A stretch of DNA of 64,000 nucleotides from Paraphysomonas bandaiensis (GCA_965644295.1 CBFFRP010000218.1:62001-126000); one strand, 5' to 3'; positions 1 through 64,000 are shown, counted from the stretch's first letter. The notes: a model not told the origin generated them from the sequence alone. Program-made: numbers and translations.

Positions 1-420
1 TCAGCTGCAGCATTGCAAGTATCTTCATCCCATGGACATGGAGGGTCCTGCGAACGAAGCCACTGCAGAACATCCAAGTGTCCATATCTAGCAGCAGCAT
101 AGCAAGTCTGGCTATCCCATGGACATGGAGGGTCCTGTGAACGAAGCCACTGCAGTACATCCAAGTGTCCACCTTCTACAGCAGCATAGCAAGTCCATTC
201 ATCCCAGGGACATGGAGGGCCCTGTGAACGAAGCCACTGCAGTACATCCAAGTGTCCACCTTCTACAGCAGCATAGCAAGTCCATTCATCCCAGGGACAT
301 GGAGGGCCCTGTGAACGAAGCCACTGCAGAACTTCCAAGTGTCCATCCTCAGCTGCAGCACGGCAAGTCCGTTCATTCCAGGGACATGGAGGGTCCTGTG
401 AACGAAGCCACTGCAATACC
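1..420 (-). repeat. 87-bp coding tandem repeat (29-aa ankyrin-like units), about 5 copies visible
   Basis: GGACATGGAGGG recurs at 34, 121, 208, 295 and 382 (period 87). Confidence 0.95.
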
Positions 421-803
421 TTCAAATGTCCACCCCTAGCAGCACACTCTGTGGGCCAATATTTTCTTTTGCTACCCCATATGTGTATAGGGTCCCTTGT
501 GTCTGTATGTGTGCGTATATGGCTCATGAGATGTTTCAGCTGCTGTAGTCTGCCGTATAGTGCACATGCATTCACTAGATTCATATGTGGGCAGTCCATA
601 GCCAGAGCCCATGAGACCATTGAGTTGGTCATACAGTAGTGAGATGCATGTGACTCAAGTCTCTCTCTGCTCTTATCAGTGTAGACTATATCGTGAAGTC
701 TCTTACTAGTCATGACCACAGGAAGAAGAGCTGCGTGTGGGATCATCGAGATGATGATACGAAGAACATCATCATTAAGATCAGATAGAGTGATTTTATT
801 CAT
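1..803 (-). CDS. F-box plus CPW-type ankyrin-like repeat protein (3' end runs off the window)
   Basis: Manual minus-strand translation from ATG at 803 is open to base 1. It begins MNKITLSDLNDDVLRIIISMIPHAALLPVVMTSKRLHDIV (F-box pattern), followed by repeated CPWDEWTCYAAVEGGHLDVLQWLRSQ(G/D)PP units. Not in the ORF track because the stop lies outside the window. Confidence 0.85.
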   Translation of the reverse strand, partial: MNKITLSDLNDDVLRIIISMIPHAALLPVVMTSKRLHDIVYTDKSRERLESHASHYCMTNSMVSWALAMDCPHMNLVNACALYGRLQQLKHLMSHIRTHTDTRDPIHIWGSKRKYWPTECAARGGHLKVLQWLRSQDPPCPWNERTCRAAAEDGHLEVLQWLRSQGPPCPWDEWTCYAAVEGGHLDVLQWLRSQGPPCPWDEWTCYAAVEGGHLDVLQWLRSQDPPCPWDSQTCYAAARYGHLDVLQWLRSQDPPCPWDEDTCNAAA

Positions 804-972
804 AGTTTATATGAGGCTGATAGAGTGGCAACGCAGAGATAATAATGAGATGAGTGTGATATACACTATACACAATACAGTACTCTGCTGGGCATGCATA
901 TATGCATATATGGGACAGACCACACAAAGAAATTTCCTCAACACAGACACAAACACCGTCACGTACGTACGT

Positions 973-1015
973 ACATACCTACCTACCTACCTACCTACAT
1001 ACATACATACATACA

Positions 1016-1048
<33 letters not shown>

Positions 1049-1673
1049 GTACATACATACATACATACATACATACATACATACATACATACATACATAC
1101 ATACATACATACATACATACATACATACATACATACATACATACATACATACATACATACATACATACATACATACATACATACATACATACATACATAC
1201 ATACATACATACATACATACATACATACATACATACATACGTACATATATACATACATACATACATACATACATACATACATACATACATACATACATAC
1301 ATACATACATACATACATACATACATACATACATACATACATACATACATACACATACATACACATACATACCTACCTACATACCTACATACATACCTAC
1401 ATACATACATACATACATACATACATACATACATACATACATACATACATACATACATACATACATACATACATACATACATACATACATACATACATAC
1501 ATACATACATACATACATACATACATACATACATACACACATGCATACATACATACATACATACATACATACATACATACATACATACATACATACATAC
1601 ATACATACATACATACATACATACATACATACATACATACATACATACATACATACATACATACATACATACA

Positions 1674-1709
<36 letters not shown>

Positions 1710-1712
1710 TAC
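973..1712. repeat. (CATA)n microsatellite, ~740 bp
   Basis: Near-perfect ACAT repeats with a few CCTA/CACA variants, lying between two divergent genes. Confidence 0.99.
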
Positions 1713-1900
1713 TGACCAATGAAACACCTGTGAAAACATTTGATTAGCTAATTAGGATAGATATGGCTTCTTCACCTATACATACATTCATATATATATA
1801 TATTACTATCAGGTCATCAATACACACTCTCCCTATATAGAAGTAACCAACATAATCATCATTCAATTCACAACTATTTCATTTTCTTTCAAAATTTACA

Positions 1901-4900
1901 ATGTTTTCATCAACAAAAAAAAATAAAATCAATTTATTGGATCGTATTACACTGAAACATGATACAGTCTCCGATATCAGTTCAGATATTTCATATAATA
2001 GTCATGATTCATATAATACTTCAAGTGACTCTATAAGATATCATGAAAGTGAAAATGAATCTAATTATAGTCAATATTCTTATGAAGTATGTCCATATGT
2101 GTCCCTTAAAGATACTACTTTAAAATCAATTGGTGAAAATATACAAAATATTGAAAAAAAAATTGAAATGATTACACAAAATTCATTAAATGATTTTATA
2201 AAAACTCAAAAACCCCTACAATTAAAGAAATTAAAGGATATTAATCTAAAAATTGAGAGTTTAAGACATCAAATAGTCTCCGAGAGACATATGGGTATGT
2301 CCCACATCCGTGAGATTGAAGGATTCATTAATCAACTAGAATATAATGCAAATAAGATTCAAGGAAACTTATTATTTCCATATTCAAAGTATGTTTATGG
2401 TAAAGATGGAACATATATTGCATTTAATGATTATTGGATTGAACAGATGGTTGCATGTATTGATATGCATATGATGCATGCATCAACTGATACACTACCA
2501 ACTATACATGCTTTATTATATGGATCATATGAGAATAAAAATACTGGAATATCATTAAAAATACGTTTAAAACAATTTAAATTAACTTCAGATACATCAA
2601 ATTTTCCATCTATCTCATTGGATACATTTGATTTGACTGTGGTAATACGTGTATCTACAACCATGCAATATAATACTCATCATGAACAATATTCATCTAC
2701 AAAAAGACGTCCTGCTGTATATTCTGTGGATGATGATTGTAAATGGGAAATTTTACCGGATGGTTTGGATATATCAGTGCTCTCGTTCAAAGGTCCATTA
2801 GGAATCGGTCGAAGTGTGATGAGTATCCTTGTATCCTTTATAACTCCTCTTATTCGATCAGCGGTACGGTTGTAATAGAGTATAGCACTATATCTGTATT
2901 GTATATATGACTAGCAAATGCACATATTTCATGTAACTGTATATGTGGTGCTGATGGTGTACACAGTTATTAGGCATAATTCCAAGGGAAATAGGGTTGG
3001 CACTATCAGCACCGGACCCGTGCATGGCCCATTGCACTGGAAGCTTTGAACTGGTCGGTACCAGCATCAGCGGGTTGTCAGAAAAGCTTGTAGACAGCGA
3101 GGTAACACAGCAGGCGATAGGGTGTAGCTCGACCCAGTTACAGGCATTCCGGTTCATGCAAAAAAGTATTAATTGTCCGAAACGCATTAAAACTATGGAT
3201 GATGTGTTAAGATACATCGCTCTCTACAGGTGAAACTACACGAATACTGTACCGAAAATTAGAAAAATTCTCTGAGGAATGCATGATAAGCTGTGTACAT
3301 TTTTGTTTTTTGCATGACTGCAAATTATTTTGATGTCTTAACGTCTGCTGTTTTATAAATAGGCATGACACTGACGGCACGTGGAAAGTTCTATGCGATA
3401 TGTGGAATAGTGCAATAAAGATGTACCACGAAATCATGAGAAAACGTTCTTCCCACCCATTACCGGATATGATTATGTTTGATGACCTCATTCAGTATGC
3501 CGAAACGCTTTCGCTTAAGACAGTACAGTTGAACATCCAGCTGAAAGAACTTAGCGGTCGCTTGTCAGTAAAGAAGTGTGTGATGTGTGCAGAGAAGTGG
3601 TTGTACAGGGTGGTAGAGGCGGAAGCTGATGACAGTGTAAATAAGGGAATTTTGACTGCTGATGAGAAGCAGAATTACGTCGAAACTAGCCGTGAGAAAC
3701 TTCAAGCAGAACACAAAGAGAGGGTGCTACTAATGCACGTTTTATGTGACCATATTTCAAGCACTTCTAATGATATATATCTTCACATACACTCAGGCTC
3801 CGACAGCGATATTACGCTTTCCTTAGAGAAATGTAGTGTGTACTTGCCATTATCAGCTGTATCTTTGTACCCTTTTAATCCACTGTCGCCTGTGATATCT
3901 CCCCTTACTAGCTGGTTGATGGGGGTTCATACTGTAACCCCTACAGAAGCTGTACATGTCACCAGTGGGGAAAATACTGAAGAGTTAATAGTGAAGGTAT
4001 ATAGTCATATTATATAATTTCTTATGTATATTTTGGTGAATTTACACGTATGATATAGAGTATTTATCTTTTAGTTTGTATTTATGACTGAAACTTCTCC
4101 AAAAGGTAATTTCGAGCAAGGCATCGTGTCGAACGAAAACTGCGGAAGAGGTCACTGCGAATGAAGATTCTCTTGGTCCATCGATGTCCATTGAAGAGGG
4201 TGATTTGGAGGTAAATAAGAGACCCAATATTGCTGAGGATATGGGTGAGTGTATCTATTCCGCTTCCGTTCGTGGATGGAGTAGTCGACTTATAATTCCG
4301 GATCAAGGAGGAGTTATGTGCAGAATGGAATGCGACGAAAATCACGGCACAGTGCAAGCGGACGATGACGAGTCACCATATACAGTATGTTATCCATCCG
4401 ATTAAGCCGTGTTGTTATATGACCGCTTATTTGTCTGCATCAGGTATTATCTGGTCTGACTACATCTCGCCCTCTAATCAGTGCGCTTGTGAGATCTCTC
4501 AATCCTGTGCATTTGAATCAAGGCTCTATGACGATTCCATATACCATTGCAGGATCACCTGTTCGCCTTGTCATGTCAGACTCTTTCTTGCTTAAAGTCG
4601 ACCTGGACACTGCATATGTTACATGTAATGTCCCTTTAAGTATCTCATTTTTAGAAGAGTTTGTCCGGGATCCAGCGAGTCAACAATATTTAGGTATATC
4701 TCTGGAAGTCAGCACCGTTGAGGCAGTTTCCAGCGTTCTTGACACAGTCAAAAGTTATGCTCTGACGAAAGGATGTGATATTTCTTCGGCAATTCGATTT
4801 GGCGCACATACTTCCAGTAGCGGGAATTGTGGGAGGGATTTAATATTAGAATTTGACACTCCTGCATACGATCCTAATGCAAACGGGGATGAGAGTACGT

Positions 4901-5034
4901 CTCACTCTGCATTCAATTATAGGTGCGTTTCGGGCAATGCCCACTACCATGCGCTGAGTGTCGCAGCTTCTGCTAGCTTGCCAGGACTGTATCGTGATAT
5001 AGTAAGGATTATGTCTCTCGGAGGAAACGTGTAG
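1901..5034 (+). CDS. Multi-exon protein of unknown function
   Basis: Consecutive long + strand ORFs (1901, 2997, 3400, 4184, 4489) separated by short AT-rich GT..AG introns, e.g. CAG|GTGAAA at 3230 with AATAG| at 3362. Some junctions are unresolved. Confidence 0.7.
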
Positions 5035-5534
5035 ATATCTGCTTTGCTATATAAATAGTTAGTTTGATAAAAGTGTTGTGTATTGTATATTATTAAAGTA
5101 AGGCTATATTCCGTTCAGCAATGGTTGAAACTTCATTCAAGTCTTCAGCATCTGTTTGAAAACATTTTTTTTAATATACACATTCTTCAGTGTAAATTGA
5201 GCTAGTGCATGAAAGGAAATCAATGGCCAATGTTTAGAACACCGTAGAGTTGGAGATATCACTGAAATTATCCTTGTACTACGTACAACTTGAACTTGCT
5301 TTGTTTCAAACAATGTACTTCCGAAAGAGAATCCTCATTATTAAGGGAAATATTATATATTCAACCTAGTCTAATAGGATGATTTACCTAGTCACACTAA
5401 TTTCGGTATAGAATCCTAGTCAAAGTAATAGATAATTCAATATATTTATTCAATAATTGATGGCTAGGTGAGTACCATAAACACCTAGTCAACCCAGCTA
5501 TTGTAAACTAAAACTTAGCTCTATCACTTTTATT

Positions 5535-5873
5535 AAGTACCAAGATGCAACCACGTTTGCTCTATCACTCAAAGCAAACGCAGTGAGCAAGCAGCATGTT
5601 GATACCTGACATTTGCTGACGGATGCTTGACTTCAGCAGGTAGCCCAATACCCCGGATGTCTGTTTATTCGTCAAGGCCCAATGACTTCTACACAGGTGA
5701 ACTTATATTAGTGTCCTTTGTATCACACAAGCATTCGGCTATGAGGGGGCAGAAGTTATCTGCTGTCTATGTATGCGGCTCATGTTAGTTTTCCAGAGAG
5801 TATCTCTCCGGCACTTATCCATCAGAACAACTCAGAACACCACGAAAAGGGGCGAGTCCAACTTTGTTGAGAG
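5535..5873 (+). mobile_element. Dispersed ~500-bp repeat family, partial copy
   Basis: Shares CCCGGATG, TATTCGTCAAGG, GGCTATGAGGGGGCAGAA and ...CACGAAAAGG.GCGAGTCCAACTTTGTTGAGAG with the copies at 13.1, 40.9 and 56.6 kb. Confidence 0.85.
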
Positions 5874-7442
5874 TATAGCTGAAAATATGAAATATTTATG
5901 GATAGATTTTACTAGGTTTTTACAATATTTTTGGTGTGACCAGGAAAACACACAATACACCATATTCACTTTATCCGATATTAGATACCGATTATTAGTC
6001 TGTAATCTAAACACTTAGAGCCTCATATCTGGTAAACATCTCTTTTATGCTCACCAGTCAATCCCGCAATCATAAATATCTTATATAGTCATGCATTATT
6101 AACTAAGTTTTATTTTGTAACTTAATTAACTAGAACACTATTGGTCAAACGTCATTGTAAGCGCCATTACATCATCTTGATATGAGACCCTTCGTCCTGG
6201 TTTACTGGAGCAAAAGTTCCTTACAATTCTGGTCCAATTATTTGTACTATTTCTCCCTCCTTGCATCATTCTTGTAGATGTAGCTTGATGAGCTCCATTA
6301 GCTCACTTCCTCTGCGAATTATAATCATCTCATGAAGCAATATCCACTATCCAACTGTAGCCATATTTGGACGATGAAATAAATTGAGTAACCAAACTTA
6401 AATTTACACAATAATTAATCAGTAAATTGCAATCAACATCTCTTCTTATTCTCTATTAAATCTTCTGTACGTTGGCTATAGGCCTCGATGGAATTAGCAA
6501 CACCGACCAAGGAATGTTACTGTGCTAGAGATCGATAATGATATCATGATATGTGTTAGTATCATGTAATGAGCACAGTATGATCTCATCTATGCACTAC
6601 TATAGCGTTGCTACTGATTAGATGGGCATACATATGATACATATCCCATCTGTTGCAATCTTATTGGCTTGAATGACAAAGCAATGCATGTCTTTGAGTG
6701 TAATGGCTTTTATGATAGAGCATTAAGATTATTAGTATGGATAAACATCATGCCTTTGCAATGTAACCATGCAATGGATCATTGTCCCATTGCATATGAT
6801 CTACGACTATAGAGAGAGTGAAAAGGGACAGAGGCACCTCAGTGGTGGACAAAAATGTAGAAAAGCGGGAATTTTGGGAATTATATTCAAAGGATTCCTA
6901 AGATTTTGCAAATGCTATATAGAAAATATGATATTTTTGCGAATGATATTTAAAAAACCCACAATATCCTACAAAGTATGTTATTGTGTGAGATCGGTAG
7001 GACAAAAAAGTGGGGGATAAGTGAAAACCTGGGAAATTTGCTGGATTTTCGAAATACAATGGAAAATTATCCTGAAACACATGTTTGTTGGTCATAAAAA
7101 AATAAAAAATATAACTAAAAAACCCTGTTTTTTACATGATGTTACTTATAGCTGTACACTGCTGTACATAGCAGCAGTATGTTTCTCCTACCCCATTTCT
7201 CCACCGCACATACATACTGCTCAATATACAGCGTATATACACTCCTCTACTGCTGTACCCACCGCACATATATATATACATACATACATTCATGTACAGA
7301 ACACACGCTACATACATACACATACACACATACACACTCACACATACACATACATATACAGCAATCCAAATACACCCACCATTACACATACATACATACA
7401 TACTCACACAATCTATTAACTCCCCCTCCCTCTCCCTCCAAG

Positions 7443-10400
7443 ATGTTATCAGAGATTGTAACCAACCCATCAGTTTCTCTGATGAATACAAATAAAAAAA
7501 AGAAAAGAAGAACAAAGAAAAAAAATAAAACTGTTTCATTGAATCCAACTAACGATCAGAGTGATCATGATGACAGTGATATTGATGACTTTGATGTCTT
7601 GAATGGAAGTGAAACATATGAGAAAGAATCAAAGATGTCAATGAATGTAACTTTAGCAGTATATGCAGGGAATCAAATGGGTGAGTGAGATGGAGATGTG
7701 TGTATATGTGTATGTATATATGCGTGTGTGTCTGTATGTGTCTATGTGTGTATATGTGTATGTATATGGATGGAGATATGTGTGTATATGTGTATATAAG
7801 TGTGTGTCTGTATGTGTATATGTATATGTATATGCGTGTATGTATATAGGTAGATATATAGTGTATAGATATATGTATATACGTCTATATGTATAGATAT
7901 GGAGATGCGTGTATATATGTATTGATACATACGTGCAAAGATAGATATGTGTGCAGAAGTATCATTCATGTGGACCCTTACATGTGTACATGTCAGACGA
8001 CCCCGTCTCTCTCACTATTCAGGAGGTACTGAAGAGAGGCACATACAGTCGTGACACTGTGGCTGCATGTGTAAACAAGATGTGGGATGCCGGGTTGAAG
8101 TATGATGATCCTGATAGTGTACTTGAAGAGTTACATAAAGAGGTATACACTGTATTAACATAAGTATATTTTTACTAATGTATATTTGCATCGTTAATAG
8201 GAAGAGAATAGTAGTATGGATGACTTGTTAGAAGACTATACGAGACCTGCAACTGCAGCTGATGTTGCTGCATTCTCCAAGGCTCAGCGAGCATCTACTG
8301 CTGCCAATGCAGCTTCTGAAACTGTCCAACCTACGTCACAGGCTCACATTGACCCACCTAGTAACCCTTCACCAGAGGTTACACCGAAAGCCCCAACTCC
8401 ATCTCCCCCGAAAACTGTAAACAAGACACCTCCTCAAGTCGAGCAGTCTTTATCAGCGAAGTTGGAACAGGCAGCATGCCACCAGAGCCTACTAGATGCC
8501 CTTATCGCTCTAGAATCGTGGGCTTCGCTGATGACCACGAATGCTCCCAGCATGTTCTTTGATTGTCAGGCTTTAGAATGCATTATCCAGCGACTGTTAG
8601 ATTCACCAGACCTGATACACAAACAGGAGATTCAAGATGTACTGGTGAAATTGTTGTCTAAAGTCTTACTTCCTTCTGAGCCATGCGATGGAAAATATTT
8701 GGATGTGATACGTGGAGTTGTGGGCGCCGTCCAAAGAGTAGCCCAGCAGGTGAATATAAAGATTAGTACTTTCAGCTGCCGTATGATATACATGAAAGTA
8801 AATATACTACATCTACTTATTTCGTTGTGGTGTGTGTAGGTGTCATCGGCATCTGCGCTACGTATTCCATCCAGCACAGCGCCACTTCCTATCCCGATAT
8901 CTCCAGTGACCACCCGTCTTTGCACTTCAATTAGACGTCTTCATATTGTTCTCTCTAAACACCGCATAAAAAACTCCGGTTTTACGTCAACAGAAACTCT
9001 GGACTCCCAGCTTAAGGACATTGTTAGAGAAATAGAGACAGTAAGAAGCAAGAAGAAAGATATAAAGTGTATTTTTGAACTGAGAGAGGTTGAACATGAG
9101 GCTACTCAGCTTCTGCTGAAGGTGAGCTTATCGTGGGCAGAACCTTGTACATTGCTCAAAGCATACAGTGCTGTATATATTTTATGTATTGTTATGCTGC
9201 CTTTCGGGTTCAGAGTATGGTGTGCATTCGGAATGTGTGGTAATGTGTCTGATTATTTCCGTATGTTTATTAGAAACATGAGGCCGTATCCCGCCAACAA
9301 GCCTCTAAGCCAGCCTCCGTTTCTCCCGCTGAAGTTCCCTCATATATCACTAGCACCACCGCCACTGAGAATATGTCCCTCGAAGGGGATATTTTGGCTG
9401 CCACGGGCGTCACCCGATCTCAGATTGATAGCGTAAAGATTCAGGCGTCCAACACGAAGAGCCATTTTGAGCAACTGTACCAAGACCACGAGCAGAGGCT
9501 TCTGCCTTACAAAACTGAAATCTCTATTTGTAATGATCGCTGTATGGATCTGCAGCAACAGCGTGCGTATTTACTGCAACAATTGCACCAGGTCGATACT
9601 GAACTAAAGGCCACTGAAAAAAGATCTTCTGCGGCTCAGCAGAAGATAAATGAGATGCAGAAAACTCACGACGACCTTATAGGTAAGTTATTTTCTTAAA
9701 ATACATCGTGTATATTTCCTATACATCTTCGTATTTTTTCATTATTTTGATTTCTTAGGCACTATGAACTCATCTCATTCTCACATTGTGTCCACCCTAA
9801 ACAAAGATACCCAGTTAAGCCGTTTGTTGCAATCAGTGGGTGAAGTAGACACCTCATTGGTCACTCTGGCTTCAATAGTTACCTCAAGCACAGTTTCTTC
9901 CGGTACATCTACGAACCAAGCAGATGTTGATACTTCGAATGATTCGGTGATACGTCGCTTCAATTCCTACGCTTCATCTGAAAAGGATTGCGTCGAATTC
10001 CTAAGCAAGAGAATAGATCTCTTGGAGAATAAAGTCAAGCACTTACATAGAGAGATATCGGAATATAAGAATCTTGGCATGCAGGTAAATATTCTTATTT
10101 CCACGTGTATATACACTTTTCGTAGATTCCCATGTATTCAAGAGCATATTACATTTGTCTTTTTAACGTACCTGATATGTTTCAGAGTCTGGCGGCAGAT
10201 ATTTCTCAGAGCATCGATAAGCTTCAACAGAACATGGCGGAGGATAGAGATGCACTCAAGTCGATCCAGGAGTCCTTCTGTTCAACTATTCGTTCAATTG
10301 AGAACGTTCTTGGAAAAGGTATAACACAACGTAATAACTCAGTACTAGATGTCATGGCATTAAACATGCAAGCATATAGTGTTATAATATACGTATGGCT

Positions 10401-11229
10401 GAACGTTTACGTGCGTATAGTAGTGCTACATCTAACAGTTACATATGTGTAGATTTTTCTTCAGTGGATCTTTCTTCTATTCATTCAATTGGCAAAGCCC
10501 TTTCTTCATGCGGGTTGTCGCTTAGCGATAACTTATCTAGATTAATGACTGCCCAAATCAAGTCTCAAGACACTGAAAGCACAGGAAATTGTAGCTCGGA
10601 AAAGGTATGCAGATAAATGTATATTTCTTTCATATTGTGAAGTAGTTTATTTTTAGACAACCCAATCGTCATCCTCAAATTCTAGTCGAGTCGCTGCTGC
10701 GAACGCAACTTCAGCTGCTGCAGCTTCGGTATCTCCTACAGAAGCTCCGCTACCCCCAAGATCTAAAAGCAAACCTACGAAGACTAGCGAAAAGCCTAAA
10801 TCAGTCACAGCTGCAAATGTACGTCATGTGACTCCTGAGAGGTCAATTCCAGCTGATAAGACCCATACTGGGACCACACCGCCTCCAGGTAATATGCTGT
10901 GTTGATATATTATTGTTGGAGAAGTATTGTTATGTTTCTTGTATAGGGCTCACTAAAGGTTCACCAAAAAGTACCTGGGCAGGATGGGGCAAGCCACGGG
11001 GAACCGACTCCTCTGTTCCGGACTCCCTGGTTCGCATACAGGTAGTGCTGCGGGTTAGTACTCCACGTTTTTCATTTGTACTCCGCTGTAGGCCGAACAG
11101 AAGGAAGCCAACAAAACTGCTCTAGCCAATGAACAAAAGTCCATTCCCACTCCGGATGTACAAGCACAAGAGGAACCAATTTCGGCCCAAGACGATGACG
11201 AACTTGAAGACGGTGAAATAAGAGAGTAA
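7443..11229 (+). CDS. Multi-exon (~11 exons) coiled-coil protein of unknown function, with N-terminal basic NLS-like patch and C-terminal ELEDGEIRE
   Basis: ATG at 7443 (MLSEIVTNPSV...KKKKRRTKKK). GT..AG introns join the ORFs at ~8000, 8201, 8840, 9274, 9759, 10186, 10453, 10657, 10947 and 11092. Stop TAA at 11227-11229. Confidence 0.7.
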
Positions 11230-12712
11230 GGAGTCGTAGGAACATGCCATGATTTTATTGGTAGTGCGATGAATTTCTAGCTGGAAATATAGCCTTCGTT
11301 GTTGACAGTAGTTTGTACGATGGTATTGTTATCGTCTAATTCAACGAAGTTACTTTCAAGTATTCCATTCAATATAAGCTAGCTGTTGCACTGTTGTTTA
11401 TAACATTAGCGAAATCAATTTAGCGTCAGGGAATGTTTTATAATGCCATGCAACCATTGGAATGAGACATTTTCGATAAATATGTATGGTAGTTGAAGGT
11501 ACAATTGAATTCAGCTAATTGGAGGTATGTATAATAAATACTAATGCAATGTTCAAAGTACATTACACACGTTACGTTAAACAAACTCGAGAAATACGAA
11601 AATAATACTAGCTTGAGAATATCACTCTTTTCGCGGCCAAAACATGTATTAACGATAAATAAATATAGCGTAATTATTAGTTGTTTCACAGCCATACAAA
11701 AACAGTATCAATATTTGACCTTTATATGAACAAAATTAATATGTGACTATATCTTTAATTGCAATTTGCTATATTAATTAATTCACTATCACTAACTAGT
11801 AGAAATGATGTAATTTCCAGGAGATGCGTATCAAGTCATTGTCAAGTATTGATATTACAATAGTTGAAATTGGGGCAGCAAATCACAATTGACTCCAGCT
11901 TCACAATTAATTTAATTTCAATTAATTGATCAAGAAATATCACCATTTTGACACACTGTCAAGTTGGTATACAAGACACCCCCATCTCCCCTCCCTTCGT
12001 CTCTGATACCTTGCCGTCATCTTCCTTCCACACACACTCTATGCCTCAGCCTGTACCCCCCTGCACCAACACAGACACTAACAAGGGCAGCTGAGGACGT
12101 CCGAGTGTCTCCTCCAGACCATCATCATGATCATCTCGTGCATAGGTCTATCAGCGTACCCGACCTTAACAGACCTAGTTCTGTTGCGCAGTCCCGCTCT
12201 CCTCAATCAGATGTGGCCTCTTTTGCACCATCTCACTCCCTCTCTCGACTCCCTGTTGCTGGACACCCCGGATGACCTTCATATCCCACTCCTGTCCAGC
12301 TATACACTCTCTTGCATGTGCTCTCTACCGCTGGCTAAGACAGCAAAAGAGTCGATTTCGATACTTCTTCACAGTAGGCCATTACCTTTTGCAAGACCTT
12401 CATCCCATACCTCCGAGCCACTTGGCACAATGCCTAAAGGAAGGCCACCAGATCGCCAATCTCAGCAGGGTATAGTACTGTTTCCCCTGGTTGCCGTGAG
12501 GTACATAAGGCAGTTCCCGATGCAAATTGCACACAATGTATGTGTAGTCTTAAGCATTCCAGTGTTGTAGTAGTAGACTTAGATCACTGCTTTCACTTGT
12601 CATGCTGTACGTTGCACAACGTGTCCCTTACATACATACACATCTATCATATAGCGCCGGTGAGTCCTAGGGCACACGACAATGGTGAAACTCGCAATCA
12701 ACATCAAGAACG

Positions 12713-12882
12713 GAAGTGGTCGCACCTTGGTGCTTGCGGCGACGCACAAGCAGCTTCTGTAGCGTTAAATAGTAGGATACTGGAATTTGTGCTGATTAGT
12801 TATGGGTAGAGTCTAACTAGTATGTCTAGCATTCAACTAGCCACTATATTGGTACAGGTTTTTAACGCCTATTGCTAAATAA
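12713..12882 (-). mobile_element. Dispersed repeat family, partial inverted copy
   Basis: Reverse complement matches the AGCAATAGGCG...CAAGCACCAAGGTGC.ACCACTTC end of the 13130 and 56569 copies. Confidence 0.7.
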
Positions 12883-13129
12883 AAAGACTTTCAATAATAC
12901 AAGACACCGAATTGTCGAACGTCGTCTGGGCGGCAATGCATAACGCTGCTTTCGAAACGGTAGTCGTAAAGATGCAAAGTGGCAACAAAGTTTCACTTAC
13001 CCGGACGGAGACTTCTTTATGCTCAATGGGGACGAAGAAGGTGGTGACAGTGAGAGTCGAGTACAGAATGACAACAAAATGCAAACTTAGATTCATGGTA
13101 ACAGACAACACGGAAGAGTGCATATCTTA

Positions 13130-13608
13130 GTAGTGATCACCTTATTATTAGCAATAGGCGTTTTCGAGGCTGTGGTACTCTGATTTCTTACTACTATTGA
13201 ACGCTACGAGTCACGGCAAGCACCAAGGTGCAACCACTTCGCTCTATCACTCAAAGCAAACACAGTGAGCAAACAGAATGTTGATATACCTGACATCTTC
13301 TGACTTCATGATTTTTGAGTCCTTAAAGTGAACAGCCCGGATACTTGACTTCAGCAGGCAGTCAAATACCCCGGATGCCTGTTATTCGTCAGGGCACAAA
13401 GGTGTCTACAAGAAGGTGAACTTATATTAGTGTCCCTCTTGTACCTTGTACCTTGTACCACCACACAACCATTCAGCTATGAGGGGGCAGAACGTTTCTG
13501 CTGTCTATGTATGCGGCTCACGTTAGTTTCCCAGAGAGTATCTCTGCAGCACTTATTTATCAGAACTCCGAACACCTCGAAAAGGAGCGAGTCCAACTTT
13601 GTTGAGAG
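13130..13608 (+). mobile_element. Dispersed repeat family, full-length copy with target-site duplication (SINE-like)
   Basis: GTAGTG...TTTGTTGAGAG, flanked by AGTGCATATCTTA (13117-13129) and AGAGCATGTCTTA (13609-13621), 11/13 identical. Confidence 0.8.
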
Positions 13609-14147
13609 AGAGCATGTCTTAACAAGCATACCTGATACCGCAGCATGCAACACGCGCATGCCACAACCAGTAAGGTTTAAAGATTTTTCAGTAGAGCTAT
13701 GATTGTTAGGACTGATTCGGGCCAGAGTATGACTCCGCGGCACGTAGAGCTACTTACGTTTTTATGCATTAATCGTCGCCTCCGGAATAAAATGATACTT
13801 GAGCATATGTCGGCAGCTAATGTATAGGTAATTGAATACGAAGTTTAGTATCACATAATTACAATTTATTAGGAAAGTAATTATTGCAATTATAAATGAC
13901 TACAACCTGCATCAATTCGTTTATACGGAGCCCTGTGTTTCATGCTATGAAATGCAAGATATCAATCTTTGTAAGTACGAATAAAACGCACATCATATTA
14001 TTATTATATTTTAGTTTTAGAAAGAGAATTTTCTTCTCAAACACAATGCACCTGACAAGTACATATAACACTGCAAGTGTAGTTTAGTTTTATATTTAGT
14101 GTACTTTATCCGTAGACCTTAACAGCAATTCCAGAAAATGCGCCACA

Positions 14148-15269
14148 TTACATAGCACCACGTAGACGCCTGTTGGCATCGTCAGCCTTGTCGGCTTCGT
14201 TCTCGGCCTCGTCCTGAGCTTTCCGCTCAGCCTTTTGGGCCTGCTTATCCAAGTCATCTTTCTCATCATTCTTGATTGTTCCACGCTCACATTCCTGGTC
14301 CTTTAATTTATGACGTGGCACAAGTACAGTGAACTTCCCGTCAGCAGTGTTTCCATTTGCATCAGTGATCAAGTACTTTGCCTCATATATGCGATCATCG
14401 TCATCACGATCAGCTTTGAAGCAGAGCTGTCCGTCTTCCTCGTAGAATCCATAGGGACCCTGGTTGGAACTGGTCGACACAAAAGTAGCAGTCGCATCAC
14501 CACATGAATCAGAACCGGTGACAACAGAAGTATCAACACAGTAGTACTTCTTATTCGGTGGCCAGACACACACAGTGTCCAATCCAGTGGCCTGTGTGGG
14601 AGGAGTGGTATCTTTCACTCCAATAAACTGTGTCCCTGTCACAGCATCTCCGACTTCTCCATGTGCAGTCCAAGCACGGGAAATAGTATAATCATTTCCT
14701 TCCAAATGAAAGACAGTCTCCTTCAAGGAAAGAGTTAGAGCTCCACATCCAGATGTGGCAGTGGCAGATGCAGTTCCGAGTGCGGCTTCAGAAGTATCAT
14801 CTCCGCATTCGACATTGGCATCATCAGGTACATTGACAGTGATCTCACAATCAGGAATCGGGTCAATGACACACAATGCCTTCATACCATCTGATAGATC
14901 GCAGTATGTCTCCAATGCCATGTATGGTTTGCATCCATAGATACCATTACCATAATACTTTGGAGGACCAGATTCCACGTACCAACTGCGGGGAAGTTGC
15001 CCATTAAGTTCCGCACGAAGTTCAGTAAATGGTATCCATGTCCAGTCTCTGACATTGTTCATGAGTCCAACATTAGATCCAAGTTCAGCTCCAACACTCT
15101 GACAGACATCAGCAGCTGTATAGTAATTGGCTTCTTGTTGACTCAATCCAACACATTTCTCAATTACTGGACTCATATGATATCCATCCGGGCATTTCAA
15201 TGATGATGCAGATGCAATAGATGCAATGGATGCAATGGATGCAATAGCTGTTGCAAGAGAGTATATCAT
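14148..15269 (-). CDS. Secreted protein: signal peptide, C-type-lectin-like domain, HYR/Ig-like repeat and WPPN-type C-terminal domain
   Basis: Intronless 373-aa ORF with a hydrophobic N-terminus. Motifs: CPDGY..KC...A.DVC.SVGAEL (CTLD start); VPDDANVECG...DTTPP (HYR-like); VWPPNKKY...ADRD..RIYEAKYLITDANGN...VLVP. Confidence 0.75.
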   Translation of the reverse strand: MIYSLATAIASIASIASIASASSLKCPDGYHMSPVIEKCVGLSQQEANYYTAADVCQSVGAELGSNVGLMNNVRDWTWIPFTELRAELNGQLPRSWYVESGPPKYYGNGIYGCKPYMALETYCDLSDGMKALCVIDPIPDCEITVNVPDDANVECGDDTSEAALGTASATATSGCGALTLSLKETVFHLEGNDYTISRAWTAHGEVGDAVTGTQFIGVKDTTPPTQATGLDTVCVWPPNKKYYCVDTSVVTGSDSCGDATATFVSTSSNQGPYGFYEEDGQLCFKADRDDDDRIYEAKYLITDANGNTADGKFTVLVPRHKLKDQECERGTIKNDEKDDLDKQAQKAERKAQDEAENEADKADDANRRLRGAM

Positions 15270-16106
15270 ATTTGATTATTTTGATACAAGATTCTTCACT
15301 TGAAATTATGATCTTATGCAATCAATTGATTTCGAAAGTTAAACTGTCAATAAAGATTCAAACTATCAAAACGTCATCATAGATTTTATTTATAGAAGAT
15401 CTGATGGATAATTTGAAGGGAATGGAGAGGGAATCAACATATAGATATATACGTAGACATACTCAACCGTCAAATAATACATACGTATTCTATGTATAAG
15501 ATAAATATTAACGGTCACTTGAGGGAATGATGGGAACACATGGATATTCTTGAATAATACAGTGTATTTTATAGACTCTGTATTGTATTATGCGTGTGTG
15601 TGTGTGTTTGTGTATGTGTATGTGTGTACATATACGTGTGTGTGTGTGCATGTGTGTATTGTAGTATATTGCTGTACTGCTGCATATAATACACAGTATA
15701 CTGTACTTGATCACTCTATCCATATGGTGGATTTTCAGTATACTCTTAACATATACTCGTCACTGGGATGTGGTTCGTAGTGGAATTTTCACATAAAAAT
15801 AAAGACTTTTCCATGAAAAAAACAATGATTTCTATGAACAATCCCTCTCTATACTTTTCGGCAGTAACCATCTTATTTTTCGGGAATTACTTGAAGTAAA
15901 ATTACACTCTATTACTAAAGTACAACTACGGCTATAATACAGAGAATTGTTATCTCAATATTAGAGGCATCTTGGAACAAAAACATACAAAGGATGCCTA
16001 TATATATACACATATATATACACACATCTATCTATCTATCTCTACATACATACATACATAGGCGCTCGATCTCATTAATCACCTTATTAATATTCTTTTC
16101 ATAATA

Positions 16107-16703
16107 ATGAAACGTAAAGCAATTAAACAAATATCTCCAACTATGAAGAATATACAAACATCTTTCATAGATGATTCAAGTGATCATTCTGTCTATACAA
16201 TTGAAAACAAAATGAAAACTATAGAAACTCAATTGAAATCTCATAGAATACAGTTGGAATCTCATAGAATACAACTGAAACATCTTGTTATTCATAACAA
16301 TCATTTGGACCTTTCGGATATTGTATTTGCAGTGTTCCAACAAGTGATCGATGGTGGGATTTCGTCAACAAATAAACAAAAGTTTTCATCAGTTCACACT
16401 TTCTTTGCTTTTATGAATGACCCAGGAATCAATATTGCTGAACGATGTCGGGTTCGTGAGGAAGTGTTTGTCAATGCTGCTACGATAACAGGCCTGCCAC
16501 GAACTGAAAGTGACGTATATTTGAAATGCATCAAAGCTTTTAGGACCAAGCGCAACGAGGAGCAGCATCCAAATCTGAACAAAGAAACTTGTCGTTCAGT
16601 CATTAATGAGTGCTTTGAAGTCGGCTCACTTGAGCACACCGCGTTTCACCATTTTTTAGATTGTTTGAATATTCCCGAAAATAAAGATGAGGTTTTTTTT
16701 TAA
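16107..16703 (+). CDS. Small coiled-coil protein with RNxxxH (HEPN-like) motif
   Basis: Intronless 198-aa ORF with a short heptad repeat (LKSHRIQLESHRIQL) and KRNEEQHP in a helical context. Confidence 0.6.
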   Translation: MKRKAIKQISPTMKNIQTSFIDDSSDHSVYTIENKMKTIETQLKSHRIQLESHRIQLKHLVIHNNHLDLSDIVFAVFQQVIDGGISSTNKQKFSSVHTFFAFMNDPGINIAERCRVREEVFVNAATITGLPRTESDVYLKCIKAFRTKRNEEQHPNLNKETCRSVINECFEVGSLEHTAFHHFLDCLNIPENKDEVFF

Positions 16704-17310
16704 CTCTGTTTAATCATTACCAGAGAAAATTGTTTTCAAATGTTTCGTATTGTGATAAACAACTAATCGTACATATATCGGTATTTAACCTCATCTGTGT
16801 TTCTGTGTATTACTCTTAAAGGCCATGCACTTCCTGCCTACTTGGACATGAGGTGGTAATCTCAATTTCAGGGCTTGTTGTTCTGGACCTCATCTCCCAC
16901 CACCAGGGGGAATCATCATCATAATAATAATAGCTGGCTGATTAACTACACAATAATAATATGAACATATACATGAGTATATTCTTTTTTATTCTTATAA
17001 ACAATAAAGCTAACTTAATTGGGGGGGGGCTCCATCATTCACTGCGCACGCACTGCAGGGCGCAAAAAGAAAAGAAAAGATATAAGATGTAGTAGCTAGG
17101 AGCTAGCTACACTTTGGTGGTCGTAAAATAGGAGCTAGCTACTCTTTGTTCATAAATGGAATTCTACATTAATCCAAAAATGCCCTCTGTAGCAATACGT
17201 ATATACTTCTGTGAATAATTATCCCCAACCTGATAAAACAACCATCTTTATTAGCTAGAAATCATATTGCAGAGGATACGTTAAATATACAGTCCCTGTT
17301 ACAGTCCAAG

Positions 17311-17565
17311 TTATAGGCTGTCCGGTGATGTTGATAATTGTTCAGGTTGAGTATGAACTTTGTGTTTAACAGTATTGTTCCATCTCTTGACGCACTGATT
17401 TGGCGTACGGCCATTAGCCATGTAGTTTCTGACATTTACCCACGACACCCGACCTCCGCAGCCTTTCCTCTTGAACAGATTCAAGGCGGCACATAGCGTG
17501 TCGACTTCAGCGGCGGTCCAGTGTGTCCATATTTTTTTATGCATAAAATAATGGGGAGAGGTCAA
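17311..17565 (-). CDS. Myb/SANT domain-coding segment (5' structure unresolved, possibly degenerate)
   Basis: WTAAEVDTLCAAL...SWVNVRNYMANGRTPNQCVKRWNN carries the three spaced Trp residues and RT..QC..RW of a Myb repeat. Confidence 0.7.
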   Translation of the reverse strand: MTSPHYFMHKKIWTHWTAAEVDTLCAALNLFKRKGCGGRVSWVNVRNYMANGRTPNQCVKRWNNTVKHKVHTQPEQLSTSPDSL

Positions 17566-19886
17566 ACTTTTTTCACATCGTTGTTGTGATGTCTGCAGCC
17601 TCTGTTTTTGAGCATGTTTATCCCTCCATTGTAGAGAGGGAGCAGAATTTTAGTGACGCATTCACCGGAGTCAGAACCAGTGTATTGAGGAAGATCAAGG
17701 TGAGTGTTGAAAAAAGCAATTCTGAGATAATAGCACCCATCAATACCACAATTAGAGATTAAAAGGAAGTTCATAAGGTAGTTCATAAGGTATACTGTAG
17801 ATCAAAAGGAAGTTAATCCGGTTGTTCAAAGGGAGGTCATAAGGGAAGAAGTCATGTTAATGAAGTCCATACAGGAGTTCATTAATAAGCAAACTAAACT
17901 TGGGAAAAAAAATTCCCAAATACTTTTATTAATGATTTCTGTGTTTTCATAATATATATTAAGTACTTAAATTATTACGATAGGTTTCACACATATTATA
18001 AACAAATACCAGAAAACTTAAATTTAAAAAACGAGAAATATACGAACGTCGGCTTAAAAATTGAAATCGTAGTAAGTAGAACGCAACTAAATATCAATTA
18101 TTATTCTTGATGATACTCCGCTTTTCTTGTATATTATATATATTATCAGGTTACCAAAATTACATTAGTGTGTGGCTTCATTTTTCTTCTACTAGAAGTT
18201 TTCTTCTGTGGAAGACGGAGTCGAAATCCGAGTAAATGAGCACTCGTAATCGTCGTGGTACATATCTCTTGCCACAACTTCACATATTTCACATGGGTCC
18301 GCCTATATACAAAAGTTTATACATATGATGACTATAAAACATACATGTACATAATATATATATATAGCTACATATTAGTACCCGCGAGATGCACACGTTA
18401 CACATAACGTCTGCTTTCTGCCGGTGTCTCTGGAAACTAGCATCTGACGGTTTGCCCTGCTATGTGTTACCTTCTTTGCTTCGCAGTCTACACATTCTGT
18501 GTTGTATCATCATCTAAGTCTATATAACCCACAGTCACGGAAAGGACAAGCGCATCTGACCTTCATAACATATTTTATAAATGTTGTATACTCCAGTACA
18601 CATATACAGTAACAAGCATAAAACATGACTCTCATCTAGTTACTATCGCATGCACCAACAAATGCTCAACTATACAACACGATTTAGTTAGCTACACATG
18701 GGCACACGACGTGTTGTATGTTTAAGCCGGATCATACGCTCCTGCTCAATCTACTTGTCCTGACACAAACAACTTGCGGTCGGTGTCTTCGGCAAATGTC
18801 GCCTGTATAATATGCGGTAGATCTTTCAGACCCTCTTCAAGGTGGTGTTCACAGCAGCAGGTAGTCTGGAGTGGAGTGGAGAGTAGCTCTGGCGCCGGGT
18901 CCTCCCATGGTCATGACGCGACCTCACTTGTGCAATTTTGCACACTGAGACGCATGAAACAGATGTCTACCAAAATCTGTTACAAATTCAAGCTGACTCC
19001 AAATTGCGTGCACTCATCCAGCACATGCATCTACCTTGCACTCTTCTCTCGAGTGACTTACGTTAGTAGGAAACTGTGCACCTTCCCCGTTCGGATGAAA
19101 AACTACTAAGCAAAAATAACAGTGTCAGAGCCTTGTTATAATCTCAATGACATATATAGGTCAGGAGAAACCACAAGACTCTACTAGGCAGTAGATGTGT
19201 GGAAATCCATAACAGGTCTAATCATATTGCCATTAAGTCGAGGTAAAGCAATTTCACCAGGTTTCATATCTAAGTATTGAGTTATTATTTTACTGTCATT
19301 TGTATCTGAGAGGTTAACGATAGACACACAGCGTACTAATATTGCAGTATTGAATGGCCCTTCTGGATCAACATGTTCACGCACAAGGTAAATGAATTGG
19401 ATTCGCACAAATGTTAAAAAAAACATATTCCACATATTTTAATGAACTACCTTTGAATTTCCTTATTTCACTAGTGAAACATTGGTAGTGCTATGTAAAT
19501 CTTTAAGCAACGATATCATGCGTTTCTAATTGTTCTTTTGTAATTGAATGGTCTCGCCTTTTCATCATCGAGTTCACCTTTGTGTGTAGATACATTACTT
19601 ATCAAAAAAACTGTATCTGTGCTACTACCTATTGGTACATTTCTTCTAGCCAATTAATTGGTACGCAAGCCTACTGCACTGCACGTATGTGTTTTGCCAG
19701 GGCTCCATTCATTCTCATTTTAACTATATTGTTCGCACTGTGGTAATTCAAGATCAATCCGTTTCATACGGCATGAAGCAGTTTACTTATATGATATCGA
19801 CTTTTTTATAATTCAAATACTGCTTCTATCTAGAATGCTAGCTACCTGGTCAACAGAAGCATCACATACTACTCGATTTCAACATA

Positions 19887-22800
19887 TTAGGACTGAGCGC
19901 ATTCCGCAGGTTGCTCCATATCCGTTGAGGGTGCATCACTCCCGCTTGCTTTTACTCGATTTCTTCTTCCTCTTCGACCTTGAGCAGCTCCACCAGGAGC
20001 TGACGATGCAGAATTATCGATAACATTTCCGCTTAACGCGTCACCAAATTTACGGACAGAATTAGACTGTTTACAAGTACTATTTAACTTGTCCTTGTCC
20101 GCACTTGGGATAGGAGAAGTATGAGCATTCTCAATATCTGATTCATCAGATCGGAACTTTTTTGTTGTATTCTCTTCATCACAATCGTCTGAATACAAAT
20201 ACAATTTATTAGGAATTCAAAATAAAATGGTATTGAATACAGCAACACGCCACAACAATACGTACCATGCAACCGCTTGCTTCCAGAGCACTCCGATAAA
20301 CATAAGTTATCTTCTCCGAGTTTTTTGGACAATGTCTCAGCTTTTGCTTTGAAAGTGGCTACACTGGCACGTAGTTCCTTATTTTCTTTTAAGAGCTCAA
20401 TATTTTCTTCCTCCAACACTTGTACCTCTACATTCACTGCAGTTTTGCTTCCTGCTAGCTGTGAATCACTAGCTAACAGCTTCTGCTCAGTTTCCTGAAC
20501 TTTAATGTGTTCGAGCTCCAATTGAGTGTTCAGTTCAAGACATCTATCGTTAGCTTCCCTTAGTGATGTCTTAGTAGCCTCATAGCGCCTTTCCAGAGCC
20601 AACTTCTGGGCCTGAAGGGAATCTACCTCTGCCTTGATTGTGGTGATTTCGGACGTCATGGCAGCTTGATCAGCTTTTAGGGACTCGATAGTTCCAACAG
20701 CGCTTTTCCATTTGCTGGCCAAAGCCGTAACCGAATCGGATAAATCCTGCGCACCAAGCACGTCATTTAGAGTCTTCAAAATAATAGCTTGCAATTTTTA
20801 TACACGCAAAAACATTACCAAACAGTGTGCAAATAGCTCACCTGCTCGATTACACTTTCCTCCATTGAGGTATCTGTCAATACTAGGCCAGATACATCTA
20901 TGCCACATTTCTTCAACACATTAACGACTGCCTGCTTTTCTCCTTCATACTCCTGTAACTGTCTTGAGCACTCCTTCAGTTTACTTTTCAAAGTACTAGA
21001 CATGAGCTGTGATTGCTCTAACTGAGAAGTCACATCATTGAGTTGCAACTGGAGAGTGGATGTGTCAACTGTAGAACTGTGCGTACAAAAGTAGGAATGT
21101 ATTTTATCTCGTGCCACATCACAACAGTAATATATCTTACCTCTTACTCCTAGTCTGGGTTGTAGTGGTCAATCGCTGTTGTAAATCTTCATACGCAGCT
21201 TTGAGCTGACTGAGTTGTTTTTTGTAAATTTTACATTCCTCAGTCTTCTTATTTTTATCTTCTCGTACTTGCTTTATTTTTTCATACTGATCTTTGGTTA
21301 GCTTCGACTTCTCTAAGTGAGCTATACGCTTATCCTTGCTCTCGATGGTTTCGGATACTTCGAGGCGGTACGATTCGTATTGTTTTTCCATATCCTTCAA
21401 CTCTGCAGCTAACTGCATATTTGAACCCGTCAAATCATCAATTCTCCGTTGAAGTACTGATTGTTCTTCTGAAGAGATGAGTTCAGATTCAGAACGTTGA
21501 TCGACCTGCTGTTTCAGAATCTCAATTTGAGCTTTCAATTCGCAGCATTCTTCCTTAGACTCCTGAAGGTTCTTCCGAACATTCTGCATAGTCGCATAGC
21601 CTTCATTACGCTCGGTTTCATATCTTGATTTCAGTTTGTCCATTTCTTCCTCAGCAGCCTTCATCAGCATTGCAAGCTCATTGGAGCTTTTCTTGTCATA
21701 GTCCGACAACTGATCACGCAGAGTCTTGCACTCACTACTTGCAGCTCCGAATTGGGCCTCAGCATCAAGCTTCTGTTCAATGAGTGTATTCATTTCAGAG
21801 ATTAGCTGCTGGTACTCGTCACTGGATGTGGCATTGGCAGATGTAGAGAGAAGCTGAATTTCCTTATCTTTTTCCATTAAAAGACTTTTCACCTCTTCAA
21901 TCTGATTTGTCAATGTAGCTCGCTCTTCCGACGCAGACGACAAGACACTGTCAAGTGATTGCTGCAACATATCGACTTTGTCAGTGAGAGACTCATTTTC
22001 TTCTTTATACTTTTCCAAGGCTAATTCCTGTTGTTCAGCCACACATAAATCTGACTCCAACTGCTCAATGGTTTTCTTCAATTCAATGATAGTTTCTTCC
22101 CGAGATGCAATTTCAGATTTCAGATTTTCAAAATCTGCAGTAACGTTAGCTGTACTATGCGCTTCATCTTTACTATTCTCCAACTCCTTTAGGCGCTTTT
22201 GAAGATCATCGACAGTTTCGCACAACAGAGTGTTTTCGCTTTTAGCATCCATTAATTGTGAAGTTAAAGCATCATATTCGCTGTGCAGATGAGTCAGATC
22301 GTCTTTTGCTCTTTTGTACCGGTTCTGTACATCAGCATAGTCTTGCGTCAAGTCATTTAGTTGAGCTGTGACAGTATTTCGTGATGACTTCATGGCCTCC
22401 ATTTCCGTGCTGAGGTCACTGTGTTCACTCACCTCAAGCTGATTCATCAAATCACGCAGTTTGTCCTCCAATGTATTCTTTTCGTTGATTACTGATTTAT
22501 GCGTGCTCTGGAGAGCACTAAGTTCCGACGACACACGGTGAAATTCAGAGTTAAGCGCATTAAATTGGGCAATTTGTGCGTTGTTGCCAGCAGCGGATTC
22601 TGTCATTTTAGAAAGCAGCTCCTGAAGTTTGTGAATCTCACACTGCATTTTCTCCTCCTTAAAAAGAAATTCTGACTCCTGTTTACTCCCTGCCTTCTCG
22701 ATATTAGCCAACTGAAGAGTTAAGGATTCCTTTTCTCCTTTCAAAAGATCCACCTGAGTCATCAGATGACCAATTCTTTTGACTGACACATCTGCGTCAC

Positions 22801-25800
22801 TGCAAGTACTAGAATCTCTTGCCATGAATATTTTTTCTGCCTGCTCTGCCCGTACAGCACGCTGTTCCCATTCATCAATTTGGTGCATAAGACGAGAGAT
22901 TTCTGACTCCTTCTGCCCAAGAGTAGTCATTAGCTTCTCTACGTCTCTATCAGTACTGCGTCTTGAGGACTCCATATTCGACAGGGTATCCGTCGATTCT
23001 TTGCGCGCAAGCTAGAACAATACATAGAGATAAAGTTAGAAACGCTGTAAATGTAGCAACGTACACATCATATACACATCCTAACCTCCAATTGGAATTC
23101 CATTTCTCTAATCCGCTCCTCTAAGGTTTTGACAAGATTCTCAGATGCAGATAGCTGATTTTCGAGTTCGACAAGACGACAATTATTCTCGTTGGTGGAT
23201 GCATTAGATTCCGGAACACCTTGGGCAAGCTCGTGTTCTTTAGACGTCACAGTCTGCCTTAGGAGAGACAACTCTTCTTCAAGCTCATGAATAATTCCAT
23301 TTTTCTCCTGAATCTCTTTCGAGTGCTCGGCCACAGCAGAATCCAAGCCTTCCAATTTAGATTGCAGTTCACAAATCAGGTCATCGGCTTGACTCAGGTC
23401 GTCTTCCAATTGCATAACTTTATCTTGTGCATCGCTCTGATTAGCTCCCAATGAAAGCTGCTGATTGAGCTCATCGATGGTGCCCTCCAAAATATCTTTC
23501 GTCTGTTTTAAACCCTCCACAGTGGTTTCGGATTCCTTTAACTTCGATTCGAGTTGAGACATCTTGGCCTCAAAATCATTCCATTTAGAAACAAGGTCGG
23601 TAGCCTCCGGCACATTCATCACCTCGCATAAATTCTCAATTAAAATATTGGACATTGACAGCGTCTCCTGATACTCTGCATTGCAGGATTCCAAAAGTTC
23701 AAGGCGTTCAGTCATGTTAGCTAATTCGGCAGTGTCTACAAGATTGGACGACTGACTACACTTCAGAGAATCTAATTCTTCTGAAAGGTGCTCGTTTCGC
23801 TGTCGCGCCTCAGTTAATTCAACTTTTATGGCAGACAACTGATTTTCCAGAGTGTTTAATTGGGCAGCGTAGGAAGCAGACTCTTCCAGTGCTCCTTCTT
23901 GCAACGTCAAAGACTCATCTAAACTGGACTGCAAAGATGATATTTCATTCAGAAGAGCTACTTTTTGATCAGTTGCCTCCTTTAACTGATATTGTATATC
24001 TTCAATGTTCTCAGAAAGGCTTTGCGATGCCTCTAACTTCGCCTGCAGGTCCTTCAATGACATAATTATGTCATCCACTGATTCGACATTTAATTCGGCG
24101 CATACTTCTGATGTTAGGGAAGTCAACTTCTCCTGTGCGCATTCTAATTCTGAAAACTTTTGGCTCCAACTGCACACTTCTGACTGTAAATTATCCTCAG
24201 ATTTCACCACCTTAGAATGAAGTTCTCTACTCTCATTAACTAATGACTCCATGCAGGTTTCGAGCATACTCAGGATATGCATAATAGATATATCCTCATC
24301 AGCACCTGCAAATTTGTCTCCTTGAATAGATTTCAGAATATTCGCAACGCGTAAATGAATTCCACCAATGGATTCAGTCAATCCCATTACACTACCCTGT
24401 AATTGATTCTCAGATTCTTGCAAAGCGCAAACCTCATCTTCCAGGTCGTGAATTTTCTTTTGTGCTGAAGCTAAAGCCACCTGCACCTCACTCCTGTCAG
24501 AGTTTAATACATCGTGTTCAGAACTGATGTCATGAATGCGCTGCTGTGCACGAGACAGTTCTAGAGCCGCATCCTCAGCACTCTTCCTCGATAAACATAA
24601 CTCTTCTTCGGTATCTGCCAACTTTGAATATAACTCGTCTATGGTAGCGGACATAGTACGTTTCTCTGAAACCTCAGCATTCAGATTCTCAATACTACAC
24701 TCAAGTTTAGATATAGTCTGCTCATACTCAGACACTCTGGACTCATACTGAGACAATTCCTCCTTCGCACTAGCCAAATCACATGATACACTGTCAGTAT
24801 CAGAAAGCTGCTCCTTGTATTGCTCAATAGAAGACTCAAGATTAGATATAGTCTGCTCATACTCAGACACTCTGGACACATACTGAGACAACTCCTCCTT
24901 CGCACTAGCCAAATCACATGATACACTGTCAGCATCAGAAAGCTGCTCCTTGTATTGCTCAATAGAGGACTCAAGATTAGATATAGTCTGCTCATACTCA
25001 GACACTCTGGACTCATACTGAGACAATTCCTCCTTCGCACTAGCCAAATCACATGATACACTGTCAGCATCAGAAAGCTGCTCCTTGTATTGCTCAATAG
25101 AGGACTCAAGATTAGATATAGTCTGCTCATACTCAGACACTCTGGACTCATACTGAGACAATTCCTCCTTAGCACTAGCCAAATCACATGATACACTGTC
25201 AGCATCAGAAAGCTGCTCCTTGTATTGCTCAATAGAAGACTCAAGATTAGATATAGTCTGCTCATACTCAGACACTCTGGACTCATACTGAGACAACTCC
25301 TCCTTCGCACTAGCCAAATCACATGATACACTGTCAGCATCAGAAAGCTGCTCCTTGTATTGCTCAATAGAAGACTCAAGATTAGATATAGTCTGCTCAT
25401 ACTCAGACACTCTGGACTCATACTGAGACAACTCCTCCTTCGCACTAGCCAAATCACATGATACACTGTCAGCATCAGAAAGCTGCTCCTTGTATTGCTC
25501 AATAGAAGACTCAAGATTAGATATAGTCTGCTCATACTCAGACACTCTGGACTCATACTGAGACAACTCCTCCTTCGCACTGGCCAAATCACATGATACA
25601 CTGTCAACATCAGAAAGCTGCTCCTTGTATTGCTCAATAGAGGACTCAAGATTAGATATAGTCTGCTCATACTCAGACACTCTGGACTCATACTGAGACA
25701 ATTCCTCCTTCGCACTAGCCAAATCACATGATACACTGTCAGCATCACAAAGCTGTTCCTTGTATTGCTCAATAAGCTGCTGGTCTGCGTGGGCAGACTC

Positions 25801-28800
25801 TTTTAGAGTTTGAAGCTCACTCTTGATTTTGATGATATCGTTGTTTAATTTGGCCACTTCTTCTTCATAAACGTCTTTTTGTTGACTTAGCGAATGAACT
25901 GTCGCCCTCAACTCCGCACATTCTTGTTCTAGCTTATATGAATCAGTTTTTGTTACCTCATTCAATGCATCTCGCTGATTAATCTCGGTCTGCATGTACA
26001 TTAGCCTGTCTTGGAGTTTCTGAACTTCATCGTTATGATTATTTTGAATATTTTCTTTGTCCAAGTCAAACTCTGAAAGCTTCTCAGCGAGCTGCACTTT
26101 TTCCAAGACCACCGCATTGTACTCTTCAGTCTTACGTTCAAAATCAGTTTTCATTAGCTCAATGGTTTCCAATAATTTCGCTTGTGCTTCAACGAGCTCC
26201 ACTACAGAGCACTTTTTCTCTTTTAACTGCTCTGAGACTGAGTCTAACTCAGTTTTCAAAGACTTGATCTCCTCTTGAAGTGCTGCCCGATCTTCCATAA
26301 GATCGAATTCTCTATTGCAGTGTAATGTAACATTCGCCTCGTCGAGTTCAGATTTCAGTTGGGCATTAGCTTCTTCTGAGACTTTCAACAATTCATTCAA
26401 GCGGTTAATCTGAGATTCCATCTCTTGCTCAGTCTCACTCGCTGCACTCGACTCGATATCCAGCTTTTCCTGTAGATCTTCAACCTCGTCGGTCTTTTCA
26501 TCCAAAGCCAATTGCAGTCGGTGGACTTCAGACTCCAGAAACTGCACCCGTTGCAATTCAACGGATGTATCGGAGTGATCCTGATTCTGCCGAGAAGAAC
26601 CACCTTTAAGAGATTTAATTTCCTCTTGCAACCCCGAATTCTGTTGTTTGAGCGTTTCGATCATTATATGGAGTTCCTCCGTGTCACTTTCAGAGCATTC
26701 TCTGTGGGTGGAAATCTTTGAGATCGTCGCTTGGACCGATTCAGACTGCTCCTTTATCGAGGATAGCGTAGACTTTATAGTTGGCTGGAATGATGTGTCG
26801 CCCATTCCAACTCCAGGGCACCTGCGACAACCAAAAAACATATGTAAGAGCAGCACATAACATGCAACATCAGCGCATACCCAAAACTACACTTAAAACA
26901 GCATTTGTAATTCAATACATAGCATATACAGCTATTACCAAGTGTCTCGTTTGGTCTTTCGTTTCTTCTTCTTGAACACTTCAGTATCGTCTATCTGACA
27001 AAATTCATCACTTGGTACATCTGCGACACCAGAAAACAAGAGCCCTCGTAATCGCTCAAGTTTGGCCTAAAAACGATAAATACAATTACACATGCAATAT
27101 ATATTACACATGGAAACCTTTTGTTCGTCCTTCTCACACTCCAGACTTTCCAGTCTCTTAAGTAATTCATTTCTTTCTGCCTCTAGAGCACCTCTCTCAC
27201 TTTCAGAGAGACCAACAGCACTCTGTTTTTCTTTCAATTCGTTTAATTCTTTCGTTAGGCGCTTAATCTTCGCACTCTCATCAAGAATCTCATTTACAGT
27301 GGCGTTGGTTTTGACAAGCTTGGCTCGAGAGGCAAACTGAAGTGTCGACCTTGTTTCTTCAACATAGCTACAGAAATGTAACAGTTACTCGGGAAGAATG
27401 CATACACATGAATAAACTCATGTACACGTGCGTACCGTTCAGCAGCAGTTACGCAGCACACGATAGACATTTTTGCATTCCCTGACAGACTCGGCTGCAA
27501 GAGTCTAGTCAACTTGCTGTCTCTAAAAGACACATGCTGTCCAGGCTGACTGAGCGCATGAATGACGCGACTCAGAGAGAGCAGAGATTGATTAATTTTA
27601 CCGCCCTCTTTTGCACGTTGACCTAATTTTAAGTTAAGAGTAAGTGAAGCAATGCACAAGTGAACTCATTAATAGCACTGCAAAATAGCAATAGATCTAT
27701 TTGTAGTACAATTATTATTTGCATTGATATGTACAGTAGCTGGAGAATGTAGGTTCTATTTTACCTGTAGCTCCCGTGTGTCGAACAGACTCTGACCCCG
27801 CCAGATCTACAAGGTTAAGTGCCGAGACCCACACTGCCATATCTCTTTCAACGCCGTTACGTTGCGACTCAATACTCTCAACGGTTAACCTGAATAAATG
27901 GTAGGTTAGGGAGGTGAGTATAGTATAACACGATGAACAGATAACAAAAACAAATATTAATCAGCAAGTAACACTGTAAATGTATATTCTCACTTGAATA
28001 TAGTATGAGATCGACTCGACGTATCATTCATGGCGGTGGATTCAACGCTGCGTTTAGAGCATCCTGGAAAGCACATCATAAGATGGAAATTAGAAACAAC
28101 TATACAGAGAACATTCAAACAGATATACCTTTCTGCACAGCTTTCATAATGCCATCAAAGTCTCCAATGACATGTTCGGTCGCTTCACAGTAAACGCCTT
28201 TTCGTGGATCTTCTCTGATGGCCACAGTATTATCAGATGCATCAGATAACAGATCTCTGATTATCTATGACAAAAAAAGATAAATGAGATGGTTATCTTC
28301 TAAAATGTAGGACAAATCGTGATAATACCTCGTTATATATTTCCACAAACGATACACGAACAATAAAATCTCTGTCGTTGCGCTCAGCCATGTAATGAAA
28401 GAGATCCGTAGATGCCAAATCTAGGACACCCTTTGCTTTCTCGCCTCCACCCAACATAGTAAAAGTTTTTCCAGAAGATGTTTGTCCATCTATAATAAAA
28501 TATCTATTAAATATATCATCTTATTAATATATATGTCTTTTTACATGCAAATATTGTCCCATTTATCCCATTCACGACTCCTTTTACAATATTTGTACCG
28601 GCATATTCATACACATCTTTAGTAGTTGAATTTTCATCAAATACTTTATCATAATGATGAATTTGTCCATCTAATGGTTGTCCATCTGATCTTAATTGAG
28701 TAACTGCATTGTGCTAATAGTAATAGTTAGATAAGATACATATGTGTATAATCATGTATATATATGTATGTATGTGTCTATATATAACATAACACTCTAT

Positions 28801-28996
28801 ATATAACACTGTGTATATATAACACTATATATAACAGAACACTTTATATATATAACATTCTCTGTATAGATGTTTGTATGGATGGCACCTGTGGCAGACA
28901 TCGAAACACTGCAGATTGCCCTGAATTAATCTCTCTCTCATTGAGAGGTCTCATGCGTATTGCAACACATATTCCTTCACTTGTTGGTTTATCCAT
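19887..28996 (-). CDS. CENPE: Kinesin-7 / CENP-E-like mitotic kinesin, roughly 2,600-2,700 aa, multi-exon
   Basis: Spliced motor motifs ICVAIRMRPLN, YGQTSSGKT, SSRSH, LNLVDLAGSE and HVSFRDSKLTRLLQPSLSGNA. Post-motor KKKRKTKRDTW|CPG (CENP-E-type TW motif), a very long coiled coil and a C-terminal CaaX box (ECAQS*). Confidence 0.9.
24693..25772 (-). repeat. 135-bp coding tandem repeat, 8 near-identical copies (45-aa units) in the kinesin stalk
   Basis: CTCCTTGTATTGCTC recurs at 24811, 24946, 25081, 25216, 25351, 25486, 25621 and ~25756. Confidence 0.97.
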
Positions 28997-29267
28997 AGCT
29001 TCTTGTTTGCTATGTAAAGTAGAAAGAATATAATGATAATGTTTATGATCTGATTCAATGCATGGGGTGGGTATGTATGTATATATCAACGTGCACATAT
29101 GATACACATACACACATACATACATACATACATATACATAACGGTATGTATGATAACAACGGCTAGATTTAATTCAAATATAATTAGTGTATCTTGAAGA
29201 GGTAGTTTCAGTATATAGTTCTGTTGTAGTCTACTGGTATACTCTGGACGTATCTGCTGTATATGGT

Positions 29268-30124
29268 ACTGCTGTATATCTATATGCAGATAGTCGTATA
29301 GTCGTATAGTCGTATAGTGGTATACACACATAGAGAGATCATGTATACGTACGTATATACTGCTGTGTGATGTCATATACATATATGTACGTATACTACA
29401 CTACTCATATATGGGTGTGTGTATACATTCATATGTATATGAAGTCATAGTTAAGATAACTAAACCACACATAACTATACACACTTCAAAATACCATCTA
29501 ATCCAATATGAATATTCATACATTCGGTGACGCTGTCACTTCACGAAGAGAGGCATTAGCCAATGAGATCGAAGATGATGATGAAGAAGATGATATCTTA
29601 GAGGGACGTATGAGAAAATTAAGTGATAGTGTAGATGGTGAAGAAGATGAAAGTAGAGAGAAGGTATGTATAAAGAGGGACTGTATGTATGTATGTATGT
29701 GTGTATGTAGAGGGATGCTACGATCACTGTATGTATGTGTATGTATGTGTGTGTATGTGTGTGTATGTATGTATATATGTATGTATGTACGCATATGTCT
29801 ATATATACACATAACCTACCATATATATCAGTTTAATGATGCGGGTGAAGTTATTGAACCATTTAATTTACGTGATGAAAGAGAAGGTGGTCATTTTGAT
29901 GAGAATATGAATTATGTCTTTCAAAGAGAGAAGGGGGAGGTAGATACATGGCTAGCTGATATGGATGAAGCGACTATGGAAAAATCAATTGGTGAAGCTG
30001 CTGCTGCTTATAAGGTTGGATTAGATCTATAGAACATACTGTATTTATAAACTACATGATCTCTCACTATGTATGTATACCACTATACGACTATACGACT
30101 ATCTGCATATAGATATACAGCAGT
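29268..30124. repeat. ~75-bp inverted repeat pair (29268-29345 and 30053-30124)
   Basis: ACTGCTGTATATCTATATGCAGATAGTCGTATAGTCG... is the reverse complement of ...CGACTATACGACTATCTGCATATAGATATACAGCAGT. Confidence 0.9.
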
Positions 30125-31464
30125 CATTATTGTACAGTCATATAGCAGTATACACATACGGTTGGAATACTGCTATATATATATACCTATACTGATGTGA
30201 AGATATAAGTATGAGTATGTATGCATGCATGTATGTATTGAATATCTATATGATATTATGCAGTTTATAGTTGTAAAATATAGAAAAAACAAGATGAAAA
30301 TGCAGCAAAAGATGCAAAATTTTTTGCAAGACCTAAAAAAGATATTGTGACATTAAAAGAAGAGTTGGTTGAGTATTTAGAAGACGGTGAAAATGTATGG
30401 AAGGCTATTAGAAGGATAAGTAAAGGTATAATTAACACCTACTGCTCATACCTAACACTAATATCTGATACTACTGTGTGCTGTATGATAACAATGTGAT
30501 GTATGTTCACTATACTTTTGATTTGTTTTATACGGTATTAGCATTCTGTATAGTGTGTATACCTTGTACTACGTCCTATGCGATACTATCTATGTCCTTG
30601 GACCGTCCATGTGTCTGATTCAATGCATACCCCATTTTCATGTATGTGTGAGGTTAATTACTGAGGTGTATGTAGAGGCGAAGTCGAATCCTAATAGTGA
30701 TTCGAAGGAGAGTATACACACCTTGACAGAACTTGCCGATGAGCTGCTCTCACTTGGAGAACTCAATATCTATGAAATGGAGAAAGATGCTATCATATTG
30801 TCTGGAATACAGTGGGAATACATGGGCCATGAGCAAGTAATTCATGGCCCATTCACGACCAACCAGATGGCTGCCTGGGTCCAGCAAGGCTATTTTACGG
30901 GTAAGTTCAGTATTCTCTCGATTTCTTGGTTTTAAATGTATGTACGTGCCATCCGAGTGTGTCGTGCTGTTATATATAGACGAATATGAATATGATAATT
31001 TGCTTTATGATTAGTATTTGTTGCTTCATTAGATACATTTGAACTCGTATGTTGTGATATGGTGGTGTGATCTCTATTCGACAGGAACATCTGCTGTTTA
31101 TATTCGCAGACGTCGCCACGCAACTGCTCATTCGCTATCCGAAAGTTCTAATGGAAATACAAACACCAAGAAGAGGTCTCATGAGGAATTGATGAGTGAT
31201 TTTTCTGATGACGAAGATGGCATAGAGTGTAAGCAGGCCCGTGTTTCTTATAGTGCTGGTGATGCATCCCATTCATCAGTTTCAGATGTTTCTATAAAAG
31301 ATCCTACTGCTCAGCAAGAATGCAGTAAGAGTTCTCAATTGAGTAGCACCAGGAGCAGCTGCTATGATGTGTATAACGACTGGGTGTTGTCGGATAGCAT
31401 TGATTTTTCTTCGGTGCCGCTGTCGTCGGATGTGAATGAGCTGGATGACAAACATGCGGAGTAA
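29508..31464 (+). CDS. CD2BP2: CD2BP2 / U5-52K / Lin1 homologue (GYF-domain U5 snRNP protein), ~5 exons
   Basis: IEPFNLRDEREGGHFDENMNYV (family N-terminal motif), LTELADELLSLGELNIYE, and GYF domain WEYMGHEQVIHGPFTTNQMAAWVQQGYF. Confidence 0.88.
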
Positions 31465-31714
31465 TTTTGTAGTGATTAATAATAAAAATATTGACTATTT
31501 CTATCAAAACACTAGCTGCACTTCTCTGGGAGTATATCGAATTGTTATGTACCTCTGAAATAAGAGTATCGAAGCGACAGAATATACATATGTGAATGTT
31601 GTCTAGCTTATAACATAGTGGACACATCTCACACAAGTGAATAAGTACGATCACCTGTCCTATATAGATCTGCAATAATATTCCGTATATTGTCACGAAT
31701 GCCGATAATCACTT

Positions 31715-31891
31715 AACTAAGTCGGACTCACACCTTTTCGTGGTGTCTTGGAGGATAAATACCGGAGATATTTATCCCGGAAACTAATGTGAGCCGCAGA
31801 TATTGTCAGCAGATATTGTTCTACCTACTCATAGCTCATATAGCTATGGTACAAGGGACACTAATTAGTGTCACTTGTGTTGACGTCTTGG
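31715..31891 (-). mobile_element. Dispersed repeat family, partial copy
   Basis: AGTCGGACTCACACCTTTTCGTGGTG...GGAAACTAATGTGAGCCGCA...GGACACTAATTAGTGTCACTTGTGT matches the 56569 copy. Confidence 0.8.
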
Positions 31892-32603
31892 CGTATAGTA
31901 AATGTAGAAGGAGTAGCATAACCTTGCTTACTTGCTTACTGCTTGCTATTTACTAGTCCACAGAGTGTAAGTTTTTAGGAATTCAAGAAATGAAGACGTT
32001 GTAAGAGCTGCAAATATATATTATGGCAAAGTTACAAATAGTTGTTGCCCTAAACAATCTACAAGTTCACACACTGCAATGTGTTGATGAATCACCTTTA
32101 CAGGTCTAAAGAACAAGAAGGCCTCTAATAATGAAAATAGAGATTATTTCTTCTTGAGTTAGGGGAAGGGGCAGATTCATATGTTTTTGGCACTCATGTG
32201 AGTGCTATAAACAGCCTGCTATCAGAGTAACGGAGTATATTTTGGATAAACAGCCATAATAGAGGTTGCATTGAAGGGGGTTCTGAAACAAGAGCAACAA
32301 CAGTAAAATGCAATCGAGAGAGGCATGAGCAGATTGTAGAGTCTAATAATAATGAAATCAGCCGTAAAAAGGATATTTCTGATTATATCTTGCAAGTTGG
32401 TGGGTCTGAAGGGAGGGGAAAACAGAAAAGGAGAGAAAAGAACAAGAACTGTGAAGAAAGCACGAGGCTGGCCAGCAGGGAGCGGGTGGAGGGAGAGGAG
32501 AACTACAGGAGAAAGCAAACGCAAGGCAAACCATAATTGTGAAGCCATTCCCTTCGTGGTGTTTAGTCAGAGGGCTTTGGGATAGTAGCTCTGTGGTTCC
32601 TCA

Positions 32604-32846
32604 ATAAGTCGTGGTGTTCTGGGGAATAAGTACCAGAGAGAATTTTTCTTGATAAAAAGTCTCTCGTACTAACGTAAGCTGCTTTTGTAGACTGAAGATT
32701 ACTTTCTCCCCACTCAAAAGAGACACAATTTCGTATTTCGTGTATATAAATAAACAGGTATCCAAGAAGAGGCCCACCTCAAGAGTATCCATGCATGTTG
32801 GGCTGCCTGCTAAAGTCAAGTATCCGGTATCCGGGGTGAGTTCCAC
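32604..32846 (-). mobile_element. Dispersed repeat family, internal fragment
   Basis: TCGTGGTGTTCTGGGGAATAAGTACC...GGCCCACCTCAAG...TTGGGCTGCCTGCTAAAGTCAAGTATCCGG matches the 56569 copy. Confidence 0.75.
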
Positions 32847-33486
32847 TAAAATGATTCACAAATCCTGAAGGCAGCTTCCTCATAGATGCATGGCCATATG
32901 GTCATGGCAACAATATAATTAGGGACTAGACCAGCTATGTCTTGCCATATACACGTGTACTTAGTTCTAGTCAGGCCATTAAGATTATAATTTATGAAGA
33001 CTTTGATACTGTTACTCAAGCTGTGTCAGATACATTTGTGCGTTAAGTTATGCTATGCTAACTTAGAGTAGGTTTTCATCCTAGCGGAAGTCACATGGAG
33101 AAAAATGTACGGTAGATGCATAAGATGTTTTACAACAGGTGTACATTTAAGATAAGTCTATCTGAGCATGTGTCAGTGTCTGTGAAAAATAGCAGCAGTG
33201 AGACATTGTCATGATCGTGCTTCACTCTGGTGTTACTCTACTCTCCCATTCGGAATACATGATGCTGTGAATGGGGGATGTTTGCATGAGGTGTGTCTGT
33301 AGGGTAAGGGATTGGATAGATAGGTGTGAGCCTGGTTGGTCATATGTAGTAGATGTGGAAGTATAAGTGGTTTCTATTTACCATTGACAGTAATGGTTGA
33401 GTTGAATAGGATAGTGAATGCAAATGATAGGTTAAAGGTAATATGTTATATATATATTACAGGGTAACATATATATATCACTTATA

Positions 33487-33822
33487 CTGTCGACATCGAA
33501 TTAGTACTGATTCCGATTTTCGATCATACTGGAACACGAAGAAGCCGTACATCAGCATGAGGAATCACAAGAGACGAATTGAGTGGGTGACCGCTCACCT
33601 TCATTGACCTTTGAACAGTAGCGAGTTACCATTCATTCTATGGTTCAATCAAAATTTAAGGTGTTGGCACTTGTACAATGTGAGAATTCTCCGTGGTGTA
33701 CGAAGGCACTGTCAGCACAACGCCAAAATAGTGGTTTATGATTGTGTTTCATCCAATCAAGCGGATAGAATTTATTGTATTGAGAGTATTCTTAAGAAGG
33801 GACAGTACATACATACACAGGA
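33487..33822 (+). pseudogene. Degenerate Tc1/mariner transposase fragment
   Basis: Frameshifted and stop-containing pieces KKPYISMRNHKRRIEWVTAHLH*, PFILWFNQNLRCW and HNAKIVVYDCVSSNQADRIYCIESILKKGQY follow the Tc1 consensus order (KKP...RL.WA..H..W; ESPF.L.....RVW; KH..KIMVWGCF...G...LYRIEGIM...QY). Confidence 0.75.
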
Positions 33823-34651
33823 CGATGGACAGAGGGACAGCCACTGGACACTCAAGCGGCTCAGGCATCTCACCTCTCTGTGTGTCATACATATCATTGA
33901 AGACAAGTTACTTATATGCAGTAATGAAGATAATGATTGTTAAGAACTATCATGATTAAGATAATGATTATATGGAGTGGTTTGTATAGTTATAAGACCT
34001 GAGTAGATATGTATCGAACGACCATCTGTATGATATGAGACTACTGTATAACATCATGCAAGTTAAATTGCATAATAGCAAATAATTGATGCAATTACTT
34101 TATTGATTTATATAGTGATCTTATGGAATTAATGATGAGAAGATGTTAAGGTGATGGATATTATGATGATGTCAATGGATGTGCAACATGCAACAAGATA
34201 TCTAAGATATTTGGCATCAAAACCATAAGCTAAAAACTTAAAACTCTAGAAAATCTTTAAAATATGTGATTTTCTTATTTATGTTGGTTTTTCTGTCACA
34301 GAATATGTCTATTATTAGGTGGGTATACTACAGCACTGTATACTACAGAATACAGCTGATATGACAGCCATTAAAAGTCCTTCAAGCTTATATCTATATG
34401 TATTCCACTATACAATAGTGTAGTATAGGAGTGTATGTATATAGACATGTAGAGTATGATGTAGATACCTATAAGAAAATACTGTAGGCATGAGACTATG
34501 GTGGTATGTGTGGTATATGCATCCACATGGCATACATACATCTACATATCTCTGCATATAAATTGGCTGATTTCTTATCATAACTTTCTCTCATAGAAAG
34601 AACCCTTAAAGATTTATTCAAATACACTTCGAAGTGAATTAAAAGTGAAGT

Positions 34652-37600
34652 ATGGCTGCAGGAAATGCTACTGTAAAGGTATAGTATATATATATACGTA
34701 TATTTCTATATATAATTATCTATGTATATATCCCTATATATACACACATATCTATATATACATATATATCTATTAACAGATCTATATATAGGCTGTGTTA
34801 TCAGGAGATACACTTGTTCTTGTTGGTAAATCAATTAATGGTCCACCACCTGAAATAACTATAACATTAAATCATATTCAAACCCCTAAATTATCACGTG
34901 GTTCCTCACAAATAGATGAACCATATGCATGGGAATCACGTGAATATTTACGTCATCTTCTTATAGGAAAACATGTACAATTTAAAGTTACTAATACTGT
35001 CTCATCAATTAATCGTACATTTGGAATGATTTTCTTTAATGGACAAAATGTGATCAAGTTAATGCTATCAGCTGGATGGGCGACATTAAAGGATCAAATG
35101 ATGCGTGATGATGTGAATGCTGATGAGTATAATGAATTAAATCAATTATATAATGAAGCAAAAAATAATAAATATGGTATACATACAGGTAAGAGTGTGT
35201 GTATGAGAGAGAGGGAGGAGGATGTGTGTATGTATGTGTATATAGGAGAGAGAGGGAGAGGGATGTGTGTGTGTGTATGTGTGTGTGGAGGGTTAAGTTA
35301 TGTATATATATGTGTGTATGAGAGAGAGGGAGGAGGATGTGTGTGTATATATATGAGAGAGAAGGAGGAGGATGTGTGTGTGTATATATGAGAGAGAAGG
35401 AGGAGGATGTGTGTGTGTATATATATGTGAGAGAGAAGGAGGAGGATGTGTGTGTGTATATATGAGAGAGAGGGAGGAGGATGTGTGTGTGTATATATAT
35501 GAGAGAGAGGGAGGGGGATGTGTGTGTGTATGTGTGTGTGGAGGGTTAAGTTATGTATATATATGTGTGTATGAGAGAGAGGGAGGAGGATGTGTGTGTA
35601 TGTGTGTGTGGAGGGTTAAGTTATGTGTAGATGTGTGTATATATATGTGTGTATCTATTAATTGTTGTGTTATTAGATGATGCTGTGAAGCGAAAAGAGA
35701 GTGTCAGACATATCAATTGGAATGTTGATGCATCATCTCTGTATCGTGATCTCACGAATGGAAAAAGTGTTGGTGATGTTCGACTCAAAGTCATCATTGA
35801 ACACGTCAGAGATGGATCGTCTTTCAGGTGAATTTCAGTGATATATATAGTATTTAATTGTATAGTTGTCATGTGTTGACTGATAACGTGTATAATTTAT
35901 ATGCTGTTTATAGTTTGCTAATATACTACATGTTTTGTACATTGGACCTTATAGGTGTTATGTACCTTCCATCTCTGGGTATGTTACTTTGTCACTTGCT
36001 GGAGCAATATGTGCACGCGTAAATGCCCCCAAATCGGACTCCGCGGAATCTGAAAATAGTTCTCCTGAACCGTTTGCCCTACAGGCCAAGCTCTTTTCTG
36101 AATTAAGACTTCTTCACAGGTGAGTAGTAGAATATGCGCGCTGTTAAGATATATCGTATTGGATTCAAGTGACACATTGTATGACCAACCATATTGCTAG
36201 TACAAACATGGGGTCTTGAAATTCAGTACCTGTATATCTCCATATGTTGGGTCTTGTATTTACCAAATCATGAATCGTAGAGAGCTGGATGTGGTTATTC
36301 ACGCCGCTTCGAAGGGATCTGGTGAAGGAGTTCTGCTTGGAACGGTGCTACATCCCAAGGTGCTGGACTGTGTAAAAACGTTTATGCATCGCAATACTGT
36401 AGCTTTTGTATACATGATCTTAGTAGAAGCCTAGTTCCGACGTTTCTGATGTACAATATAGGGCAATATCACCGTCGAAATTGTGAAAGCCGGCTTGGCA
36501 AAGGTTGCAGACTGGACACTAGCTGTCCTACCCAGGTGCAGTACCATTGCAATTTTCAGTGTTCTCTGAGTACTGGTCTTCTTAACTCACGTTGATGTAT
36601 ATATATCGTAGAGAGGTCGTGGTATCTCTGAGAGCAGCTGAAACTGAAGCTAAGATAGCCAGACGAGGGCTGTGGGTGGACTATACACCACCTACACCGC
36701 ACCCAGGTAACTCATCACTGTCAAACTGTTCTACTTTATTTCTAAACTGTGCTGTATGAGCTGCAACATGTATCCCACTCTTTTGATATATAACTTGCTA
36801 TACAGTATTTTTCGTTTTAAGTGTTATTCTTAAATTGTTGTGCAGAATGCAGGACGTTTGAAGGGCGCGTGTTGGAAGTACTGACAGGAGACACCATTAT
36901 TGTTGCCGAACCAACAGGAGATGGAAACTACTCTGAGACTAGGATTACATTTTCTAGCATCAGGTGGATTAAGCACTACTGCTGCATTTGATTTGTATAG
37001 TCTTTCCTATTGCTCTGTACGCCACAGCAATATGCGGCTCTAATATAGTGTGTATCGCAGAGTCCCTAGGTTGAGATCCGGTCCTTCTAGCAAGAACCCA
37101 TCTGTCCCTGAACCCTTTGCAGTGGAATGCAAGGAATTCGTTCGTTCTAAACTCATTGGGAAGCAGGTATATGAGGATACTTTGAGTTGTGTGGGTACCA
37201 CGCTTGTGGGAATATGCATTCTGAATTCAGTTGTGAACAGTATATTTTGTGTGGACAAGACTATACTATAGCGAAGATTAACCTATATTATCAGGTGCTG
37301 GTGTCCGTAGAGTATGTGAGGGGAGAAGATAGCAACAAGAGATTGTTCGCCAGTGTTCTCTACGGCAAGCTCTCTAAGCAACGTTCAGCTAGCGCAACCA
37401 CCAATCTAAATATCGCAGAGCAGCTTGTTATTGAGGGTTTGGCAACCACTGTTAAGCACAGAGGTAAGTAGCGTGTAGTTCAGAGAAACTTTGTGTAGTG
37501 AATGAAATATGTACCTGAGAATAAGGCTTGAAGCTGATATTGTATCAACCTACAAAACCGACCTGTATTTTACTTATATTGGAAGCTATCTATGTATCGT

Positions 37601-40563
37601 ATGTGATTCGCTTGTATACTATACGTATGGGTTTATAAATGAATATTTATAACCTCTGTTAGTGGATAATTTTTGATGACTATAATATAGGTGATGAGCC
37701 CAGGGCTAGCACGTATGATATGATGCTAGTGGATGAAGCCATCGCCTGCCGCAAGAAGAAAGGCTTGCATGGGAATGCTGCATCTTCTGACACATCATCC
37801 AGAGTCAACGATGTGTCAACTGACGGTGAGATTAATATTTTTATTATGCCTGTAGATAGAGTGCAATATATATGTAGTGCTGCTATTGTTCGTGTGTCTC
37901 CATTTTACTGGTTTTGCAACAGGCAAGAAGGCCAAAGCCATTTTCGGCATGCTTCAAAAAGACAAGACATATAAAGCTCTGGTGCGCTGTCATTGCTGTT
38001 ACTGCTGACTTTTCTTTATCATGCACACTAAGCTATATGTACTAAACTGCGCGTGTCTTGCTTACTTCGCTGTGAATACTGCGTATATTAATAGTTAATG
38101 TCAGGTTGAACATGTTTTTACTGGAAGTCGTTTCAAAGTCACGATACCTACCGAAAACGTGACCCTTCAGCTGGCTTTGTCCCAGGTGTGTATTCTGTCT
38201 ATGTAGATGCGCACTTGTGCGTTGTACTGCACGACACCACCTTTAGTTATGCACACTGTATATTTTATGTCTGAATTTTCGAATGGAATATATGTACCAC
38301 TTGTTGGTATGCAATCACTAAACACTTCCTATAGGTTCGGTGTTTACCTCTATCTAAGCCAAATTCATCGGAGGAAAATGATAATGACACCACTGAGCAA
38401 ACTATCTGGGCTGAGATGGCGAAGAAGCACTCTAGATTCAATGTCCTTCAGAGAACGGTATTCTGAATTACGTGCTGTGTATATTATCAGATACTGCATT
38501 TATGAAACGTAGTGTTCAATACATTTTGTCGTTCATATTATTGCTGTATAATTCACTGTCTGACACTCTGCCTAAATTTCAACTCAACCTGCAGGTGGAT
38601 ATAGAAATATCCGATATTGATCGCAATGGCATTTTCCTTGGAAAGTTGTATATGGCTGAGGGTCCTTATGATCTCCTTCTAGTTAAAGAGGGTCTTGCTT
38701 ATGTTGATAGGTGCTTTATTGTTTCTGTGTTGCTTATACTTGACAGCATATTCCATAATTTGTCATTTGATGCCACGAGTATGAGATGATATTGTGTTGT
38801 GTGGTATGGTTATATAGCAGTCCATAACGCCACATACAATATAGGTTTTCTGCCAGTCGTGGTGGCAGTGACGTGGAAACTCTTCTCGAGGCCCAGGAGG
38901 TATGCAAACAGGGGAAAACAGGACTCTGGAGTGTGGAGAACCTTGTTGCCGACACCAATGAACAGGAGGATAATATCGGTGAGTTAGACTACATACATAC
39001 ACACACACTTGCTGTACTCGGTATATGTTGTGGAGTTGTGTACATATCAACAGAAAATAGTTGAAGTATGATATGCAGATGAAACCGATGTTCCACTCAC
39101 GACTTTCACAACAATGAGGGTAAAATTGTCTGAGATCCACACTGGGTCATGCTTCGCGGTTCATATTGTAGGAGACGTGTGTATGCCTGATTCGGAGAGG
39201 TAATAGGTGCTATTGTATTATTTGTTGCAGTCCATGCAGGGGATTTAGAGTACTACGACTCAATGTATATACCCAATACCATTTGTGCAGAAGTTGCATA
39301 CATGCTTCGGAATTTATATGTATTTCAGAAAGGGACTTTATGCTGGGAGAGGTGAAAGTAAACTCTTGGACATTGAAGATGCTATGAGGGGCTTCAATGA
39401 GTGCGCGGTATATATCAACCACTGCGCTTCACTCACAATACAACTTATTAATTCCTATCATAGGCCCCCGAACTTTCAGCTCCAAAGAAGAACTCTCTGG
39501 TTGCCTGTCTTTATGATGATCCCCAGGATGGTATGGTCTGGCTCCGAGCGAGAATAGAAGAGATCTTGAATGAGAGTAAGAGTGCTAGGGTAGTGTTCGT
39601 GGACTATGGTCACAGGTACGCGAAACGGACTGTGTGACATGACATCACCATGTATTAGGGCCACAGTTTTGATTACTTCCCTGAGAGTCCTTCCTGAGTC
39701 TCTGGCCTCTCTCACACCTCAGGCCATTGAATGTACTTTAGCATTTTTGAGGGTAAGTTGTCGTTTTGTAGTTTCACGTATTTTATATTTGGCGGCTTAT
39801 AATATTGTGCGTTCAGTCTCCAGCCCCCAATTCCGAGCACTTTGCTGCTTCAGCATGGGCCCTGAACTCTCTTGCCTGGGACAAGGAATGTCTCTTAAAG
39901 GTTTTGTCTTCATCGGATGAAGTTAAGTCTAGCTCGAAGTCGAAGAAGAAGTCGAAATCTGCTCCTACTGGGGTGACGAAGTATGCAGTTGCTCTGTATG
40001 TACCAGGTACGATTACACAGTACTGTTGCTGTAAACTCTACAGTAGCTGTTTGCTGACTCTATTATGTTTGGCAGATGAAAGTAATACGATCGAGGCAGC
40101 CACCAACGTGAATGAAAGTTTGGTCCGAAACGGTTTCTTACGTGTCTCTGCCACCGCCGCCAGAAAGCTCAAAAACAGGGGCTTGGAAGGTATATTTCAA
40201 TGTTAATTTTCTCTAGGCTGTGGTATTCTGTATTTAGATGTAGCGTTAAATAGCGAAACATTGCTGAACATTGTGGTACAATATGGTATTTATGTCCTGT
40301 TAATTCTCAGGTGATTATCCCAACGAACTACTGGATGAGTTGATGTCAGCCCAGCATCATGCCCACGTCAACCACTTGCGGATGTAAGTCTGTTATCTTT
40401 GTAACTGCTGTGGTGTATGCACGATACGATGATATGTGGCTGGACAGTTGTTGATTAAGTGACTGTGTACTGTCTATGCAGATGGGAATATGGTCATCCG
40501 GGTGATACGGATGATGAGATGGAGGAACGACGAGCCGGAAATGTCCCAGCTGCGAGAAACTGA
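34652..40563 (+). CDS. SND1: Tudor staphylococcal nuclease (Tudor-SN / p100), many exons
   Basis: MAAGNATVK|AVLSGDTLVL...DEPYAWESREYLR; SN domains 2-4 (IEHVRDGS, EVLTGDT, VEHVFTGSRFK); Tudor WLRARIE...VFVDYGH; final WEYG..GD; stop TGA at 40561-40563. Confidence 0.93.
35190..35650. repeat. Compound GA/GT minisatellite in an SND1 intron
   Basis: Repeated ATGAGAGAGAGGGAGGAGGATGTGTGTGT units between donor 35189 and acceptor ~35677. Confidence 0.9.
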
Positions 40564-40867
40564 GGGGCTCGCAATCTTCGCTACTTATACCTCTAGTTAG
40601 CTCTGTACATGCCAGTTCTATCTGTATGGTACATGTAGTTCACATATAAAGACATTACTATCTGTTTAGCGGGACCCACTCCGCTGAATATGAGGTAGCT
40701 TTTGGCTGGCTAATAAAATGAAATCATTTTCAAGTCGTTTTTATTATAGTGATAACTCACATCCCGCATGCTATATAAAAAGTATCATGGATAGATATGA
40801 CACTTCAGTTTCTGGCTTCATCTTTTACTGACAATATGTATAGGAGTTTGTCACTGTCGAGGGTCTT

Positions 40868-41278
40868 AGTAGTGAATGTCTGATTTTCAGCAATAGGCGT
40901 GTAAGAGTCAGAACTAATGTAGCAAAGCAATTTAACTAACTAGTGTTTAACTCTGATATCCTACTATTCTGCACTTCAAACGCTGCTTGTGCGACCACTT
41001 CCTTTTCCTTAAGGTGAACTAGCCCGGATGATTGACTTCAGTAGACAGCCCGGATGCCCTTGAGGTGGGCCTATTCGTCAAGGCTCAAAGACGTCTATAC
41101 AAGTGACACTTATAAGTGTCCGTTTTATCATACAAACATTTGGCTATGAGTGGACAGAAAGAGAGTTATCTTCGGTCTATGTTTGCGGTCCACGTTAGTT
41201 TCCCAGAGAAAGTTTCCTGGAGAAATATTTCTATCCTTCAGAACACCACGAAAAGGTGCGAGCCCGACTTTGTTGAGG
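40868..41278 (+). mobile_element. Dispersed repeat family, near full-length copy
   Basis: AGTAGTGAATGTCTGATT...CACCACGAAAAGGTGCGAGCCCGACTTTGTTGAG. Confidence 0.85.
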
Positions 41279-42722
41279 TTCATTTGTATAAGATATAAGG
41301 ATCAAAGTGTCAAATCGTTTAGAAACATAATTCAACTTATCAATAATGTCTACATTTTGACATATAATGATTATGTACTGTTTTTTAAAACTATTGATTA
41401 GTCGACCACCAATATTTGTAAGCTATAAACTAGCATACTGTGGAGTTTTGCTTATATTTGTAGTTATGTTGTCCCATTCCGACAGTGGCCACAGAGTGTG
41501 TAGGCTCACTAGTACATCAGACCTATAACACCATATACCCGCTTACCCGCTCGTAATCTTGATTGACCTTATATATAGATCGGGGGCAAATTCTGTGGGA
41601 GCAATCCTACAGCCCCGTGTTCGCCTTCACAAAGACTACGCAGAATTACTCTTAGTTGTACAATACTCATATAATACGTAATTCACGCAGATTCTAGCAG
41701 ATCCATGTTCACCTTCCCATCACCTATCAAAGAATATGCGAAGCTTCTTGTGGTCATGTATGATTCAGTATTGGCCTACTAGCGTGGCATTGGCTGAGAC
41801 TCAACCTCCACTAGAAAATGCACGGGATTTCTCGTAATCGTGTATGAACTATGCAAGTATAGTGTAGCTCTAACTGGATATTGCTTGTCACCACACACAA
41901 TAATACGCTGGGATTTTAAAAAAATCTTTATATTACGTAGTTTAATTAGCACTAGCACTTACAACTGAAGGTAGACTTAGACTCAATGCTGAGAATTATA
42001 AGATTAATCAATATATCTTATCATTCACCAATTTCATGTTATCACAACTCTCTCATTTCTCGTACAATCTTACTTCGTTACTAACTTGCATCGTCACTAT
42101 ATTCCGTTTCACTGCTATATACTAATCGTCATGAAATTAATTCTCATATTTCGGTTAACGACAATTGTGTACTTACACGTAAAGATTATAATTTAAATAT
42201 CCTGTAACTACAGCTATCAATTGCTCTCTAATAGCAGAACTCATGAGTCACTTCAAGAATATAGTAGTTAAAAACGGTATGAAGTGACATGATTTGATTT
42301 CGTGAAACTGAAATATATTGACTGTAAAAGATCGTGTCTATGTAAGATTGGTAGTCGTGACATATCAATATAGTCATGACGTTAATTTTATATCAATTGT
42401 AAATTGGGAACGACCTCTGTGCAATATGAGATCACGAGCACAAACGAATATTAAAAATACGAGAGGAAATATTCAGTTACGATTGTGCGTCGTAGATCGC
42501 AGACTGACACACAACTGCCTACCTACCCACTACCATACTATACTACACCGCAATAGGTTCACTTAAACCGTCAGGTACTAGCTACTTAGTAGAAAACACC
42601 GCATTTTTCATCACGCTGAAATCTAATCAGATGGCCCATCAGCGACTAGCTTTATGTAACAGACTGATAGGCTCTCCAACAGCCATCGATTACACTACAT
42701 CCAACAGTTTCGTCGAAGTATT

Positions 42723-43520
42723 CTAGTTCTGGTATGTCATTTCGTTATAATTCTTTTTGTCTCGCTTTTTCTGCTTTTTCTTGGAACCTTCCGCGGCTTT
42801 ACTCTCACGGAGAGCCTCGGCGACAGCAGTACTGGCTGCTCCAGACTTCTTCTTGGAACTCTTCTGCTTGACTCTTTCGCGCAGAACAGTAGGATCAAAC
42901 ACAGTTTCTTGAGCCTGTTCTTGGCTGGAAGATCCACTGTTGTTGTTACTGGAAGCAGGTTTAGACTTCTTTTTCTTTGATTTGGACTTTTTCTGAGATG
43001 TTCCTGCTGCATTCTGTGTATTCTCTTGGACAACAGTCTGCTCATTAGTGTCCGACGCAGTTGTTGTCGATGGATTAATATCAAACTCCGCTAGAATATT
43101 ATCAAGATCATTAAGCTCTTTTTCTCTTAACAATTTACGCTCTTTTTTAGATAACTGATTAGCGGGTTTTTCTGTGATGTCTTTCGGCTCATTTGCAGAT
43201 GTTTTAACTGCAGTTGATTCAGCGGATGGTTTGGAGTCTTCTTCTTCGATATCATCATCGTCATCTTCATCACTCGAGTTATCACTGCTGTCATCTTCCT
43301 GTTGCTATAAAACAATAAGTCTCTTGTATATATCTACACACATACATACACATATATACACATATATGCACATATATACACGTCTATCTATAAATATATA
43401 TACATATTCCATTGCAATAAAAACATTTCCAATTACCTCTACATTATCTTCTTCATCACTTGATTCATCATCTGCCCATGATGCCTTTACTTTACTAGTT
43501 GATTCCTCCGTAACATCCAT
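42723..43520 (-). CDS. Acidic/Lys-rich uncharacterised protein, 2 exons (43520-43437, 43304-42723)
   Basis: MDVTEESTSKVKASWADDESSDEEDNVE|QQEDDSSD...QLSKKERKLLREKELNDLDNILAEF, with a GT..AG intron filled by microsatellite. Confidence 0.75.
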
Positions 43521-44363
43521 TGCAATACTTAATAACTTTCTTATTAGTAATGAATGATTTTAATGCAAGATAATGCAAAGACTATACTGTTTAATGATAT
43601 TCTAATGTTTTATAATGTATAATACTCTTCTTATAAGGTTATATGATGGCATAACATGACATGCATTAAGAATATATGATGCATCTGTCATATCTCTGTA
43701 TATTACTTGGCTATAATTGGTGGTTACTATTTTAGCTAATAATCATGGGTTTTTAGATGAGGATTGTATATATAATCCATGTTTTTATGTTTTAAGAAGA
43801 AAAAATTGAGGGTTTATTAGTTTTTTTATGAATTAGAGGTGTGTGTAGGTATACGTACGATATCTGTATAAAGTATTATACAACCGTATTGTACAGAAGA
43901 CTACATGGGTATACTAAAGTATTATTAGGCTAAAAACCACCCTTTTTTGTGTTTTCGAAAAATGTTAATCATCAAAAAACAGAGTACAACTAGAAACCCT
44001 GGATATTTTGGACTTGATAACGTACAGCAGTAGCAGCAGTATTTATACTTCGACATACGTACATACGTACTGTACCACAGAGTGGAACGTTCTTCGCAAC
44101 TTCCATAGCATGGGATAAAAAACAATAGCACATCTACAAGTACATAAACACAGTACATCAGTACAATATATGCAATATTATATATGAAATAGATATCTAT
44201 CTGTACAGTATAGAAGTACATATATCAGTATATCAGTACATTTCTGTGAAGTGAAGTGCAGTGTGTGTATGTGTTGTGTATGTAGGTGTGTATGTATGTA
44301 TGGCAGTGTCCTCATTGTTCATATCATCTCAGTGTAGTTAGTATTATCAACAACGAGATCAAG

Positions 44364-47300
44364 ATGTCTAGAATATGTAAAGCAGCATGTGAGGGTGATC
44401 TGAATGCAGTGAAGGAATATGTTGAGAGAGGCCTTACCAACACACAAGATAAGGTAACAGACACACACATACACACATACATACACACATACATGTATAT
44501 ACACATATGCTTATAGGGTCATGCTATACACACATACATGTATATACACATATGCTTATAGGGTCATGCTATACACACATACATGTATATACACATATGC
44601 TTATAGGGTCATGCTATACACACATACATGTATATACACATATGCTTATAGGGTCATGCTATACACACATACATGTATATACACATATGCTTATAGGGTC
44701 ATGCTATACACACATACATGTATATACACATATGCTTATAGGGTCATGCTATACACACATACATGTATATACACATATGCTTATAGGGTCATGCTATACA
44801 CACATACATGTATATACACATATGCTTATAGGGTCATGCTATACACACATACATGTATATACACATATGCTTATAGGGTCATGCTATACACACATACATG
44901 TATATACACATATGCTTATAGGGTCATGCTATACACACATACATGTATATACACATATGCTTATAGGGTCATGCTATACACACATACATGTATATACACA
45001 TATGCTTATAGGGTCATGCTATACACACACATATACATATATATAGACAGACATACATATATATAGTGGGTATCATGACTGTTTATATTCATTTATAGAC
45101 ATATATCGTAATTGTTCATATGTATAAGTAGAGTGTGTTTTTATTGTGTGGGCTGATATACATATATATAGTGTTGCATGCTATGAGCTCATGTGTATAT
45201 ATGTGTGGTGTTGCACTACAAGGGCACTTACATTATTATTGTTTAATAGAAAGGATGCACAGCTCTTCACTATGCTGCCTCAAAAGGTCACAGAGATATA
45301 TCCAAGTATCTATTGGGTGCTGGAGCAGATTGTAATATACAAAATAATGTAGGTATCCCTATATATGCCCCCGCATCCGTACATTTCCGCATTTGCATAA
45401 GGCCTCATATACTTAATATGTGTGTATAGTGTAATGTCTAAAGGTTAATATACTGTTACTTTATAGAATGGAATGACAGCTCTGCACTGTGCTGCCTCAA
45501 AAGGTCACAGAGATATAGCCGAGTATCTAGTGGGTACAGGAGCAGATTATAAAATACAAGATAATGTAAGCCCCATATATATATCTGTACATATCTAGTG
45601 CTATATCGTATGGGCTCATATAATTGTGGTTTTGCATTGTCAAGGCTCGTATATATATATATATGTATGTAGCGCAGTGTTAAAGGGTTCTTATATTGCT
45701 ATTCTTTATAGAATGGAATGACAGCTCTGCACTGTGCTGCCTCAAACTGTCACAGAGATATAGCCGAGTATCTTGTGAGTGCAGGAGCAGGTTATAATAT
45801 ACAAGATAATGTAAGCCCCATATATATATCTGTACATATCTAGTGCTATATCGTATGGGCTCATATAATTGTGATGTTGCATTGTCAAAGCTCGTATATA
45901 TATATATGTATGTAGCGCAGTGTTAAAGGGTTCTTATATTGCTACTCTTTATAGAATGGAAGGACAGCTCTACACTGGGCTCTTCCCAAAGGTCACAGAG
46001 ATATAGCCGAGTATCTAGTGAGTGCAGGAGCAAATTGTAATATACAAGATATTGTAAGCAAACCTCACCTATCTAGCCCCATATATATATCTGTATATAT
46101 CTAGTGCTATATCGTATGGGCTCATATAATTGTGATGCTGCATTGTGAAGGCTCGTATACATATATATATATTTATGTAGTGCAGTGTTAAAGGGTTCTT
46201 ATATTGCTACTCTTTATAGAATGGAAGGACAGCTCTGCACTGTGCTGCCTCAAAAGGTCACAGAGATATAGCCGAGTATCTTGTGAGTGCAGGAGCAGAT
46301 TATAATATACAAGATAATGTAAGCCCCATATATATATCTGTACATATCTAGTGCTATATCGTATGGGCTCATATAATTGTGATGCTGCATTGTCAAGGCT
46401 CGTATACATATATATATATATGTATGTAGCGCAGTGTTAAAGGGTTCTTATATTGATACTCTTTATAGAATGGAATGACAGCTCTGCACTGTGCTGCCTC
46501 AAAAGGTCACAGAGATATAGCCGAGTATCTTGTGAGTGCAGGAGCAGATTATAATATACAAGATAATGTAAGCCCCATATATATATCTGTACATATCTAG
46601 TGCTATATCGTATGGGCTCATATAATTGTGATGTTGCATTGTCAAGGCTCGTATATATATATATATGTATGTAGCGCAGTGTTAAAGGGTTCTTATATTG
46701 CTACTCTTTATAGAATGGAAGGACAGCTCTGCACTGTGCTGCCTCAAAAGGTCACAGAGATATAGCCGAGTATCTTGTGAGTGCAGGAGCAGATTATAAT
46801 ATACAAGATAATGTAAGCCCCATATATATATCTGTACATATCTAGTGCTATATCGTATGGGCTCATATAATTGTGATGCTGCATTGTCAAGGCTCGTATA
46901 CATATATATATATATGTATGTAGCGCAGTGTTAAAGGGTTCTTATATTGATACTCTTTATAGAATGGAATGACAGCTCTGCACTGTGCTGCCTCAAAAGG
47001 TCACAGAGATATAGCCGAGTATCTTGTGAGTGCAGGAGCAGATTATAATATACAAGATAATGTAAGCCCCATATATATATCTGTATATATCTAGTGCTAT
47101 ATCGTATGGGCTCATATAATTGTGATGTTGCATTGTCAAGGCTCGTATATATATATATATGTATGTAGCGCAGTGTTAAAGGGTTCTTATATTGCTACTC
47201 TTTATAGAATGGAAGGACAGCTCTACACTGGGCTCTTCCAAAAGGTCACAGAGATATAGCCGAGTATCTTGTGAGTGCAGGAGCAGATTATAATATACAA

Positions 47301-49269
47301 GATAATGTAAGCCCCATATATATATCTGTACATATCTAGTGCTATATCGTATGGGCTCATATAATTGTGATGCTGCATTGTCAAGGCTCGTATACATATA
47401 TATATATATGTATGTAGCGCAGTGTTAAAGGGTTCTTATATTGCTATTCTTTATAGAATGGAATGACAGCTTTGCACTGTGCTGCCTCAAACTGTCACAG
47501 AGATATAGCCGAGTATCTTGTGAGTGCAGGAGCAGGTTATAATATACAAGATAATGTAAGCCCCATATATATATCTGTACATATCTAGTGCTATATCGTA
47601 TGGGCTCATATAATTGTGATGTTGCATTGTCAAAGCTCGTATATATATATATGTATGTAGCGCAGTGTTAAAGGGTTCTTATATTGCTACTCTTTATAGA
47701 ATGGAAGGACAGCTCTACACTGGGCTCTTCCCAAAGGTCACAGAGATATAGCCGAGTATCTAGTGAGTGCAGGAGCAAATTGTAATATACAAGATATTGT
47801 AAGCAAACCTCACCTATCTAGCCCCATATATATATCTGTATATATCTAGTGCTATATCGTATGGGCTCATATAATTGTGATGCTGCATTGTGAAGGCTCG
47901 TATACATATATATATATTTATGTAGTGCAGTGTTAAAGGGTTCTTATATTGCTACTCTTTATAGAATGGAAGGACAGCTCTGCACTGTGCTGCCTCAAAA
48001 GGTCACAGAGATATAGCCGAGTATCTTGTGAGTGCAGGAGCAGATTATAATATACAAGATAATGTAAGCCCCATATATATATCTGTACATATCTAGTGCT
48101 ATATCGTATGGGCTCATATAATTGTGATGTTGCATTGTCAAGGCTCGTATATATATATATATGTATGTAGCGCAGTGTTAAAGGGTTCTTATATTGCTAC
48201 TCTTTATAGAATGGAAGGACAGCTCTACACTGGGCTCTTCCAAAAGGTCACAGAGATATAGCCGAGTATCTAGTGAGTGCAGGAGCAGATTATAATATAC
48301 AAGATAATGTAAGTAAACACACCTATCTACCCCCACATGTATGCGTGTATAGATGTATGTACGGTGCAATATTATAATGACACCTATAGATGTAGCGCCA
48401 CCTTGTAGAGAATCATACATTTATATGTATGTACTGCAGTATTATAAGGGTTCACATATTATACCTATTAATAGGATGGAGGGACAGCTCTACATTGGGC
48501 TCTTTTAAAAGGTTACAGAGATATAGCCGAGTATCTATTGGGTGCTGGAGCAGATTGTAATATACAAGATAATGTAGGTACCCCTCTATATGTCCACCCG
48601 CGTGTGTACATTCTGCAATTGCATAAGGCCTCATATACTTAATATGTGTGTATAGTGTAATGTCTAAAGGTTAATATGCTGTTACTATTAAAATAGGATG
48701 GAAGGACAACTCTGCACTGTGCTGCCTCAAAAGGTCACAGAGATATAGCCGAGTATCTAGTGGGTGCAGGAATAGATTGTAATATACAAGATAATGTAAT
48801 AGTAACCCCACATGTCCACCTGCATGTGTACATTTCTGCAATGTCGTAATGGTCCATATACATAATATGTATGTGTATAGTGTAATATTATTAGGGCTCA
48901 TATATTGTTACTATTAATAGAAAGGAAGGACAGCTCTGCACTGGGCTCTTTTAAAAGGTCACAGAGATATAGCCGAGTATCTAGTGGATGCTGGAGCAGA
49001 TTGTAATATACAAGATAATGTAAGTAACCTCAGCCATCTAACCCACATATAGATGTGTGTACGGTGCAAAATTGTAAGGCCTCGTATATTTGTAGTGTTA
49101 CATTGTCAAGACTTATATACATATAATTATGTGTGGTTCTTATATTTTGTTACTATTAAAATAGGATGGAAGGACAGCTCTTCATTATGCTGCCTCAGAA
49201 GGTCATAGAGATATAGTTGAGTATCTAGTGGGTGCAGGAGCAGATTGTAATATACAAGATAATATGTAA
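44364..49269 (+). CDS. Ankyrin-repeat protein: N-cap exon plus 17 single-repeat 99-nt exons
   Basis: Exon 1 at 44364-44453 ([23 protein letters not shown]...QDK|GT). TAG|99 nt|GTA exons start at 45250, 45467, 45712, 45955, 46220, 46469, 46714, 46963, 47208, 47457, 47700, 47965, 48210, 48475, 48697, 48921 and 49165, each [33 protein letters not shown]. Ends ATG TAA at 49264-49269. Confidence 0.9.
44483..45030. repeat. 45-bp minisatellite, 12 copies, in intron 1 of the ankyrin gene
   Basis: GCTTATAGGGTCATGCTAT recurs every 45 bp from 44509 to 45004. Confidence 0.97.
45250..49263 (+). repeat. Tandem exon+intron array, unit ~220-265 bp, 17 units
   Basis: Introns as well as exons are near-identical in the central units; edge units are more divergent. 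Confidence 0.95.
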
Positions 49270-49352
49270 GTAACATGACCTATCTACCCGCATATATATT
49301 AATATATTTAATATATTAATGAAACTGATAATTTTTATGTGTTTATTGCCTT

Positions 49353-51686
49353 AACCTTTTGTATTGTGACCTCTGATTATGTAAATTCTGCTTATATATA
49401 ACCTGCGACAATATAGTCATCACTTTACACTGCTACAGATCACGTATTATTGTTGTATGACAGGCATGTTGTGTAATATACGATATATTAGTGTGATGTA
49501 ATGTAATTCCCTATATATTAAGCATTTCTCACCACATGTCCTCTGTTGTAGTCGACTTCTTTGATATAACAATAGAATTTGTTCGACAATAATTTAAAGT
49601 ACCTGACTGAATGTTGAGCTCACTCAATTCTATGAATCACTACATGCATTTAGAATTGTAATATGCATTTGTCATCATTCATTGTAATCACTATATTGAT
49701 GTTTTCACTGTAGCCAACCAATATTTTACGATCTCAGATAGACACTATCTTATTATACAGTTAATATATTTCAGTTTCAAACCTAGTTCGTATAACTTCA
49801 TTTGGTTTATATAATACAATATACTATATTCTACTTTATTCTGTACTCTTCAAAAGACAGTTTGTTATCTAAAAAAACAAAGATGCAGCGTTCAATTATT
49901 TACAAAAATATAAAACGCAAACCTCCCTCTTGAAAGCTAATGAACAAGGGTAAGCTAGAGTTGATATGCACTCTTTTCTTACTACATGTATGTAATTATA
50001 TAATATTATTCCTAAGTCGTAAGTATGTTTCTAACCATTCCGTTCGACGTTCGATAAATGTAGTCAGATGGTCGTCCTTTGGTAGTAATTCCATGTAGCA
50101 TGTAGTACGTGACTGTGGTGGCTGTTGTATTATTGAAGGCATGAGTTGGAGATGTGTCTGCAGGTTGTATATGTCTGCGCTGGATGTATGTCGATATGGT
50201 CTGAGGTTTATTATAAGTAGCTACCTGTCTTCAGTTTGAGTGTGACTGTAATAGTGTTTGAGAGGTTAAGTCGTCGTCTTGAGGTAGATACTCAAAGTAA
50301 AAATGAGGATAGCCAGATTATTGCTAGGATGCGGTGCGTTTCGTGCTCTGGTGTTGGAGGGAAGTGTACTGGGAGTTTTTTTATATATCGGGGGATATGA
50401 CTGGTATTATATTGATAAAATCTTTATCTTTAAACATTCAGATCATCACTTTCTTAGAGGATAATACGGTTGTATTGTATGTTCGAGTTAGAGCATCTCA
50501 ATCATTGCCTTATAATATATCTAACTTTTCCGACTACTCCAGAGTGATAGCATGCATTGGCATATGAGTAGGATAAACCTCTTTCGAAATTGTGTCTACC
50601 ACATTTATCTTTTTTTCAGCTTGCTTTGTTACTTAAATTTGAGATATATATAGCTATATATTTGTATGAATTATATAGCCAGTTTATGACAGTTCATGTC
50701 ATACTTCAAGTATTTCATATGTATTATCTACCGTATTTCAAAATTTACGACACAGACACAGAATAAACCGGTATCATGTACGTGCTATTTACCCTCTATA
50801 TAGTAACTAACTACTACTTATACCAACCTCATTTTTTAGCCACAATAATACATTAATTATTAAGTATTTCTTTAACTGCAGTCATGAGTTATTTTACCCC
50901 ATATTATTTTAGGAGTATAACAACAAGAGTGTGTAATCTTATGAGTCATTCTACCCCGTATAATATATATTATTAGTAGTAGTACAACAAGAAGCATGTT
51001 ATTTTTTCAGCACTCTATAATTCAAACCGTATTGACTCCTCTAGACTGTTTCTTGATCTATATATAAAATGACCATTTATATGATTATCTTTAACTCTAG
51101 TCAATATAAAATTATATATGCTATATATATTACGTTGCAATATAATAGTATGTTGTAGTGATGTTGTTGACGATAGTGAGTACTATCAAAAATATAATAA
51201 AAAAAACTGCATTTATATCATCTTTACGTAGTACTAATTCCTTTGACGAATACACTCCAAATTTCTATTCTACGGCGTATCAGAAATAGAAGCTTGATAC
51301 GCAGCTGATACGATATTTCAAATTCATTCACATATAAGATTAGCTGTACAGGTCAACGACTACGACTTCTTGATAACTTCAGTAAATATAAACGTTGCAG
51401 CAAATACGTTCCAAATGTCTACAGTACAGAATTGGGCAGGTCTTCTTCGAACAAATTCCATTGTTTTATATCGAAGTATTCAACTACAACAGAGGGTATG
51501 GTGAGAAATGCTTAATATATAGGGCATTACAGTACATCACACTGATATATCATATATTACACAACATGCCTGTCATACAACAATAATGCAGTTTAAAGTA
51601 ATTTGTAGCAGTTTAAAGTGATGACTATTGCCGCAGGGTATATATAAGCAAAAATGACATAATCAGAGGTCACAATATAAAAGGTT
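49353..51686. repeat. ~240-bp imperfect inverted repeat pair (49353-49586 and 51447-51686)
   Basis: For example TTATTGTTGTATGACAGGCATGTTGTGTAATATA vs TATATTACACAACATGCCTGTCATACAACAATAA, and ATTGTGACCTCTGATTATGT vs ACATAATCAGAGGTCACAAT. Confidence 0.9.
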
Positions 51687-53197
51687 CGCGTATGTCCCAA
51701 TATAAAATATAAATAGCATCAATTTATATATGTGTTGAATATAATTCGCAGTGTATACCTTCCTTTTTCAATCCAAAGCCGCCATCAACGACATCTTCAC
51801 ATAGGCATTCCTCATTCGATATAGACCATTCACAAGGATTACATATTGGATCTTTAATAGTGACAGGAGACGAACAATGATCAGTTGACAATTTTTCTCC
51901 ATAATGACATGATTCGAAGGTGTTGAGTGATTTAATAGCAGAAGATGGTGCCTCTCGAAGCTTTCTCTGCACTGATTCAACAAAACTAAATGCAATTCAG
52001 ATTACTATACAGTATATCGTTTGCCATCATCATGTGTATATTGTATCCATATAGCATCATATTATATAGCCGTTTTTCACTATAAATATTGTACAATGTA
52101 CATATTAGTGTTCCGCAAAGTAACAGAAAGACTCTTATATGTACATCTAGTAGGATATATATACACATCTCAAAATGAATTGTAGTCGCGTATGAAATAT
52201 TTTTTAACTAATAATTGCTACAGTAACATACCGAATAGCATCCAGCAAATTCAAAAAAGAAGAATAGCTGGCTGACACTTCATTCAGAGTTCCATAGAGA
52301 GCGGATAGTACTATATAATATTGCATTATACTCTTGCACACTAACTCATGCTGCACTGGATAGAGTGCGATGTCCAATAAAGTATAAATGTGTTATACGT
52401 ACAAGCTTCACACTACCTGACGACACAACCTCTTTTTGAGCTCCCAACTCCCATCTGCAGACTATTTAGTATTGCACGACCAAGATAAAGTATTGTAGCG
52501 TAGAATATACGAGCTCATGTCATGCTACATCACCGACTTGATGTTGTTTCTCAGGTAAACGACTTGAGCTGGCTCCATTTTTCTTACGAATACAAGGAAC
52601 CTGTTCCAACAGCATAACTCTTGATACTCACAGCAATGTGTACTGTAGAATATACAGTATAACGTACATATCTATCCAATTAGTTGTGTCGCTTTCAATG
52701 TCACCACAGATGTGGTCATCGTTCATAACATTCGAGTCAGTGCTATGATATGATTGATAGGCCTCTCTATGTACAGGTGTGCCCTCAACAGTACATTGCT
52801 GACCATTACTATACAATTATATGAATATATTACACTCTATATCCTCATATAGCATCATACTTATAATATAAGATCTCTGTCATCTGATTGGCTGATAGTA
52901 CACCGGCTCTGTTATCTGATTGGCTAATAATGGACTGATCTCTGTGCCTTAAGAATAACACTGTATCTATAATGAGGTAGTTTGAAGAGATAAGAGGAGA
53001 ATACCGTCTCGAGATATCCCTTTATGAGTGTTGTTAAGGGTGTTGTGAGGAGTGTGACTGTGTGTTTGACTGTGTGTGTGGTTGTGAGAAGTTACACATG
53101 ATTTGATTGGATAAGAGGTCTTTCTTCTGATAGAAGAGATAGAGTGATGTGAAGAAGAGGGTTTGGTACGTTTCTTTGCTGTGGTTATCCAGTTCAT
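51419..53197 (-). CDS. Putative multi-exon gene of unknown function
   Basis: Minus-strand ORF pieces (53197 MNWITTAKKR..., 52816, 51972) with GT..AG introns and a last exon VEYFDIKQWNLFEEDLPNSVL*. No recognisable domain. Confidence 0.4.
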
Positions 53198-54077
53198 TGT
53201 AATGAGAGTGGTGTGTTAATATGTCTATGTATGTATGTATATGTGACATGTTTAAGTATTGCTAGAGATGTACATATATATACTATAGAAGTACATATAT
53301 ATAGTACATAGGTACATATATATATACTAATAGAGGCATAGATAGATATCTAGATATCTACTAGAGAAGTACATATATCTATAGAGGTACATATATATGT
53401 ATACATTATCACACTTCACTTCACTTCACTTCATGTGCCTTCAATACAGCAGTATGGTGTCTTATATACATATCTATAGTATGTTAACTACTGTAATAGA
53501 GGTATATGTATGTATGTATATGATACCACTGACTGATAGGATCACACTTCACTTCACTTTCCACTTCATATATCTACTTTCGTATACAATATCTGGAATG
53601 ATATACAGCATAGAAACCAATAATTTTTATATGCAATTTAGGTTGCTAGATACAAAAATACCCAGATTTTTATGACCCCAGTGTTTCTGCAAAGCCAACC
53701 TTGTACTGTACATGGATGGTTCAACAGCACCAGGAGTACACAACTACAGTGTACCTACCTACATCTAGAGCAGTACATACAGCTGTCCATATACCATATT
53801 TCACCACCCATAAAATCAAACAAATCATCCCCCTCTATCTCCTCTATCATCTATATGATTGGCTATTAATCCACCTCTATTACATACATATATATACACA
53901 TGCCTCACTGTGTGTTATATATGCATATATACATACAATCCTATCAACCAACTCACTCATCTGAATACCCCACCATCACTACTTAACTTCCATAGAAACT
54001 CTTCATCAATCACTCTTTATTCTCCTTTTACTTTCTCATTGTTCCGTTAAGCTCTAACGTAACTGTATCTCTCTGAA

Positions 54078-56128
54078 ATGTCTGTATATACATACATCTA
54101 TCTATACATATATATATATACAAATATATACACAGAATCATATATATACAACAATACATTCTCTGGTCTATACAATCCTGATCTACAATATAACATGGAA
54201 GCATATGGGGCTTCATGGTTAGCTCATAAATCACGTTTAATATATAAATATAACAAACTCAAAGATATGTATATATTTGAACAAGCTACACTATGGATTG
54301 TATTAGATCATGATGAACAAACACAAGCACAAAATGTTTTATTAACACGTGATTATTTAGATTTATTTGTTGAACATTTATCATCTACAACAAATCTATT
54401 ACGTTCACATGATATTGATTCGTATTTATTATTATCTATGAGGAGGAAGATACGGGCTTTAAAACATCATGCTTTATCACTAGATGGTCCTTTTCATGCA
54501 GATACTATTGCTATTATACCGTTCTCAACACGACATGCAGTTGGGAAGCGTAATGAAAACGTTATTGCTTTACAGAATATGAGATTATCGTTTTTCGAAG
54601 CCACATTCTGGTCTATTTACAGGTATGTGTAAGTTTAGTTCCCCGTTTTAGATTAATTTGACACTATATATTGCGTGATGTGTGGGATTTATATTATGAG
54701 TCAAAGTATTGCACATGTTGTATAGGATAAAGGACGATGAGAATCGCTCAAGTCAGTGAGAAATATTAATGGAATTCTGTTCAGCTTATGTATATACTAC
54801 ATTACACGTGTTCAATGAGCATTATATACTATAGTACTATGTAATGCAGTATATGCTTAGTTTCAGATGTTTTATACTTTGTTCTACACTTATTGGATGT
54901 GTCTTGAAGTTCATTATTACTTTATTATCCAGATACATCCGACATATTGCAGTAGGAGTATCGAACAAAGATGAACTAATCCGACTGAAAAAACTGGATC
55001 TCCCAATTTTCCATATATTCGAGGTTGGCGCTGTTTGAAATATACTGTTTTTATCTCGCTGTGATAATGTATGCTGAGAAGCTATAGTATATATTACATT
55101 TCATCAGCCACGATATACATCATTGAGACTGATGTGGTGTGTATTCGGATATATATACTTTCGGATGGCGCATATCTGATTACGCCACCATATTAAGTCC
55201 TCTTATCCTTTTATATCAGGTGATTGCATCTGAAAACGACCCACGGTGGGACTTGCCTAAAAGGCTTCTTTTGTCTTCGGCGGAGGCTTTAATGGGCAAC
55301 TATTCGGTCCCGAATATTTCTTCAGGGAACCCCAATTACTATCAACAATATCATCAAGCAGACGAGTCACATGGCAGCCTAAGCGCCAAATGGAAGGAGT
55401 TTAATTATGTGTATTACACAGAGAACGACCAAATTCTTCACATGAGGATGCACCGTACACTTCACGAATTCATGAAGTCCACGGAAGGACAGTTTATGAT
55501 GGTGCCACATAGAATGCAAGTGAGTATGAATTGACTGGATATTGTACATTTGTTATACCCACAAATTACTCAGTAGTTATTCAGTCATATATGTAATGTA
55601 TGCTTTACTGTAGACTCTACTTCTTCCTAAGAGTTTACCTAAAAAGTTACAGAGCTCCCTGACTATTGATTCTTGGCGCCGAGAAGTGTAAGATAACAAT
55701 CCACATGTTTACAATATTCAATGTCAATACATCGTGCACTACATTTATATGCATGTTTCATGGTTCTGTTTTCCTTGTCATGGATAATATCTCACGATGT
55801 TTCTTGTATCAGTCTTTCTGATGTGCACCTCACTATTGAGAACGCTACATCCCCGGTTGGCAGCTGCTGTGATAACGGTCGATATTATTTCAAATCATCA
55901 TGTGGTAACTTCTGGTATAATTGTGAAGATTGGGGTTTGAAAAACATGAAAAACTGGATGAAGTTTGGAAAATATGGGTTTTCTATGCCACAAACCACTG
56001 AACATTTAGGTAGATGCGAGTATAGTCCAGTCAGGAAGTACTGTCCTATCCCACCCAACTGCAAATATAGAATACCCAGGAGTATATCAGATGGGTGTTG
56101 GGAAATTCAAAACGTATCATCGATATAG
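54078..56128 (+). CDS. Multi-exon protein, possibly glycosyltransferase-like with a Cys-rich tail; true start uncertain
   Basis: Exons joined by GT..AG: TIAIIPFS...FEATFWSIYR|YIRHIAVGV, WKEFNYVYYTENDQILHMR...VPHRMQ, and GSCCDNG...CGNFWYNC. Confidence 0.6.
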
Positions 56129-56221
56129 TGTTACTAAAAATAAATAAGTTTTCCGACATCTCTGTGTTGTATTGCTCGGACATCCGTTAAACTAAATAAA
56201 ACATTCACACTTCTGTCGCAC

Positions 56222-57170
56222 CAAGGCTGCGTAACAATTAATTGAATTGCATATAATTGCAATTAAATTGCATGGAATATATGAAATAATTGCAATTTAC
56301 TGTAATTGCTTGCTGGAAAGTTGCAATTAATATCAATTATTTACAATTTTGTATAAGGATATATTAGAATTAGCATTTGGAAAACATTAAGGACGACTTG
56401 TTGATTTTTTTGCTTAGTTTCTACACAATTAGTAGTGGAGTAAATATGCTTCAAGCAGCGGTACGTAATGCTTTGGTCGTGCGAAGTTGCTTTTGTTCTT
56501 GGTGCGCTTGGTGTCTCTCATCAGTGAGTCGACACCATCACATTCTTTTTCCTCGTCTTCATCATGATCTCTCAACATAGTGGACTCACACCTTTTCGTG
56601 GTGTTCTGGGGGATAACCGGAGATATTTTTTGGGAAACTAACGTGAGCTGTATATATAGTCAGTAGATATTGTTCTGCCCAATCATAGCCAAATGTTTCT
56701 GTGGTACAAAGGACATTAATTAGTGTCACTTGTGTAGACATCTTTGAGCCTTGACGAATAAACAGGCATTCGGGAATGGGCCCACCTCAAGGGCATCCGG
56801 GGTATTGGGCTGCCTACTGAAGTCAAGCATCCGGGCTGTTCGCCATACGAAAAGAGAACGAAAGTGGTTGCACCTTGGTCCTTGTGGTGACGCACAAGCA
56901 ACTTTCGTAGCGTAAAAAAGTAGTAGGATATCAGAGTTGAGCTCTCAACAAAGTCGGATTAGCACCTTTTCGTGATGTTCTGGGGAACAAGTACCGGAGA
57001 GATTCTCCTACTAATTGTTTTTGCTACGTTAGTTCTGACCCTTACACTCCTATTGCTAATAATCAGACATTCACTACTTCTTCATCGTGATGATGGCCAT
57101 AATAGAACCTGAGATGTGTGAAATCTATAACATTTGAAATTTAATTACAAGTAATTGTTACGCAGTCCTG
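56222..57170. mobile_element. Non-autonomous hAT-like DNA transposon
   Basis: TIRs CAAGGCTGCGTAACAATTA and TAATTGTTACGCAGTCCTG; 8-bp TSD TGTCGCAC (56214-56221) / TGTAGCAC (57171-57178); subterminal AATTGC repeats. Confidence 0.8.
56569..57078 (-). mobile_element. Dispersed repeat family, full-length copy nested in the hAT element
   Basis: CTCTCAAC...CATTCACTACT flanked by TCTTCATCATGAT (56556-56568) and TCTTCATCGTGAT (57079-57091). An internal second copy of the terminal ~65 bp sits at ~56942-57008. Confidence 0.85.
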
Positions 57171-57275
57171 TGTAGCACAATATGAATATATATCTCCTGT
57201 TCAACGCAAAGTTGAAAAGGATACTTCCCACTTAAGTGTGTTGTAGTCGAATTGTGTATTGCGTTTGTATTACCC

Positions 57276-57343
57276 TATATATTGATATACGGGGACTCTG
57301 TGACACTTTTAGTGTCACATAGTTCCCCATATATCAATATATA
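57276..57343. repeat. Near-perfect ~32-bp-stem hairpin
   Basis: TATATATTGATATACGGGGACTCTGTGACACT-TTT-AGTGTCACATAGTTCCCCATATATCAATATATA. Confidence 0.9.
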
Positions 57344-57558
57344 CCCCTTCCATCAATTTATAGGCGATAGCACTTCCTGAAACTTGGTGGGAGCACATAC
57401 CGAAAGAAGGGTGGTTCAGTCAAGGTTTTGGTAAGTGTCAACAACTGCAAAGCGTTTTTCGAAGTCGATTTCTAAGGTTCCCCCACTGTGTAAATTAACC
57501 GACATTGAATAATCCGTGGGTGTGAATTCACGTGACGTACGAGTGTCACAGAATCCCC
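57291..57558. mobile_element. Candidate 268-bp MITE (PIF/Harbinger-like termini)
   Basis: 17-bp TIRs GGGGACTCTGTGACACT / AGTGTCACAGAATCCCC (1 mismatch), with TAC immediately outside both ends. Confidence 0.55.
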
Positions 57559-57669
57559 TACCATAATTTGTGTGGGTGACACAGAATTACAAGATCGCAA
57601 TTTACCCGGAAAATAAATTCGTTTAATTTTCCTCGGATTATTTTCTTAAAACTATAATAAAAACAAAAG

Positions 57670-57996
57670 ATGGAAAATTTCATTGTGTACAAAATTACCG
57701 GAACGCATACAAATAAAACATATTATGGAAAAACAATGCTACCTGTAGAAGAACGCCTTTCCCTTCAGCTATCATCTTATAGACACCACAAAGAGACATA
57801 TTGTTTATCACCCTATCTCCCAGTTTTTGATATAATTCGAGAAAATAATAATAGCGATATTAAAATTACAATATTGACACCTGGTTCAACTAATTATTTC
57901 AATAATGCAACAGCAATCGAGAAACACTATATTGAACACAAGATAAAAACTGTTGTAATAAAAATGGATCAGATTATACCATGGAGGAATATCTGA
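57670..57996 (+). pseudogene. GIY-YIG endonuclease, frameshifted duplicate
   Basis: FIVYKITGTHTNKTYYGKT...EERL...AIEKHYI. Two extra nt near 57936-57940 shift it out of the DKNCCNK frame kept in the 58101 paralogue. Confidence 0.75.
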
Positions 57997-58100
57997 TAGA
58001 ATATTCAGAAAAACACAGTGAAATTAATAAATGAAACGTGAGAAATATACCCGGAAAATAAATTCAGATTATTTTTTCTTAACTATAATAAAAACAAAAT

Positions 58101-58520
58101 ATGAACAATTTCATTGTATACAATATTACCGGAAAGCATACAAATAAAACATATTATGGAAAAACATCGCTACCTGTAAAAAAGCGTCTTTCCCTTCATC
58201 TATCAGCTTATAGATTTTACAAAGAGTCATATGGTTTATCTTCTTATTTCTCAGTTTTTGATATATTTCGAGAAAGCAATGATCTTAAAAGCGATATTGA
58301 AATTACAATATTAACACCTGGTTTAAGTAATTACAATGCAGCAGCAATCGAGGATCACTATATTCAGCGTGATAAAAACTGTTGTAATAAAAATAGATCA
58401 GGTTTTACCACGAGCAACATGAAGGTATATCAAAAAGATTATTGGGAAAAACATAAAAATAAAATTAATAAAATGAGACGTGAGAAATATGCTCAAAATA
58501 AAAAATCTTGTGTACATTAA
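58101..58520 (+). CDS. GIY-YIG family endonuclease (viral type)
   Basis: IVYNIT..TNKTYYGKT, KKRLSLH (Arg), AIEDHYI (Glu), NCCNK (Asn) and a basic tail YQKDYWEKHKNKINKMRREKY. Confidence 0.8.
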   Translation: MNNFIVYNITGKHTNKTYYGKTSLPVKKRLSLHLSAYRFYKESYGLSSYFSVFDIFRESNDLKSDIEITILTPGLSNYNAAAIEDHYIQRDKNCCNKNRSGFTTSNMKVYQKDYWEKHKNKINKMRREKYAQNKKSCVH

Positions 58521-58524
58521 AAAC

Positions 58525-58789
58525 ATGGAAAATAAAAAACGCGGACGACCCATAAAATATAACTCCGAAGAAGAGCGAAAGCAAGCAAAGCGGTTACAAG
58601 ATCAACTTTCATATAGACGAAGAAAATCACAACAGAATGAAATTTTAGAAATACTATCTAATAATGGATCATCATCATCGATTTATGAACCCTCGGAAAC
58701 TGGAACACCAGTGTACACAAATACAGAAATCCGTCAAGAAGAGATAAAAATTGAAATTTACTCGGATAATTTTAATTTGTGTTTGAATA
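58525..58789 (+). pseudogene. Small basic DNA-binding-like viral protein interrupted by the LTR element
   Basis: MENKKRGRPIKYNSEEERKQAKRLQDQLSYRRRK (AT-hook-like plus basic helix). The frame runs into the left LTR at NLCLNK. Confidence 0.65.
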
Positions 58790-61698
58790 AGTTGAAGTGT
58801 AAACTTCGCTTCCGTAGTTTTCCTATCACATACGCACTACGTATTATGAATGAATGGATAGTATGTCACATGCATGCATATCCATTCATTGTCATCACAC
58901 ATTGACATGTTTACATCAGTTGTCCTTAACATATAATATACCTTTCTCCTCTAAAGTACTTCATACTTTAACTTGGTAGCAGATGGTTACGATAACCAAC
59001 CTATTTATTTGTTTGTTCGCCTCCACATCACTGGTGGAATGACGGCATCAACATATGAAACAAGCCTGTCATCTGTACACAGACGAAATACACAACCTGC
59101 TTCCTTTGAACTCTGCTGTTTCTCGAAAACTCGAAAATCCGGGGGTTTTGGAATCAATTTCCGGAAAATATGTACCTTTTTGTTAAAACTCGGAAAATCG
59201 TTTTTTTAAGAGGATATTTCCGGGTACTATGCATTTTTTTGGGCACTGAAAACGAATCGACAGTCTGTCTGTTCCTTGTTTGAGCTCCTGCAGTGTGTAA
59301 TATATGACTTTAAGGAGATGACAGTGTATACACTAATGCACATGTCCATTCCAGTCAATCTGATTTTGATGACTTGTCTCCACCATGTGTGCTGATTTTG
59401 ACACCTTGAGACGCTTTGTCCGGTGATACACCAGGAGTGGTTAGACTTCACGTTGATGGCTGTGAATATTCTTTCGATGACTACTATTCGCCTTCTCAGG
59501 GAGTCAACCCTGCAGAAAGAGATCACATATGAGCTATATGTCAGCCTCGCACAGCAGTTGTGCTTGAGAGCATGGATTCTCTTCTCTTTATTCAACGAGA
59601 GTAGTTATTTATAAAGAGTTCGACGATGATGATTGCTTTATCTTATCCACAAGGGTTTCACTGTGCACCAGCTTGTACTCCAATATGTGTTCCCAGAGGA
59701 TGTTGCTCTGTTCGTCAGCAGCATATATATATTATATGGATCATTATCTTCGTCTGCTTCTTTCTCTGGTGATGTATCAGATATAATGGTTATACACCAT
59801 TTGTTGCTGCTCTGTTTGGCGTATAATGTATATCGGCTTACAGTAGAGCACTTCAATCAGGACTTATGTCTTTATATTTATCTATATGATGAATTATTGA
59901 GTGCTGATCTCTTCCGTCCAGTATATATTATGGTTGAGAGCAGTATCCCCTCCCAATATTGTGATATCTCAGGACATGTATAGTTATATGGTTCTAGATA
60001 CTACGGATGTTCAATTCATTCAGCATTCTTTTACCTTTCCAAGCACGGGAGCGGATTCATGATGAGTCCGATGATGAACTTGTACAGGAGGAGGATACCG
60101 ACGGGAATGATCCCTCCATACAGTGTCACGAACCCGATGTTATTGTGCATGACGAGAAATCTGTTGGAGCAGCCAACGAGCCAGCTACCTCAGAAATCGC
60201 GTTACAGCCGGCTCCCGATGTGGTCCCTCAGACTGACGGTCGCTCCATCGAAGTCTATTGTTGAAGGAGCTCGTATACCTCCCGACGATGATTCGGTTGA
60301 GAGAACAGTTCTCCTCTCTATATATTATAGTGTTACCTCAGGATATAGTTAATAGTCCTGTTGAGTTCACTTGACGTGTCGACAGACTCCCCGCATAGGG
60401 CACAGCAGTCGGATTCACAGTCATATTATTGCCGCTCATTAGCAGGCATCTTATATTCAAATGGTACAGCCCCTCATTGGTAAGGCAGGCATATCAGTTC
60501 ATTGCCCCCTATACAAGGCAGGCATATCATATATCAGTTTATTGCCCCCTATTTATGGCAGGCATATCATATTTTAGCCCCTTATCATTATAAAAGGCAG
60601 GCATATATATCTCTTTTATTTCCACTAGTATGGAATAGTGCTGGTTTTGTTCCACAGGTAGAACAGCCTCACAATCAGAGTTTTAACTCTGCTGCCCTAT
60701 TATAGAGGCACTGATTATCTTAATCTGCATTGCGCACTTTCATGCGATATATGCAATGATCAGTTCAGCGTTTGTATTTTACCTGGTCCTATAGTCCAGT
60801 GATTTAATATGTTTTATCTGTTCTTTCATTGTTGTCATGTAGACATTCAACAGAAAACATTTCCATATTATGCTGTTCATGATTTTCAAGCATTTCAAGG
60901 TGACAGGTATACAATACTATATTGATTATAATCATTAAGATTCACCTGTTATGCATTATCTATCTTATATTCTGATGTATCATACTTATGATATGAGCAT
61001 TAAAATGGTATCTATGATATTATTCTATATATTTTGTTTGTCTAACCATTTCAGGCAATATTAAAAGCATAATATATTCGATTCAATCCTTCATCTACTG
61101 CGTATGAACTTCGTGTCTTGCTATAGCGTGGATTGATTTGCTTTGAAGTTTGTGTTTGACTTCTTCAGAACTATAGTGGTTCTACGATACGATGACCGTT
61201 GTGTTCATAATATCAGTATATATATATATACATATATTATATATATATACATGTCATTACCTATATATTATATTAGTGGGAGTGTATGACTCGTAGATGG
61301 TATGCCCCATCTGGTCCTCTGCACACACTATATCTTATAGTTATGGTATATATATTCTATTGTTGGATACTTTCCCTTTTGTTTTCCCATGCATCCATCA
61401 TACCATAATGGTTTTCTTTTCGGGTTTTCAGTATCTATTCTATTTTCAGTATCTAGCTTAGTACCTAGTTTTCATGTTGTCCATTACATACGTACGCTTA
61501 GTTTTAGGGGGAGAGTTGAAGTGTAAACTTCGCTTCCGTAGTTTTCCTATCACATACGCACTACGTATTATGAATGAATGGATAGTATGTCACATGCATG
61601 CATATCCATTCATTGTCATCACACATTGACATGTTTACATCAGTTGTCCTTAATATATAATATACCTTTTCTCCTCTAAAGTACTTCATACTTTAACT
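58790..61698 (+). mobile_element. Non-autonomous LTR retrotransposon, 2.9 kb
   Basis: LTRs at 58790-58973 and 61514-61698 differ by 1 substitution and 1 indel, with AGTT..AACT termini. PBS TGGTAGCAGA at 58974; PPT AGGGGGAG at 61506-61513. No intact pol seen. Confidence 0.92.
58974..58993 (+). promoter_or_regulatory. Primer-binding site, tRNA-iMet type
   Basis: TGGTAGCAGATGGTTACGAT directly after the left LTR resembles the complement of the initiator tRNA-Met 3' end. Confidence 0.75.
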
Positions 61699-61994
61699 AA
61701 ATGTTATTATAGTAAATATTACAACAGTATACACTACATTTTTTACAACATTTTTTATTAAAAAAAATATTATTTAACAAAAAAAGTTTGTATATAATAT
61801 ATTTCAAAAAAAAGTGTCAAAAAAAATGCAATCAAAATAAAATAATACTATACATATTAACCCCAGCGATCAACCGACCCTATTAACAAACGATAGACCA
61901 ACCCTGACTTAAACACCGAACAACTACAACAGATAGACGGAACAATAGACCTAACTACCCTATATATAGACATGCCGTGATTTTACTCCCTATT

Positions 61995-62033
61995 TTACAT
62001 ATGTAAGAATATAAAATAATAAAAAAATATATA
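61995..62033 (+). promoter_or_regulatory. Putative viral promoter motif (second copy at 62455-62495)
   Basis: TTACATATGTAA.AATATAAAATAAT.AAAAAAATATATA is repeated upstream of ORFs 62100 and 62509. Confidence 0.55.
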
Positions 62034-62099
62034 AATGCTATTGATAAACTAACGTTTTAAAAACATTATAGAATTATTTTTTTGTAATGAGACATTATA

Positions 62100-62429
62100 A
62101 TGTCAAAGGCCGAAAGTAATAAATTTTTCTTTATGGAAATGGAAGGTAAAATTTTTAGTGTTAAACGTGATCACAAAACAAACGTACAGGACGAAATAGA
62201 ACAAGGCAAAAAGGAAATGAACATTTTAATAGATAAACAGAATAGCATAAAAGAAGAATTATTAAAACTTAACAATAAAATAAGTGATAAAAAAATGTCT
62301 TTGTTAACAAAGAGGCAGCTATTAGAATTATACCGCGGCAAGAGACGCATACCGTGCTTGAATTTATTCAAAAAAAATGTTACCGATGTTTATATTGATG
62401 ATGACACAGACAGCGACGAGGACTATTAA
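62100..62429 (+). CDS. Viral coiled-coil hypothetical protein (paralogue A)
   Basis: 109-aa intronless ORF with ATTATAATG start context; aligns by eye with 62509. Confidence 0.75.
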   Translation: MSKAESNKFFFMEMEGKIFSVKRDHKTNVQDEIEQGKKEMNILIDKQNSIKEELLKLNNKISDKKMSLLTKRQLLELYRGKRRIPCLNLFKKNVTDVYIDDDTDSDEDY

Positions 62430-62508
62430 CAACAATTTAAATTTATTTCAATTATTACATATGTAAAAATATAAAATAATTAAAAAAAATATATAGTTAT
62501 ATATTATA

Positions 62509-62793
62509 ATGAGTGAGTATTTATTAAAGTTGAAAGGTGAAGTATACAGTATTAGAAAAACGCATATGCCTAAAATTCAGGAAGAGATAAGAAATTTAGA
62601 CAGAGAAATAGAAGACATGAAAATTACATTATCAGAACTTCAAAAACAAAAGAAAGAGTTACAAGTAGAGCTATTAAATGAACGGCAATTAATCATATAT
62701 GAAAATAAGGACGAAGATAAAAGGACTGAATTATTAAGAAAATATGATTTTCTACACGGTGAATATCGCAGTGATTCTGTAGGATGGAAATAA
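62509..62793 (+). CDS. Viral coiled-coil hypothetical protein (paralogue B)
   Basis: 94-aa ORF; LKGEVYSIRKTH/IQEEI/LLNERQLI vs MEGKIFSVKRDH/VQDEI/LLTKRQLL. Confidence 0.75.
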   Translation: MSEYLLKLKGEVYSIRKTHMPKIQEEIRNLDREIEDMKITLSELQKQKKELQVELLNERQLIIYENKDEDKRTELLRKYDFLHGEYRSDSVGWK

Positions 62794-62829
62794 AATATTA
62801 TAATAATATAAATATATGCTATTATTATA

Positions 62830-63276
62830 ATGCCACACACAGATATAAAATATTTCATATGTTGTGAAAATGTTGATGATGAAGCAAAAGGTGAATGCGT
62901 GGATGATAACGATATAATATATAAACATCGTGATTGTTCTGACTGCAAAAAGCATAAATTAAGTAAAACAGTTGATGAAGTTCAGGATGTAATACACAGA
63001 CGTTTTAAAAAACGTTTTGATGTCGCTATGTTACATTATCCTTATGAATTTTCTACATTTTTAAATAATTGTTCAGAACAATATATTAACGATAATAATT
63101 TAAAAGAAAGAAAAAACGAAGTTATTACCAAAGATGGCCGTTATTTATGGGATAAACTCTTAAATGCAATTGAATACATCATAGAAAACGACGGAAATAA
63201 AAGAAAAATGAAAACAAAAAAATGGAAATATTCATTAAATGTTGTTGACAAACTAATGGATGATGATGATGATTGA
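62830..63276 (+). CDS. Viral hypothetical protein with Cys-rich N-terminus
   Basis: 148-aa ORF with ATTATAATG start and CC...C...CSDC. Confidence 0.75.
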   Translation: MPHTDIKYFICCENVDDEAKGECVDDNDIIYKHRDCSDCKKHKLSKTVDEVQDVIHRRFKKRFDVAMLHYPYEFSTFLNNCSEQYINDNNLKERKNEVITKDGRYLWDKLLNAIEYIIENDGNKRKMKTKKWKYSLNVVDKLMDDDDD

Positions 63277-63294
63277 TAAACTGATAAGGTAAAT

Positions 63295-63337
63295 TAAGGG
63301 ATAAAAACGCGATAATTGTTCGCGAAATTATCCCTTA
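63295..63337 (+). terminator. Hairpin downstream of a viral ORF (second copy at 63458-63500)
   Basis: TAAGGGATAA-AAA-CGCGA-TAATTGT-TCGCG-AAA-TTATCCCTTA. The terminator/polyadenylation role is inferred. Confidence 0.45.
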
Positions 63338-63540
63338 GATGTAAAATATATAAATATATTATGTGATATACTTATATATGGTGAATATCGCAGTGATTCT
63401 GTAGGATGGAAATAAAATATTATAAAAAAATGCAATTGATAAACTGATAAGGTAAATTAAGGGATAAAAATGCGATAATTGTTCGCGAAATTATCCCTTA
63501 GATGTAAAATATATAAATATATTATGTGATATACTTATAT

Positions 63541-63756
63541 ATGGACGGCCTAGAATGGGAAATAGACTATGATAATTATGAATTTCCAAAGAAAAATGTT
63601 ATAGACTTAGACAAAGTAATTAACTTAGACACACCAAAATTAAACAGAAATAATAATATAGATACAGTCATGTTGACTTATGATTTTGCAAATATAAATA
63701 TATCTGATAATGTTAATGGAGAAAATACAGATTGTTCTAAACAGCAAGACAGCTAA
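63541..63756 (+). CDS. Short acidic viral hypothetical protein
   Basis: ATG at 63541 (MDGLEWEIDYDNYEF...); overlaps the next ORF by 41 nt. Confidence 0.45.
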   Translation: MDGLEWEIDYDNYEFPKKNVIDLDKVINLDTPKLNRNNNIDTVMLTYDFANINISDNVNGENTDCSKQQDS

Positions 63757-64000
63757 TCAATACCTAAATAATAAAACTACTGATTGTATTTTTATATTAC
63801 CGAAGATAGACGTTAAACGACGTCATAAAGCCTATATATCAGTAATTGATGCCTCTATCCCATATTCATTTTATAATGTTAATTCAACCAATAACACACT
63901 GAATTATACATTAAATAGTATTCCATATTCACTTACAATTACAAAAGCCAATTATAATATTAGAACTTTAATAAGTTATTTACAGTCCAATTTAGAGCCA
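63716..64000 (+). CDS. Minor capsid (penton)-like protein of Polinton-like viruses, 5' part
   Basis: Manual translation open to the window edge: MEKIQIVLNSKTANQYLNNKTTDCIFILPKIDVKRRHKAYISVIDASIPYSFYNVNSTNNTLNYTLNSIPYSLTITKANYNIRTLISYLQSNLEP. The A.IPYSFYN(I/V)N..NN and TI...NYN motifs match my recollection of PLV minor capsid proteins. Confidence 0.7.
   Translation, partial: MEKIQIVLNSKTANQYLNNKTTDCIFILPKIDVKRRHKAYISVIDASIPYSFYNVNSTNNTLNYTLNSIPYSLTITKANYNIRTLISYLQSNLEP

What the first reader, a model, noticed from the sequence alone, without database searches (positions are those of the whole stretch)
57600..64000. Endogenous Polinton-like virus integrated in the host chromosome
Seen: an abrupt change from intron-rich host genes to very AT-rich, intronless, closely spaced + strand ORFs with shared upstream motifs. 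These include two GIY-YIG ORFs, a KRGRP basic protein, several orphans and a capsid-like ORF at the edge. Known: PLVs and Mavericks carry major and minor jelly-roll capsids, a packaging ATPase and often GIY-YIG genes, and they integrate widely in protist genomes. Inference: this is the left arm of a possibly undescribed endogenous virus, partly decayed (one frameshift, one LTR insertion).
Basis: partly seen in the sequence, partly recalled or inferred. Interest (0 to 1): 0.85.

Follow-up and report, generated by a model that had tools for sequence, protein, structure and literature searches.

The report
Retrotransposon-broken endogenous Polinton-like virus
A protist chromosome carries the vertex-capsid gene and several accessory genes of a small DNA virus, split by a gene-less retrotransposon that likely fused two pieces that were not neighbours; such broken viral copies are a well-known and ordinary part of protist genomes.

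Summary
The Polinton-like virus (PLV) call holds. ORF 63716-64000 is the start of a minor capsid (penton) gene: 99% identical to a 243-aa protein whose model matches mavirus, Sputnik and PBCV-1 vertex proteins. Its closest relatives lie between an A32 ATPase and a double jelly-roll capsid gene. Three corrections. (1) Repeated DNA starts near 57277, at a 68-bp hairpin, not at 57600. (2) The LTR element (58790-61698, no coding remnants found) has no target-site duplication, and another copy runs on after 58789 into sequence absent from the window. It therefore likely joins two non-adjacent pieces rather than sitting in an intact arm. (3) The ATPase, just upstream of the penton in the three closest loci, is absent from the 2 kb upstream here. 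Contig depths suggest many copies in a stramenopile host. No read bridges the host junction by 31 letters, and the major capsid gene lies outside the window. Endogenous PLVs with nested retrotransposons are published. New member of a known kind; PLV group not assigned.

The parts
57276..57343 (.). 68-bp imperfect palindrome at the left edge of the repeated DNA; likely part of a terminal region
   Evidence: DNA fold -22.7 kcal/mol, z -8.7, 0 of 200 shuffles as good; strongest 90-nt fold in 52000-64000; contigs of X6, X12 and X13 start at 57277-57280
57277..57669 (.). Non-coding lead-in with repeats of a 12-17 nt motif; putative left terminal repeat
   Evidence: D1, D2, I2; above host depth in X1, X6, X7; partner repeat not in the window
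57670..58034 (+). GIY-YIG gene 1, frameshifted near 57935-57942 in this copy
   Evidence: full-frame 119-120 aa homologues P0035, P0070-P0072
58101..58520 (+). GIY-YIG gene 2, 139 aa, intact; tandem duplicate of gene 1
   Evidence: PF01541 E 3.2e-5; 97% to P0034; 78% DNA identity to copy 1
58525..58789 (+). Small basic KRGRP protein, cut at its 3' end by the LTR
   Evidence: no relative in viral contigs
58790..61698 (+). Non-autonomous LTR retroelement: LTRs 58790-58973 and 61514-61698 (AGTT...AACT), TGG primer site from 58974, purine tract 61506-61513, no target-site duplication
   Evidence: LTRs 98.9% identical, no TSD at 3-8 bp; 0 Pfam families in 6 of 6 frames read through stops; far above host depth
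61699..62099 (.). AT-rich non-coding stretch, as deep as or deeper than the penton gene in most runs; possible terminal or origin region
   Evidence: tables 2, 4; no cover in X13 for 61700-61930
62100..62429 (+). Orphan coiled-coil ORF, 109 aa; likely paralogue of 62509; skipped in other copies
   Evidence: 25% identity, E 2e-5; joints 62062/62069 to 62440; exact protein in ENA
62509..62793 (+). Orphan coiled-coil ORF, 94 aa; on the common path to the penton
   Evidence: exact protein on 19 ENA contigs; X12 joint 62757 to 63380
62830..63276 (+). Orphan ORF, 148 aa; skipped in some copies
   Evidence: 2 relatives among 1.84 billion representatives, 66% and 42%; joint 62757 to 63380
63272..63544 (.). 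Local duplication (110 bp twice, plus a 60-bp copy of 62750-62809) with a hairpin in each 110-bp copy
   Evidence: D3, D7, I5; hairpin z -4.4 as RNA
63541..63756 (+). Small conserved ORF, 71 aa, which sits between ATPase and penton in the closest relatives
   Evidence: 47-54% to ORFs of L008, L009, L010
63716..64000 (+). Minor capsid (penton) gene, first 95 codons; predicted 243 aa, running off the window
   Evidence: DUF5901; 99% to P0001; fold matches; tree

Best explanation
The region holds the penton gene and accessory genes of a Polinton-like virus in the chromosome of a stramenopile protist, and this copy is likely a defective rearrangement in which one LTR retroelement now joins two pieces that were not adjacent. 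Shown: the penton, its neighbour ORF and their synteny with capsid cassettes; an LTR element without target-site duplication; another copy continuing differently after 58789; a frameshift that other copies lack. Inferred: the hairpin at 57276 marks the left terminal region; two copies of the same LTR element, inserted at two places in viral DNA, recombined and removed several kilobases between them, likely including replication, integrase and possibly ATPase genes; the 148-aa gene and major capsid gene should follow the penton at about 64.5 and 65.0 kb. By established PLV biology the intact family integrates with an rve integrase or tyrosine recombinase, replicates from terminal inverted repeats and packs DNA with an A32 ATPase into a double jelly-roll capsid with pentons at the vertices, in some cases only during giant-virus infection. 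This copy would need sister copies for those functions but could still supply capsid proteins.
For: Penton: model pLDDT 87.3; Foldseek best hit mavirus penton 6g41, E 3.8e-10; VIA-align Z 15.4 (rmsd 6.9, 230 aligned, a PBCV-1 capsid chain), 12.1 (6.6, 229, mavirus penton), 10.8 (6.5, 227, Sputnik chain N). Relatives L008-L010 at 60-71% show ATPase (Pox_A32, E 1.9e-11 and 2.7e-9), small ORF, penton, 148-aa gene, major capsid; the L010 capsid model matches iridovirus and PBCV-1 capsids at E about 5e-17. 7 fetched loci of 16.4-19.7 kb carry inverted repeats of 114-653 bp from their first base; rve in L003 and L045. L011 (68%) runs from viral GC about 0.32 into a kinase gene at 0.41-0.51. Repeated status: in X7 host contigs are at depth 96.5-100.9, the GIY block at about 540-970, the penton at about 2,880-3,540. 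Join: no TSD; X13 record 9 has 205 unmatched letters behind 58789; X3 record 17 has 462 unlaid letters, inferred to lie on the same side; 0 of 11 joints link 58789 to 61699; the loose end has 0 matches in the window. GIY-2 cluster members lie on ENA contigs of up to 5.8-7.3 kb (4 of 5 members), the penton cluster on contigs of at most 3.3 kb (7 of 7).
Against: The GIY block has no sequence link to this virus family: best E 0.054 against 819 ORFs of the 58 loci, 0 relatives in viral contigs. It is 2-25 times shallower than the penton, with a ratio that differs between runs, and its start-codon context differs from the right-hand genes. The host junction is crossed by only 12 letters (X1 record 5, 57051-57288), short of the 31 needed, and X1 may be the source sample. 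No listed piece spans either LTR junction. Summed contig depth is not a copy number. The common path 62069-62440-62757-63380 shows that many copies lack an ATPase just upstream of the penton, so its absence there is not caused by the LTR alone. Major capsid, integrase and right repeat are not in the window.
Confidence: 0.6

Rival explanations
1. Two different elements: the hairpin, GIY-YIG pair and KRGRP gene are the end of another repeated element or another virus, and the penton-bearing PLV begins right of the LTR, with 61699-62099 as its own terminal region. LTR recombination or nested insertion brought them together.
For: Different depth and depth ratios; different start context; no homology of the GIY block to 819 ORFs of related loci; separate ENA contig sizes; 61700-62060 is deeper than the penton in X3 and X12, as a two-copy terminal repeat would be.
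Against: Optional ORFs 62100 and 62830, which are linked to the penton, are as shallow as the GIY block. GIY-YIG genes occur in related genomes (L003), and L041 has near-terminal hairpins beside an inward-pointing KGRPK gene. X13 lacks cover at 61700-61930.
Confidence: 0.2
2. Assembly chimera: the assembler crossed from one locus to another inside the high-copy LTR element, so the two flanks are real but never joined in the cell.
For: No TSD; the LTR family is very deep and its contigs collapse into a loop (joint 61667 back to 58943); no piece spans the junctions; published endogenous viruses show assembly artefacts (PMC10120064, passages).
Against: Host contigs of X1 match the window with 0 other letters; the two LTRs differ at only 2 places and the interior carries its own variants; the window has no N. 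None of this tests the join itself.
Confidence: 0.15
3. One reading: one intact left arm into which an LTR element simply inserted, perhaps with a small deletion that erased the duplication.
For: All genes are on the + strand, AT-rich and intronless on both sides; the LTRs are nearly identical, as after a recent insertion.
Against: At least 205 letters (X13) and probably 462 (X3) that follow 58789 in other copies are absent from the window; 0 of 11 joints show the empty site.
Confidence: 0.05

Closest known systems
Endogenous Polinton-like viruses of protists, including chrysophytes (Bellas et al. 2023, PMC10120064; passages read)
   Same: Repeated, AT-rich, intronless viral DNA in a stramenopile genome; penton and capsid cassette; retrotransposons nested in or near the virus.
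   Different: This copy is cut and likely deleted; its capsid lineage could not be matched to a named group with the supplements searched.
Unnamed PLV lineage of loci L008-L011 (JACKZZ01 contigs, Ga0070754_10011126) and IMG/VR genomes L003, L004, L045, L047, L048
   Same: Penton 60-71% (closest) and 37-42% identical; the small ORF before the penton is shared with L008-L010.
   Different: There the ATPase ends 226-375 bp before the penton; here DNA similarity to L010 stops at the ATPase stop codon and orphans take its place.
Cryptophyte and ochrophyte PLVs with nested retrotransposons (PMC12220804; passages and section 7 read)
   Same: Standalone GIY-YIG genes; LTR-type insertions that disrupt viral genes.
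   Different: In the passages read the nested elements carry reverse transcriptase; this one shows no coding remnant and no TSD.
Endogenous mavirus-like elements of Cafeteria with Ngaro insertions (PMC8547959; passages read)
   Same: Nested retroelements and recombination between viral elements; penton fold.
   Different: Those are virophages with tyrosine-recombinase retrotransposons; capsid sequences here gave 0 PDB sequence matches at E 1, mavirus and Sputnik included.
Gossevirus (GKS1) group (PMC7805220, passages; bioRxiv 10.64898/2026.06.19.733378, parts 1-4 of 5)
   Same: Stramenopile hosts; lipase, integrase and endonuclease genes occur in relatives.
   Different: The one GKS1 capsid sequence seen shows no likeness by eye to the capsids of these loci; no cysteine protease among the 30 proteins scanned.

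Membership tests
Polinton-like virus | Minor capsid (single jelly-roll penton) | tested here: met
   the fold was run on P0001, 99% identical over the 95 residues in the window
Polinton-like virus | Double jelly-roll major capsid gene | not testable with these tools
   Outside the window, no genome held. Present 552-570 bp after the penton in 3 of 3 closest loci with both flanks.
Polinton-like virus | A32-like packaging ATPase | tested here: inconclusive
   No tblastn hit in the 64-kb window; upstream of the penton in 24 of 28 loci at 35% identity or more with 1 kb or more upstream (L041 and L042 are one contig); may lie downstream of the window
Polinton-like virus | Replication gene (pPolB or helicase fusion) and integrase | tested here: inconclusive
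   None in the window at E under 0.05 with 13 seeds; helicase, primase and rve genes in relatives
Polinton-like virus | Terminal inverted repeats and target-site duplication | not testable with these tools
   Right end outside the window; left edge located at about 57247-57280; repeats of 114-653 bp in 7 relatives
Endogenous viral element | Physically joined to host DNA | tested here: inconclusive
   Contiguous in the window; X1 contig crosses by 12 letters only; X7 host contig also stops at 57276 without a long loose end; no raw or long reads offered
Gossevirus (GKS1) | GKS1-type capsid and cysteine protease | tested here: inconclusive
   Eye comparison with one printed sequence only; HMM profiles not available
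Virophage (Virophaviricetes) | Virophage-type capsid and cysteine protease | tested here: inconclusive
   Capsid profile A2 gave 0 PDB sequence matches at E 1; fold hits rank NCLDV capsids above Sputnik and mavirus
LTR retrotransposon | Paired LTRs, primer site, purine tract | tested here: met
   that the primer site fits initiator tRNA-Met is recalled, not tested
LTR retrotransposon | gag-pol genes | tested here: not met
   0 Pfam families in 6 of 6 frames: non-autonomous
LTR retrotransposon | 4-6 bp target-site duplication | tested here: not met
   0 of 6 lengths (3-8 bp) and 0 of 21 shifted boundaries match

The most novel reading that the evidence does not exclude
A high-copy, gene-less LTR element acts as portable homology that splices PLV arms together in this host, and the dominant PLV form has lost the otherwise conserved ATPase-penton linkage and swaps optional orphan cassettes at that site. 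This would be a direct mechanism for PLV module shuffling, in a capsid lineage that may have had no known host.
Probability: 0.15. Interest if true: 0.6.

Novelty: new member of a known kind. Interest (0 to 1): 0.3.

Why it matters
Modestly. It ties an unnamed PLV lineage, whose near-identical proteins are known only from unnamed ENA assemblies, to a non-oomycete stramenopile host, and gives DUF5901 a clear penton fold. It also shows a copy apparently rearranged at a nested LTR element, one way such viruses could decay or exchange modules. Endogenous PLVs, their many copies and nested retrotransposons are all in print.

Tried and rejected
No whole genome, so nothing beyond 64000 was read. Scans for closer loci: genome contigs 0 of 237 candidate stretches; viral contigs 0 relatives for GIY-2 (12 and 97 candidates), KRGRP (53), ORF 62509 (9) and ORF 62830 (105). 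ESM Atlas gave no result. NCBIfam: no match above a curated cut-off for 10 proteins. Rfam: 2 sub-threshold hits, one being the hairpin itself; rejected. Group assignment by searching supplements of PMC10120064, PMC7805220 and PMC12220804 for contig ids and short capsid motifs found no match; one file was cut when stored, and the HMM set of the 2026 bioRxiv framework could not be seen and bears directly on this. A BFVD hit to Tetraselmis viridis virus S1 had the highest identity of the 50 rows (21%, rank 23): a weak lead only. 'DUF5901' is in 0 papers of the library. My first hairpin script missed the window's own hairpin, so its blanks are void; the second found best folds near an end in L041, L048, L052 and L055, 4 of 9 loci. 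A Helitron 3' end was considered from recall and dropped: no CTRR after the hairpin on the minus strand. The seed label 'YR' was my guess; Pfam did not confirm it for L044 or L048. Gaps in cover (X3 57311-57541, X13 57773-58465 and 61700-61930) prove nothing. Tables were cut (183 joints, 1,338 loose ends, 19,628 pieces not shown), as were loose ends (63) and pieces (484). Earlier findings: none. Host genus: a chrysophyte is my recalled guess; no call confirmed it.

Full report
Observation. The interval is not one AT-rich block: a 2.9-kb element of host-like GC (0.383) separates a left block (0.291) from a right block (0.257). Host genes upstream are intron-rich. A Tudor-SN exon has oomycetes as its only named relatives (43-50%) and unnamed proteins at 55-63% as the closest; in a tree of 27 rows (26 of 28 hits kept by length) it groups with five unnamed rows (98/94) apart from the 12 named oomycetes. 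The host is therefore likely a non-oomycete stramenopile. The stretch is held by runs under 4 organism labels and by marine metagenomes.

The capsid gene. ORF 63716-64000 hits DUF5901 above cut-off and has 20 relatives among 78 candidates, nearly all 219-245 aa, the best 99% identical. The model of P0001 (25-row alignment, pLDDT 87.3) matches the mavirus penton best by Foldseek (E 3.8e-10; Sputnik, PBCV-1 and adenovirus vertex chains follow). VIA-align gives Z 15.4, 14.1, 12.1 and 10.8 for two PBCV-1 chains, mavirus penton and Sputnik chain N, against 6.6 for the first non-capsid row. This is a penton.

Its family. Scans gave 7, 33 and 21 loci (58 distinct). The closest, L008-L010 (60-71%), read ATPase, small ORF, penton, 148-aa gene, major capsid; Pfam confirms Pox_A32, and Capsid_N above cut-off for L010 and below it for L008. 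The L010 capsid model matches double jelly-roll capsids. Window ORF 63541 is the homologue of that small ORF. More distant complete genomes are 16.4-19.7 kb with inverted repeats and carry rve, lipase, helicase or primase and GIY-YIG genes. L011 passes from viral DNA into a kinase gene of higher GC about 3 kb after the capsid gene, as an integrated copy would. I could not name the PLV group.

What differs here. The ATPase ends 226-375 bp before the penton in 3 of 3 closest loci with upstream DNA, and lies upstream in 24 of 28 loci at 35% identity or more with at least 1 kb upstream; in some distant loci it lies downstream. The window has 2,017 bp of viral-type DNA before the penton and no ATPase trace. 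Joints in other runs skip ORF 62100 (62062/62069 to 62440, runs X1, X3, X6, X7, X12, X13) and ORF 62830 (62757 to 63380, X12), so copies vary in orphan content at this site.

The LTR element. LTRs of 184 and 185 bp are 98.9% identical, with a TGG primer site and a purine tract at the expected places, and no Pfam family in 6 of 6 frames. No target-site duplication exists at 3-8 bp or with shifted ends. In X13 a contig follows 58516-58789 and then has 205 letters that lie on nothing in 57080-64000; an X3 contig stops matching at the same base with 462 letters left over; 0 of the 11 joints link 58789 to 61699, and the loose end is nowhere in the window. The flanks were thus not one insertion site. 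Recombination between two LTR copies explains this simply (inference); a second element or an assembly jump remain possible.

Left end and copy number. Contigs of X6, X12 and X13 begin at 57277-57280, and X13 has 77 other letters before it; host-depth contigs of X1 and X7 end at 57288 and 57276. A 68-bp hairpin sits here (z -8.7). In X7 the GIY block is about 5-10 times and the penton about 30 times host depth; in X1 about 3-14 and 90 times. The tool warns that these depths are not copy numbers, so I take only 'repeated'. No piece bridges the host junction by 31 letters, and X1 may be the source sample. GIY gene 1 is frameshifted here but whole in 4 of 4 members of its cluster, so decay is specific to this copy.

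How it likely works. Established knowledge (PMC10120064 passages; bioRxiv 10.64898/2026.06.19.733378 parts 1-4 of 5): PLVs share a capsid module of major capsid, penton and A32 ATPase, swap replication and integration genes freely, reach tens to thousands of copies per protist genome, and some replicate only with a giant virus. Inference: this copy cannot excise or replicate alone but its capsid genes may still serve sister copies. The GIY-YIG proteins are likely nucleases; their role was not tested. Nested retrotransposons in PLVs and virophages are reported in PMC10120064, PMC12220804 (passages, section 7) and PMC8547959 (passages). Search listings seen.

Verdict. A real endogenous PLV fragment, about 95% sure for the penton-bearing block; about 60% for the specific LTR-deletion history. 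New member of a known kind, interest 0.3.

Noticed in passing
window 56411-57212; related copies at 5535-5873, 12707-13609, 31705-31889, 32749-32827, 40868-41277: A very high-copy dispersed repeat (summed depth over 1,000 times host in X1 and X7) lies just left of the viral edge; no Pfam hit in 6 frames.
   Followed up: partly
window 63295-63337 and 63458-63500: A hairpin follows the stop of ORF 62830 and precedes ORF 63541 (z -4.4); recalls hairpin transcript ends of mimivirus and Sputnik (recalled). The 62430-62508 spacer has none (z 0.26).
   Followed up: partly
window 55721-56128: 135-aa Cys-rich ORF with a hydrophobic N-terminus, possibly a secreted host protein; no Pfam hit.
   Followed up: no
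window 23071-26886, minus strand: Long acidic coiled-coil frame with a 135-bp (45-aa) tandem repeat at about 97% identity.
   Followed up: no
window 45142-49299: Tandem array of about 240-bp units, 70-85% alike.
   Followed up: no
window 3-806, minus strand: F-box-like start followed by 29-aa ankyrin-like repeats; family names recalled.
   Followed up: no
L001, L002, L041, L042 (one IMG/VR contig); L049, L050: These IMG/VR contigs are long perfect palindromes, likely assembly or amplification artefacts that double the genome length.
   Followed up: partly
L023:4789-8739: 1,316-aa protein with an HNH domain inside an SF1-type helicase.
   Followed up: no
L047:12904-16365: Replication protein with a Herpes_ori_bp match (E 1.1e-18) in a 17-kb genome with inverted repeats and no integrase found by my seeds.
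   Followed up: no
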